A stretch of DNA of 64,000 nucleotides from contig NW_026782015.1 of NCBI RefSeq assembly GCF_031769215.1, forward strand, positions 1,116,001 to 1,180,000, written 5' to 3'. Positions within the stretch are counted from its first letter, which is position 1. Each line of letters begins with the position of its first letter. The position numbers and the translations under genes were made by a program. Of this stretch, positions 1-64,000 are shown one piece after another. This DNA is from Ylistrum balloti. Lineage: Eukaryota. Under the pieces are notes generated by a model that was given only the letters and a program-made list of their open reading frames with translations, was not told the origin of the DNA and made no database searches.

Positions 1-120
1 AGTCCCACAAACACAGGGTATAACAATTAGTATAGGGGATACACAACAGAGTCCCACAAACACAGGGTATAACAATTAGTATTGGGGATACACTACAGAG
101 TCCCACAAACACAGGGTATA
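1..120. repeat. ~50-bp tandem repeat, truncated by window start
   Basis: AGAGTCCCACAAACACAGGGTATAACAATTAGTAT.. about 2.5 copies. Confidence 0.85.
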
Positions 121-1289
121 GTAAATTTGTATACGATAACTCCTCCCTTTTCCATCTTTAAGTTAAAAAAAATAGCCAAACCATACAGCAGAAAAATATA
201 AACCTGTAAGAAACACAATGCACCTCTTAAGCATGATATAAAGTTTGGTGATTATGATCAATCCCTATCACCTACCAGACATGGGATATCATAGAAAAGA
301 AAAACCTTAAATGGGACCGAGGCAAAGCAGGTTTAGTCATAAATAGGAGCAGGGTACAGCAAAGGTTAATCTTTTACAGGACCATGTTATAGAATAATTA
401 ATTCTCACATAGGGCACTGCTATATTGGCTTAATCTCACAGAGGCCCAGAAATAAACTTGACCAAATCTCACACAGGACTCAGCTATACTTAGTTGTTAT
501 ATGTACTAAGTATATTGAATGAGATTCATTATGTTTGTTGATATAAGATACATGTGCAGACCACACTTAATTGACCAAGCCATCAATCAAGTCAGAAATA
601 TCTAGGTTGTATCATCAGTGTTAAGTGTAGCCAAATCTGTTGTATTCTAGCTACTTATAGAGACATTACTATATAATTCAAGAAAACTTATGGCCATGTT
701 TCGAATACATAGCAAAGCCAATTGGACTAACAGTGTGTAGACACTGTCCAGTGTTTGATTTTCAATATAACTGCATCATTATGATCACACAATATAAAAT
801 AGTATTGTCCACACTGAGATCCTGATAAACAATGTATACCTGGAATCTGTAGATATCGATGATGATAAGTAGGACTGACCAGAAAATGTTAAATACAAAT
901 GTATATACAACATTATATACTCAAAAGCACAAAGTATAAGTATATTAGTAGGTATTAAATGGCCCCTCCCACGGAAGGACTATAACAAGTATTACATGGC
1001 CCCTAAAATGAAAAGTATTACACGGGCCCCGGTAGAAGATATATTACAGTTAGACTCTGCAGCTCTAATGGGAGTAAAATGCTAAGGATCTCAATTCACA
1101 AGAGGTTCGGGTTTTCAATATTTTCAGTGACAGAATGAAAGTGCGAAAAATATTATCCTGAAAATAAAATATCTACAGTAGATTGTGGATCCTGTTTTAC
1201 GTTGAACTTTGACCTTAAAAAATTTGAACTATCAAAAATAATAATCTTCAATAGAATTCTACAGAAAAATCAATTGGTCTTTATTAAGA

Positions 1290-1520
1290 TTGATTTTAAC
1301 AGGTCATTTCAATTAGATTGATTCTGACAGGTCATTTCAATTAGATTTATTCTGACAGGTCATTTCAATTAGATTGATTCTGACAGGTCATTTCAATTAG
1401 ATTTATTCTGACAGGTCATTTCAACTAGATTGATTCTGACAGGTCATTTCAATTAGATTGATTCTGACAGGTCATTTCAACTAGATTGATTCTGACAGGT
1501 CATTTCAATTAGATTGACTC
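1290..1520. repeat. 28-bp minisatellite
   Basis: TTGATTCTGACAGGTCATTTCAATTAGA about 8 copies. Confidence 0.95.
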
Positions 1521-2515
1521 TTAAAGGCCATGTTATCAAGACTGATCTTGACAGGCCATGTTAAAGATTATGAAACGAAAGAAGTTCAAAAATTTAGACC
1601 ATGTTCTATCATTCTAACCAGTATATACTGCAGACACTGAACCATTAAAAATATTTAAAGATTCAAACAAAACAATTAAAAAATAATGAATCTCTGATTT
1701 GATAGATAAAGGAGTGCTTTAGTGAAATGGGGAGACAATGAAACATTAATTTCTAAGTTGCTTGTGACCCGTTTGTAAATAGAATAGGTGCAATAGTTGG
1801 ACACAGTGTAGATGAATTGGCAAAATGTATATAAGATATTATGTGGGTTATTACAACAGGGAAAGTACAACTTTCTGGATAAGGTGCCATACAACAGCTA
1901 CAAACATATGTGGAAAAAAACAACATCTGACCTAACATCAGAGCATGCTCACACAGAAATAACAGTGTCTTGTGTTCATCTTCATTCTGTTACTTAATCA
2001 AAGTGAGAGACCAGGTACATCATTAACTTACATGTAACATCTAAACAAAGTATTGCACAAATCATTTGATTTTGAAAATTCTAAATACAGAATTCAGGAG
2101 ACCATTTTTGTAAGAAACCTCCCAATACCTCACTGTTTACTTAGCATTCTCATCTGTTTATATTACAATATGTAAAAATGCATACAAAATAAATCATGGC
2201 ATTCTCAACAAAATCTCAAAAATCACTGCTTTAAACGGATTTACTATCATGTGGAATATTTTTCTGTTTTTACCAGACAATATACTCTGTTTTTACCAGA
2301 CAATATAATCTGTTTTACCCAATAATATACTCTTGTTTTTACCAGAAAATATACTGTCCTCTCCACCAAACAATATATTTACTTTGTTTTTACCAAGTAA
2401 TATTATGCCAGACCAGACACAACACAGTCACTTTGTTTTTGTTATGGTTTTACACCACACTACCAAGTTCGTTATCACCTTTAATATTTAAAACACGAAT
2501 GGACTTGGGTCAGTC

Positions 2516-5500
2516 TTATTTCCAACGGAACATATTCTTCCAGGATGCGGTACTGGTGTCTGGTACTGAAGACAGGTCATCACTAGCAGCCCTCGTGTGG
2601 GACTTCCTCTTTGGTCTGTGTTGTTGTGGCTGTCGATTATTCTGTTGTTCACTGGTTGCTGTCTGGCTGGTAGAAATATGGTTTCCATTGATATTTGGCC
2701 TCACTGTTTCCACTTCAGCGGGGGCCTGTGTGTTATAGTCCAGTAGAATGTGGTGGCCGTAACTGTGTCGTTTCTTTTTTGAAGCTCCTCCACCCCCTCC
2801 CCCTGGGTCAGCTAGGGCACGCATCATTGGTGGGCTTCCTCGCTTAGACTTACCTACCACTTGTCCAGGAGCCACGGGACATTTAGGAGGTTTAGAAGAT
2901 ATCACAGATACTGGTAACTCACTTGTAAAAGAATGAGCCTTCACCTTAGTAAGTTTAGTAGACCCCTCAGGAACACAGTCTGGTATATCACTGCTGGAGT
3001 AGGACACTCTGACCTTTGACTCCTGACCTTTAGAGGTAACAGATGTATCTGAGGAATCACTTTTACAGTAGACAGGTTCCACCTCTGACTTGCTCACAAG
3101 CTTATTGTCAGAGGGTAGAGTCCACTTAGTTCCTTCACTACTTGTCCTGTCTAACTTTTCACACACAGTTGTCTCCTCTGAACTTGCACCAAACAAAAGA
3201 CCTGCACTGTTAATGTTTGTGTGAGACTCTGGTAGAGATGAATGATGTTTCAATCTGTCAGATACACCAGATATTTTTATATCAGGACTTTTCTTCTTTC
3301 TCTTCTTCCTCTTTGGCATATCTTTTTGCTGAAAGAAAAAAAAGTCCAGTTTTAAATTAAACTTATTGCTTTGTAAAGTTAACAACTTGATGAATGTGTT
3401 GCTATCTATGTACTTTGAGAACAATTATTGTATCAGATGAAAATAGATGTTACAAAGAGGTTATGACTGCATGCACTCCCTTCGGCTAATCATACAGAGG
3501 GACAAACACTTACTCAGACATAACTAGAATTGTAAGCCAAAGACTTACTTCATATACTTTACAAATTAAGTCAGCAGTGCTGTTTAACTCTCAGGAAAAT
3601 CACCAGAACAAACATTTGTTAACTTTTAAAACTGATCAGGAATATCAAATATAATAAATTTTGACTGACAAAGAAGTGTTTTTCTTCTATAGACGGATGG
3701 ACATTGAGAAAAAGGGCACCCAGACTCCAGAATATCCTCTTTATTTAAAGTGAGATCTGGACCTTACCTGATTACTACAGGATGAAATGTTGGTGGCTCC
3801 ACCTGGATCATAGCCAGATATATCTTGACTACAAGCTGAAATGATATGAAATATACAATATCACTAATGAGTATATCTTTTTTTTGTATCACACGATACT
3901 CAATAACAGACACAACACCAGGCACTCACATTATAATGAATCATTCACACAAAACCACATGTACTCACATAATGCTGTTTCACTGTTGTATTTTTGTAGA
4001 GAACCTCCAATTCTATCAACAGAACTGTGTTGAATTGTTCCATGGAATGAATTCCTTCTGGGGAGTGCTGTTAGATCCATATCATTTGGAAACTTATCCA
4101 GTATTTTCTGAACTTCAGGTGGCATTGGTATATATGATGGCGATTTTCCTCTCCTGAGACACACCATAAATATAATGACCAGAATGATGACCTCTACGGA
4201 AGTCCAGACCATCTGTCTGTCTGTCACCTGTAACAACAAACACCAAAAGGTCCTTATCTATTTATTCCTCTATACCATTGGATAAGAATCAATTCTAGAT
4301 TTTGGTTGGAGTTGCTTAGCTGAGATTTGTTAATTTGAAAAAAGGAAATATAAAGCACATTTTGTTGGGTAATCTGACCTGGTTCCTGGTTAAATATGAT
4401 ACATAAAACGGTGATCTGTCCTTCTGGTTCAAGGTTAATATGACACACTGAAGGGTGATCTAACCTTCTAGTTAAAGTCTGAATATGACACATCGTATAT
4501 GATCTGACCTTCTGGTTCAAGGTTAAACACGACACCTCATAAGGTGATCTGACCTGGTTTTGGTTAAGTATGACACATTGCAGGGTGATCTGAACTTCTA
4601 GTTCAATGTTAAATATGACACATTGTAGGATGATCTAACCTTCTGGTTCAAGGTATCCATGTTATGTATCATCTCCTCCATCATTACAGTCAGGTTCTTC
4701 AGTTTCATCTCCATCCTCTTCATGTCTTCCTGTTGTTTCTCTCCCTGTATAGGTTCACAAACAACATAATTATTTAAGAGTACAGAGTACTTTGTATAAT
4801 GTGTCATAGTTGCACCACTGTGTATCTGTATGTACAGTGTTAAACATGCAAGTTTAATTCAATGAAACATTCTTTATATAACAAGCTATCAAATGAAATG
4901 AAATAGATTGTCTCCTACCAGTAGTGTTAGTCAGTCAGTCATCCTCTCGCTTACATACCCCAGGGTTAATCTATCGCCAACCTGTGGTAGTAGTCAGTCA
5001 TCCCATTTCCTACCATCCCTGGTGTTAATCTACCACCTACTTTAGGAAGAAGTCAATAATCATCTCCCCTACCTACCCCAGGGATAATCTATTTGCTACC
5101 TATGGTAGTAGTCAGTCATCCTCTCCCCTTCGATCCCCAGGGTTAATCTATCTGCTACCTATGGTAGAAGTCATAGGTAGTAGTCATTCATCCTCTCCTC
5201 TACCTACACAAGGGTTAATCCACCTACTACCTGTGGTGGTAGTCAGTCATCCTCTCCTCTACCTACACCAGGGTTAATCCACCTACTACCTGTGGTGGTA
5301 GTCAGCCATCCTCTCCCCTACCATCCCGAGGGTTAATCCACCTACTACCTGTGGTGGTAGTCAGTCATCCTCTCCTCTACTTATACCAGGGTTAATCCAC
5401 CTACTATCTGTGGTGGTAGTCATTCATCCTCTCCTCTACTTACACCAGGGTTAATCCACCTACTATCTGTGGTGGTAGTCATTCATCCTCTCCTCTACTT

Positions 5501-8500
5501 ACACCAGGGTTAATCCACCTACTACCTGTGGTGGTAGTCAGTCATCCTCTCCCCTACCATCCCGAGGGTTAATCCACCTACTACCTGTGGTGGTAGTCAG
5601 TCATCCTCTCCCCTACCATCCCGAGGGTTAATCCACCTACTACCTGTGGTGGTAGTCAGTCATCCTCTCCCCTACCATCCCGAGGGTTAATCCACCAACT
5701 ACTTGTGGTAGTAGTCAGTCATCCTTTCCTCTACCACACTTCAGGTTAATCCACCACCTGCCAGTGGTAATAGTCAGTCATCCTCTCCCCTTCCATCCCC
5801 AGGGTTAATCCACCACCTGCCAGTGGTATTAGTCATTCATCCTTTCCTCTACCACCCTTCGGGTTAATCCACCACCTGCCAGTAGTAACAGTCAGTCATC
5901 CTCTCCCCTCCCTACTCCAGGGTTTATGTATCACTTACCCTTGTAGCAGCCTCCTGAATGGTCTCCTCTAGCTTGGTGTCAGTCCTGTTGAGTGCTTTAA
6001 TCATCTCATCTGACTTAGTTTTGAACTTTTGGCTCATTCTCTCCAGAAATCTGATAGAAACATAACACAATGTGTCACACACTACACAAACATAACACAA
6101 TGAAATACTATACCATGTCTAAACATAACATGAAAAAGTATTCTACAAGGTCATTCAGTCCATGAAAAACTGTTCTACAAGATCACTTAGTTAACCATGA
6201 ACTGTTCTATAAGGTCACTTAGTTAATGTTAAACTATTCTACAATGTCACTTGATAAAGATGCTTAAGATAAAAACATTTGACATGACAGTAGTACACAT
6301 GACAACCAGAGTGAGGCTATTTACCTGATACTGAGAGTAACATTCATCTCAAGGGCGTTGATTCTGTTGGCTAGTCTCATAAGTGCAATTTCACGTTTCG
6401 AGTGAGGCAGGACCGGCACCTTTACATTAACTAGACCAAGGTCTTTCTGGGGCATTCCTGAACTCTTCTGTGTGGCATTTGCTGCCACTACTGTGTCATT
6501 GATGATGCGAGAGTGTCCATTCTGAGGATCATCTAAGATAGCTGAAGCCAATTTGTCCACTATACTGGACATCACCTCAGCATCACTGTCAAACATCTCC
6601 AGGTTGTCACTCGTGTTGAGTGGTTCCATTGTTGTCGTGGAAACCTTAGTAGAAACAATTTCCAATTTTGTGGAAGTCACTTCCATTTCAGCATTTGGAT
6701 TCTGATCATTTTTCTTTGGTTCCTTAAATTCAAATACAAAATCAATAAATGACAAAAATGACTTAAATTTGAAATTAAGTGTACACTTTAAAAAATAACA
6801 TATCAACAAAATGAAATTATTAATATCTTTCTCAATATTCTTTGAACTTTACTACTGAGAGAACATAGACAGTATATATAAAGAACCTTAAATATGCTTC
6901 CGTTAGAAGATTAAGAATTCTTATAAGTAAGCCTTTGGGAAGCTAAAATGAAAAAAATTGTTACAAGTTTCATAAATCTTATGTCAAATGGAAACAAGTT
7001 TCAGATCCTTTTGATCGCAATTGATTATTCAGGTAAATATTGTAGAAAACATTTCTGAACATCAAATGCTTTTTGCTCTATTGTCTATAGTCTCGGGGGA
7101 TCACACATACCAAAGATCTTCTAGTAGGACTTAAGTAGGCGTTAGAATCAAACATACCAAAGATATTCTCATAGGATTTTTAGTTGCCCTAAAGATCACA
7201 AATACAAAACATCTTGCAGTATGACTTTAATTAGGTATTGAAATCAGACATACCAAAGGTCGTCTACTAGGACTTTTAGGATCAAATATACCAAATATAT
7301 TCAGTTGGCCTGAGGTTCACCACATCACAGGTCTACTAGTGAGAATTTAGTTGGCCTGAGGATAATTTTTCACTAAAGATCAGATTGACTGTTAGGGAAT
7401 GGTATCTACAGCTTTTATGGATACTTGTTCATTCACCTGGACTCAATTGTCTGAATTCAATAGACACCAAGAGTCCCTACTCAACTCACTGAGAAATGAA
7501 TGGCTGACTAGAAGAAGACTTTCAGGACTTGCTGAGACCTAGTCACTCACCTGAGACTCAATGCGCTGACTAGTAAAAGACTCCGAGGATTTGCCCTCCT
7601 CCAGTTTAGACCCTGTCACAGTAACAGAGTCCAGGGCCGGGGTTGTATGAGAGGAGTCCACTTGTGCTGATGAACTGACAATACTGGGGTCAAGAGTTAT
7701 CTCCCCTGGAGTTAACGTCTTCTGGCCATTGATTTCTGACTTCTGACTCTCTTCCACTGAGACTGGGTTGATAGTTGTGGATATCTCTTCATGTGATAAA
7801 ACTTTAGATGGCTCTATATCTATGGTTGTCACTGTAGCATCAGGAACAGACATTTTTGGTATGGCGTCCCCATCTAAACTCTTCTCAGAGATTTGGGTCA
7901 GTGATGACAAGTCTTCTATAACATTTGTAACAGTGGATGTGTCAGCAGATTTATCAATGGGTGAGTAATTCGACATTACAGGTGTAGACTGGCTAGATGG
8001 GGTCGGATGTGGACTACTGGATCCAGTATCATTACTGACAGATGTTGGTATGGTACTGGCCTCCAACAGCACATCCTTTGTGACAATGATGAAGTTGTTT
8101 TCACCTACAACCTTCTTTTCAGATGAATGGGTGTCAATATCCTTTCCTCCAACTTCTGCTTTGCCAGCAGGGGGAATTCTTTTCACAGAGCATGTCTCTG
8201 GCCGTGTATTCCGCAGCAAAATCTGAACATAGGTACAGAAAGCACTCGCTCTTTTGGTAGAGGTTAATCTATGCTTACTTCCTCCTTTCTTTCGTGGTGC
8301 TTTGGTGAGACACTTGGTGATGAGGTCTGATAGTGAGACCTCAGATTCTTCCCTGTCCAAAAGAGTCACTATTGGCTGTTCTTCCAGACTACTGGGAACC
8401 TGTTCATGATCCTCCAGCTTGGTTACAATAGAGGCAGACTTGTCAACAGGGTGTTCATCTGTTCCGACATCTGTAACATGAAAAATATTTGTTCATTGTT

Positions 8501-11500
8501 AAGAGAGAGTGAAGTCAGTATCAGATCAACATGTTGTCAACTAATGTCACTTTTGTTACCAAATATCACAAGCTAGTGTTTTGACTTACCCATACTTGCA
8601 GTAGCAGTCTGCATGTTGGTTCCTGTCCCTCCAAGAATGGATGTATTTGGCTGGTCAATAGTGCTACTCTGCTTTGACACTTCCTCCTCACTAAAGTCAA
8701 ATTTTCAAATTTCAAATTACTAAATAAACTCTGGGTTTTGCAGCAATACAAATTATTATGAAAAAAGATATAGAGAAATGGGAGAGAATGACTGTTTGTA
8801 TAACTGTCACAAGTATGAGAACATTCAGATCTCCCAAGTAAGGCTTTATCAATGCATACTAACTTAAGATTTCAGTCAGTTGAAATGATCAAGAAACAAC
8901 ATTTAGAAATAATTGTAATATAGGTTTATGTATATACATTAAAGTATTAGAAATGAATTGCTCCAGTTTGATACAAATGTCTCTGAAAAAATATTAAATT
9001 TTTTTAGTACAAACACAGCAAACATACATATCTCCAACACAGGTAATCAAACACACAAAGGTTTGGATATAATAGTCACTAACAATAGTGTCCTTTCTTT
9101 ATTCATGTTAGTTGGAACTAAATTCATCATAAAACCTAAAAATAAACTTTGATATAATGACAGCATAGATCCTTCATCATAATTCTGACTGGTCAATTAA
9201 CAGACCAGAAAAAAAAAAAATCAAAGTTAGTGGGAGGGATTAAATGTGTCCATCCAGGGACCACAGCAAGCTCCTTAATCCAAACACTACTTACTGAAAT
9301 GTCCACAACAAAAAGGACTGATTTCTAAAAATATACACAATCAATATATAACATCAATACATCAGAGACTGATATCTATCAATTTGTTAATCAGCCATTC
9401 CCCTTAACTAGGAACTGGTAAGGTCTTTACAGTCACCATTCAAATGAATACCTTAAGGGATCTTGGTGACAACAACTCTTTAGTCATTATTTGTTCTTTA
9501 AAGATTGAATCTGTATCCGTTTTTTCTATTGCTTCCTCTATTCTTGATCATAATTATATGAAATTCGAAAATTACTCTCAGATATAGTGGCATATCCTTT
9601 AATTGTCAAATAGCGATAACAAACCTTCATCATCAAAATCCAAGATGGCCACCTTTTAGCCATTTTGTTTATCTGATCATTCTCAAAATCTAAAGTGTAT
9701 AACTTGAGACGATTGGGGAACCTATATACGAAATTTAAGGAAGATCCATCCAGTACTTCCCAAGAAGTAGTGATAACAAGAACTCTTTGTTGACCTCATG
9801 CAGCCATAAGGGGATGTCCTCCAGGCAGACACAAGTGTGTAAGGGGATGTCCTCCAGACAGATACAAGTATGTATACAGGGATATCTTTATCAGGTTATT
9901 GTTCTGTCTGACATCTCGTGGACTATAGCTGGGTATGGATAACTAGGAGCAGTATGAACTTACCTGTGGCCAGGAACACAAGGTAACATGTAGCCGTCAC
10001 TGGTAACATTGGCAGGAAGTGCTGAGCCTTTATCTGTGTCATTTATATTAATTGTTTCATCTACAACAACAGTAACAATATATTACAAATGTACTGATAA
10101 ATGTTTGTACAGAGATCAAATCAGTAACACATTCTGCGATCATCCACCATTAAGACATTGTCAGTAACTAACAATAATAGAAAGTAGTTATCAATAAAAT
10201 TAAAAAAAAATAACTTCTGTTTCTTTGTAACACAGTGAAATTGTCTTACTTAGCCCCAGGTCCTCCGTATTGGGTTTGTCTTCAACATTTAACACCTTCT
10301 TCACAATCTTTATCATAGATTCTGAAACAAAAATAATGAAGGTCACAAACACAACATTGATAAAGGAAGATTTTAAAGAATTTGCTACAATTCCCCTTTT
10401 GGATGACACTCCTCTGGCCCCAAGGTCAGACCCGACATTTACACAAAATTGCTTCTGTCCAAGTTTGGTCAAAATCTTCTCAGTTGTTTATTATTTAAAG
10501 AAATTTGAAGGAAAAGAGGATGGACCGACTGTAGTATGCCAATACACAAGGTTACCTGTAGCACTGGCAAAAAGATTCTTTGGCCCGTCAGAGTCACCTT
10601 CCATGTCTTCTATGTCATTCTCCATAGCTGTAATGTGAGATTTACGATCAATATCACTCAGTTTTAAGGAATCAGGAGATACATATGTCTATTTCTGGCT
10701 TCATAGCTGCAGTCAATATCATTCAATACAAGGAATGGGGAGGCAATTTGTTACAAAAATGTTTTTTTCCGGCCTCTTAGCTGTAGAGTGTGGATTACAG
10801 TCCATTTCACTCAATGTAAAGTTTCAAATGATGATACTTGTATTTCTGAATTTTGATATTACTATTGCTGCAATGTATACATCTACTTCTAACTTCAGCA
10901 ATCTTTACCACTAAATTGTTTCAGTATGTCTTTCCCACTTACTTATTTCAGCATAGGTTTACCACTAACTTACTTCAGCATAGGTTTACCACTAACTTAC
11001 TTCAGCATAGGTTTACCACTAAGTTTATTCAGCATACCGTTACCACATACTTCCACTTACTTACTGCAGTATAGGTTACCACTAACTTACTTCAGCATGT
11101 CTTTACCACTAACTTACCACAGCATGTCTTTACCACTAACTTACTTCAGCATGTCTTTACCACTAACTTACCACAGCATACCTTTACCTTTAACTTACCA
11201 CAGCATACCTTTACCACTAACTTACCACAACATACCTTTACCACTAACTTACCACAGCATACCTGTACCACTCCACAGCATACCTTTACCCCTAACTTAC
11301 TACAGCATACCTTTACCACTAACTTACTTTAGCATGTCTTTACCACTAACTTACCACAGCATACCTTTACTACTAACTTACCACAGCATACCTTTATTAC
11401 TAACTTACTACAGCATAACTTTACCACTTAGTTACATCAGCAAGCTTTTACCATTAACTTACCTCAACATATGTTTACCACTAACTTTCTAAAGTATACT

Positions 11501-14500
11501 TTTACCATTAACATTTACTCCTAAAATCGCCCCCTCATTCTGTTGCTGTTGATACACTAATTGTTTCTAACACTAATTTTACAGATCAGGTAGGAGGTAG
11601 AGATAGTTTTTTCACCTGAGTCCATGTCTGAACTGGCGTCATCAATCTGCTGGCCCATGTAGGCATCATACTCCACCAGAACACCCAAAACCCTGCAGCA
11701 TATAAATGAAAAGTAACCACATATTGAATCATCAGTCTATTAATATTCCAAAATGTATCTATAAATAAACTTTTAAATATATGATATCAACATGACTCGC
11801 CTACATTTACATATCAAAAAGTCTCATTCTGGCATAGATAAGATGTGTAGTATACTCACCTGAATATGGTAAGTGGACAGAAATGCTCCTCCCCAAAGTG
11901 GTCCAACATTTCTACCCTGACAAACTTAACGTAGTCGTTGAAGTCATCTGGCACAGTAAAGGCCTGTACTGCTCGTGCTTCGTTAGCGCTGAATGGTTCC
12001 ATCACCTGCCAGTCCTTTGTAGGATACCTGTAATCAGGAACAGGATGACTTTATCCCTAGTCATAAACACTTCTCTACTAATAGTATATAAATTATGTGT
12101 CAAGTGTCAATCACATTTATCAGGGTTTACTTTTGAATGCCTGAGTGAATGTGTTCACTAATTCATGATGGCTTTTATTTCAATAATTTAGTGATAACTT
12201 TTGACTTACCCTTCACTGAACTGGACACGAAATGTCCGCGGCTGTGATGAGAACAACTCAAAGCTAGCCACCTCCAGAGACTTGACACGGGCAGGTTCAC
12301 ATAGCTCAATCACAAACCTGCAACACACATAATACTACAATTACTATTACATACAGCACTAATATGTTACCTATAACATATGATATAACTACAATCACTT
12401 TAAAGTTAAATAACATTTATAAAACACAATTACCAGGTCACATGACTTGATTTACATTCAACATATAACCAGTCACCATTACGACCTGACCATTAAGTAC
12501 CATAAGGACCTAACCATTGCGAATCAACCCACCATTTTTTGGCTGCCTTGCAGGGGTTGATCATATAGTCATCTTTGTTAGAGGTCAGTACCCCCGCTGG
12601 GTTCTCCACCTCAGGGTTACTAGAGATGATCTTGGCCCCACACTCCCGTGATGCCACATTTACCACACGCTTCTGTTGCTTCATCTGGAGCCCCTCAGTA
12701 CCTGGCAAATCTGCCAGCTCTGTAACAATAAACATTCAAATCAATAGAATAAAAGTTCTTATAACACAACCTGTAGAGGGTCCGAGTGGGAGGTTTCAAT
12801 GACTACACGGTACTCATCATCAGACGAATGACCAGTGTGGTGCATACAAGCATTGACCTGCACAGTGTATGAGATAGCAGTGAATTAACTAACATTTTTA
12901 GCTGTACTATAGCGTTACAAGATGGTGAACAGATTATGGGAAATAAAAAGAAAAGTACAAAAGATGATAACAATGTACTGTAGTTGATTCAGCTACACCT
13001 TGTACACTTGGTCATAGATGTGCAAGAGTTTGTGCACTCCTCATCAATATTATGAATACCCCACTGCGAGCCACTTCTCAACATAGTTATTGTTATTTTC
13101 AGATGTATTTGTGTCATCTGTATAAGTATAAGAAGGTGTTAAGTTCAGACCTACAAAGATCAGACCATACAGTGATCTACTGAAATATATTATTTAAATT
13201 TTATCTATAAACACAACTATCGCCATAAAATCTTTTTGATATAATAGCATTCAGTAAATCATTAATTACAAACACTTTCTCTAATACATGTGCATCAGAA
13301 TGAAAATTTCTGATAAGTAAATTGTACAAAAGCATTTGTTAGTGTTTGTAGTCGACACCAGGAACGTATTTTTCTCTTTAATGTACTGGCAAAGAGGATT
13401 GTGTAAATCAATGTTAACTTACTGCTTTGTTTTTTCTTCTCCTCTTCAGCTTGTTTGTTCTGCTCAAAGAACTCGGTAAACGTCTGGAACTCAGGGTCAG
13501 CAGGTACAGGTTCTGGGTCATCCTTCTCATCAGATTTGTTTGTATCCTAGAATAAATCATCATCAGCCAACATCAAATCCTGACAACAGCCTCATTTTCA
13601 GCTGACAATGTCTAACAACAGCCTCATTTATAACTAACGCCACTACCTAACAACAGTCTCATTGTAAGCTATCATACAACAACAAGCTCATTGTCAGCCA
13701 ATATTATCATCTGACAACAGCCTCATTGTCAGCCAATATTATCATCTGACAACAGCCTCATTGTCAGCCAATATTATCATCTGACAACAGCCTCATTGTC
13801 AGCCAAAACTATATGACAACTGTCTCATTTTCAGCCAAAATCATCACCTGACAACAAGCTATCATCTGATAACAGTCTTGCAGTTAGCAAATATTATCTG
13901 ACAACACCACTACTGCCTGCCAATATCATCTGACAAACAGCCTTACTATCTGAGAACATCCTCATCATCAGATATCAGCCTCAACAACTTTATTGTCTGC
14001 TAACATCAGCTATATCACTATCTGACAAAAGTGACAAGTCTCATTGTCAGGCAATAATTGAAAATTGATGTGCAAAACAGTTTAAGCTTTCAAGAATTCA
14101 TTATTTGTAACAACCTGTTGTAAAACAAAAGTCAGTTCAGTCTACAAGTTACAAACCTGGACTGAAGTTATGAATTCACTATATATTAAGCATCTTACCA
14201 AACCCTTGATTTCTGTGCTAGAGTCTACCACTTCAGATAATGGAACTTCAGGAATGTGAGCAGCTGGAGTGTCCTCTGAGGTTGGTGTAACTTTTAAATC
14301 CTCTGCTTCTTTTGGATCAGGTTCGGTCTGGTCATCACTACAACAATAGACAAACCCATTACTTACACATGTTTGAACAGCCTTCAGGTTCTACTCTCAC
14401 ATAGATGAATCATGTGATTTATAGCTAGTGATATTTACAGATACAACCAATCTGCCTCTGATCTAACCTACCTTTTTACAGAGGCTGATTCTGCCACATG

Positions 14501-17500
14501 TGTGATTGATTCTCTTTGGTTTTCCTGGTCATTCTTTTGTCCATCTCCATTGGCTATTTTAGTTGTTTCCTCAGAACCAGCATTCAGTAATGTTGGAGAG
14601 GGTGAATCTTGGACATCCTTATCCATAGACCTGATCAACATCAAATGATACCTCTCAGATTTAATAGGATAACATGATGTTATAAAAATATCATTACTGT
14701 GTCAAACAGATGCAAGACTTGGGGTTAGACTTTGGGGACAAAGAGGTGTTAGCTTTGTTTGTGATGTTAAGACCACACGGACAAATAGGTGTTAGCTGTC
14801 TGTGGTGTTAAGATCCTGAGGACAGAGAGGTGATAGCTTTGTCTGTGGTGTTAAGATTTTGAGGACAGAGAGGTGATAGCTTTGTCTGTGGTGTTAAGTC
14901 TCCAGGTACAGAGAGGTGATAGCTTTGTCTGTGGTGTTATGATTCTGAGGACAGAGAGGTGATAGCTTTGTCTGTGGTGTTAAGATCCTGAGGACAGAGA
15001 GGTGATAGCTTTGTCTGTGGTGTTAAGTCTCCAGGGACAGACAGGTGACAGCTTTGTCTGTGGATGGTGAGTTTTATCTGCAGTGTTAGACTTTAGGGAC
15101 GGTGAGTTTTGTCTGTAGTGTTAGACTTTAGGGAGGGTGAGTTTTGTCTGTAGTGTTAGACTTTAGGGATGGTGAGTTTTGTCTGTAGTGTTAGACTTTA
15201 GGGATGGTGAGTTTTGTCTGTAGTGTTAGACTTTAGGGATGGTGAGTTTTGTCTGTAGTGTTAGACTTTAGGGATGGTGAGTTTTGTCTGTAGTGTTAGA
15301 CTTTAGGGATGGTGAGTTTTGTCTGTAGTGTTAGACTTTAGGGATGGTGAGTTTTGTCTGTAGTGTTAGACTTTAGGGATGGTGAGTTTTGTCTGTAGTG
15401 TTAGACTTTAGGGATGGTGAGTTTTGTCTGTAGTGTTAGACTTTAGGGATGGTGAGTTTTGTCTGTAGTGTTAATTTTACCTTTGCTTGCTCTCCTCTTC
15501 ATTGTTTGCTGTCTCAGTAATGGACTTCTTTTCTTCTGACTCCTCCCCAGTTTTAACACTCTGCTGAGTAGAGCGTTCTTACATTAAAATACCTACATCT
15601 TAACTGACACAGAGTACTGGATATGTAAGACCCATTAAGTCATTTATATAGGTTTTACTTCTTAATACAAAGTAGGAGAATTAAATCGACCCTATTACCT
15701 TTTAAAAAAAATAAATTGGAAAAGCATGCGTCCTACAGCCATAACAGTAATGTCTTAATATTTATATCACACACATCCTACCAAACACTATTACTGTACC
15801 AGGACTTAATGTCATCTCAAACACATCCTACAGAATGAAGGTTATCATAATGTCTTAATGTCATATCACACACATCCCACAGGACAAATATAATTGTAAT
15901 GTGTTAACAATACATCACAAACATCAAACAAAACAAATACAAGAAACCCATACAAATAGCATTTTTATTCAAATTGTGTAGTTACTTATTTCCAATAAAA
16001 GATTAGGAATAATGAAGCTTCCATTTAAAATTTGACAAAATACCTTCCATCAAGCAGGAAAAAATGGTTTTAAAGAATTTCCGAATCACCCCTCATGAGA
16101 CCAACCCTTGGTCCCAAAGGCCTTATTACCTTGCAGGTTGATGATTTTTTTTTTCCAGGTAAACATTATGAAATTCACACAGGTATGAATGGTATATCAA
16201 TATTGTGTAATCTGTATAAATTAAAGCTAAATGAGATCTAGTATCTCATAACAGACTGGAAATACATATATATTTAGTTCCTCAGATAATCAAATGTTAT
16301 CGGATGGCTGCCCACAAAAGCTATAACCTGAACATCAGGGGATTCAATAATACAGAAGTAAGTCTCATTAAACAGAGAGGGGTTCATTATAAATAAGTTA
16401 TATTGTCTATGCAAATGAGACTTAGGCAATCAATGTGACAGCTTTTATATCCTATTCATCAAACATTACTCTAGTTTACCACCTGTCCAACAGAGCATGA
16501 CACCGTTAGTATAGGTCATACAAGTCACATTTATAGTGTAGACTTGTACCCTCATACATCATGTAGATACTCTTATATAGCACTATGACTTACACCCTAA
16601 CAAGCATACATATATCCCCTACCCACCTTCACAAGCTACAGCACTAATAATGATTTTCTAAAAATAGTAACAGTGACCCTGACCAACCAACCCTGAAGCT
16701 CAAACTTGTCTAAGATATTTTGGTGCTTTATCTGTGTGTAAAGATTTCTGAAGTTCATCCAGTAGGGGACTATTAAAGCCCTTTTAAAAATCTCCACCTT
16801 CATATATATTTCCCCTAAAGACATTAATTTTTTTTCACTACCACAAGTCTTACATTAAGGTTCCAATTCTAATTTACAACTTCACTACTATTATATATCT
16901 CAGAGACAAAGTGAAATAAACTCAGGGACTGATCTTAGATACAGGGCAATGTCTTTTATCATTTCTGCCGACCCATGTTTGATTGATTGAAATCAAATGT
17001 TACTCAACAAAGGCTTCCGCACCCATTTCATTCACTTCTATGTCTGTCATTAGATAGCGTCACCCACAGCAATACATAACACACTCCCTCTACCACCACA
17101 GTATAACCAAACCATAGCTATCAGGTAAAACACTATCCATACTGTCTTCTATTATCTGTGTACACAACTGTCACTTATCGTCTGTTATTGATGTGTCACT
17201 TACTTCTGCACCCTTGATTGCCCCTGGCAACGAGTCAGACTGTAATCCCCCAGGATCCACAGGAATCTGTAATGAGCATTTCCTCAATGTTTATAAGGAA
17301 GTAAATATCAGGCTTCAGTACTAAATTTAATGCAGCTGGCAAGGTTTATATTTATATTAGTACTCCATAAAGGATATCTTTGATGCCAACTGCATTCATT
17401 CTCCCATACATGCCAACAGAATAATATAAAAAGCACCTGCATTCATTTTATCTGTATTTTTTCTTTAAAAGGTGAATCATTTCCCATTCTTCCTCTGTTT

Positions 17501-20500
17501 TTTGCTTTTAATTACATAAAATATGAAAATTCCTTATGAGAAATTATGGTGAGAGCAATCTTTAAATGCCAAATCAAAGATGGACGCCTGTTAGCCATTT
17601 TGTTTTTCTGAGGAGTCTCCAAACAGGACAGCACAACTAGGGACAAAGGGGACATTCATAGGAAATTTGAGATAGATCTATCCAGTGCTTCACAAGAAAG
17701 AGTGATAATAATTTTCCATAGTAAAAAATACAAAGATGACTGTGTGTCAGCAATCTTGCTTTTCTCATTAGTCCTAACACCAAGGAGGCTCAACTGATGA
17801 CAATGAAGAACCTACCTATGAAATATGTGAAAAATCAATCAAGAAGGACAGATGGCAATGGCAATGATGATGGTGGGCTAAATACACAATATCTAATGAT
17901 GCCTGACTTCAGCACTATACTTGATAACAGATACATAAGCTTTATTTAAATGTAAGCTAAACCTGCTTATTCCAGATAATTTAATATTCTCGCAAACTTA
18001 CATTTGTATCATCCCCTTCAGCAGCCTCTGATTTAGTTTCTTTTGGGGTTGTTATTTCTGTATCCTCCCCTTCTGTAGCCTCTGAAGTGGTCTCTGTTGA
18101 GGTTGTTTCTTCTGTGATAACTGATCCAGTTTTTTCTGATAAAACTCCATGTCTAGAAAATATAAACACAGGAAAACCATCAATAACCTTCATCCTAACA
18201 AAAATAGCTGAGAAATGTGCTAATGTCCGCAGGACAAGGAACCATCTCATTTTGTATAGTAAACATCTTCGACCCGCTACCAGAACAGAATGAAACAGAC
18301 CCCAGTTAGACATTGACCTGTACAGGTATATAAGGATTAACAAAAATCTGACCATTTGTCTTTTGTATTTCTCAAATTGTTCATCTTTTCTCTATTTTCT
18401 CTTCATTGTCTAAATTATTTATTGCTTTGAATGGTGAATGTATCATAGAGTAACCATGGAAACCTATGTCTGCAAAACTTGGAAAATATCCTTCCATTAG
18501 CTATGACAACCAAGAAAAAGCAACATAAACATAACAAATTTGAAAATTATGTTCAAAGCATATCTTGTTATATGATATCATCTTAAAGTTTTGAAAATTA
18601 AGCATACCTTGAAATAGAAAATAGTCTTCAAGTTTTGAATAAGGACAAACAACTGCTTTCAATTTTCAATATCTCTGAGAAAAATTCTCTTTTTTTTCAG
18701 TGAAAAAATTATAAACTTTAACAGTCTATATCCAATATGGCCACCGTTTGGCCATTTTGTTTTTCTGTTTAATCTCAAAAATAAACAAACAAAATTCGGG
18801 ACCAAAGGAATCCTGCAATATTATAATTTAAACAATTGAAATTTGAAGAAGTCATCATTCATCTAGAGTTTACAAAGAAATGATGGTACATGTAACAAGA
18901 AATTTAAACATGAATGGTGGTCTCAACAGCTCACAATCTTATGATTGAGGCTAACAGGCAGGTGATCAAGCCATGAAAGACCCTGAATAGACTAATAAGA
19001 AGGAAGAGTAGGGTCAACAACTAATTTTTAAAAACTTCCCATAAAATTGTTTAAAGGAATTAATCCTTTTATCATTGTATCACAGATGTCAGCTAAAAAC
19101 TAATGTCACATGGAGATTAAGTCTATGAATTATAGACTAAAATGGAGATAAAATGTAATAATTTGAAGATTATGACACATGGGTCAATGTACCCAGTGCA
19201 GTATGTGAAGTTTAATGTCAACTTAACACACATACAGTGTACAAGGTCCACAATCATCAGTATCTGACCCAGCCTATCTCACCTGTAGTTGATACATCAC
19301 AGCATTTGTTAGCCCTAAATTCAAATCTGTTAGCTAAAGATCACTTTGTATATACACTGCAGGTGTCACCATCTCATGTATATCAATACATATACTTAAC
19401 GCCAGGTTTTTCACCCACAAACCTGCCCATATAATGTTATTGCTGGCCTTATGGAAAGACTTAAAAACATTCATTTATGGATGTCATGATTTGTTGGTAA
19501 ATTTGTTTTTTTATCTGGCTTGCTGTCAACATTAAATATATTTAATCAATACAAATAAGTCTGATGGGTTCAAAATTTCAAAACGTAGCCGACTGAAACC
19601 TAGAGTGAACAGATCAGAGAAATTGAAAATCGACTGATCCATTTATATAAAATATTGTCAAACTTTTCTTTTGTTTTACATAAATGAGAATGCATGTTGC
19701 ACCAGCAAGAACAAGATTCCTTATAATGTCTAGTTTCTCTAAATAAAGTCCTGGTATCTTGTAACTTTTTCTCTATCCAGATTAAGTTTTATCCTATAGA
19801 TAACTGTCCCCAGTCTAGTCTGCATGAAATCTGATTTATTTCTGGCATCATTTATCACTGAGCTCCAGGCAGACATGCAATAAATGTATTGTACTGGCAT
19901 TGCTCCAAGTAACTAGACAACAATTTGGCTGATTAAAATTTGTTTCTGTACATGAAATGTGGTATTAGCCAATCTGAAAATGTACATTCTTACTCGGCAT
20001 ATTAAATCCCTGCAGCACATGCTTGCATGTTTCCCCAACTTGGCAGCTGAGACACTGCACACTCCAGTTCTACCTGAATTGCCTCTCAGAATTTGCCCAA
20101 TAAAAAAATGCAATCTTCCAAGAGTCATTGCTTACCACTGATACATGAACCAGTAAAATTTCTTCCTATACATTACTATTGCATCTCATTTCTACTACCC
20201 TCAGAATTGAATTTATTACACACAATTATCAGTCAACTGTCTTCCCACAACTATCACTGGCCTTCAAATTCCTCCCTCCAACTATCAGTGACCTTCCTCC
20301 CCACAACTATCAGTAAATTTTCCCCCTACAACTATACGTAAACTTCCTCCAAACAACCATCAGTAGCTATAATTATCGGTAAACTTCTTTCCTACAACTA
20401 TTAGTAAACTTCCTCCACACAACTGTCACTTAACTTCCTCTCCACAACTATCAGTGAACTTTCTCCCCATAACCATCACAGTAAAATTCCTCCACATGAC

Positions 20501-23500
20501 TATCAGTTACTTTCCTCCCTAAAATTCCACAAACTTTTTCACTTGTCATTTATTATTGCTTCCCTCATATTTCCTATCTTTAAGATCACATATTAAATTT
20601 ATGAAAGCTGATCATAAATCCTGTCCTGTAAAATCTATTTTTTCAGACATAAACTTATCACTGCCAGTGACATAGCTTAGACATGAACCTGAAGTTATGA
20701 TTATTCCAGATGTAGTCTATCCTCCATACTACATGGGTTACAATCACTTTCATTCTCTGCATCCCTGGAACATTTTCTGGCAAAATTGAAGGCACAAGCA
20801 AAGTAATTTGATTGGTCTAAATGCAGCAGGTTTAAGGAGAATAAACCTGACCTGAGTCACAGGCTGAAATGGTCCTTTGAGATTACAATCACTGGCACCC
20901 AACTTCAAAGTTGATACAATATACAATTATGTGACATCAAGATTTGTTTGATGTACATATCAAAGGATCAAAATAGCCTTCTCGTTTTATCTACAAGGTG
21001 TCACACATGGACCTTCAATTTTGCACTGAAATGTTCTACAGATACAGAGAGCAATAGTTAGTGTAATCCCTGGAGTATCAAAGATGTAGCTAGCCTTAAT
21101 TTGAAGGCTAAAAACTAAAAAGATTCACTTGTTGAAATGCTACTCATGTCTACATTGTCGACAGACAAAAATAATGTACCAAAGTACCTTTAATGTATCA
21201 ACAGACATGATACTGCTGAAGTGTTCACCTAACACACTTTGACGTGTGTTCTGGCACGATCGGTATAAATTAGGTATGATATTCTGATAGAGGGACACAT
21301 ATATTAAAATATCATATACACATACAGATATATATATATCATTATTTTTAAAATCTCACACACAGACGATACTGTTTCTGTTGAGGTTCATGATAAACAC
21401 CAGACCTTAAAGAAATCTCTTCTCAACAAACAAACATTACAGTTCAATTGTATGGTTAGGTGCCTGGTACTTTGAACTTTAAAAATGTATACACATATAA
21501 ATACACACATACAGTTTATCCAGAACACTAGGTTAAACTGTTTTATCTTGTTTTATAGGCTAAACTGTATATCTAATCAAAGATAAACTGAATTTGAAAC
21601 TTAAAATTTAATGTCAATAACCAGTAGACATTAATGTCAACTCTAGCTAACACAGACTCAAACTTGGTCGACTCTGCCCCTAGCTACCTGAGAACAATCC
21701 TAACCTCTAGACAAAATCTTGTAAATAAACAGATTTTAAACAAGGGAAAGTCAGCATTCCAACCAACAAAACAGGCTGACATTATCAATACTGTCTTCAA
21801 AACATTGGCATGTTACCAATCTGTCAGAAAGCATAGTCTGCAGTATAATAACTGAGCATTCCAATTCCCCCTGGCTACCACTGCAACACAAGGAAAACAA
21901 AACCAGGAGTTGAACAAAAATTCAAATTGGAAACACAGTGCAAAAGATCACAGCACAGGGAGGGAGCCATACAAAATTCAACACAGGGTAAGCATTTACA
22001 GTAGGTCATACAAAAATCAACACGGAAAAAAGCTGAGCCAACAAAAACTCAACACAAGAAAAACAGCAGAGGGAGTCATACAAAACACAACACTAGGAGG
22101 GAGTGATACAAAACTCAACACAGAGAAAACAGTGGAGTCATCACAAAAATCAACACAAGAAAAACAGCACAGGGAGTCATACAAAACACAACACTAGGAG
22201 GGAGTGATACAAACTCAACACAGAGAAAACAAAACCAGGAGTTGAACAAAACTCAACACCAGCAAAAACAGCAGAGGGAGTCATACTAAACACAACACTG
22301 GGAGGGAGTGATACAAAACTCAACACAGAGAAAACAGTGGAGTCATCACAAAACTCAACACAAGAAAAACAGCACAGGGAGTCATACAAAACACAACACT
22401 GGGAGGGAGTGATACAAAACTCAACACAGAGAAAACAGTGGAGTCATCACAAAACTCAACACCAGAAAAACAGCACAGGGAGTCATACAAAACACAACAC
22501 TAGGAGGGAGTGATACAAAACTCAACACAGAGAAAACAGTGGAGTCATCACAAAACTCAACACAAGAAAAACAGCAGAGGGAGTCATACTAAACACAACA
22601 CTGGGGGGGAGTGATACAAAACTCAACACAGAGAAAACAGTGGAGTCATCACAAAACTCAACACAAGAAAAACAGCACAGGGAGTCATACAAAACACAAC
22701 ACTGGGAGGGAGTGATACAAAACTCAACACAGAGAAAACAAAACCAGGAGTTGAACAAAACTCAACACCAGAAAAACAGCACAGGGAGTCATACTAAACA
22801 CAACACTAGGAGGGAGTGATACAAAACTCAACACAGAGAAAACAGTGGAGTCATAACAAAACTCAACACAAGAAAAACAACACAGGGAGTCATACTAAAC
22901 ACAACACTGGGAGGGAGTGATACAAAACTCAACACAGAGAAAACAGTGGAGTCATCACAAAACTCAACACAACACAAGTCATACAAAACACAACACAGTG
23001 ATACAAAACTCAACACAGAGAAAACAAAAACACAACACTCAACACCAGAAAAACAGCACAGGGAGTCATACAAAACACAACACTACAAAACTCAACACAG
23101 AGAAAACAGTCATCACAAAACTCAACACCAGAAAAACAGCACAGGGAGTCATACTAAACACAACACACAAAACTCAACACAGAGAAAACAGTGGAGTCAT
23201 CACAAAACTCAACACAAGAAAAACAACACAGTGTGTCATACTAAACACAACACTGGGAGGGAGTGATACAAAACTCAACACAGAGAAAACAGTGGAGTCA
23301 TCACAAAACTCAACACCAGAAAAACAGCACAGGGAGTCATACAAAACACAACACTAGGAGGAAGTGATACAAAACTCAACACAGAGAAAACAAAACCAGG
23401 AGTTGAACAAAACTCAACACCAGAAAAACAGCACAGGGAGTCATACAAAACACAACACTAGGAGGGAGTGATACAAAACTCAACACAGAGAAAACAGTGG

Positions 23501-25956
23501 AGTCATCACAAAACTCAACACAAGAAAAACAGCAGAGGGAGTCATACTAAACACAACACTAGGAGGGAGTGATACAAAACTCAACACAGAGAAAACAGTG
23601 GAGTCATCACAAAACTCAACACAAGAAAAACAGCAGAGGGAGTCATACAAAACACAACACTAGGAGGAAGTGATACAAAACTCAACACAGAGAAAACAAA
23701 ACCAGGAGTTGAACAAAACTCAACACCAGCAAAAACAGCAGAGGGAGTCATACTAAACACAACACTGGGAGGGAGTGATACAAAACTCAACACAGAGAAA
23801 ACAGTGGAGTCATCACAAAACTCAACACAAGAAAAACAGCACAGGGAGTCATACAAAACACAACACTGGGAGGGAGTGATACAAAACTCAACACAGAGAA
23901 AACAGTGGAGTCATCACAAAACTCAACAACAGAAAAACAGCACAGGGAGTCATACAAAACACAACACTGGGAGGGAGTGATACAAAACTCAACACAGAGA
24001 AAACAGTGGAGTCATCACAAAACTCAACACCAGAAAAACAGCAGAGGGAGTCATACAAAACACAACACTAGGAGGGAGTGATACAAAAATCAACACAGGG
24101 AAAACAGCTGAGCCAACAAAATCTCAACACAAGAAAAACAGCACAGGGAGTCATACTAAACACAACACTGGGAGGGAGCCATACAAAACTCAACACAAGG
24201 AATACCATTGAGTCATAACAAAACTCAACAAAACAGTATAAGATGTCATACAAAACTCAACACAGAGAAAGCAGTGGAGTCATAACAAAACTCAACACAA
24301 GAAAAATAGCACAGGGAGTAATACTAAACACAACACTGGGAGGGAGCCATACAAAACTCAACACAAGGAAATCTGTTGAGTCATAACAAAACTCAACAAA
24401 ACAGCAAAACAGTATAAGGTGTCATACAAAACTCAATACAGGAAAGTATTCACAGGTAGCCATACAAAACTCAACACAAGGAAAGCTGTATAGGAGGACA
24501 TGCAAAACAAAACACTGGGAAAACATAGAGGGGATTGCGCAAAGGTCAACACAGGAACAGCATTACAGGGAGTCAAACAAAATAAAATACAGGGAGGGAG
24601 CCATACACAAGTCAACACAGGGAAAGTATGTACAGAGAGTCATACAAAACTCAACACAAGGGAAACAGTACATGGAGACATGCAAAGCTAAACGATGGGA
24701 AAGTATGTACAAGGAGTCGTACAAAACTTTAAAAAGGGAAAACAGCACAGGGAGGCAAAAAAAATTAACACAAGGAAAGTATTAACAGAGATTCATACAG
24801 AAGTGAACACATGCAAAACAGTACAGGGTAGTCCTACAAAAGTTAACAGAGTGAAAGAAATACTGCAAGAAGGCATAGCTACATAGGTTTAAAAAATGTT
24901 TATTGCTGCTGAAGTTACTACTGATTGGGTGGGGATGTAGGCAGTGTACACTAAATAACATGCATCAGGCCTGCCCTTTAGGTCATAGGTTTGAGCTGAT
25001 TGTTTCACTCACTGGGCTCTGAATGGACATGCACTAGGCATTTTGTATCAAAATTACCCTTGCAGTTTCCAGGACGATACACCGAACAAAAACTTAAAAA
25101 CTTTCATGGAAACACTTAATTTGTGAGTTTCCTGTTAAACACCTCCCATGACATGTCTTCGCCATCAATTGAAAATGATCACTTAAGAAATGTATATCAT
25201 TTATAAAATGTTCATTATTGTGTACAGCAACATGAAAGCCATAACCCCTTGGGATTCCCGGTAATAATTTTATGACTACAATCAAATCTCTTATAAATGC
25301 AGGGTGCTGTTACTAAATCAGGGTACCTTTGTAATGTGGTTAATGATTCAGAAAATATGCACTTTGTGTTACTTTGTGGATGTAAAATTTCATACTTTGC
25401 AATGACCCAGGTTTAAATCCTGGTCATGGCACCAAATCAGTAAATTTACAGGTTACTTCTTCGTCTGTTTAGCTTTGTAGTAGACATTCTCCTTATACAG
25501 TGTGAATGTGAGAGAGTTGTCCATCTGAATGTGTTTCATCATATTCAAACTTCAAAATACGGTATTAAAATCCCAGCACAATAAAACCATTGTTTAATAC
25601 ATGGTTTCATATATAGAGAAGTAATCGTTAATGTGTTAGATATATATGTAAGCCAATCATGGTTATATAAATATGTCATATATCTTATCTTGAATTGCTA
25701 AAACAATCTAAGGAAAATGGAGGGGAGTCCTAAAAAGATTTGAGAGCCAAGTCAGTAAAACCACTGGCCAATGAATGAACTGTCCCCTTCTGACCTCATT
25801 TCAACTGAACCGATCGGTGTCAGTGTCATGCTGACTCTCGTAGTAGTGACTGTATCAGGCGACCGACGTCCAAAAAAAACAAAAAGAAATTTCTACTTAC
25901 ATCATTAGTCCAACGATAACGACTGATACGATCCATTCAAAATGTTTCCCTTTCAT
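2516..25956 (-). CDS. SUCO: SUN domain-containing ossification factor, 23 coding exons, ~1448 aa. Exons: 25901-25956, 19283-19314, 18002-18135, 17204-17266, 15481-15563, 14472-14630, 14199-14337, 13423-13546, 12533-12719, 12210-12317, 11860-12027, 11616-11692, 10556-10627, 10250-10321, 9964-10060, 8590-8690, 7551-8470, 6325-6722, 5939-6050, 4640-4744, 3969-4227, 3768-3835, 2516-3328
   Basis: N-terminal signal-like MKGKHFEWIVSVVIVGLM. SUN domain VNVASRECGAKIISSNPE..YMINPC..WFVIELCEP..FELFSS..YPTKDW..DHFGEEHFCPLTIFR. SUCO motifs KNLFASAT and REIALMRLANRINALEMNVTLSIRFLERMSQ, then a coiled coil, a TM segment (VEVIILVIIFMVCL) and KRKKRKKK. All introns are GT-AG and phases chain into one open frame; small phase-neutral exons could have been missed. 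Confidence 0.93.
4370..4655. repeat. ~45-bp tandem repeat containing the SUCO exon-20 donor junction
   Basis: TGATCT(G/A)ACCTTCTGGTTCAAGG..ATATGACAC about 6-7 copies. Confidence 0.85.
4920..5930. repeat. ~58-bp minisatellite
   Basis: CAGGGTTAATCCACCTACTACCTGTGGTGGTAGTCAGTCATCCTCTCC.. about 17 copies. Confidence 0.95.
9640..9790. repeat. Dispersed non-autonomous repeat (AAGATGGCC..GCCATTTTGTTT family); related copies at ~17565-17720 and ~18730-18860
   Basis: Three similar segments within the window share the motif order; class (MITE or Helitron-derived) not determined. Confidence 0.45.
10880..11510. repeat. 27-bp minisatellite
   Basis: CAGCATACCTTTACCACTAACTTACCA-type units. Confidence 0.95.
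13560..14050. repeat. 35-bp degenerate minisatellite
   Basis: ATCATCTGACAACAGCCTCATTGTCAGCCAATATT-type units. Confidence 0.85.
14720..15478. repeat. Adjacent 43-bp and 35-bp minisatellites
   Basis: GAGGACAGAGAGGTGATAGCTTTGTCTGTGGTGTTAAGATCCT then CTGTAGTGTTAGACTTTAGGGATGGTGAGTTTTGT. Confidence 0.95.
20230..20520. repeat. ~26-bp degenerate minisatellite
   Basis: TCAGTAAACTTCCTCCACACAACTA-like units. Confidence 0.75.
20715..21090 (+). repeat. Dispersed element copy 1 with ~75-bp inverted arms
   Basis: Arms 20718-20792 and 21012-21086; homologous to the reverse complement of 54597-54949. Confidence 0.7.
21900..24890. repeat. ~3-kb satellite with 101-bp higher-order unit (35+38+28 bp subunits)
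   Basis: Subunits all start AAAAC(T/A)CAACAC; regular A-B-C order, decaying at both ends. Confidence 0.95.
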
Positions 25957-26689
25957 TGTTAAGTGTCCTGGAAGTGTTCACTCCTTAAACATCGACAAAA
26001 CATCATCGCTGACCGACTTTTCGCTCGTAACTGGAGATACACCGATCACTTCAAAATGCAACTTCCGGCGACGTGTTACAATACATTGCGCATGTTCGTT
26101 GGGATAGCCGTCTGTTTTAAATTCGGTGACGGGAATTTCCCTGTAGAAATGTCAAAATGGACCACGTGGTTTTGTTTGCATACGTGTCTATCTGATGCTA
26201 GAAACTTCCACGGGAACCGTAACATGTGGCTCAGTCTCGTTTACATGGTTGAATAGATTTTAACTTCAGGCTAAAGTGCACCTGTTGCCATAAAACAGAT
26301 GTTAGGGACGTGGATCTATGGGACCGCTTCATGCTCTATAAAATATATTGAATTATCGAACTCCATCATATATACACTTGACATTTGTTGAGTGATTTGT
26401 ACAATTCAGTTTCAAAATGTGAAATCCATATAATGTACGTATAATGTACGTATATTATATGTCCCAGGTGCTATGTCCTTGCACACGTACATACCTATGG
26501 TTTCAATGTTTCAGTTTTTTCGCCATTCTCTTCTTACAAATCATTTCATGTCGCCAGCTAGCATTGTTAGAAACAGACTAGTCCGTTAATTGCCAAATAA
26601 ATATTAAATGCAATTATCGAGCGTGAAGTCTTGATTTATGCAAATCCTAACAATGACAGGCATAAATGTACCATGCGATACAGTGGTTA

Positions 26690-27481
26690 GAAACAGATAC
26701 AAACTGATGATCTAACTACATACACGGGGACATGTCAATTTGTAAAAGACCCCCACAAGGATCTGAAAACTTCCAACGGGTCCCATTGGTGAGAGCCAGA
26801 TATGTATCTAACTTCGTACACAGGGACCTCAGTGAGAAACTGAAAAATGGCCCAATGGTTAGAAATGGGTACTACGTACACACTAATTTGAAAACTTGCA
26901 ATATGTCCCACTGGTGAATGCGGGTACACATATTACTAAGTACATGGGAATATGAGAATTTGTAACGAGTCCCAGAGGTGAGAAACGTGTACATGTTTAA
27001 CTTTATTCAAAAAGATATTCTATGTTACTCTGAGATTGAAATTATAACTCACATTTGATGGGAATGCAAAGAGGTTCAAAATCTTCTTAGTAGCTTTGAA
27101 GTTCTGTTTGATGCACTTATCATCCCATTTAACTTTGATGAAGCATCCTACTTATTTGGTTTCTTAACACAAAATTTAAATAGTAAAATTGACAATGAAG
27201 TACTAATTGTTATTAAACAAGATATATATGAAATGCACTGTTTCCATAACTCCCTTAACATAAACGCCTTAGTAAACACAATTATGAAATACTATAATGT
27301 GCAAGGATTTATTGCAATTAGCAAGGAAGATAGCTTTAAGGAAAAGTTTTACAAATATTGGAAAAAATGGGGAAAACTTATTGCATTATAAAAATATTCT
27401 TTACTTGTTCCCCAGCTTTGATTAGTCGACTTCAGTTAACCCTATGTTTATCCTCATGTTATATTATTAGTTATCCATTCC

Positions 27482-27541
<60 letters not shown>

Positions 27542-28900
27542 CCCTCCGTGCCACCCCTCCCACCCCCACCCCATCCCACACTCTCTCTCACACATGTCAC
27601 AACACAGATATATGCAAATGTGTATAAACTATTTCTATATATGCTATGTGATGATTATACATTTAAAAGGTATGTATGTCTACTGAATATATACACTCCT
27701 ATATTAGTTCTAATCAGTGCTATTGGAGGTTTGTATGTGTGATTCAATGCTAATACAAGTATGTATGTATGACTTTTATTGTATGTATGTATATTTAATA
27801 CTAGTATGTGTGGTTAGTGTGGTATGTGTAGTGTATATTTAATATTAGTATGCACGTGGTTTGTTTTGTATGTGTGTGGTGTATACTTAATATTGATGTA
27901 TGATCTGTTTTGTACGTGGAGAACAAGAGGTCAACAAAATTTGCCTTCATTTGAAGATTTATGAGAAGCAATGTATTGTTATGCGATTGTGATGATAAAA
28001 CTGAATAAAAAATATAAGTTACAAAAAAAACTTTATTCAAAGGGACCTGAGAAATAAGAACAAGTTCCGGTGGTGAGAAACAGATATATACCCAATTCCG
28101 TATACAGGAACATGAGTTATTGTGTTTAACAGTGGTGAGAACAGGGTACACATCTAACTTCGTACACAGGGACACGAGTTATTGTGTGTAACAGTGGTGA
28201 TAACAGGGTACACATCTAACTTCGTACACAGGGACATGAGTTATTTTTATAACAGTGGTGGGAACAGGGTACACATCTATCTTCGTACACAGGGACATGA
28301 GTTATTGTGTGTAACAGTGGTGAGAACAGGGTACACATCTAACTTCGTACACAGGGACATGAGTTATTGTGTGTAACGGTAGTGAGAACTGGGTACAGAT
28401 CTAATTTCGTACAAATGGACATGAGTTATTGTGTGTAACAGTGGTGAGAACAGGGTACACATCTAACTTCGTACACAGGGACATGAGTGGTACACATCTA
28501 ACTCCGTACACAGGGACACGAGTTATTGTGTGTAACAGTGGTGAGAACGGGGTACACATCTAACTTCGTACACAGGGACACGAGTTATTGTGTGTAACAG
28601 TGTAGAGAACAGGGTACACATCTAATTTCGCACACAGAGACATGAGTTATTGTGTGTAACAGTGGTGAGAACAGGGTACACGTCTAACTCCGTACACAGG
28701 GACATGAGTTATTGTGTGTAACAGTGGTGAGAACAGGGTACACATCTAACTTCTATGCAGGAACTGCGAACTTGTAACAGGTACCAATAGTGAGAAACGG
28801 GTATACATCTTACTTCTTAAACGTGGACATGAGAGCTAAAGGGTAACATGTAACTTTATACACAGGGACCTGAGACATGAATTACATATCCTAGTGGTGA
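26690..28900. repeat. 62-bp minisatellite split by the LINE insertion
   Basis: GTGGTGAGAACAGGGTACACATCTAACTTCGTACACAGGGACATGAGTTATTGTGTGTAACA; homogeneous at 28120-28760, degenerate at 26690-27000. Confidence 0.9.
26999..28041 (+). mobile_element. 5'-truncated non-LTR retrotransposon (L1/Tx1-like ORF2 C-terminus, 3'UTR with (CT)n, AATAAA, A-tail), 13-bp TSD AACTTTATTCAAA
   Basis: 27032-27391 translates EIEIITHI*WECKEVQ..YLFG..IVIKQDIY..KFYKYWKKW (HxxWEC and terminal KW pattern of L1/Tx1 ORF2). AATAAA at 28004-28009; TSD copies at 26999-27011 and 28029-28041. Confidence 0.8.
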
Positions 28901-29059
28901 GTAGCTAACAGACAAATCGAATTTCTCACACAGGCACCCGAGAAAAAGAAAAAGATTTCCCTTTTTGATTTACATTTAGTATACAAACAATTAAGATGAC
29001 CAGCTAATGTAAAAGAGCTGTTCTGTCATTGGTCTATAATTCTGGTACGTCATTTTGAA

Positions 29060-29280
29060 GGGAAGTTTCCTTGTACTTTTATCCGTTCGGCCACCTTACC
29101 GAACTACACTTGCGGATGCTACCCTACTCTGTCATCCAGAGCAAATACTGTGGTTAAGTGTTTCGCCTATAGACACAGCAATCACACAAAGTGGTGTTTT
29201 CAAAGTCACGAGGAGTACAAACCGTGCAGACAGGGATCGAACTACACACCTCAGTAAGACACGAGGTCACTAATTGAGCA
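29060..29280 (-). mobile_element. tRNA-derived SINE remnant with CORE/V-like central domain
   Basis: Minus strand has B-box-like GTTCGATCCC followed by TGTGTCTATAGGCGAAACACTTAACC..TTGCTC, resembling conserved SINE central domains; family not determined. Confidence 0.5.
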
Positions 29281-29639
29281 ATTGTGACCTCCTTATTTTC
29301 AACCAGATACACATCAAATATCCTATGATGTACAATATAAAGTTACAACCTCATTGTTTTCACCCATTTCTTCTGCTATCCATCGGTTACTGAAAGCTGA
29401 TGAAATCCGTGTTCATCTGGATTAACTTCCAATTTGGTACACAGTATAAGCATGCTTTGACGATGAGCACAAACTCTCTATACATTAATGAAAAAAAAAA
29501 GAAACTGTGCATGGGTATAATATGCTATAACTTAGACAGTATATAAGAAATCGTTAAAAATTCAACCGGGTTTTTTATGTGAACTTTATTTAACACCTGG
29601 TCAATTGATATGGTTATTGCATCACCAGTGTCTTGGATA

Positions 29640-29960
29640 GAGGTCAGTTTTCACATACGTTCTCGAAACAAATGTCACAAGGTAAATTGGAGTAAGTGTC
29701 TGAAACGTCCTGTTTAATCTGTATTCGTTACTGTCCGTGCATTTACGTGTATGTCCTTATTTGGTGTTACCTGTTAGGTAGTGTCAGTGTCTGTCCTTAT
29801 ACGGTGTTGTCTTGAGACGTGTACATGTCCAGGTGTGACAGGTGAAGAAGTCGTGCAAGAGTATGTAGGGTAATAAAACTAGGGATACCCCTGGGTGCTG
29901 GGCAGAATCACAGATTAGCCACGTCGCTCTGGACGTCCTCGGAAGTCCAGGCGCCACATA
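29640..29960 (+). mobile_element. Possible second Tc1-like 5' fragment
   Basis: Short RSGRPRK-coding stretch at ~29920-29950 in a GC-richer patch; weak. Confidence 0.3.
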
Positions 29961-30089
29961 TAGCTACGGTTCAGTGACTGACACGACCCGACGGTCGGTG
30001 TAGTGATGTGGTTGAAATCTTAAATCAGGGGTATTAATAAAAAAAAACGTTCAACACACAACGAATTCGAGTTGATGGTGTGACACAAA

Positions 30090-31269
30090 GTTCAGCTCAT
30101 CAATACCGTGCGTGTCCACAATTGGAATCGATGCATGCTCTCAACGGCGCCCATTGATGCAACAAGTGTGCTGAAAAATGCCTGGGGAATACTATTCTAT
30201 ATTTTTACAAGCGAACGTGGCAGGTCAGGTAACGTCAACGGCTGATTTTGGATGCAACGTAAACGACGCTGCATCTTATCCCACACGTGTTTTGCATGCG
30301 ACATATCCGGTGACATTGCAGGTCCAGACAGCACATTCACATTATTCTCGATCAAGTCAGTGACAGCCCGCGCGATGTGTGGGCGAGCGTTATCCTGTTG
30401 AGGCGTGGCGTTACGTTGCTGCACAAATGGAAGGACGTGAGGTTAGATGATTTCGTCACGGTATCGGATGCTTGTAAGTGTGCCAACCACAACCACAAGA
30501 GCTGTTCTACCATGAAATGAGATGACATTCACACCATGACACTACCTCCGCCGAATAGACATCGTTGAATCACACAACTCGCATGGAAACGTTCACCAAC
30601 ACGACACTCTAGAACGACCGTTGCTGCTGTCAAGAATAAACCTGGACTCATCCGTGAAAAGAACACGTGCCCAGTCCTGTCGCGTGATGTGTATGTGTCC
30701 TCTACACCAGGCTAAACGTGCGACATGATGACGTTGCTAGAAAACATGACGTGTGGCTGGACGCCGTTGGTGTATGCCTCGTTCAGGCAATCAATTGCGT
30801 ACCATTCGGGGACTAGTTCTTCTAAGGCCAGGAATACTTCTAGTCGTCAAAGAAGCAGTTCTGAGTTGCTCACGGAGATGAACGACCAGGATACACGTAT
30901 CATAGCGATAAGACGTTGCGCGTGGACGTCCTGGCCGTGGCCGGCCTCTGTTGGGCCCAAACTGTTGGTACCGTCTCCAAAAGGCGTCTGCAGTATTTCG
31001 GTACACAGCAAATTGTCTGCCAACGTCAGTATGGCGTACACCAGCTTCGATCATGGCTACGGCACGTCATCTGTCAGTTTCACTCAACCTTGGCGTATCA
31101 AAGACGTTTTTCAAAATTATTCAGGTTTTGCGTGTTACATGTATTTACATTATGCTTTTACTTAGGTTTAGGGCAACAAACCTGACTGCTGGAAGAAAAA
31201 GAACGTGTATACGATGACGACGTGGGCAAGACAAACAAACTACCCGTGCAACTTATTCGCTGACCAGTG
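30090..31269 (-). mobile_element. Decayed Tc1/mariner DNA transposon
   Basis: Fragments (M)PRLSETDR*RAVAMIEAG..GRPR, LFTDESRF, QQDNARPH..PAMSPD..HVWD with stops and frameshifts. Candidate TIR CACTGGTCAGCGAATAAG.. next to TA at 31270-31271; the other TIR was not found. Confidence 0.88.
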
Positions 31270-31499
31270 TACATGACGGATGCCTGTGTAAAGCTTGAAT
31301 TGATAAAGCTGAGAAACACGTGAACATTTTACTCTTGTACAGTTTAGGATCTAAAAGATGTACAATTTATTATTTAAAATTTTATTTTATCACATTGGTC
31401 CCATATAACACCTCCGTTTGTTATTAAGTCTAATCTGTGAGCTTCCGTTTGCAGTCTAAACGAGGAAGGTTATTTGGGTTTTTGAGCGGTCTGAAGTGG

Positions 31500-32560
31500 C
31501 TAATCCCTTGTCATGATACAGTGTCTCGGCTCAGGATTCAGATGTTTTAAAGTGTGACATAGCAGGATGTCATGATACCCTGCCTACGCATATTATTTGA
31601 ACGTTCTATAGCATAACAGGACAGTATGTCATTAAACCGTGTCTCGGCATATTATTTGGACCTTCTACTGTGTAACTGGACGGGATGTCACCATACCATG
31701 TCCAGGCCCAGGATTCGGACGTTCTATAGCGTAATTGGACGGGACTCGCATATCGAACGCCCGATTCCTGTGGTCCAAGTTATGACATTTCAGTGTGATT
31801 ATACTATTGTACTGATAAATTATCTCGGACGATTCCGTGTCGTGATATTTTATGTCAAGACCAGTTTTCTTGGTCAATTAAGGTTAAGTAAACATAGATG
31901 TCATTGTACCTCAGTAACACGTGTCATACACAAATAGTTACATTTTATATTAAACAATATTCCAATAAAATACTGCTTATTCACTTATAGTTTTCTCATC
32001 TAGTTCATACAAACGACCTGAATAGATGTCTACAGCAAGCTTACTTGTTCGCTAATGTGACCGACTAACACACAGTGTTACCTATGTTAGCACCTCACAT
32101 ACAAGGCTACTTGTGTTAGCACCTCCCACACAAGGCTACTTGTGTCATCACCTCACGCACAAGGCTACATATGTGACCGACTAACACACCAGGCTACTTT
32201 TGTCAGCACTCACACACAAGACTAATGATGCGAGTACTAGTCTACTATCAATCCATGATTTTATTTCGTCATGTTCGTTGACCGATAGACTATTAGCCCA
32301 CGACCAAGACAGAATATATCAGAATCTTCCCACTTATGTGAGCACCTAACACACGGGGCTACTATTGTGATTAAAGTACCTAACGCACGGGGCTACTGAT
32401 GTTATTACCTATATTGTAACACAGAGGCTACTAATAATTGCACAGAACACACATGGCTGCAGATGTGAAAGCCGAACACACCAGCCGTGTACCTAAACAT
32501 GAGCATACTGCTGAGAGTACCTCTTACACGAGGCTGCTGATTTGAGCATCTAATACAACT
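31500..32560. repeat. Two degenerate tandem repeat patches (31500-31860 and 32080-32560)
   Basis: Recurrent GGACGTTCTATAGC and CACACAAGGCTACTTGTG..AGCACC motifs. Confidence 0.6.
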
Positions 32561-32853
32561 GATGAGTACCAAACACAGGAAGCTGCAAATATACGAGACT
32601 TCCGAGAACCCAACAGACTACTGATATAACAGATGACCTAGTTATGTCCCCTGATGGTTCTTTATTCTCTGATTAAGAAATGATGGTTATACTCAATAAC
32701 AAATTCTGTAGTCTGATGAAAAAGATAACACAGTTCTTCATAGCACGATTAAGTAATGACAGATTATTCTTCCTTTCTTTAGTACGTCCCCCAACACACT
32801 TTGCACTTCTTTAAAAAGATAAAGGCAACACAGTGACATCCCCTGACAGATTC

Positions 32854-32859
32854 TTTATT
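32854..32859 (-). terminator. Polyadenylation signal (AATAAA) of RPS18
   Basis: TTTATT on + strand ~22 nt past the RPS18 stop. Confidence 0.65.
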
Positions 32860-32880
32860 AGTTTTAAGTAATCACATAAT

Positions 32881-35800
32881 TTACTTCTTCTTGGCCACTC
32901 CAACAGTTCTTCCTCTCCTGCCAGTTGTCTTGGTGTGCTGTCCACGCACCCTCAGACTGGAAAAAAATGAAAACACTAAATTAGCCACTTTCTACATAAA
33001 GACAAAATTTTACAAACTTATATCAATCTTTACCAGCCAAGGTCAAAGATACTCTATTTAACCACTGTCAGTTACATTTTATGGTTGATAATATTAATGT
33101 CTGATCTTACCCCCAGTAGTGTCGGAGACCTCTGTGTGCCCTAATCTTCTTTAGTCTTTCAAGATCCTCACGGAGCTTGTTATCAAGGGCATTGGACATG
33201 ACCTGGCTGTATTTACCATCTTTGACATCCTTCTGTCTGTTCAGGAACCAGTTAGGGATTTTGTACTGGCGGGGATTGGACATAATTGTGATCACTCTCT
33301 CAATCTGAAATGTAGAATTATTGATATTTTAACACATACAAACATGGTCAGTATTCTGATATTGAGAATAAATATTTCTACAAAGCTACAAATAAGTCAC
33401 AAACCAAACTTTTAACCGGAATGAACTTGGGTTACAATGATCTATCCTCTAGGTTGGTCTGCTTCAATCCCATTGACTTTACCCATCGCTAGGTATATAC
33501 ATTTTTATTCAAAATATTATCAAAACTCGCAATGGTTATCACTTCACAAAATAAATCATAATCATATAAATTCTCCCATACTTAAAACACTTGTCCTGAC
33601 CAAATGTGGTTTTACTAACTCGCCTCCTAATTTCTTTACAAACCAGTCCTTGAAGGGCTAAAAGGTTGAAATTCATCTGAAGACATACACTGTATACTTG
33701 TACTAAGCCGAAGGGGCCAACAGTTGATCTTCCAATCAAGAGGGTGAGTTTATTACAAGACAATAAGAGGAGTGACAATCTACAATTATTTTCAGAAGTC
33801 CCTGTAAACATAATTGCTGAAAGCAGTGGGTCTCTCAATGTAAAAATTCAGTATTTTCAGAATTCTTTGAGTTCGCTCAACATTCTATGACTAAAGGACA
33901 AAGAACTCTTATGCATATTTATCACAAGACAATAAGCCAAGATGGCCAACACACTGTAATAGTATTGGTGTCTTTCAACAGTTAAATTCAATGTTGGGTT
34001 TATCATGAAACATGGGTTTACTATTGGGAAAACTATGGTACTTTGAATACTTCTTTATTGTATATATTCACATTAGCTTTGTTATTCCCAAGGAAAAAAT
34101 TCATATTTGGAGATTGTAATGGACCCAAAAAGCATTAAAACTTTTAAAACATAATATAAAGGGTCTAGTTAAAATATAATGCATGATGACACAAAAGTTC
34201 AAATCCTGGTAGAGTAAATAACATTGTTCTCATTCGTTGTCTCCAAAAGTTACTTTCTTTTTTAGTTTTTACTGTGACATATGATTCATCCCACTAATTG
34301 AATTGCTTACTTCTAAGGGACCTTCTTCCAGGTTCTGCTGTTTTTATATTTTTATCAATTGTACAAAGTACCAGTGTTCAGTGAGGAACAGAAATATTAT
34401 GCACAAAAAAACCCAATGTCAAGTGTACATGGACACTGCATGCATATGAAAGGGACAGACAAGCCAGTAAAATATTAGTTTTAAATCCTATATCAATCAA
34501 AATCGTCTACAAAGAAAGCACAAATACATTTCTTTACTGTCAATTCATAGCAGAATCAATTTCTTATGCTGTCTCCTGTCTTGTGATTGGCAGATAAGAA
34601 GGCTCTGATTTAAATTAATTCCCAACCTAAATAATGTTTGTTTTCATATCATGGGCTTAATCTTTATTGTAACTCATATCTTGTACATTAATATTTTCTC
34701 CGTTAAATATTTTTGTTCACACAACAGCAGAAAAACTTATTGTTATTTACATTTTTTCAATATTCATCATTAAGATTTGTCTGTTTTGAATCATCAGATT
34801 CATTCTCTAAGAAAAGATATCAGGGACTCCAGGGCCATAATTTTGTGCATTCTGCCATATTGTCCTGTCTTGTAGAATTAACTTCAAACCAAAACAATGC
34901 TAGTTTACAACTGATGTGAATCTCAATCTGAATAGTGTCAGAAACATCTAGCCTGACAGTTTTGATAAGATTTTAGTATAATACTTGCTGGTCTCATGAC
35001 CATATGCATGTATAACACTATTTTGAAAGATGGTGACATTATCTATAGCATACAACTTCCACTAGGTGGCATGGATACTTCATTGGAAACTGATTACTCA
35101 AATAAAGTGTATTTCCAGACCTGATATGATCCATCAACCATTACATCACGAAAAAAAATCTTAAAGCAGCAGTTCATTACCTCTTCTTCGCTCAGTTCTC
35201 CAGCACGTTTTGTGATGTCAACATCAGCCTTCTTGCAAACAACATTGGCATACCGCCGACCCATTCCCTACAAGTTAGAAATTCAGAAATTATTACAACA
35301 CAACCAGAAGTAATTTTATGACTAAGGCTTATTTGATTCCTTTTATATTTGCCAAAAAAAAAAATCAATGACAATACAAACAATAAAGGTATAATTTCTG
35401 TTCAATAAAGTTTTTAAATGTTATTTAAAAACAACCTTTTTAGTTGCAAAAACATGGATGAAGTTGATGAATATTCTATTTTGATTTTTCATTTGATTAA
35501 CTGATTAACTCAACTATCTTTCAAATGCAGGACTATCACCCATATTCAGGGTTTTGCCAAATCTGTTATATTGTTACATTCTCCTGAATATAATACAAAC
35601 CTTGATGGCTGTCAAGGCAAACATAATCTTCCTTTTTCCATCAATGTTCGTGTTCATAACACGAAGAATGTGTTGGAACTTCTCAGGGATGATGAGAGCC
35701 TACAACCAAGTAAATAAAAAAACATACATATACAAGCACTGAAAACATGCAGCATCATGTCGAAATTAAATTGTAAATGTGTGTTAACATTCTGTGACCA

Positions 35801-36430
35801 ATATTATTCCTTTAATCAATTTGTCAATTACGTAGTGAAATTCCATACCCTTTTTCACATAGTTGGTAGACTGTCCGATGATATCATGAAGGACATACAA
35901 AAACGATGCAATAGTTACTGAAATTCAAACTTGTATTCTAAAATCAAAGATATCCATCAGCAGGCACTTAGCTCGATGATGAAAAACGAGTATAACATAT
36001 ATCATTTATTTATATAATTATTTTTCATCAGCGAGCCAAGTGCTTGTGATCCTTATATACAGTATATTTCTATAGCTAATGTACACGAAGGAATGAAAAT
36101 ATTATTCCTACCAATATAATACTACATATCATAATTAGCCCAGAATTTTTTTTCAACACACTTAGATGAATATTCAAGCCTGTCATAAACACAGACCGAA
36201 ATCTGTGATACTAAATTGGATCCCTTGTAGTCATGATAATACGGTTCGACACGTTCGTTCGATCAAAAAATTATCTATGAAAACAAGAACATGTTATCGA
36301 AAATGTTATGGATCTTAATAAACCATACATGCTTTCACTTTTTATTAATTTGATAGAGCTAATAGCTTCATATTTCAACGTGATGGGAGCAGATTAATGT
36401 GCTAAACCCTTAGCAGTAAACACTAACCAT
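32881..36430 (-). CDS. RPS18: 40S ribosomal protein S18 (uS13), 152 aa. Exons: 36428-36430 (ATG only), 35601-35699, 35181-35267, 33111-33304, 32881-32956
   Basis: Spliced translation [122 protein letters not shown]; 459 nt total, all GT-AG. Confidence 0.99.
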
Positions 36431-36546
36431 GATGGCGGATTACCGGAAAAGGAAGTCAAGATAGTGAAAATGCTTGATCTGAAAAATGTTTGCATTGGTC
36501 GAATTCGTGATGTATACATCAGACTGATCCAGATGAAGTTGGTGAC
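36431..36546. promoter_or_regulatory. Bidirectional promoter region shared by RPS18 and VPS52
   Basis: 116 bp between divergent ATGs. Contains GATGGCGG (YY1-like), CCGGAA/GGAAGT (ETS-like), ATTGG (CCAAT reverse) and the 14-bp palindrome TGATGTATACATCA. Confidence 0.75.
36445..36455 (-). promoter_or_regulatory. 5'TOP/TCT pyrimidine tract of RPS18 (CTTCCTTTTCC)
   Basis: Pyrimidine tract 14 nt upstream of the RPS18 ATG, as typical of ribosomal-protein transcription starts. Confidence 0.75.
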
Positions 36547-39500
36547 ATGGCGTCAACTGCTGCGGAGCAAAATAAGGTAAGAACACCAACTCATTCTTTT
36601 GCATACTCTTATGTAGGAAATTTTCACATGTTGTAGCATTTACCCAATAAGAATCAATACATGAGCTTCAGTACAGGTACTAAGTAACAGAGTAACATGT
36701 ATATGTTCAGGTCCCGATAATGACGTTCAGAGAAGTCTAATGTAAACATAGCAAGACAAGTGCTGTACTGTATATATATTGGTTTCTTGATCGATAGGAT
36801 TAAACACACTTGCATTCAAACCCAAATCCTTAAATCCATGTTTGTACAAGGCAAACTAATGACGTAAAAAGAGCAGATCGGCGTGTCTTGTATTTCAAAG
36901 TGTTCAAGTAAAATGTTCGGTACAACCATTGATGTGAGTAATAGTTATGCATTCGAGGGATAGTTACCGCTTTGAGTAATCAATTAGTTCCGCATATACA
37001 GTGTCATTGGAAATAGAAACACATAAAGTCCTTGTAAACATTTGCAACAAAAAGGTGTCATATCTTTTCAAAACAATAAGCAATGCAATCTTGTACATTA
37101 ATAATAATATACATTGTCACATTTGCAGTTTGATGATGTTAAAGATATGACACCTTTTTAGTTGCACTTCTTTTAAAACAAACTTTATATATTTCTTTTT
37201 GAGAATAATCCTGTATTTAAATAACTAACTGATTACTAAGCCGATGGAGCATGTTGGTAGAAACAGCCGATAGTAGATTGACCTGGGTTTGATTACTGGT
37301 TGGGGCATTTCATAGGAATGTGTGTTTTCCTTGTTCTTTCACGATGATAATTCATGTAAAAATACTTTTAACTGAAGTTAGTACAAATATTGAAAATAAG
37401 CCCACTACCCCAATGCAATATAATGTACATTGTAAGAATCATTGTGTTGAATAGAGATACAATATAACACAGCCAATCCAAAGTGTAAACATTGGTCTGC
37501 CAATCAATGTTTAATGTTAATAGGACTGCAGAACACAATTCTCTTACTGTGATATTGTTTTATGCATATATACTATAGGACCTTGCTGACAATCTTCAGT
37601 TAAATCTTGGTGAGCTGGACTTAACTTCAGAAGATTTTTGGCTGGAGGAAGCTGATGGTGAGTATCAGTGAAATGGTTGACTGGAGATAACGAATGGTGA
37701 GTATCACTAAAATGGTTGACTGGAGATAACGAATGGTGAGTATCAGTGAAATGTTTGGTAGGAGGAAACTGACAGTGATTACCATTAAAATGGTTGATTA
37801 GTGGAACCTAATGTTGAATGATAGTAAAATGGTTGACTGGAAGAAGCTGATAGTGAATACCAGTAGAATTAGATGACTACCAGTAAATGTTGCTTGGCTG
37901 TAGGATTATTCGTAGGTGGTATAATTCCTTGGTTGCAGGATTGGAAGGTAATTTTCAGAATGTTGGATGGTGTGTAATTACTTGACTGTAGAAATATTTG
38001 ATTTCAGGAAACTGACTGGGTATAACAAATTTTTGGAGAAAAGTTTTATGACAATATTTGAGGTGGATCACTGGCCTCTGACTCTGAATAGTAGAAGGGT
38101 TTTAAATACTTTTGAATTCTCTGGATGTAATGTTTATCGAAATACATGTAGCTCCTCTAAGTCTTTGTGACATTTCATTCTCAGCCTGGGAGACAAACAA
38201 TTCAATACATCTACACAAGGAATTACAGGTAGACAAATAGAAGAATTAAGATACTGGAAAATAGTGGCGGTGTATTCCCTTCACAACTCTTTGTAAAGAG
38301 ATATAAAGAGTTGGTCAGTTTGAATTGGTGTTATAAATGATTAAATAACTGATTTGATTCTATTTTCAGTACATATTCAACAGAATTTGGAAGATGACAT
38401 TGTTAAAGAAGCCCTCAACACTGTAAGTTAATCATCAGTCTTGGATCGCCTTCAGTGAAACTCTCCTAAGATTCACACACATGAAATCAATAGATTTCTT
38501 CTACTTCAAATTGTAGCCTGACAGGCCACTCAAAATGTTACCTTTGCAGGCTGAACTAAAATTTTCTAGAACTACAATATCTGGTTTTGAGGATGATATA
38601 AGAAGTAAGGTTTGTTTAAACTTATAAAGTGATATTTTCTTAGGGATCGGATGGTATAATATGTTTTAAATTTATGTGATATATAATATGTAATACATAT
38701 TTGTCATCATCAGACCATATCAGGGATACATAGCTGTATTTTGTGTTATAATCTGAGCAGGTGAAAGGCATACAAATTTGGAATATTGACAAAGGGAGAC
38801 AATTCTTACATGTTTTTATTTAAGTTGAGGACAATTAGTTGCATTTTGACCTATTCCTTTTCCAAGTCGAAATTGTATGTTATATTGCACATTTTTCCCA
38901 TTTTGATAAAGCAAAAGTTAATTCAGCTTTCATAAATAATGTAGAATCAATGCATTGTTCCCCTTACATTTCAATACTTTCATACAATTGGTACAAGAAT
39001 ATTTTTGGAGAAGTGTATAAAATTGACCTTAAGTCTAATTCTTGTGTGGATTAAGATAGGTGCATGTAGACATTGAAGAAGTTTTTCTTCTAATGTGATT
39101 TAGGGGGTTGACTTGAGGCAGTATTCCAAACAAGTGGAGAAAGAACTACTGGATGTGGAGAATGCCTCCATACAGGACTGTATCCTTGTCAGACTGTTTA
39201 ACATTGGAGAAATTTTAATTTACATCAGAGTAACTTGATTCATATTAAATTAGCTGATACATATAAGATTAAATTGATTCCCTTTTCTGTGATACTTTAA
39301 AGTAACATTTACAGAGGATTTTTTTATCCTCTCAAATGAATCTTAATCCATTTCCCTGATTTACTGTCTACAAGGAAATATTTTCTAAAGTCTCTTGTTT
39401 TTTGCCTTTTGCCCACAGGACAAAAATAGTTGAAATTTAACTCTGGTAAAAAGATGGAGGAAAAACCATGGCAAGTCGATTTTTCCCATATATAGTATTT

Positions 39501-42500
39501 GCCCCATATAAAAGTTCACCAAGTCACCTGATGATCAGCTCAAGTCTAAATGACTTGGTTGTTGTCAGATTGATTTAGTTCTCTACAGACTGACTCGGTT
39601 CCTATCGGACTAACTTTTTACTCACAAAGCTGACTTGTCTAAAGTCCGACTTTATTTTTATAAGCCTCTCACTTGATTTCCGTAAGGTTAACATAGCTGC
39701 TATTAGAATGAGTTGCTACCCATAATTTGAAGTATCACAATGTTTTGCTCACATACTTATTAAGACTGATGTGATTCCTTAAGTGGTACAGACATCAAGG
39801 AAAGCCAGAACATTGCCAGTCTGCACAAACAGATTGCTTCCTGTGACACTATTTTAGAGGTGAGTTGACTACAGTTACAGAGGGTGATGTCATTTACAGG
39901 TCAATAAAAACATGAAATACAGGTAGATCAGATAGAATAGATTAAAAAGATTTACAGCTAAAGTGAAACTTATAGCAAACTGACATTGTGTACAACAAAA
40001 TTAAGATAAGGTTTTGTCGTGATTAGATACAAAAATTCTTCAGTTGTTCAGAATGTGTTCTGTATAAATTGTTCACTATATTAACACAAACATGAAGCAT
40101 GAGGGTAAGGGTATACTCCTTAGTAAGTGTATCTTCTGTGTTAATTGACAAATAAACAACGGTTTGCATTGGTAACCAGTTTAGAGACTTGAGGAACATA
40201 TTAAAATATTGAACATAAACTACACAGTATACATCAGAAATACTTTTGGTTTTGAATGATTTTATGTTCTATGGTATGGAGTTGTGTGACAGACAGAGGT
40301 TCACTAACCTTGCTAGGATGTACTATGATGTAGAGGTGTATGACAGGCAGATGTTCACTAACCTTGCTAGGATGTACTATGATGTAGAGGTGTATGACAG
40401 GCAGATGTTCACTAACCTTGCTAGGATGTACTATGATGTAGAGGTGTATGACAGACAGATGTTCACTAACCTTGCTAGGATGTACTTATGTAGAATGACA
40501 AAATATTATTTATGAGGATGTATGACAGGCAGATGTTTTTGGGAAACCCTCCTGAATGTACCTCATGCAATGTTTAGTTATTGATGTAGAGGTGTTCACT
40601 GTTCACTAACCTTGCTAGGATGTACTATGATGTAGAGGTGTATGACAGACAGAGGTTCACTAACCATGCTAGGATGTACTATGATGTAGAGGTGTATGAC
40701 AGACAGAGGTTCACTAACCATGCTAGGATGTACTATGATGTAGAGGTGTATGACAGGCAGATGTTCACTAACCTTGCTAGGATGTACTATGATGTAGAGG
40801 TGTATGACAGACAGAGGTTCACTAACCATATTAGGATGTACTATGATGTAGAGGTGTATGACAGGCAGATGTTCACTAACATTGATAGGATGTACTATGA
40901 TGTAGAGGTGTATGACAGACAGAGGTTCACTAACCTTGCTAGGATGTACTATGATGTAGAGGTGTTGACAAAACAGAGGTTCACTAAATGCTATTTATTT
41001 AGAATGTAGGTTCCTTTTTCTAGTGTAGAGGTGTATGACAACAGAGGTTCACTAATTTGCTAGGATGTACTATGATGTAGAGGTGCTTTAGAAGTATCAG
41101 TAATTTTGTGATAGTTTTAGAACTTTTATAACATGTGCCCCATTTGTGGTCTTTTTATGTGAGTCCAGGTGATATTGGGAAGGTTTTGACTTATAATTCT
41201 TTTTTGTGATGGCAGAGAATGGAACAGATGCTGAATGGCTTCCAGGGATGGAGGTAGCAGCATGACAGCAGAGTTCACTAACCTTGCTAGGATGTCTATG
41301 ATGTAGACAATGACAGTCAGATGTTCAAACTTAAACACCACACATGTACTATGATGTAGAGGTAATGACAGGTCACAGGGTCACTAACCTTGATAGGATG
41401 TACATGATGTAGAGGTGTATGTACAGATGTTCACTCACAGGATGGGTACAGATAATACAGGTCACAGGGTGGGTAGATAATACAGGTCACACCATGGGTA
41501 CAGATGTTCACAGACCTTGCTAGGGTGTACTATGATAATACCGGTCACAGGGTGGGTACAGATAATACAGGTCACAGGGTGGGTACAGATAATACAGGTC
41601 ACAGGGTGGGTACAGATAATACAGGTCACAGGGTGGGTAAAGATAATACAGGTCACAGGGTGGGTACAGATAATACAGGTCACAGGGTGGGTACAGATAA
41701 CACAGGTCACAGGGTGGGTACAGATAATACAGGTCACAGGGTGAGTAGTGATAATAGAGGTCACAGGGTGGGTACAGATAATACAGGTCACAGGGTGGGT
41801 ACAGATAATACAGGTCACAGGGTGGGTACAGATAATACAGGTCACAGGGTGGGTACAGATAATACAGGTCACAGGGTGGGTAAAGATAATACAGGTGACA
41901 GGGTGGGTACAGATAATACAGGTCACAGGGTGGGTAAAGATAATACATGTCACAGGGTGGTTACAGATAATACAGATGACAGGGTGGGTACAGATAATAC
42001 AGGTGACAGGGTGGGTACAGATAATACAGGTCACAGGGTGGGTACAGATAATAAAGGTCACAGGGTGGGTACAGATAATACAGGTCACAGGGTGGGTAAA
42101 GATAATACAGGTGACAGGGTGGGTACAGATAATACAGGTCACAGGGTGGGTAAAGATAATACAGGTGACAGGGTGGGTATAGATAATACAGGTCACAGGG
42201 TGGGTACAGATAATACAGGTCACACCATGGGTACAGATAATACAGGTCACAGGGTGGGTACAGATAATACAGGTCACAGGGTGGGTACAGATAATACAGG
42301 TCACAGGGTGAGTAGTGATAATAGAGGTCACAAGGTGGGTACAGATAATACAGGTCACAGGGTGGGTACAGATAATACAGGTCACAGGGTGGGTGCAGAT
42401 AATACAGGTCACAGGGTGGGTGCAGATAATACAGGTCACAGGGTGGATAAAGATAAAACAGGTCACAGGGTGGGTACAGATAATACAGGTCACAGGGTGG

Positions 42501-45500
42501 GTAAAGATAATACAGGTCACCGGATGGGCACAGATAATACAGGTCACTAGGTGGGTAGGATAATTCAGGTCACAGGGTGGGTACAGACAGGTAAACATCA
42601 CACATATAATAGTATCACATACATAGATAATACAGGTCACAGGGTGGGTACAGATAATACATGTCACAGAGTGGGTACAGATAATACAGGTCACAGGGTA
42701 AGTACAGATAATACAGGTCACAGGGGAAGTACAGATAATACAGGTCACAGGGTGGGTACAGATAATACAGGTCACAATGTGGGTACAGGTAATACAGGTC
42801 ACAGGGTGAGTACAGATAATACAGGTCACAGGGTGAGTACAGATAATACAGATCACAGGGTGAGTACAGATAATACAGATCACAGGGTGAGTACAGATAA
42901 TACAGGTCACAGGGTGGGTACAGATAATACAGGTCACAGGGTGGGTACAGATAATACAGATCACAGGGTGAGTACAGATAATACAGATCACATGGTGAGT
43001 ACAGATAATACAGGTCACAGGGTGGGTACAGATAATACAGGTCACAGGGTGGGTACAGATAATACAGGTCACAGGGTGGGTACAGATAATACAGATCACA
43101 GGGTGAGTACAGATAATACAGATCACAGGGTGAGTAATACAGATCACATACACAAATAATACAGGTCACAGGGTGGGTACAGATAATACAGGTCACAGGG
43201 TGGGTACAGATAATACAGGTCACAGGGTGGGTACAGATAATACAGGTCACAGGGTGGGTACAGATAATACAGGTCACAGGGTGGGTACAGATAATACAGG
43301 TCACAGGGTGGGTACAGATAATACAGGTCACAGGGTGGGTAGAGACAGGTAAACACCACACATACAATTGTACCATAGAGATCTATGACAGATCAGTGGC
43401 CAGTTCAGAGTTGTGTGGTTCCATGCAATCAAATAATCTTAACTTATTATATTACAGGCTGTGAGAGGAGAGCTGAGTCAGTTTGTTGATGAGATGGTTA
43501 TACCAGAGACAATGATCAAGTAAGTTACATTATAATACAGCATGGAATTTTTCCAAACCAACCATGCATGGGACATGAATATTGGTCAGTTAAGGGAGGG
43601 TTCGGTTTGCAGAAGTGAACCAAGTTGATCTGTCCGGACTTGGAGAGGATTAAACCAGTTTCATTCTGTACATTACATTCTGTTTGCTTTTGGCCTTCAC
43701 ATTGCACATGTCCAACTGAATGCAGCTATAAAAATGCTATTTAGGGTAAAAAGTGTTTCATGTAATATTATATTAACTGGATGTGATATTATATTAACTA
43801 AGTGTAATATTATATTAACTGGATGTGATATCATATTAACTAAGTGTAATATTACATTGACGAGGTGTGGTATATTTACTAGGCTTGATATGTTATTGAC
43901 TGGTTGTGATATTTTCCAGTCACATCCTCGACACACCAGTAACAGAGAGAGAATTCCTTGAACATCTCCATGAGTTAAACCACAAAATTAACTTTGTCAA
44001 GGAGCAGTCTTTCCGAGATGCCAAGTCTTGTTACGATGTCCGTGATATTCTAGAAAAATTGAAAATAAAGGTAAATTATGATTATATTGTATTGTAGTAA
44101 AACATTTTATTGTTTCTAGTGTATTATAGTGAAGAATCATATTGTTTCTAGAATATTGGATTTTTTTTATTCCATTGTAAGAAATACAATAATACAGACT
44201 AATTACAGAATGTTTACTAATTACAGGGTGTATAATACAAATGATAGACTTTTTACAAATTACAACCTTATTACAAAAAATTCTACTATTTACAGAATAG
44301 TTACAGACACTGATAAAAATTACAGACTGTTTGCTATTTACAACCTAATTACAGACTCTCTACTAATTACTGTTGTTCTCTTTACAGGCTATAGCCAAAA
44401 TCAGAGAATTCCTAATGCAGAAGATATACTCCTTCCGCAAGCCTATGAGCAACTATACAATACCACAAAATGCAATGCTGAAATTTAGGTAGGATTTCAT
44501 TTAGAAAGACTTGTAATGCTTATATTTTTAAGCCAATCTGTGTTATTGCAGAAAACAATGAAGGGTGGTCATGGTTAAGCTTATACTAGTATGCCTGTTG
44601 AAGACTTAGATAATTTCTGCCATGGTGTGTGTATATATACAAGAAAGTTAAAAAAAAAAATTAAAAGAAAATACATGTATTTCATTTTATGAAAGGTAGT
44701 AGGTGAAATCTCTTGTTTTTGTCCTAAACCTCTACTGGGTAAATTTCAACAGTTTTCTCTGTTACTGGCATTAACAGAATTTGTATTTTTTCATTTGAAG
44801 AATAGCTGATGTTAAATGTTTTCAGCATTATTCATATAAGTCTCATTATTTTTAAAATCTTCCTTCACAAGGAATAGTTAATTTTTATTTGAACATGTTC
44901 AAAGAAATTTGAAACATCAAATCTATGGTTAAGTGTATTCACAGTGAGTGTATAATACTTCACAGGTTTTTCAATGAATTCTTGATGGCCAATGAAAGAC
45001 ATGTTGCTAAGGAAGTTAGAGACGAATACATTGATACCATGGGGAAGATGTACTACTCTTATTTTAAGGGTTACCTGAGCAGACTGATGAAATTACAGGT
45101 AATAACTAAAGGTAGAAACAGGTTGATACAAATGTGAGTGAAGAAAAATGTTAAAGATATAGATAAGACATGAAGAATATGTGAAGGGAGTTACACCTAA
45201 AAAATTCAGAGAAGATGTGGGAACAAAGTGTGGGGAAATAAAGTAAAACATTGAAGGAAGGTATTGGGAGACACATGTAAAGTTTTGAGTGAAGGTAGGG
45301 AGATATGGGTAAAGAACTGAGGGGAGATGTGGGGAAAAGGGTGGGGAAATACAGGTATGCATTTAAAGAAAGTGTTGGAAGATAATGCAAAGTTTTGAGG
45401 GAAGGTGTGGGAGATATGGGTAAAGAACTGAGGGATGGTGTGGGGAGATACAGATAAAGAATTGAGGGGAGTTGTGGGAAGATACAAGTAAAGTATTGAA

Positions 45501-48500
45501 GGAATGGTTGGAGAAATAAAGATTAGGTACTAAGGACAAGTGTGGAGAGATACAAACAATGAAGAAAATCACTATTTTGATAATAATAGATTTTAATTAT
45601 TAGGGATAAAATGCATATTTATCCAAAGGCTTCACTTTCAAATTGGCCTAGGTAACTAGACAACTTTTTATTTGCAGTTCGAAGAAGTAGCAGAGCGAGA
45701 GGACTTGATGGGGGTAGAAGACACTGCCAGAAGAAATATTCTTTTTTGGATACAGCGCTACTATCTCCATTGAGATTTCTTTTTTTGTATTTTTTTCATC
45801 CCATCAAAACTAAGGCTTGCTGTATGTTTGACATAAATTGGTCAGTTGCTTTTATGATTAAAAACTTACAGTTTTGCAGTATAAATGTAAGTACACATGG
45901 AGAAAGGAATAGAGTAAAAATGCAGTAGTAACTCACAATCAAAATTTGGTAGGATTACAAATCAGGGGAGATAACTTGTAGTGGCATATTCTTGTGTTGA
46001 CACTATTTGCTCAGTTTTTTCAGCTTTATATCACAAGGTCAATCACTATTGTAAATATTATTAAGAAGAAAAATTGACATGCAATATTTTGTTTATATTT
46101 CTCCCTAACTTTTCTGAAGCTTCTTCTCCACGAAACCAACATTAAAAAATAGGTCAACAGTGTTTACTCTCGGTAACCGTGGTAATATCCTTGGATCAGA
46201 TCTGGAGGGTCCCATCATCGTCCCTCATGCAGCTCAAAAGTCTGACACCAAGGTATGGTTTTAGCCTCTAAAACAGCATTTATTATAATTACAAAATATG
46301 TTTGGCCCAAATTTAATGAAAAACAGAGAATGACTTGTTCACTGTAATAATAATGACACAATTACTTTTTGCAATATCAGTAACTTTACATTGACAAATG
46401 ATGTGATTCCAGCAGAATGACCTGCACTACAACTTTGAGTGTCTGATTATATTGCAGTACAACTTTGTTTGTCTGATTATATCGCAGTACAACTTTGTTT
46501 GTCTGATTATATCGCAGTACAACTTTGTGTGTCTGATTATATTGCAGTATAACTTTGTGTGTCTGATTATATTGCAGTACAACTTTGTGTGTCTGATTAT
46601 ATAGTAGTACAACTTTGAGTGTCTGATTATATTGCAGTACAACTTTGTGTGTCTAATTATATTGCAGTACAACTTTGTGTGTCTGATTATATTGCAGTAT
46701 AACTTTGTGTGTCTAATTATATTGCAGTACAACTTTGTGTGTCTGATTATATAGTAGTACAACTTTGTGTGTCTAATTATATTGCAGTACAACTTTGTGT
46801 GTCTGATTATATTGCAGTACAACTTTGAGTGTCTGTTCCGTAGTATCCACTTCGCCCTGATGGACAACTGTTGTCGAGAATACCTGTTCCTTGTTGATTT
46901 CTACATGGCATCTGGTTCCGCCTCTATAGACCTATTTAATGCTATCATTGGCAAAACCCTCACACTCTACCTGGTAAGTTCCCTGCCTGGTAACCAAGTC
47001 TCACACTCTACCTGGTAAGTTCCCTGCCTGGTAACCAAATTTCACACTCTATCTGGTCAGTTCCCTGCCTGGTAACCAAAATCTCACACTCTACCTGGTA
47101 AGGTCCCTGTCTGGTAACCAAAATCTCACACTCTACCTGGTAAGTTCCCTGTCTGGTAACCAAAATCCCCTGTGAAATGCATTTGCAAGGGATATTAAGT
47201 TCGGCTCTGTATGTCCGTCCATTTGTGGGCTTTTCCAGGCTATAACTCCAAAACCATTCAACTCGACTTCACAAAGCTTGCTGAATATATTATTTGCCCT
47301 ACTTGTGCCTTTTGCTATTGACAGCATTCTATTTGTTGTATTTTTTGTGTTACCATGGAAACATAGACAAAAAACACTAAATTTCTGGTTACTTTCCATG
47401 TTACAACTTCTAAACCATTCCACTCCACAAAACTTTCTGTATATATTATTATTATTTTGCACTAGCGATTTTACAAATTGTTATATATAAATATCATTTT
47501 TGGTTTTACACCAACAGCTCCTTGTCTGATTTGAGTACCCGTAATGGAGTTGGGAGATCAATAGTTTGCTCATATGACTTCTGTGTAAGATTTTGATGGT
47601 TTTATCTTTACACAGAAACAAATGGAGGAGTACATCAATGACTGCTATGATTCTATCGCCATTTTTCTCTCCATTCACATCGTATATCGCTTCCATTCCA
47701 TCATGCAGAAGAGATCAGTGCCAGCTCTAGACAGGTATATGTAAATGAATTGACTGTTCTGTAGTTTCACAATCAAGTCTTAGTCTGTAATCACCTGCTG
47801 TACAATATCACAATAAAAATACAACAAAGTTTGGAAATTATGATGATTTTTGAAGTGTTTTTGTATGACTTTTGAAATGTTTTAGGTACTGGGACGCACT
47901 ACAACAAATGATGTGGCCAAGATTTGAATACATCCTCGACCTTAACATACAGAGTGTCCGTGACTGTGACCCACAGAAGTTTGGCCACATTGACAACCGG
48001 CCACATTATGTAAGTTACATCAGACAACAAAACAAGCTTCATATGTTTGATGTCTGTTAACAAGGGATCAAACATATTACATAAAACAAATATTTATTTC
48101 CATCAGTTTTTTTTAATTCATGTTGATCAGTTGTATTCCTGAGAAAAATAAAAGTTGTGGAGTTTGCAGCTGCAGGTCTAAAGTTTGTAGAACTGTATTT
48201 TTATTCATCATTTTTATTTCAATAGATTACACGACGTTATGCTGAGTTCTCAGCAGCTATTGTGGGAATCAACCAATCATTTCCCAACGAGAGAGTCCAG
48301 CGCATCCTGGAGCAGCTGCAGACAGAAGTGGAAAATTTCATTCTAAAGATGGCTGCTGAGTTTCCACACCGCAAAGAACAGCTGATCTTCCTAATCAACA
48401 ACTATGACATGATGTTGGGGGTCATTATGGTAGGTCATAGTTATCAGAGCAATGACACAATGTTGGAGGCTATACCAGACCAACGTATCACAGGTGTGAC

Positions 48501-50217
48501 ACAGTGACAGGGGATATAATAGGTCAACTTTGACACAGTGTTAGGGGCTATACCACATCAACGTATCATAGATGTGACACAGTGACAGGGGATATAATAG
48601 GTCAGGGTATTGCTGCTGTATCACAGCTGTGACACCATGTTTGAGCTACTTTAGGTCAAGGTATCAAGACAGTGACATAGTGTAAGAGGCTATAACAGGT
48701 CAACAAATCACAGATATGACACAGTGCTAGGAAACATTTTGGTCAAAGTCGTTACAGCAGTAACATAATGTCATGGGGTCAGTAGATTTAAAAAGTCACA
48801 TATTTTTCATTGATCACACAGTATTTTCTTGTTTTGTATGAAATTCAAACTGAGGGATATTCACACATCCATGGACACATTCTGACATGACATCATGTTA
48901 ATGGTTATGTACACATTGTAACTAAAGTTTGTCTTTTTTTAAGGAGAGAACGACAGAAGATTCCAAAGAATCTGAAAGTTTTAAGGAATTGCTAACTGCA
49001 CGCACAACAGAGTTCATTGAGGAGGTTCTTTCCCCTCACTTCGGGGGTCTCATTAGCTTTGTAAAGGACTGTGAGGTGATGTTGGAACGTGGTCACACTG
49101 ATAGTCTCAAACACGAGGAGAGTAAGTAGTGAATTTCATGTTATAAAAGTACTAGGCAAGTGTAAAGGAAAGGTGACTTAATTCAGGATTTCCATTGGTA
49201 ACTCTTGACCACAATTCAATTTTGTTGCATTCATAGATGATACAAGTCTTGTTTACAGAACTCCATGTCATAAAAATAAGTTAGTGAAATCCTGGTGCTA
49301 TGGGTGCCAAGGGTCATGCTAATTTATTGCTGTCACTACATGGCGCAGCAATCTTATTAATGGATGCATTCATGTGTTGTCAGGCCAATACTGGTATGTT
49401 TGTATCTGTGATATGTATGTCACAGGGTTGGTAATGATGTGTTTGTAGTTGTGATATGTATGTTATAGGGTTGGTAATGATGTGTTTGTAGTTGTGATAC
49501 CTATGTTACAGGACGGGTACAGCAGATAGTGAGAGGCTTCAACAATGACTGGAAACGGGCCCTAGAAGTGATCAATGGTGATGTAATGAGAGCATTTACA
49601 AACTTCAAAAATGGAACACAGATACTACAGGTGAATGATAATTGATGTAATTCATATATCAGTTATAGTAATACATCTTTTATTGGAGTTACAAAGTCTT
49701 TTGTAGTCTATATATCACATATAGCTATATCTAGGTTACAAAGCCTCTTGTTGTCCATATATTAAGTACAGCAATATCTAGGTTACAAAGACTCTTGTTG
49801 TCCACATATCAAGTACAGAAATATCAGGGTTACAAAGCCTCTTGTTGATCAAGTACAGAAATATCTGGGTTACAAAGATTCTTTTTTAGGATGACTTCTG
49901 TTGTAATTTTCTATTATTATAGAGGATTATAGATGGGTTGCTGAACTGAATCAATGTGGCTTATGCTGACAAGTCTCACTGTCACATGGCAAATTGTACG
50001 CCATTGTGTGCATTGTATGACGATTGTCTACAGAGCCAGGAATAATGATAACATAATCTTGTTGTTGTAGGGAGCCCTGACCCAGCTGATTCAGTATTAC
50101 CATCGCTTCCAGAAAGTTCTCTCACAAGGACCCTTCCGTAATATGGCCATCAGGAACGAGCTCATCAACATTCACCATGTCATGGTGGAAGTAAAGAAAT
50201 ATAAACCAACATTTTAG
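36547..50217 (+). CDS. VPS52: Vacuolar protein sorting 52 (GARP/EARP subunit), ~700 aa, 19 exons: 36547-36576, 37579-37657, 38370-38422, 39104-39179, 39792-39859, 41216-~41340 (corrupted), 43458-43519, 43920-44070, 44388-44488, 44966-45098, 45678-45735, 46119-46252, 46818-46973, 47616-47734, 47886-48009, 48226-48429, 48944-49121, 49512-49630, 50071-50217
   Basis: Exon translations match VPS52 throughout: LGELDLTSEDF, VHIQQNLEDDIVKEAL, GVDLRQYSKQVE, IREFLMQKIYSFRKPM, FEEVAEREDLMGVEDTA, YWDALQQMMWPRFE, ITRRYAEFSAAIV, FLINNYDMMLGV, GALTQLIQYYHRF, ELINIHHVMVEVKKYKPTF*. Confidence 0.96.
37243..37310 (+). mobile_element. Degenerate tRNA-like SINE head
   Basis: A-box-like TGGAGCATGTTGGTAG and B-box-like GGTTTGATTAC; no full cloverleaf. 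Confidence 0.3.
40270..41430. repeat. 54-bp minisatellite around VPS52 exon 6
   Basis: GATGTAGAGGTGTATGACAGGCAGATGTTCACTAACCTTGCTAGGATGTACTAT units. Confidence 0.95.
41430..43350. repeat. 27-bp G-rich minisatellite, ~1.9 kb
   Basis: ACAGGTCACAGGGTGGGTACAGATAAT about 70 copies. Confidence 0.98.
43740..43915. repeat. 21/42-bp tandem repeat abutting the VPS52 exon-8 acceptor
   Basis: TGT(A/G)ATATTATATTAACT units. Confidence 0.8.
45130..45560. repeat. Purine-rich degenerate tandem repeat
   Basis: GTGTGGGGAGATACAGGTAAAGAATTGAG-like units. Confidence 0.7.
46425..47163. repeat. 30-bp acceptor-derived array (46425-46830) and 41-42-bp donor-derived array (46958-47163) bracketing VPS52 exon 13
   Basis: Units contain the exact junction sequences ATTGCAG|TACAACTTTG and CTCTACCTG|GTAAGTTCC. 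Confidence 0.95.
49720..49880. repeat. ~47-bp tandem repeat
   Basis: TTACAAAGCCTCTTGTTGTCC..AAGTACAG..ATATCTAGG about 4 copies. Confidence 0.8.
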
Positions 50218-50451
50218 ATCCTTCTTGTTAACGAGTTATCACAATGTAACATTGAGATTCAGAATCCTTGTTAGAATACAACGTACCTGTGATTTGAATT
50301 TGGGACATTCTCACTGATTTAGTGTTGTAATTAATAAGAACTTCTGATAGACTTCAAACTCACATACAAAAACTATGATTTAATTCTGACATCATTTAGA
50401 TTGAGGGTTGGTTGTTTTGTCAGGATCATGTACAAACATTTTATAAAGTGG

Positions 50452-50457
50452 AATAAA
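50452..50457 (+). terminator. Likely polyadenylation signal of VPS52
   Basis: AATAAA ~235 nt after the stop. Confidence 0.45.
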
Positions 50458-50709
50458 ACTTTTTGTACATATTTATGTATCTATATAAAACATAAATTAT
50501 AAATGTTTAAACAGATCGTTGTAAAATATGTTTGAGCAGTTCTTTGTAAAGACATGTAATTATGTACCTCTGAGACTGTTGTCTGTGACTTTGTAGATTA
50601 ATGGATTTTTTCTGTGTATATTTATTTTAACAATTTGCCTGTCACAGCTGTGTACCAGAAATATTTAGGTGGAACATTCCATATCATTATGTCCCCACAG
50701 AACTATCGA

Positions 50710-50885
50710 TGAGGATATGAAAGAAGGAGAGAGAAAGAGGAGGAAGAGAGAGGGGAAAAGAAGAGAAAGTGAGGGTGATGAGAGAGAGATGGGAGGGGGA
50801 CAGAGAGAGGGAGAGAGAGGGGAGAGGAAGAGAAAGCAAGGGTGATGAGAGAGATATGGGAGGAGGACAGAGAGAGGGAGAGAGC
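50710..50885. repeat. GA-rich low-complexity tract
   Basis: GAGAGA/GGAGG runs, partly duplicated. Confidence 0.85.
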
Positions 50886-51179
50886 ATATGAAATTATCAC
50901 AGAAAAGATAATAAAATATTACAATCATGGATAGTATTTTGTTGTTTTTAAATTTATGAATATTCATGCTCGTTTAACCTTGGTAAGTGTAGTATATCAT
51001 ATTTAGTACACAAAATTACCAAAACATATTGAAATCAGTTACAGATACATATACATGTATATGTATAGAAATCAATTACCAGATGTTGCGTATATTATCA
51101 AGAATAAAGAGATTTTGGTAAATGTCAAACTCAATCTAAGTGGACAGAACTTGAACATCAAAGTACACTAAATCTGCAC

Positions 51180-52080
51180 TACAGATGGTACAATTCTTCA
51201 AGGTGGAAGGTCATAGTTCACTCACTTCCTACTTCTTGCAGGGGGATTTTAAGATGAAGGTACTAAAACAATCACTTCCTACTTATTACAACAGGAGTTT
51301 AAACAGAAGGTCATTGGACAGTCGCTACCTACTTCTGACGAGAGGAGTTTAAGGTGTAAAGAAGTCCTTTCACTTCCTACTATAGGTGGTTAAAGCAAAA
51401 TTCACACAAGGAGCATAAGATGAAGCTCCTAGTATACTCACTTCCTAGTTCTGACTAAAAGAGTTAAGGTGAAGATTGAAGTATACAAACTGCCTTCTTC
51501 TTACTAAGGAGTTTAAGGTGAAGGTCAAGGTATACTCACCTACCTCTGACTAAAGGAGGTAAAGGTTAAAGCCAGTAGACTCTCTTTCTACATGTTTCTA
51601 GAGGAGGTGAAGATCGAAGTACACTCATCCCTTGAACACTTTCTACTTGTCACTAGAGAAGGTGAAGGTCATAGTACACTCATCTCCTACCTCTGATTAC
51701 AGGCGGTAGAGGTGAACATCTGAACACTTTCTACTTGTCACTAGAGAAGGTGAAGGTCATAGTACACTCATCTCCTACCTCTGATTACAGGCGGTAGAGG
51801 TGAACATCTGAACACTTTCTACATGTCACTAGAGGAGGTGAAGGTCATAGTACACTCACCTTTCACTTCTTTCTAAAGGAAGTGAAGGTCATACTGCCAT
51901 CACTTCCTACTTCTGACAAGAGGTTAAGGTGAAGTTTGTAGTGAACCTGCCACCTTCTGACTAAAGAGGTCCTGGTTAAAGTTATAATACACTCACTAAC
52001 TACTTCTTAGAAGGAATGGTATAAGGTACACACTTTTCCTACTACTGACAAAAAGAGTTTAAGGTGAAGGTACTTTCACT
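51180..52080. repeat. ~50-bp degenerate minisatellite
   Basis: GAAGGTCATAGTACACTCACTTCCTACTTCTGAC..AAGGT units, with near-perfect ~77-bp local duplications. Confidence 0.85.
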
Positions 52081-52501
52081 CCATGGACTGTGATTCCAGA
52101 CCATGCAGAGAAAAGTACAGCATAGAGCAAGGCCACAAACTTGGACTAACACCTAGCATTCAACTCCTACCCACCCTCTCCAGTACAAACTAGGCATGAA
52201 ATGAACCTTGACCAACAGGACCAACATAGTCTGAAATGATTAGAAAAGTTAAGGAACACTTGAGATCAGCTTGTGGCCAATGTGGCTGAAGAAACTGGAC
52301 ATCCCAGGGAATGGAATCCTTCAAAAATAATTAAGGATGGAGAGGCTAGATTTCAAAACACTTTACTCTAGTGGGGTCATTCCTCATGTAAGTGGTATGT
52401 CCGAGGTGCATGGTTTGTCACTTCTCTGCTATAACTCTAGAGTCACCAGTGGCCATCAGAAGTTCTCACAATGCTAGGAAGGAAAATTTGTTTCACATAT
52501 A

Positions 52502-52677
52502 CAGAGGCGTAGCAATAATGTATGCTTGTATGCTTAAACATACACTCGAATTCCATTGAGATATATTTGCCCAACTTTTTTAACCTTACTGCGCCCCTAG
52601 ACCCCCTAAACCGGGGCTTCGCCCTTGGATCCTCTCTTGAAAGCATACACTCCTAAAAATGTTTTGCTACGCCACTG
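52502..52677. mobile_element. MITE with 12-bp TIRs
   Basis: CAGAGGCGTAGC ... GCTACGCCACTG (11/12 inverted match), both sides flanked by ATA(TA). Confidence 0.6.
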
Positions 52678-53257
52678 ATATATGATCCCCTATAAAGTTT
52701 ATGAAACTTCATAAAAATATTTGTTGAAGTAGGCTATGAGGATTTAAAAGGGTAACCGAAACAAGGTTGAGTATAGTTACAGTTGTGGAATTAAGGATTT
52801 TTTCTGGTAACATTTTGCAGACTATTGATTTCCGAACTATCTTAAAGAAGAAAAATAACCACTTCAGAGGTAAGAGGGAAAAGCATGCCTTTATCCTTTA
52901 ATTTTATCTAGGTATAAATTAAAGTAACATAAAAACAAGGCATCATAGTGATGAGATTTTATTATGATAATCAATTTTAGTTTCTGAAAAAGAAGTTGTA
53001 CCATTTCGGTTTCAAATATTTTTTTTCTTCGGGTGCTCGAAGAACAATTTCTTTCATAGATTGGAACAAAGAAAAAATATTTCCATCTGTTATTTTTTTT
53101 TAAATCCTCTTTTAATCCCACATAACAAATCGGTCGATTTAGATATGATAGATAGGAACAGATAAAGGTATATGAATCATTATAAAGGAATGCTACGCCC
53201 GCTCCAAGCTAACAAATCACACCTGGCGGCGTACTTCAAAGGTGTCGCTCTTGTATG

Positions 53258-53265
53258 TGACGTCA
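53258..53265. promoter_or_regulatory. Perfect CRE palindrome TGACGTCA upstream of DDAH ATG
   Basis: Exact motif 31 nt upstream of the ATG, in a CpG-richer patch; function not shown. Confidence 0.35.
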
Positions 53266-53296
53266 TAACTCATCAAAGCTTCATTTCCTGTTCAAC

Positions 53297-56200
53297 ATGG
53301 CGGCCTTCCAATACAACTATGCGATTGTTTGTCGTATTCCAGACAGTTTCCAGGACATTCAGTCACAACAGGCAGATGCAGACCCCATAGATATTGAAAA
53401 GGCACGCGAGGAACACTCCGAATTTATCAAAACAATGAAAAAATGCGACGTGCGCGTGATTGAGCTGGCATCGGACGAAGCGTACCCCGAATGTCCCTTC
53501 CTGGAGGACTGTGCTCTTGCTATTGGAGGTGTGGCGCTTATCCTCAGACCTTTCTCGAAAACACGGCATGGAGAGGTAAGCTATGTTCAGTTACATTAGA
53601 TATACATGTACAATAGTCTACAAACGTGAAAATATGATGTTTTGAGTTTTTTCCCCACATACACCTTACTTCCAAACGTTCCCATCTTCCACTCTGATTC
53701 ATCAATAGAATTATTCAGATATCCGTTAGACAGGTTGGAAACATTCTTGGATTTACGGGGATTGACTGGAACTCCGAATAGTTTTCTCCTCATAATAGGA
53801 AGCAACATAAAGCATTAATAATATTTCATTCTGTCGTTTATTTCCCAAATATATGTTTTATTGTCACTGATCACAATGTGATGGCTTGCATTGATGGGTC
53901 AGAAAAATCGGGTGAATAATATATTAGATATAAATAGTCAGTGGCTACAATCAGGGATTGAACTTCTTTCAATGCTTTGTACACTTAACTAGTTCTTAAC
54001 ATAACTGAACTATGTTATCATGGTACACAATAAGTTTAAATGTATCTGTAATACCATCCTAAAAATAATCACATTCAGAATCTTTCTCATTAAATAAATC
54101 ATGCCATGCAATTCAAGAATAAAGTTCCCTTCATCTCGATATCATAATAGACTGGAACATGATAACATGATTGTGACCTTTTTTTTTGTACAAATCTCTA
54201 ACTTGGTATTATGTAGCTGAATGATCTCCCACGAAACAAGCACTATAACTTTGTGGCAGGTTACATGATATATTATTAGATTTGTGGCAAATTTCACATC
54301 TGTTGGGTAGAATGGGTTATGCTTGTAAGATACATGCAGGATTTGTTGAAGCATCACCTATAATGCAAAACCGGTCAACCGTGAAAATAAAGCAAATGAA
54401 ATAAGAAACTGTCAAGATGTGTTGTGGTTGTATTTCATTACTATCACTTGACGATTATACAACCGCCCTGCATACCTAGAGGTATCCACACCGACAGCTA
54501 GGGACCTTAGCTGGAACTTCATTGTCATCTGCGTTGGTTCCAAACTTTGAACCTTAAGCTACATCTTGAGACATTGATGTTGTGTCTGCGGAACCATCCT
54601 TGATACTCCAAGGGTTACCATCAATTTAGCTATCTGCACACCTGAAACATATCATTGGAAAATTGAAGGATCCATATACAACACCTTGTAGACAAGGTGA
54701 AAAGACGAAATTTATCCTTTGATGTACATCAAACGAATCTGGAAGTCGCATAACAGTATGTTGCACTGGCTTTAAAGTTGGGTGTCGCTCCTTTGTAATC
54801 CTCAAAATGATTCATGTTATCATCCTGTTATTGGCCAGTTTTTTCTCCTTGAACCAATCAAATTACTTTGCTTGTACCTTCAATTTTGCCATGGCATAAT
54901 CTGGGGATGCAGGATTTGAAAATGATCATAACCCCTGGAGTATAGACGATGCTGCCAAACCTAATAGTTCATGGTCCAATAGAGAACGTCCCCATAAGTA
55001 CATTTGAAAGAAACGGAAGTATTTTTCTCATACCAATGATTATCTTGAATACTTCGTTTGTGAAGTAGAGACCAATGGAACCATACCCCCATTGTTTAAT
55101 GGAGAAGTTCTTGATATCAGGTTAACATTGTTTGTAAACCTGAATCCCACGAGTATCAAAGGTAATAGTGCCCTTATACTGGTACAATGGTCACATATAA
55201 AATTAATTATTTGTGAGTTTTACACTATTATTAATACCGATTAGTCAATATTGAATTTATACCTTGTTGATCCACCACGCAATCAAGACTTGATGTCAAT
55301 TAATTTGTGATCATGTCACTTCAATTTGAGTTTGTAAAGCCAATGACTTCACCTCTAGTTTCACTTGGTGCAACCGTTCTTAAAGGTTTTGTGTACATTT
55401 GTCATATTTGATGATGGCATTATCTTGGATCCCGGCCTCCTCCATAGAGCTCAAGTCAAAACTACAAAATCATTATTTCCTTCTTCTATTTTGTTTCTCA
55501 CATTATTAATGACAGTTGATGAGTTAGGTTCCCCAAAACTTTTAGACTCAGTCCAGTTTCTCACTGGTCTACTATTTATTAGCAAATTGATTGTGCGAAT
55601 GGTGCAGTGCAGTGCATGGTGATAACATGTTTAGAATGGATAGCAATCCGAAAAAGGGATAGATATATACTGAATGTTGCATTAACATTGATATCAAAGT
55701 GATTGAAGGGGCTGGATACATGTAACTGCATAATGATGATTGCAATAACATCAAAGCTGATAGTACTGACCTTACACATAGCTCAATTTATACTATAAAT
55801 TCTCACTTTTAAAATTACTTGTTAGTATGAAACTCAAATGACCATGTTGTTTCAATGTACAACTAATTTTGCCCTATTTGTATACTTAGATTCTCTAAGG
55901 CTATGGATTTTAGAAATATCCATGCCAAGACCTATATGTGAGTATAATGACATAAATCTCTACTGCAATCCTGTTAACACTAACCTCTGTTTGTCTTCAC
56001 CTAGGTTGCAGGGATTCGAAAGCTCTTACAGGAACTGAACCTCCATGTATACGAGATCAAGGATCCTGATGCGTATGTGAATGGAGGTGATGTCTTCTTC
56101 ACTGGTGAGTGTAGACAAGGCTGCATATGTTTATCACGACATAACAACTAGGACTTTAAAAGTGGGCTTTTCAGTTAAACTTTAACTTATAAAGGATCTC

Positions 56201-59200
56201 TAAGCATGCATTATATGTATCATGTAAATCTTACCATTGTAAAAGGAACACAATGTGTCTGTTGTATACCTGAGGCATCCAGTAGAACCATCAATAAGGT
56301 TCAAATCTACGGTGAGGAAGAAGATGTAGCAAAACATATTAAATAGTCAACAATTCATAATATTTACTTCTGGACTGTTGTTTCTCTTAATCAATAAGCT
56401 CAAAATGACAAACAGTAGACCATGAAAACACTATGAAAGGACTACAGCCATTCATGTGGAACAATCAGTTGATTTTACACACAAGATGATCAGTTGTATC
56501 AATATGTCCAAAACTTATTTATGTAAGAGTAAGCTCCCCTTTGTCCAACATTACCAAAGTGATAAAATTAAACCTACTGTTGAGAAGTGAAATTCCACTA
56601 ATTGTTCAAACAACCCTTGATCAAGAACAAAGAAGTTGTCGTTCTTTTATGATATCTTGCGTTGCAAAATGACAGATCGACAGAATCTCTTTTGTGATTT
56701 CATTCTCTGCAGGATTTAAGAATTTTTCATTTCTTTAGCTAGCATGCACCATGAGATGTATAGAGAGTTAGTGCTATCCATTGTCACCATGAAAATGAAA
56801 AAAAGTTAATTAAAGTCCTAAACACATTATTATATGTATAATTAAAGCAGCTATACATGTTGCCTGGTAAGATAATGAAGTGTCACATGCTTCCACTTCA
56901 CCATCACTGAAAAAGTCAGGTGACAACCAGATGAATTCATGTAAATTGTCTTCCTGCTATGATACTTCAATATAGCATTTGTGAAATTATCTGCATATAA
57001 CAGTTTAAGGGATTTTGCCAAAGTGCATATATCTTGTGATACCTGTCAGAATTTTCACTGACATTTTTAGTCACCTGCTGGAGGAATTCCAGCTTCTCAC
57101 TGATACATCTGGGAGTGCATTGAATAAAAAAGAAGTCGGGGGGAGGGGGGATGGGTGAAGGGAAAAAACAAGGAGGCTTAAAAAGATATTTTGTAGTTTT
57201 AATGAATCAGTCGAAAAGGGTAAGCAAACAATATTTTGAATTTTGGCCAGATGATTTACAGTAAATCATGAATACTTTATTTCACAAACTTACCTGTTTA
57301 GACATAATCGTGAATACATGATTTCACTTTAAATTCATGTGTGCTGAACTATTGGTTATATATTGGTAACCATATCAGCATGCTTGTCATCAAGAGTTAA
57401 TTTTGTATAAATAATGGTGAAGTATTTGAATTAGCAATTGATTCTCCTTGCGTATTAACACAGAAATAAATCACACACGAAATATGTATGTATAAGTGAT
57501 TTACAGTAACTTTTCAGTGATGATATGACATTTATAGTTTTGACCAATCAGAGCACATATTTTCCTGTTCAGATGTTATTGACACATAAGTTGAATGAAC
57601 AAGTTGCTTTATCATCAAATCTCCTGTGTTTATTTAGGATTTTCTTTCATTTGGTACATAAAAACAATTTTGTTATTGATTCTTAGTCCATAACAGCATA
57701 AAATGGTTGAATACCATGTAAAACAGAGCTTACTATAGAATGGTATTGTCTTGTTGACATGTAAAAGAATACTACCATCAAACTGTTTGACATCAAATAG
57801 CATACTAATTTTTTTTAACACTGGTTTCTTTTATGAAATAACAAGTAAAACTGTCCCTAACTTTGTTGAACACTTGTTTATTTCATGTTTGGTTCAGGTT
57901 TTTCTTTAATATCGGTTTATTTTATTTTTTAATTCAATAAAAATAATATTATTTACTCATATGACAGAATAAATGTGTATTTAGGTATTATGTTGTACTT
58001 CAGATATATATATATATTTAACAAGAAATCATTAAATGTCCTCTATTTACTGATGATTACGGTATTTTTGGAGACAATTCCAGTCGTCACAAGACCAAAT
58101 TGTATATACAAGACTGTCTTTCACAGGACCAAACTTTATATAAAGCTCCATTCAGTCACTCTACCAGATCGTATACATATATGTAAGGCTGCTGTTACAA
58201 TACCAACAGTTTTTCAAGACTCCTATCTAGTATCGTTACCACTCCCAATGTCAGTAAGGACTCCAGGTTTTTGGTGCAAGAATGTCTCCTTTTTCCTTTT
58301 TCTTTTGACTGTATTTTGTACAAACCACAACTCCAGCAGAAAGAATGCAGATTTTGATGAAGATACTGACACTTCATGTTCATAAGTTTATGCTTAGAAA
58401 CATGGTGAGACAAGCTGCTAAAGTTGTCAGGAAGGAAAATAGACAAAAGAAAAACAAATCTAATGCAGCAACGAAATCAGCCCATGTCAACACTTCAGCC
58501 TCTTTGTCACAGGGATATACAGGAAAACTTTGTCCTGGTTCCATTTGTCTGCATTCAGTACCAGATTTAAACTCTTCATTGTCTTTGCTTTGTTGAGAAT
58601 TTATAGTGGGTATGTCTTTTGTGCGTACATCAAGGAAGGAGCTTGAGGTTGGGTTTTGAGATTGGCAGGACACAGAGTGTTGTGGTAAACTGTCTGGCTG
58701 TGGAGCTATCTTCAATTTTACATGAAAACAAGTCATTCTTCTAGTGAGTCGTATGAAGCACTGAACACATGAAGGTGCAGTTTCACTGTGTAGATGATTA
58801 TGCAAACGTACCTGGATCACTGTCACCATGACAATCAGTGTTCCAAGAGAAAGTAGGGCTAGTAAGTAGGCACTCAGGTAGCTTGTTGTCTGGGAGTTAA
58901 CAGGCAGAGAGCTACTAACAATGGTGAGAAAGACGGCAAATGCTAGGTAAACTGTCATACTGTAGCTGATCTTCTCACCGCTTTCAACAGGAATGATAAA
59001 AGTGAAGACCGCAAGAATGGAGAGGAAGAGGATGGGACAGATGATCGTTAGTAAATAATATTGGGGTTTCCTTTTCAGGTCCAAAGACACTTCAATCTGA
59101 TGAACATCAATTAAACTTACGCTCAGTCTGACTTCAGAGCTAACCATGTCCCACAGTGCATTAGGTTTGAAGGCTTGAAGGGCCACCTTGTCAGAACCCA

Positions 59201-62191
59201 GATCGAAGCTAGTGACTTCATTTGGTGTAGCCCATGCTCCAAATATCAGTTGGCAGGACTGACTGTCGAAAGGGAAGTTCACAATGTCTATGTAGCAGAT
59301 TGTCTCAAATACCTCATACGGCTTCCATAAGATTACCCCATCATATCTAATTTGGACTAAGATGACATCGTCTCCTAACTCTGTAAGCTTTGTGAAGCCA
59401 TTCTGTAGAGTGAGATCTGGTTTCCATACCAGATTCTGTGGCATGTTGAAAGTTTCAATACCACTATAGTCACTAGGATTCCATGTAAGATTTTTGTCTG
59501 TCCATGTTAATTCCAGGAATCCTGTTGTTGTTAACTTTTCTTCTACCTCATCCAGAACATTGATTCCATTTAAGTGAAAAGTAAGATATACAGTGATAGG
59601 AACTTTGGGGTCAAGCTGTGGAGGAATCAGGCTGTCGTAGTCTCTATTGTTGAATAATTCATCCTTCAGTGTTTTGAGAATAGCTACGGACTGAGACCGG
59701 GTTACCACCGACAGTAGTATTACTACTGTATAAACTATCTTCTCCATGCCAGGTATTGGTCAGTCCTGTTTCACTGTCGCTTTAAAGTCTTCCTCCTCAG
59801 TCAAAGCTTCGTTACTGATACAGTTACCTATTAACCTGTATTATACCTGCTGATTGATGATAACTATCTGATACGCACCATTGACCACAAACCATTAAGT
59901 TGATGATAATTGTTGATCGGAGACTTACCCAATCTTCAGCCTGTATTTATGGAAGGGTTTATCAACTCATTTTTTATGTTTAATAACAATGAATCAATGT
60001 AGATGTGTACTAAGTGATTATTGTTCCAAACTTGTTTGTTAATGAGATGCTCAGCCTTGGGGAAATCTATGTTAATTGTATAGGTATTAAAGAGCCTGGC
60101 TTTCCATTGTTTACTGTAAATCCTATGGGGGGATCATTGTCACAGTACAAACCTCACATAGGATCTCGTTAACGTTAGCATGCATCACTGAGTTTACTTT
60201 TACACAAGCCTCTTCTGATGTGTTAATTATATGGCTTACCTGATGTATAAACAGATTTATTTTATCACTTCAGCAGATACAGACAAATAGTTTCAATCTA
60301 GTACATATTAGTACTATAATTGTTGTAATTCTAGCTATATCACTGTTCATTAACAATTTTATGTTTACCATCCCCCAGCAACAGGGCTGTCATAGAGATT
60401 TAGTTTTGATATGGTAAACACATAGTTGGATACACATAAACATATGGAGGAAGGGCCTGCAACCCCTTAATATTACGCTCATTGTTGTTAATTAAAATTT
60501 TGTGTTGTGAGCATAAACTTTGCTTGCATTAAAACTAGGATAATAAACCATGGTGGATACATTTGTCATACTAAGAGGATGTTCTATGTAACAACCGCAG
60601 TATCTGAAACTCCATAATTACAGAATTTTTGCCCTTTGTTAAAATTTTTTGTCAAATAAAGTCATTATTGGGGAGCATTTATCAGTTTCATTGATAATCT
60701 TGTCTTAATATTTACCCCATATTATCATATCATGAAGCTCTACACTTTATTATATTAAGGTGGCTATGGGTCCAGGTTAAAGGGTCAAAGGTCACCTTTG
60801 ACAACTTCTGTAGATTCATTATGTATAGAAACAGGATGATTTGAGGTCTTACGACAGACATTCAATCATCATGGAGTAATCTAGAATATGGGGAATATTA
60901 CCTGTTGTGGAAAAGGGGGAATTTTTGGCCTATTTTGAGAAATTTCAGTCAGACTTTTTCGTTAGAATTCAAAAGAGGAATATAGTAAACATTTATAAAC
61001 ATACATGAAGATTACATAAATAAAATACAATGTTGTTAAAAGGTAAGATTGATATATCTTGTTCATGGTGCCATGATTTGTAAATATAATTAGTAAAATA
61101 ATACTAATTAGCTGTTTGGGGGAAAATTTTTCCTATTTTTTTGAAAATTTTCACATGTTTTAAATATATTATCGCGATGGAGAATTTGTTAATATTCAGA
61201 GGGGGAAACATACTACTTTGGGAATACTACCTTTCCAGGAAGTAAAATCCTGTCTAGATTACTCCCTAATTATTCACTCATTTGATGGTGAGATAGGGGC
61301 ATCTTAACTCTTATAGGAAGATTATTAAGTTGCTAACACCACAGAAGCCTCGTGTTTGTCTGTTAATTCATCTTTCTTATTGGGTTGAGATCCCTCAATC
61401 ACAACTCCAAGGGGATGAAATATTCTTTAAATCTGTGTGGCAGACACATGGAATTAATCTCAATCAATAAATTTACATCATTTTAAATCTTTATTGGTGA
61501 ATTCACATCTTTCATATTTTCATTGATAAAGTAACATCTGTTTAAAACTTTGTTGATAAATTTACATCATTTTAAATCTTCATGGATAAAGTCACATCTT
61601 TTATACTTTCATTGATTAAGTGACAAGTTTATAATGCATATGTATGAGATTGAATTGTGATTAATGGGAAGTAACTCCATTGTTTTCCACAGGTAAGGAG
61701 ATCTTTGTGGGCGTTGGTTCTGATGAGAGGAGTAATGAAAGAGGGGCCAATGCAATAGCCAGTGTTTTCCCTGAGTACAACGTTACACCCATTAAAATGA
61801 GGGGGGATGTTCGCCTCAAGTCCCTAGTGTGTATGGCCGGAAGAGACATCATAGCTTGTGGCAACAGTCCCATGGCCCTCAATGTACTCAACGTAAGTCC
61901 TACAGTGGTGCAATGTAATACAGACAATACCCAAGATCTTTATGTTAGCAAGTGTACAGAATAATACACAATACAATTATTAAAGACACATGAATATATT
62001 TATAGGGATTTGATGTGTCAAGAACCCATTTATAGACTTTAAGTATTTGTTGTTTACAGCAAATCCGTACCACTGCTCAGTACAGCTACAAGATCCTAAA
62101 GCTGGACAATGACCGTGCAGCCAACATGTTGTATGTAAACGGACGACTTATACATCGTACACGAAGTGAGATTGGAGAGAAGTGCTACAGT
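53297..62191 (+). CDS. DDAH: Dimethylarginine dimethylaminohydrolase-like protein, 3' end outside window. Exons: 53297-53575, 56005-56104, 61693-61892, 62060-62191
   Basis: Translation MAAFQYNYAIVCRIPDS..IELASDEAYPECPFLEDCAL..RP..R..E / DPDAYVNGGDVFFTG / KEIFVGV..RSNERGA..RLKSLVCMAG / DRAANMLYVNGRLIHRT aligns colinearly with DDAH1/2; GT-AG, phases consistent. Terminal exon with the nucleophile Cys not found in the window. Confidence 0.9.
54597..54949 (-). repeat. Dispersed element copy 2 with ~75-bp inverted arms and internal palindromes
   Basis: 37/38-nt match of 54853-54890 (reverse complement) to 20779-20816; perfect palindrome TTTGATGTACATCAAA at 54718-54733. Confidence 0.7.
58380..59747 (-). 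CDS. Intronless nicotinic acetylcholine receptor-like (Cys-loop) subunit, non-alpha, cation-type, nested in DDAH intron 2
   Basis: 455-aa uninterrupted ORF: signal peptide, WKPDL loop A, Cys-loop CYIDIVNFPFDSQSC (C-x13-C), LKRKPQYY pre-TM1, four TM segments, GEKIS before TM2 and L9'. No vicinal CC in loop C. Confidence 0.95.
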   Translation of the reverse strand: MEKIVYTVVILLSVVTRSQSVAILKTLKDELFNNRDYDSLIPPQLDPKVPITVYLTFHLNGINVLDEVEEKLTTTGFLELTWTDKNLTWNPSDYSGIETFNMPQNLVWKPDLTLQNGFTKLTELGDDVILVQIRYDGVILWKPYEVFETICYIDIVNFPFDSQSCQLIFGAWATPNEVTSFDLGSDKVALQAFKPNALWDMVSSEVRLSVSLIDVHQIEVSLDLKRKPQYYLLTIICPILFLSILAVFTFIIPVESGEKISYSMTVYLAFAVFLTIVSSSLPVNSQTTSYLSAYLLALLSLGTLIVMVTVIQVRLHNHLHSETAPSCVQCFIRLTRRMTCFHVKLKIAPQPDSLPQHSVSCQSQNPTSSSFLDVRTKDIPTINSQQSKDNEEFKSGTECRQMEPGQSFPVYPCDKEAEVLTWADFVAALDLFFFCLFSFLTTLAACLTMFLSINL

Positions 62192-63074
62192 GTGAGTATT
62201 TGCACTGACCCTGTACACGGTAACCTTACAGTACAACACTGCTAAAAACGCCAATATATTCTTTACAACTAAAACATGATACACCAACAACATAGACAGC
62301 TGTTCACTGGCAGCATTCAATTTGATTGACAGTATTCTTCTACTCTATTTTATCTTGATGAAAATAACTGTTTAAATCAATTTTATTCCCTCTATGACTT
62401 CACATGGCTGTGTTTTTGTCCTGTCTGTTTGTCTGGAAACTAAAACACACCTGTAAAACTAAAACACACCTGTCAGTGGGTGTTTTCGCTGAGCCAATCA
62501 GGCAATAAGTAGTAAGAGTTTTTTACGGTAAACATTGACAATTAATGTGCACATGACATGACAGGTGGGCGGAGCTTGTTACAGATGCTTACAAATTGCA
62601 GACAACACTTTTTCTTAACTATATCATTCTTTGGTTACACTTTGCATTCAATTTCATTTCCATCATAGCTTATGCTTTACAAATATAATCTATTTTAAGT
62701 TTTAAAAAAATCACCAAAGTTTAATTTGGTATAATGATATAGCTTGGCTTTTAGAGATTTATTTTTTAGGTTTATCTTCCCTGTCGACAGCCAGACTACA
62801 TAATCTGACTTTTGTCTGTCCCTAAAAATTTGAGAATAAGAATAGATCTAGAGATTTGGGCGGATGAGAAGAGAAAAACTTTATTCTTGATAATACAGCT
62901 GAATCAAGTTAAAATAGAAATATGTATATCGGATAGGTTTTGCATAATTACCCGTAATTTATATGTATGGAAGAATAAATAACATGTACAACAAAAAGAA
63001 AGAAATGGACAATATTGTATTATGTGCTGTCAATTTTCATGAAAACACAACTGTATAGATTAATTACATTTGAA

Positions 63075-64000
63075 TACATACACCCTCTATAATAACACCA
63101 CAACATCTGTACACATACACCCTCTATAATAACACCACTTCATCTGTACACATACACCCTCTATAATAACACCACTACATCTGTATACATACACCCTCTA
63201 TAATAACACCACAACATCTGTACACATACACCCTCTATAATAACACCACTAATACACACACCACTACATCTGTACACATTCACCCTCTATAATGACACCA
63301 CTACATCTGTACACATACACCCTCTATAATAACACCATTATATCTGTACACATACACCCTCTATAATGACACCACTACATCTGTACACATTCACCCTCTA
63401 TAACACCACTACATCTGTACACATACACCCTCTATAATAACACCACTTCATCTGTACACATACACCCTCTATAATAACACCACTACATCTGTACACATAC
63501 ACCCTCTATAATAACACCACTACATCATAGATCTACTATATCTGTACACATAAACCCTCTATAATAACACCACTACATCTGTACACATACACCCTCTATA
63601 ATGACACCACTACATCTGTACACATTCACCCTCTATAATGACACCACTACATCTGTACACATACACCCTCCATACACCCTCTATAATAACACCACTTCAT
63701 CTGTACACATTCACCCTCTATAATAACACCACTACATCTGTACACATTCACCCTCTATAATGACACCACTACATCTGTACACATTCACCCTCTATAATAA
63801 CACCACTACATCTGTACACATTCACCCTCTATAATAACACCACTACATCTGTGCACATTCACCCTCTATAATAACACCACTACATCTGTACACATACACC
63901 CTCTATAATAATACCACATCTGTACACATACACCCTCTATAATGACACCATTACATCCGTACACATTCACCCTCTATAATGATACCACATCTGTACACAT
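63075..64000. repeat. 37-bp minisatellite in DDAH intron 4, runs off window end
   Basis: ACATCTGTACACATACACCCTCTATAATAACACCACT about 25 copies. Confidence 0.97.

What the first reader, a model, noticed from the sequence alone, without database searches (positions are those of the whole stretch)
36426..36576. RPS18-VPS52 head-to-head pair with only 116 bp between start codons, same arrangement as in human
Seen: RPS18 ATG at 36430 (minus), TOP tract at 36445-36455, VPS52 ATG at 36547 (plus). At most ~90 bp is left for both core promoters plus the VPS52 5'UTR. Established: human VPS52 and RPS18 are immediately head-to-head in the extended MHC class II region. Inference: a bidirectional promoter retained since the bilaterian ancestor, coupling a highly expressed TOP mRNA to a trafficking gene.
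Basis: partly seen in the sequence, partly recalled or inferred. Interest (0 to 1): 0.7.

Follow-up and report, generated by a model that had tools for sequence, protein, structure and literature searches.

The report
Ancient back-to-back RPS18 and VPS52 genes
In this scallop a ribosomal-protein gene (RPS18) and a vesicle-trafficking gene (VPS52) start 116 bases apart on opposite strands; molluscs, a starfish, an acorn worm and vertebrates share this layout but the corals, sea anemone and sponges sampled do not, so it is a real and very old example of an already known kind of gene pairing.

Summary
RPS18 lies on the minus strand (five coding exons; ATG 36430-36428 followed at once by an intron). 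VPS52 lies on the plus strand (36547-50217). Both were identified exon by exon with Pfam. The VPS52 start exon (MASTAAEQNK) has no RNA support here. It is, however, the best-scoring candidate, it is in frame with exon 2, and it matches the annotated Pecten maximus start (MASTADDREQSM). In P. maximus the ATG-to-ATG gap is also exactly 116 bp with no indel, and this is the only alignable non-coding DNA in 7.5 kb.

RPS18 sits head-to-head with VPS52 in all five other bilaterians whose locus could be fetched: Pecten, Mytilus, Octopus, Asterias and Glandiceps. The literature reports the same in human. The pair is absent within 10 kb in Porites, Nematostella, Sycon and Oscarella, and it is broken in C. 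elegans. Ancestry at least back to the protostome-deuterostome ancestor is therefore supported.

The "TOP/ETS" block ACTTCCTTTTCCGGT is not specific to this pair. Six of its 10 exact copies in the genome lie at the 5' ends of ribosomal-protein genes. The palindrome and the CCAAT box are not conserved even between the two scallops. Shared promoter function and co-regulation remain inferred. This is a new member of a known kind, of modest interest.

The parts
36428..36451 (-). RPS18 exon 1. It comprises a predicted 21-nt 5'UTR plus the ATG (36430-36428), and the intron starts at 36427 (gttagt).
   Evidence: Sequence. The same 'ATG only, then intron' layout is seen in Pecten, Mytilus, Octopus and Asterias. 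The TSS is predicted from the motif and has not been mapped.
36442..36456 (-). The 15-mer ACTTCCTTTTCCGGT, which contains the TOP/TCT pyrimidine tract (36455-36445). It is a consensus initiator element of the ribosomal-protein gene class.
   Evidence: It is identical in 4 molluscs. It has 10 exact copies in the 648.5-Mb genome, and 6 of them lie at the 5' ends of RPS18, RPL11, RPS17, RPS2, RPS10 and RACK1.
36431..36546 (.). The 116-bp region between the two start codons, the presumed shared or abutting promoter region.
   Evidence: 87 of 116 positions are identical to Pecten maximus with no indel. The blastn match that contains it (36415-36604) is the only alignable non-coding DNA in 32500-40000 between the two scallops.
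36415..36457 (.). A 43-bp block identical between the two scallops. It covers the 5' splice site of RPS18 intron 1, the ATG, the 5'UTR and the TCT tract.
36541..36562 (+). A 22-bp block identical between the two scallops, spanning the VPS52 start codon (GGTGACATGGCGTCAACTGCTG).
36547..36576 (+). VPS52 first coding exon, MASTAAEQNK, ending in phase 0 with donor AAG|gtaaga.
   Evidence: It is the best of 28 candidate first coding exons that end in the frame required by exon 2 (donor 8/9, A at -3 and G at +4). It is in frame with exon 2. The P. maximus annotated protein starts MASTADDREQSM at the homologous place. No RNA evidence is available.
37579..37657 (+). VPS52 exon 2 (DLADNLQLNLGELDLTSEDFWLEEAD), with acceptor tatag| and donor G|gtgagt.
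38370..38422 (+). VPS52 exon 3 (VHIQQNLEDDIVKEALNT).
39104..50217 (+). The rest of VPS52, from exon 4 (which starts at 39104) to the stop codon after ...EVKKYKPTF. The introns hold large minisatellites.
   Evidence: Pfam Vps52_CC and Vps52_C hit collinearly. tblastn with Pecten and Sycon VPS52 gives about 95% identity to Pecten.
32881..35699 (-). RPS18 exons 2-5 (35699-35601, 35267-35181, 33304-33111, 32956-32881 including the stop codon).
   Evidence: Pfam Ribosomal_S13 hits collinearly. Splice sites and the sum of 152 codons are.

Best explanation
This is the scallop copy of an ancient divergent gene pair. RPS18 (a TOP/TCT-type ribosomal-protein gene) and VPS52 (a GARP/EARP tethering-complex subunit) are transcribed away from each other out of one short region, with 116 bp between their start codons. 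RPS18 most likely initiates at the C of the conserved TCT initiator (about 36451). VPS52 most likely initiates on the other strand within, or overlapping, the next ~95 bp. The two core promoters therefore share one nucleosome-free region. Any breakpoint between the genes would damage at least one essential promoter, and this is why the arrangement has survived since at least the protostome-deuterostome ancestor. Shown here: the gene identities, the orientation, the spacing, the conservation of the intergenic DNA between scallops, and the phylogenetic distribution. Inferred: the two start sites, the sharing of promoter elements, and any co-regulation.
For: The VPS52 exon 1 is supported, and the P. 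maximus annotated CDS starts at the homologous ATG with the same 116-bp gap. A phylogenetic footprint is present: blastn aligns only the exons and 36415-36604 between the two scallops, apart from one weak 61-bp match at 39219-39279 (E=1e-4), and the rest of the introns do not align. The intergenic region is 75% identical with no indel and contains identical blocks of 43 bp and 22 bp. In the microsynteny survey, RPS18 lies on the opposite strand directly upstream of VPS52, with these ATG-to-ATG gaps: Pecten 116 bp, Asterias 167 bp, Glandiceps 361 bp, Mytilus 2027 bp, and Octopus overlapping by annotation or 49 bp to the second in-frame ATG. Human head-to-head orientation is stated in PMC2846915, and the human gene order RING1, VPS52, RPS18 is listed in PMC3608171. 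The TCT/TOP element is conserved across species and marks RP-gene 5' ends genome-wide, which supports the RPS18 TSS placement.
Against: There is no transcript evidence for either TSS. The single public run that holds this DNA is a DNA run from an individual or relative 95-99% identical. Apart from the RP-class initiator, nothing in the intergenic region is visibly conserved beyond scallops. The central part of the spacer, including the palindrome and the ATTGG box, differs between the two scallops. In Mytilus the annotated start codons are 2 kb apart, so a tight spacing is not universal, unless Mytilus has an unannotated non-coding first exon. Co-expression was not tested. The gene ranges returned by the look-up tool are CDS ranges, not transcript ends.
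Confidence: 0.7

Rival explanations
1. The two genes have independent core promoters that merely abut. The pair has survived because a 0.1-2 kb spacer is a tiny target for rearrangement and both genes are essential. There are no shared elements and no regulatory coupling.
For: The only deeply conserved element is the RP-class initiator, which belongs to RPS18 alone. The middle of the spacer is not conserved between scallops. The spacing ranges from about 50 bp to 2 kb among species.
Against: The spacer length is exactly preserved (116 bp, no indel) between two scallop species whose introns no longer align. With 95 bp or less between the predicted RPS18 +1 and the VPS52 ATG, two pre-initiation complexes can hardly be independent. 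The pair is kept in 3 invertebrate phyla plus vertebrates, whereas the genes next outward from the pair are not conserved.
Confidence: 0.22
2. VPS52 does not start at 36547. Its real first exon or TSS lies elsewhere, for example at the ATG exon 36913-36933 or further away, so the 116-bp figure would be an artefact of reading an ORF.
For: No RNA data exist for this locus. Exon 1 codes only 10 poorly conserved residues. A second candidate exists, MFGTTID with donor score 7/9. The relative X1 carries G>T at 36576, the last base of the proposed exon.
Against: The exon at 36547 has the best donor and Kozak context. Its start MASTA and the 22 bp around the ATG are identical in P. maximus, where the deposited annotation starts the CDS at that very ATG. 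Nothing between 36605 and 37573, including the alternative candidate, aligns to P. maximus. Exon 2 has no ATG in frame, so the start must lie upstream of 37579, which is in any case at most 1.15 kb from RPS18.
Confidence: 0.06
3. The pairing arose independently in molluscs and deuterostomes (convergence) and was not inherited.
For: It is absent in four non-bilaterians and in C. elegans (different clones: F08C6.3 versus Y57G11C.16), so the pair can be unlinked.
Against: The same two genes, the same divergent orientation and immediate adjacency were found in 6 of 6 bilaterian loci obtained, spanning Mollusca, Echinodermata and Hemichordata, and in Chordata by the literature. By my rough estimate, the chance that two given genes become divergent immediate neighbours is of the order of 1 in 10^4 per lineage.
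Confidence: 0.02

Closest known systems
Human VPS52-RPS18 head-to-head pair in the extended MHC class II region (6p21.3)
   Same: The same two orthologous genes lie in the same divergent orientation as immediate neighbours (PMC2846915; gene order in PMC3608171).
   Different: The scallop locus has no CpG-island context (about 34% GC). The outer neighbours differ: a DDAH-like gene lies downstream of VPS52 and a Tc1/mariner remnant lies beyond RPS18, where human has RING1 and B3GALT4 (RING1; B3GALT4 from my own knowledge). I did not compare the DNA with human sequence.
Conserved ancestral microsyntenic pairs (CAMPs) in 5'-5' orientation, for example HSPD1-HSPE1 (Irimia et al. 2012, PMC3514665)
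   Same: These are non-paralogous neighbours kept together across phyla, mostly divergent, with short spacers taken as the signature of a bidirectional promoter.
   Different: RPS18-VPS52 is not named in the main text of that paper, and its supplementary lists are not held here, so I cannot say whether the pair is already listed. HSPD1-HSPE1 reaches back to unicellular holozoans and fungi, whereas this pair was not found in the cnidarians or sponges sampled.
TCT-initiator / 5'TOP ribosomal-protein gene promoters
   Same: A C(+1) lies inside a pyrimidine run, the 5'UTR is very short, and the first coding exon ends right after the ATG. The same 15-mer sits at the 5' end of RPL11, RPS17, RPS2, RPS10 and RACK1 in this genome.
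   Different: The scallop and mollusc consensus is longer than the published 8-nt TCT consensus. ACTTCCTTTTCCGGT is identical from bivalves to octopus at RPS18. The TSS has not been mapped here.

Membership tests
RPS18 / uS13 (Pfam Ribosomal_S13, PF00416) | A collinear match over the whole profile, with an intact spliced reading frame. | tested here: met
   Four exons hit profile positions 1-21, 22-53, 50-114 and 114-128. The exon lengths sum to 152 codons plus a stop, with canonical splice sites.
VPS52 (Pfam Vps52_CC PF04129 and Vps52_C PF20655) | Both domains present, in order, on one strand. | tested here: met
   Vps52_CC positions 3-24, 61-83, 84-134 and 133-167 are followed by Vps52_C positions 1-292, across exons from 39770 to 48429. 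Identity to Pecten maximus VPS52 is about 95%.
Head-to-head (bidirectional-promoter) gene pair | Divergent orientation with no gene in between. | tested here: met
   The RPS18 ATG is at 36430 (minus) and the VPS52 ATG at 36547 (plus). Only 116 bp lie between them.
Head-to-head (bidirectional-promoter) gene pair | Transcription start sites less than 1 kb apart. | tested here: inconclusive
   The start codons are 116 bp apart, and the conserved exon 2 at 37579 caps the distance at about 1.1 kb. No TSS data exist, however: the only run found is DNA.
Head-to-head (bidirectional-promoter) gene pair | Shared cis elements that drive both directions, or co-expression. | not testable with these tools
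   This needs reporter assays or expression data. Only sequence conservation of the spacer between two scallops is available.
Conserved ancestral microsyntenic pair | Adjacency kept in several phyla on both sides of the protostome-deuterostome split. | tested here: met
   Found in Mollusca (2 scallops, mussel, octopus), Echinodermata and Hemichordata, and in Chordata by the literature. Not found in 2 cnidarians or 2 sponges. Ecdysozoa and other spiralian phyla could not be sampled.
5'TOP / TCT-initiator mRNA gene | Transcription starts at a C followed by an uninterrupted run of 4-15 pyrimidines. | tested here: inconclusive
   The motif is present and fits YYC(+1)TTTYY. It is conserved across species and enriched at RP-gene 5' ends. 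The actual cap site has not been mapped.

The most novel reading that the evidence does not exclude
The RPS18-VPS52 divergent pair may be a linkage that was formed on the bilaterian stem, since it is absent from cnidarians and sponges. It would then have been held for more than 500 million years by interleaved promoters, with the VPS52 start region overlapping the RP-class initiator of RPS18. The 15-mer ACTTCCTTTTCCGGT, whose complement carries two GGAA cores, would serve both strands: as a TCT/TOP initiator for RPS18 and as an ETS-type activator site for VPS52. This would tie basal VPS52 transcription to the growth-regulated RP programme.
Probability: 0.2. Interest if true: 0.55.

Novelty: new member of a known kind. 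Interest (0 to 1): 0.35.

Why it matters
It adds a clean and easily testable case to the small set of non-paralogous gene pairs kept together across animal phyla, and it involves a gene pair that in vertebrates sits in the extended MHC. The distribution found here (present in all bilaterian loci obtained, absent in four non-bilaterians) gives a provisional date for the linkage. The very short spacer (116 bp in two scallops) makes a minimal dual-direction promoter that could be dissected in a reporter assay. A side result is a 15-nt consensus initiator for scallop ribosomal-protein genes, which is useful for annotating TSSs in mollusc genomes. None of this is surprising in kind, because conserved 5'-5' pairs and TCT/TOP promoters are well described.

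Tried and rejected
1. RNA evidence. When laid on 34000-39900, it gave contigs running evenly through introns and the spacer at 95-99% identity. It is therefore DNA of another individual or close relative and says nothing about TSSs or splicing.

2. Rfam at gathering thresholds over the whole window found nothing, so there is no recognisable snoRNA in the RPS18 introns.

3. Literature. No paper in the searchable library mentions RPS18-VPS52 linkage outside vertebrates. The supplementary pair lists of Irimia et al. 2012 are not held. Prior listing therefore cannot be excluded.

4. Look-ups for Lineus (nemertean), Priapulus and Homarus VPS52 found no record. This gives no data for Nemertea or Ecdysozoa. 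It is not evidence of absence.

5. The alternative VPS52 first exon at 36913-36933 was rejected as less likely. It has a weaker donor and no conservation with Pecten.

6. I rejected reading the GGAA cores and ATGGCGG as pair-specific ETS and YY1 sites. The GGAA cores belong to a 15-mer common to RP genes. ATGGCGG overlaps the RPS18 Kozak/ATG, and it is absent in Mytilus, Octopus and Asterias.

7. The octopus annotation, in which the VPS52 ATG overlaps the RPS18 ATG (CATG), is probably an over-extended ORF. The second in-frame ATG (MDTTAEDT...) fits other molluscs better. I do not use it as evidence for overlapping transcripts.

All searches used single exons by reference, or database proteins.
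Full report
WHAT IS THERE

The window has no N runs. It comes from a scallop genome (note s1-238029), and its VPS52 exons are about 95% identical to Pecten maximus VPS52.

On the minus strand an ATG lies at 36430-36428 and is followed at once by gttagt. Four further exons follow: 35699-35601, 35267-35181, 33304-33111 and 32956-32881. All have canonical splice sites, and with the ATG their lengths sum to 152 codons plus a stop. They hit Pfam Ribosomal_S13 collinearly over profile positions 1-128. This is RPS18.

It fits the TCT initiator consensus YYC(+1)TTTYY with +1 at 36451, which predicts a 21-nt 5'UTR. The consensus is from my own knowledge of Parry et al. 2010.

On the plus strand, exons from 39770 to 48429 hit Vps52_CC and then Vps52_C in order. 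tblastn with full-length VPS52 proteins lays out the gene from 37579 to the stop after 50214.

I built no joined protein, so the step of searching a spliced model was left out.

THE WEAK POINT: VPS52 EXON 1

The conserved exon 2 (tatag|GAC..., 37579-37657, DLADNLQLNLGELDLTSEDFWLEEAD) has no in-frame ATG, so the start codon must lie upstream. Between 36431 and 37578 there are 28 candidate first coding exons that begin at an ATG and end in the frame exon 2 requires. Among them, 36547-36576 (MASTAAEQNK, AAG|gtaaga, gacATGg) scores best.

No RNA data could be had. The one public run that holds this DNA is a DNA run 95-99% identical to the window.

Comparative evidence fills the gap. I used the large protein search once, with a single 68-residue VPS52 exon, because exon-sized queries cannot reach full-length proteins in the word search. 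Its best full-length hit, which proved to be Sycon ciliatum VPS52, then served as the word-search query and gave named VPS52 proteins from many animals. The P. maximus protein starts MASTADDREQSM|EVADTIQLNLGELDLTSEDFWLEEAD. In the P. maximus genome the deposited annotation starts the VPS52 CDS at an ATG that is again exactly 116 bp from the RPS18 ATG.

Between the two scallops, blastn aligns only the exons and the stretch 36415-36604. The introns do not align, apart from one weak 61-bp match at 39219-39279 (E=1e-4). The 116-bp spacer has 87 identical positions and no indel. An identical 43-bp block (36415-36457) spans the RPS18 5' end, and an identical 22-bp block (36541-36562) spans the VPS52 ATG. 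The alternative candidate exon at 36913 lies in unalignable DNA. I therefore accept 36547 as the VPS52 start codon with about 0.9 confidence.

HOW OLD IS THE PAIR

Using look-up of encoding contigs on named VPS52 proteins, I fetched the loci with 10-kb flanks. The gene ranges it returns are CDS ranges: in Pecten they begin exactly at the two ATGs.

In every bilaterian locus obtained, RPS18 lies directly upstream on the opposite strand. The ATG-to-ATG gaps are:
- Pecten maximus: 116 bp.
- Mytilus californianus: 2027 bp.
- Octopus sinensis: the annotated ATGs overlap as CATG, and the gap to the second in-frame ATG is 49 bp.
- Asterias rubens: 167 bp.
- Glandiceps talaboti: 361 bp.

tblastn with the window's four RPS18 exon peptides confirms this without relying on annotation. 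It finds no RPS18 anywhere in the loci of Porites lutea, Nematostella vectensis, Sycon ciliatum or Oscarella lobularis, whose upstream neighbours are unrelated genes.

Human head-to-head orientation is stated in PMC2846915, which also lists both genes among the genes of the salmon MHC class I regions. In C. elegans the two genes lie on different clones, vps-52 on F08C6.3 and rps-18 on Y57G11C.16, so the pair has been broken there. Look-ups for a nemertean, a priapulid and a lobster returned no record.

That test was therefore run and not met. Inheritance from at least the protostome-deuterostome ancestor is well supported. An origin on the bilaterian stem is suggested by four negative non-bilaterians, but it is not proven.

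WHAT THE MOTIFS ARE

An alignment of the RPS18 5' ends shows ACTTCCTTTTCCGGT identical in both scallops, the mussel and the octopus. Related forms occur in Glandiceps (CGCTCTTTTCCGGT) and Asterias (CTGTCTTTTCCAAT).

This 15-mer occurs exactly 10 times in the 648.5-Mb assembly, against about one expected by my rough composition-based estimate. Six of the ten copies lie, in the sense orientation, just upstream of ribosomal-protein genes:
- RPS18.
- RPL11 (Pfam Ribosomal_L5).
- RPS17 (Pfam S17e).
- RPS2 (Pfam Ribosomal_S5).
- RPS10 (Pfam S10_plectin).
- RACK1 (PDB match, E 5e-17).

The element is therefore the class-wide initiator of scallop RP genes. This strengthens the placement of the RPS18 TSS.

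The ATGGCGG ('YY1') motif overlaps the RPS18 Kozak/ATG. It is shared by the scallops and Glandiceps but not by Mytilus, Octopus or Asterias. The palindrome GATGTATACATC and the ATTGG box are not conserved even in P. maximus.

MECHANISM AND VERDICT

The most likely picture (0.7) is a single short promoter region. RPS18 fires from the TCT initiator, and VPS52 fires from the opposite strand within or overlapping the next ~95 bp. The arrangement is kept because any break would cripple one of two essential genes. The exact preservation of spacer length between two scallops, whose introns have otherwise diverged beyond alignment, argues for constraint on the spacer itself.

The main rival (0.22) is that two independent promoters simply abut and the pair persists because the spacer is a small target. 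Only TSS mapping and reporter dissection can separate the two.

Co-regulation ('coupling a TOP mRNA to a trafficking gene') is not shown. TOP control is translational and would not carry over to VPS52.

The finding is real and tidy, but it belongs to a well-known class: conserved 5'-5' microsyntenic pairs and TCT/TOP promoters (PMC3514665). I found no paper that names this pair outside vertebrates. Supplementary lists that I could not read may contain it. I rate it a new member of a known kind, interest 0.35.

Noticed in passing
G000-wide; loci L011, L012, L013, L014, L018; window 36442-36456: The 15-mer ACTTCCTTTTCCGGT is a consensus initiator of scallop ribosomal-protein genes. Six of its 10 exact genome copies lie at the 5' ends of RPS18, RPL11, RPS17, RPS2, RPS10 and RACK1. 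The one-mismatch variant ACTTCCGTTTCCGGT recurs at least 14 times among the listed hits and was not examined.
   Followed up: partly
window 37638-37869, 46423-46835, 46959-47167: Three minisatellites in VPS52 are seeded on splice junctions. A 39-bp unit repeats the exon 2 donor (ATGGTGAGTATCA). A 30-bp unit repeats an acceptor plus the exon start (YNFECL...). A 41-42-bp unit repeats an exon end plus the GTAAGT donor. Each creates a row of decoy splice sites next to the real one.
   Followed up: no
window 40264-40987 and 41435-43345: Large minisatellites lie in one VPS52 intron region: 54/108-bp units, and a 27-bp unit repeated about 70 times. A small coding exon (RMEQMLNGFQ, about 41213-41248) lies between them.
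   Followed up: no
window 30200-31066 (minus): A decayed Tc1/mariner-type transposase lies just beyond the 3' end of RPS18. It gives weak Pfam matches to HTH_28 and DDE_3, both below the gathering scores, and its frames are broken.
   Followed up: partly
window 53261-62242 (plus): A DDAH-like gene lies directly downstream of VPS52 (weak Pfam DDAH_eukar hit). It is the subject of another finding of this scan (s1-238029). From memory, human DDAH2 is also MHC-linked, so wider proto-MHC linkage might be worth checking.
   Followed up: no
L003 9990-10060 (Octopus sinensis): The annotated VPS52 start codon overlaps the RPS18 start codon on the other strand (CATG), and the annotated ORF reads through the RPS18 TOP block. 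This is probably an over-extended model. The second in-frame ATG (MDTTAEDT) is only 49 bp from the RPS18 ATG.
   Followed up: partly
L001 2673-9881 (Pecten maximus): RPS18 intron 1 is about 7.2 kb in P. maximus, against 0.73 kb in this scallop. It holds an annotated 119-residue gene with no Pfam hit, probably an insertion.
   Followed up: no
window 36576: The DNA run X1 (95-99% identical) reads T where the window has G, at the last base of VPS52 exon 1. The change is AAG to AAT (K to N), and it removes the G at donor position -1.
   Followed up: no
window 2500-12750 (minus): Serine-rich long ORF pieces, and a piece reading ...NVASRECGAKIISSNPEVENPAGVLTSNKDDYMINPC..., suggest a large gene on the minus strand. 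From memory it resembles SUN-domain SUCO/SLP1 proteins, but there was no Pfam hit at E<0.1.
   Followed up: partly

Follow-up and report, generated by a model that had tools for sequence, protein, structure and literature searches.

DDAH is regarded as a conserved enzyme that clears ADMA, an endogenous inhibitor of nitric oxide synthase, and human DDAH1 relies on a triad of Cys274 as the nucleophile, His173 as the general base and Asp127 as the acidic residue (Glu in some bacteria). What does a protein of this family do when those residues are replaced? The question is raised by a gene of the saucer scallop Ylistrum balloti. The window, by which we mean the whole stretch of 64,000 nucleotides that was analysed (G000:C158:1116001-1180000), contains exons 1-4 of a DDAH-family gene that a first-pass annotation had read as non-hydrolytic. 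The best explanation, and in our judgement quite a probable one, is that the locus encodes a single, spiralian-orthologous and strongly conserved non-hydrolytic DDAH pseudo-enzyme that acts by binding.

All of its exons lie on the plus strand. Exon 1 (53297-53575) supplies the start codon and 93 codons and carries Glu at the position of Asp73, Glu78 and Asp79 (in FLED) and Arg98 (in TRHGE). Exon 2 (56005-56104, 100 nt) contains the YVNGGD motif, exon 3 (61693-61892, 200 nt, phase 1) contains Arg145 (in ERSN) and DVRLKS, and exon 4 (62060-62191, 132 nt) is the final exon within the window. Borders are AG/GT throughout, the 237 codons are free of stops and the spliced model agrees with RefSeq. 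For the end of the gene, we searched 40 kb downstream of the window by tblastn using the C termini of homologues and recovered two alternative terminal exons, 5a at G000:C158:1180630-1180773 (L002:2630-2773; 64630-64773 in window numbering) and 5b at G000:C158:1182433-1182612 (L002:4433-4612; 66433-66612 in window numbering). Each has a good polypyrimidine/AG acceptor, is in phase 0 with exon 4 and brings its own stop; exon 5a encodes ...KVGGSVINTVLLV...STLP and exon 5b encodes ...KARGTLSSMVLFI...SNF. The model ending in 5a is, letter for letter, RefSeq XP_060065708, 'DDAH1-like isoform X1' (284 aa, P0186), and that ending in 5b is XP_060065709, isoform X2 (296 aa, P0182). A weak minus-strand tblastn match with two Cys downstream (L002:3246-3187, E 0.06) was dismissed as chance.

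Catalytic triad and terminal exons

At the site of the catalytic Asp127 of human DDAH1, the scallop gene has AAT, encoding Asn (56080-56082, plus strand, in YVNGGD of exon 2), and at the site of His173 it has CGC, encoding Arg (61812-61814, plus strand, in DVRLKS of exon 3). When single exons were aligned to PDB sequences with phmmer, scallop 'ayvNggdvfft' paired with 'atlDggdvlft' of human DDAH1 and 'dvRlks' with 'glHlks'; the numbers 127 and 173 were assigned by residue counting. Both substitutions had been called in the first-pass annotation, and for each the codon and the PDB alignment agree.

The fate of the nucleophile is decided by the terminal exons. In an alignment of 159 sequences, the Cys274 column holds Asn in X1 (exon 5a) and Ser in X2 (exon 5b), and full translation of exons 5a and 5b revealed no Cys anywhere in either and no new His. 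The first-pass annotation had counted two of three triad residues as lost and had proposed inspecting the last exon for the Cys; it was right about Asp and His, but because neither of the two alternative exons holds a Cys, all three residues are absent. Misalignment of the Cys column can be ruled out, given that the terminal exons contain no Cys at all and that HMMER, which ranks the C274S variant of human DDAH1 (3P8P) first among PDB entries when the whole protein is searched, places the scallop Ser on residue 274. What defines a competent DDAH (EC 3.5.3.18), a nucleophilic Cys, a general-base His and an acidic triad residue, was not found at any of the three sites. Judged by its residues, the scallop homologue is predicted to be incapable of the Cys-His-Asp mechanism, and we infer the absence of activity from the residues themselves. 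As regards this mechanism, the non-hydrolytic reading holds, with Asn, Arg and Ser/Asn at 127, 173 and 274.

The substrate-binding set gives a mixed picture. It had been described as kept, and the 159-sequence alignment bears this out for Glu at 73, Glu78, Asp79, Arg98 and Arg145; Asp269 is replaced by Arg or Gly, and the Arg at 269, the second in the pocket, belongs to isoform X2. Exons 5a and 5b each encode the last strand and the loop of residues 268-276, which form the pocket floor, followed by differing tails. The a-type tail terminates in a conserved K-x-[IV]-[IV]-S-T-L-P, and the b-type tail has a conserved S-N-[IL]-x3-D-x3-[YF] motif within a stretch of predicted disorder. Conservation of so short a motif within a disordered tail suggests that the b-type tail may bind a partner. 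The two exon types are shared by bivalves (scallops, oysters and Mytilus) and gastropods (Babylonia, Haliotis, Littorina and Physella), and their duplication therefore predates the split of these classes.

Constraint, fold and copy number

Orthologues from Pecten maximus and Mizuhopecten yessoensis are at least 90% identical to the Ylistrum protein, and each has both isoforms. Their coding sequences, rebuilt from the genomes, translate exactly into the database proteins. Both genes have six exons laid out as in Ylistrum, 5a preceding 5b, and both carry AAT and CGC at the two sites; a base-call error is ruled out because these codons are shared among scallop genomes. Across the 237 shared codons, pairwise dN/dS among the three species was 0.033-0.054 (dS 0.65-1.2). 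For exon 5b it was 0.06-0.14 (dS 0.72-1.30) and for exon 5a 0.07-0.32, at an unusually low dS of 0.13-0.40. We note that dS is far lower in exon 5a than elsewhere in the gene, a pattern to be expected if the coding sequence here also carried splicing-regulatory signals. A dN/dS of 0.03-0.05 marks a maintained protein, neither an error nor a pseudogene. The first-pass description of an intact, maintained homologue is thus borne out by a stop-free frame, canonical splice sites and strong constraint in three scallops, and the dN/dS comparison that it had called for gave low values over the shared codons. Loss of catalytic residues and purifying selection, the two marks of a pseudo-enzyme, are found together here, in a clade that has been kept across spiralian phyla.

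A fourth pectinid is represented by a 1,227-nt Logan contig with YVNGGD, DVRLKS and the 5b tail; its coding sequence runs unbroken across the splice junctions and so derives from spliced RNA. A search of public sequencing runs for the Ylistrum stretch returned one DNA-like run and no RNA run, and expression in Ylistrum itself is read from the RefSeq models and from the contig of the related species.

The AlphaFold2 model of X2 (P0182) has a pLDDT of 90.4, with uncertainty confined to the tail at 271-296, and superimposes on human DDAH1 with a TM score of 0.85-0.92 and an rmsd of 1.5-1.9 A at 32% identity (Foldseek). The full-length protein matches human DDAH1 with an E value of 1.7e-42 (phmmer) and Pfam PF19420 (DDAH_eukar) with 30.5 bits against a cut-off of 23, which places it in the DDAH family of the pentein, or guanidino-group-modifying, fold. 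With separate exons as queries, Pfam gave a weak match for exon 1 only.

Does the genome hold a second, competent copy? Assembly-wide searches with exon 1, exon 3, the canonical DDAH P0228 of a gastropod and a profile built from 26 canonical members returned this gene as the sole match. Canonical DDAH was not found in the one Ylistrum assembly, which was searched exon by exon with a loose first filter; a six-frame scan of the genome with PF19420 missed even the true gene and is too insensitive to count as evidence. The best 120 relatives of P0228, drawn from a database that includes many bivalve RefSeq proteomes, comprise six named gastropod genera and many vertebrates, with no named bivalve or cephalopod among them. 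Bivalves thus appear, from their sequences, to lack any canonical DDAH, and from one assembly and these ranked lists we infer that scallops probably lack any DDAH-type ADMA hydrolase.

Family history and order of loss

To place the scallop gene we collected about 500 homologues by a search with exon 1 of 1.84 billion representatives and by word searches. Asp127, His173 and Cys274 are found together in vertebrates, amphioxus, echinoderms, cnidarians, crustaceans, Limulus and a second gastropod gene, with exceptions at 127, where one amphioxus copy and one Limulus copy have Glu. This canonical comparison group was picked for having Cys, and its 32 of 32 Cys is by construction. Mollusc 'DDAH1-like' proteins generally have Ser at 274 when they end in the b-type exon and Asn, Arg or Ala when they end in the a-type exon. 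Reading positions 127, 173 and 274 in turn, heterodont and unionid bivalves have Asp, His and Ser; oysters have Glu, Gln and, in the b-type exon, Asn; Pinctada has Glu, Gln and Ser; Mytilus has Glu, Arg and Ser; and scallops have Asn, Arg and Ser, Gly or Asn. The change from Asp127 to Asn is confined to pectinids. The Cys-less state extends to a nemertean, an annelid, a flatworm and a bryozoan, and column counts gave a residue other than Cys at 274 in 38 of 38 members of the spiralian set and in all 22 insects (Ser in 21, Ala in the remaining one). Asp79, Arg98, Gly128, Asp130 and Lys175 are invariant in all 38 spiralian members, and Asp79, Arg98, Glu101, Gly128, Asp130, an FTG motif, Asn147 and Lys175 are invariant or nearly so in every group. 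Arg145 is replaced by Asn in heterodont bivalves and by Trp in insects.

We built a careful IQ-TREE phylogeny of 68 rows, in which vertebrates are represented by DDAH1 only, without DDAH2, and deep nodes are weak. Molluscs, the annelid, the nemertean, the bryozoan and the flatworm form a spiralian clade (support 100/98) whose topology matches the species tree and which is sister to an arthropod clade within a protostome clade (100/95); hemichordates, echinoderms and chordates fall outside the latter. The scallop gene accordingly sits outside the vertebrate clade, read here from DDAH1 only, and shows no descent from the vertebrate DDAH1/DDAH2 duplication. A divergent extra paralogue was also considered and ruled out, because the clade tracks the species tree and the genome has no second copy. 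By its position the scallop gene is best read as the orthologue of ordinary bilaterian DDAH.

By parsimony on this tree, Cys and His were each lost six times and the acidic residue once, and all six His losses fall on Cys-less lineages, which fits an order in which the nucleophile went first and the helpers, now useless, followed. The column counts and the tree indicate that the loss of Cys274 is old and spiralian-wide and that insects lost it independently. The first-pass annotation had pointed to RLK in the Drosophila homologue CG1764 and suggested an alignment across phyla that might mark an old protostome clade. The Drosophila motif is indeed present: orthologues from D. mojavensis and D. 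obscura read KRLK, with Arg at His173, Ser at 274 and changes at Asp79 and Arg145. The change from His to Arg is not, however, the mark of such a clade. Most insects and molluscs keep His, and the Drosophila loss is separate from that of scallops because most other insects retain the residue; the alignment, run across molluscs, an annelid, insects and deuterostomes, instead shows an old loss of Cys and a repeated loss of His.

Two further observations were made on the tree. The second gastropod DDAH, with a canonical Asp-His-Cys triad (P0228, P0073, P0306, P0307, P0201 and P0315), groups with anthozoan cnidarians (87/85); this weak position may mean that an old paralogue survived only there, or may be an artefact of the tree. 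Isolated and recent changes from Cys274 to Ser, each with Cys-bearing close relatives, are seen in the acorn worm Glandiceps (compared with Ptychodera), in one of two krill copies and in Penaeus (P0191 and P0199; P0231 and P0221; P0205). Nucleophile loss seems to recur easily in the DDAH family.

The history that we propose runs as follows. Cys274 would have given way, in most cases to Ser, before the spiralian phyla split from one another. Without its nucleophile the protein would have had no further need of His173, which could change to Gln or to Arg in the pteriomorph bivalves, and Asp127 would have passed to Glu and then, in scallops, to Asn. Throughout, the protein would have kept its five-bladed DDAH fold and the greater part of the central pocket (Glu73, Glu78, Asp79, Arg98, Arg145, Lys175 and GGD). 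The mutually exclusive exons 5a and 5b, dating back at least to the split of gastropods and bivalves, would rebuild the pocket floor at 268-276 and add different conserved tails. The protein would then work as a binder instead of a hydrolase of methylarginines: its re-tuned pocket would take a small polar ligand, or its tails would engage partner proteins.

Possible roles and genomic neighbourhood

Human and bovine DDAH1 (EC 3.5.3.18; PDB 2JAI, 3I2E and 2C6Z) have the same fold, at an rmsd of about 1.6 A, and the scallop protein keeps their Glu78, Asp79, Arg98, Arg145, Lys175 and GGD. It differs from them in the changes Asp127 to Asn, His173 to Arg, Cys274 to Ser or Asn and Asp269 to Arg or Gly, and in having two alternative C-terminal exons and an extended tail. 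The loss of Asp269 together with the addition of one or two arginines to the pocket argues against a cationic guanidino ligand. We speculate that Arg173 pairs with Asp79/Glu78 and fills the pocket.

The main alternative, put forward in the first-pass annotation, is that the protein is a sensor or buffer of methylarginine or arginine whose dead pocket can still bind ADMA, L-NMMA or arginine. We consider this unlikely, although it is not without merit: the clamps that DDAH1 uses for the alpha-carboxylate, the alpha-amino group and one guanidino nitrogen are retained (Glu73, Glu78, Asp79, Arg98 and Arg145), Asp79 and Arg98 are invariant in all 38 clade members, and a Cys-to-Ser mutant of the Pseudomonas aeruginosa enzyme still binds substrate (PMC10256801; PDB 1h70 is among the fold matches of the scallop model). 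Retained clamps do not guarantee binding, however. RESC5 of Trypanosoma brucei (PDB 8DPK) has a DDAH fold in which the catalytic Cys and His are replaced by Ala and Pro, and it retains the same four residues, the equivalents of Asp73, Asp79, Arg98 and Arg145, yet it binds neither ADMA nor citrulline and is a non-enzymatic component of the RNA-editing RESC complex (PMC9980740). It superimposes on the scallop model with a TM score of 0.72 at 15% identity, has no detectable sequence homology to it, is kinetoplastid-specific and does not belong to the same family. In the scallop pocket itself, the guanidino contact Asp269 has become Gly or Arg, Arg173, joined by Arg269 in X2, would place positive charge at the substrate guanidinium site, and the clamp residue Arg145 varies within the wider group (Asn in heterodont bivalves, Trp in insects).

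A second alternative, that the protein is still an enzyme and uses other residues or chemistry, such as a Ser nucleophile or a different substrate, is in our view very improbable. Most clade members (gastropods, heterodont bivalves and most insects) carry Asp-His-Ser, which in form is a classical hydrolase triad, and the pocket is conserved across the clade. In scallops, however, the His and the Asp of such a triad are also gone (Arg and Asn), X1 has Asn rather than Ser at 274, the terminal exons introduce no other Cys or His, and a DDAH with its Cys changed to Ser is unable to hydrolyse ADMA (PMC10256801). The idea of an assembly or annotation artefact, or of a decaying pseudogene, has nothing in its favour beyond the single DNA-like public run that holds the stretch and can practically be discarded, given the agreement of three independently assembled scallop genomes in their AAT/CGC codons and exon structure, the spliced contig from a fourth species, and a stop-free gene with canonical splice sites and a dN/dS of 0.03-0.05.

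A conserved pseudo-enzyme that acts by binding, the reading we prefer, has parallels in the family, in which dead DDAH-fold proteins, DDAH2 and RESC5, are already known. DDAH2 is a vertebrate-specific duplicate that keeps Asp and His, whereas the scallop protein has lost both and belongs to the protostome branch. Human DDAH2 has no ADMA hydrolase activity, and structural alignment shows Ser or Leu in place of the nucleophile and a Cys that is displaced downstream (PMC10256801). The displaced Cys is also seen in insects (T-S-C-C) and in oyster isoform X2 (N-C-C). Insect 'DDAH1' of the Drosophila CG1764 type has likewise lost Cys274, and its Drosophila orthologues share Arg at His173 with scallops. 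These losses are independent of the scallop ones: insects belong to the arthropod clade, next to crustaceans and Limulus that bear the Cys, and unlike scallops most of them keep His, retain Asp127 and have Trp at Arg145.

DDAH has been stated to be absent from molluscs and annelids (PMC9980740), which the scallop and other spiralian genes contradict. Public databases annotate the invertebrate genes as 'DDAH1-like' or 'dimethylargininase', and the scallop gene itself is already in RefSeq. Our literature search found no account of triad loss in invertebrate DDAH. What is new, in the literature searched, is that the main protostome DDAH lineage is, by sequence comparison, nucleophile-less across Spiralia and insects, and that pteriomorph bivalves then apparently lost His and scallops the whole triad, under strong constraint. 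The apparent lack of a canonical DDAH in bivalves is likewise new. If DDAH is incapable of its mechanism in spiralians and insects, and bivalves have no other copy, the functional annotation of hundreds of genomes would be wrong and the handling of ADMA in molluscs and insects would need a different explanation. That catalysis was lost repeatedly while purifying selection stayed strong suggests that the DDAH fold has a second role, one that is not enzymatic. Human DDAH2 poses the same question since it was shown to be unable to hydrolyse ADMA, and the scallop, oyster and Drosophila orthologues are tractable systems in which to pursue it.

A broader reading, which we offer tentatively and hold to be possible but on balance doubtful, is that main-line bilaterian DDAH has a conserved function independent of catalysis, that hydrolase activity was given up on at least six occasions (in stem Spiralia, in insects, in mites, in a shrimp, in a krill paralogue and in an acorn worm) and that bivalves and insects have no DDAH-type ADMA hydrolase. 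If it is true, the nitric-oxide/ADMA control of bivalves and insects must differ, and these proteins could serve as natural models of what vertebrate DDAH2 does.

Several features of the surrounding DNA were recorded. A minisatellite with a 37-bp unit and about 27 copies (80-95% matches) occupies 63065-64000 and runs on to about 64078 (L002:1065-2078) within intron 4, which separates exons 4 and 5a; it lies just upstream of exon 5a. VPS52 lies directly upstream of the DDAH-like gene on the same strand, with C-terminal exons at 46767-48507 (plus strand) and 36426-36576 (Pfam Vps52_C, up to 5.7e-19), giving the order RPS18, VPS52, DDAH-like. Human RPS18-VPS52 and DDAH2 are all located in the 6p21.3 MHC region; the scallop order may be a remnant of proto-MHC linkage, which would fit orthology with vertebrate DDAH. 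Nested antisense in intron 2 (58380-59747, minus strand) is an intronless gene for a Cys-loop ligand-gated ion channel of 455 aa, with Neur_chan_LBD (5.5e-43) and Neur_chan_memb (3.9e-16) Pfam domains and the Cys-loop C-x13-C; the channel is found in intron 2 of Pecten maximus and Mizuhopecten as well, also on the minus strand and at 59-61% identity.
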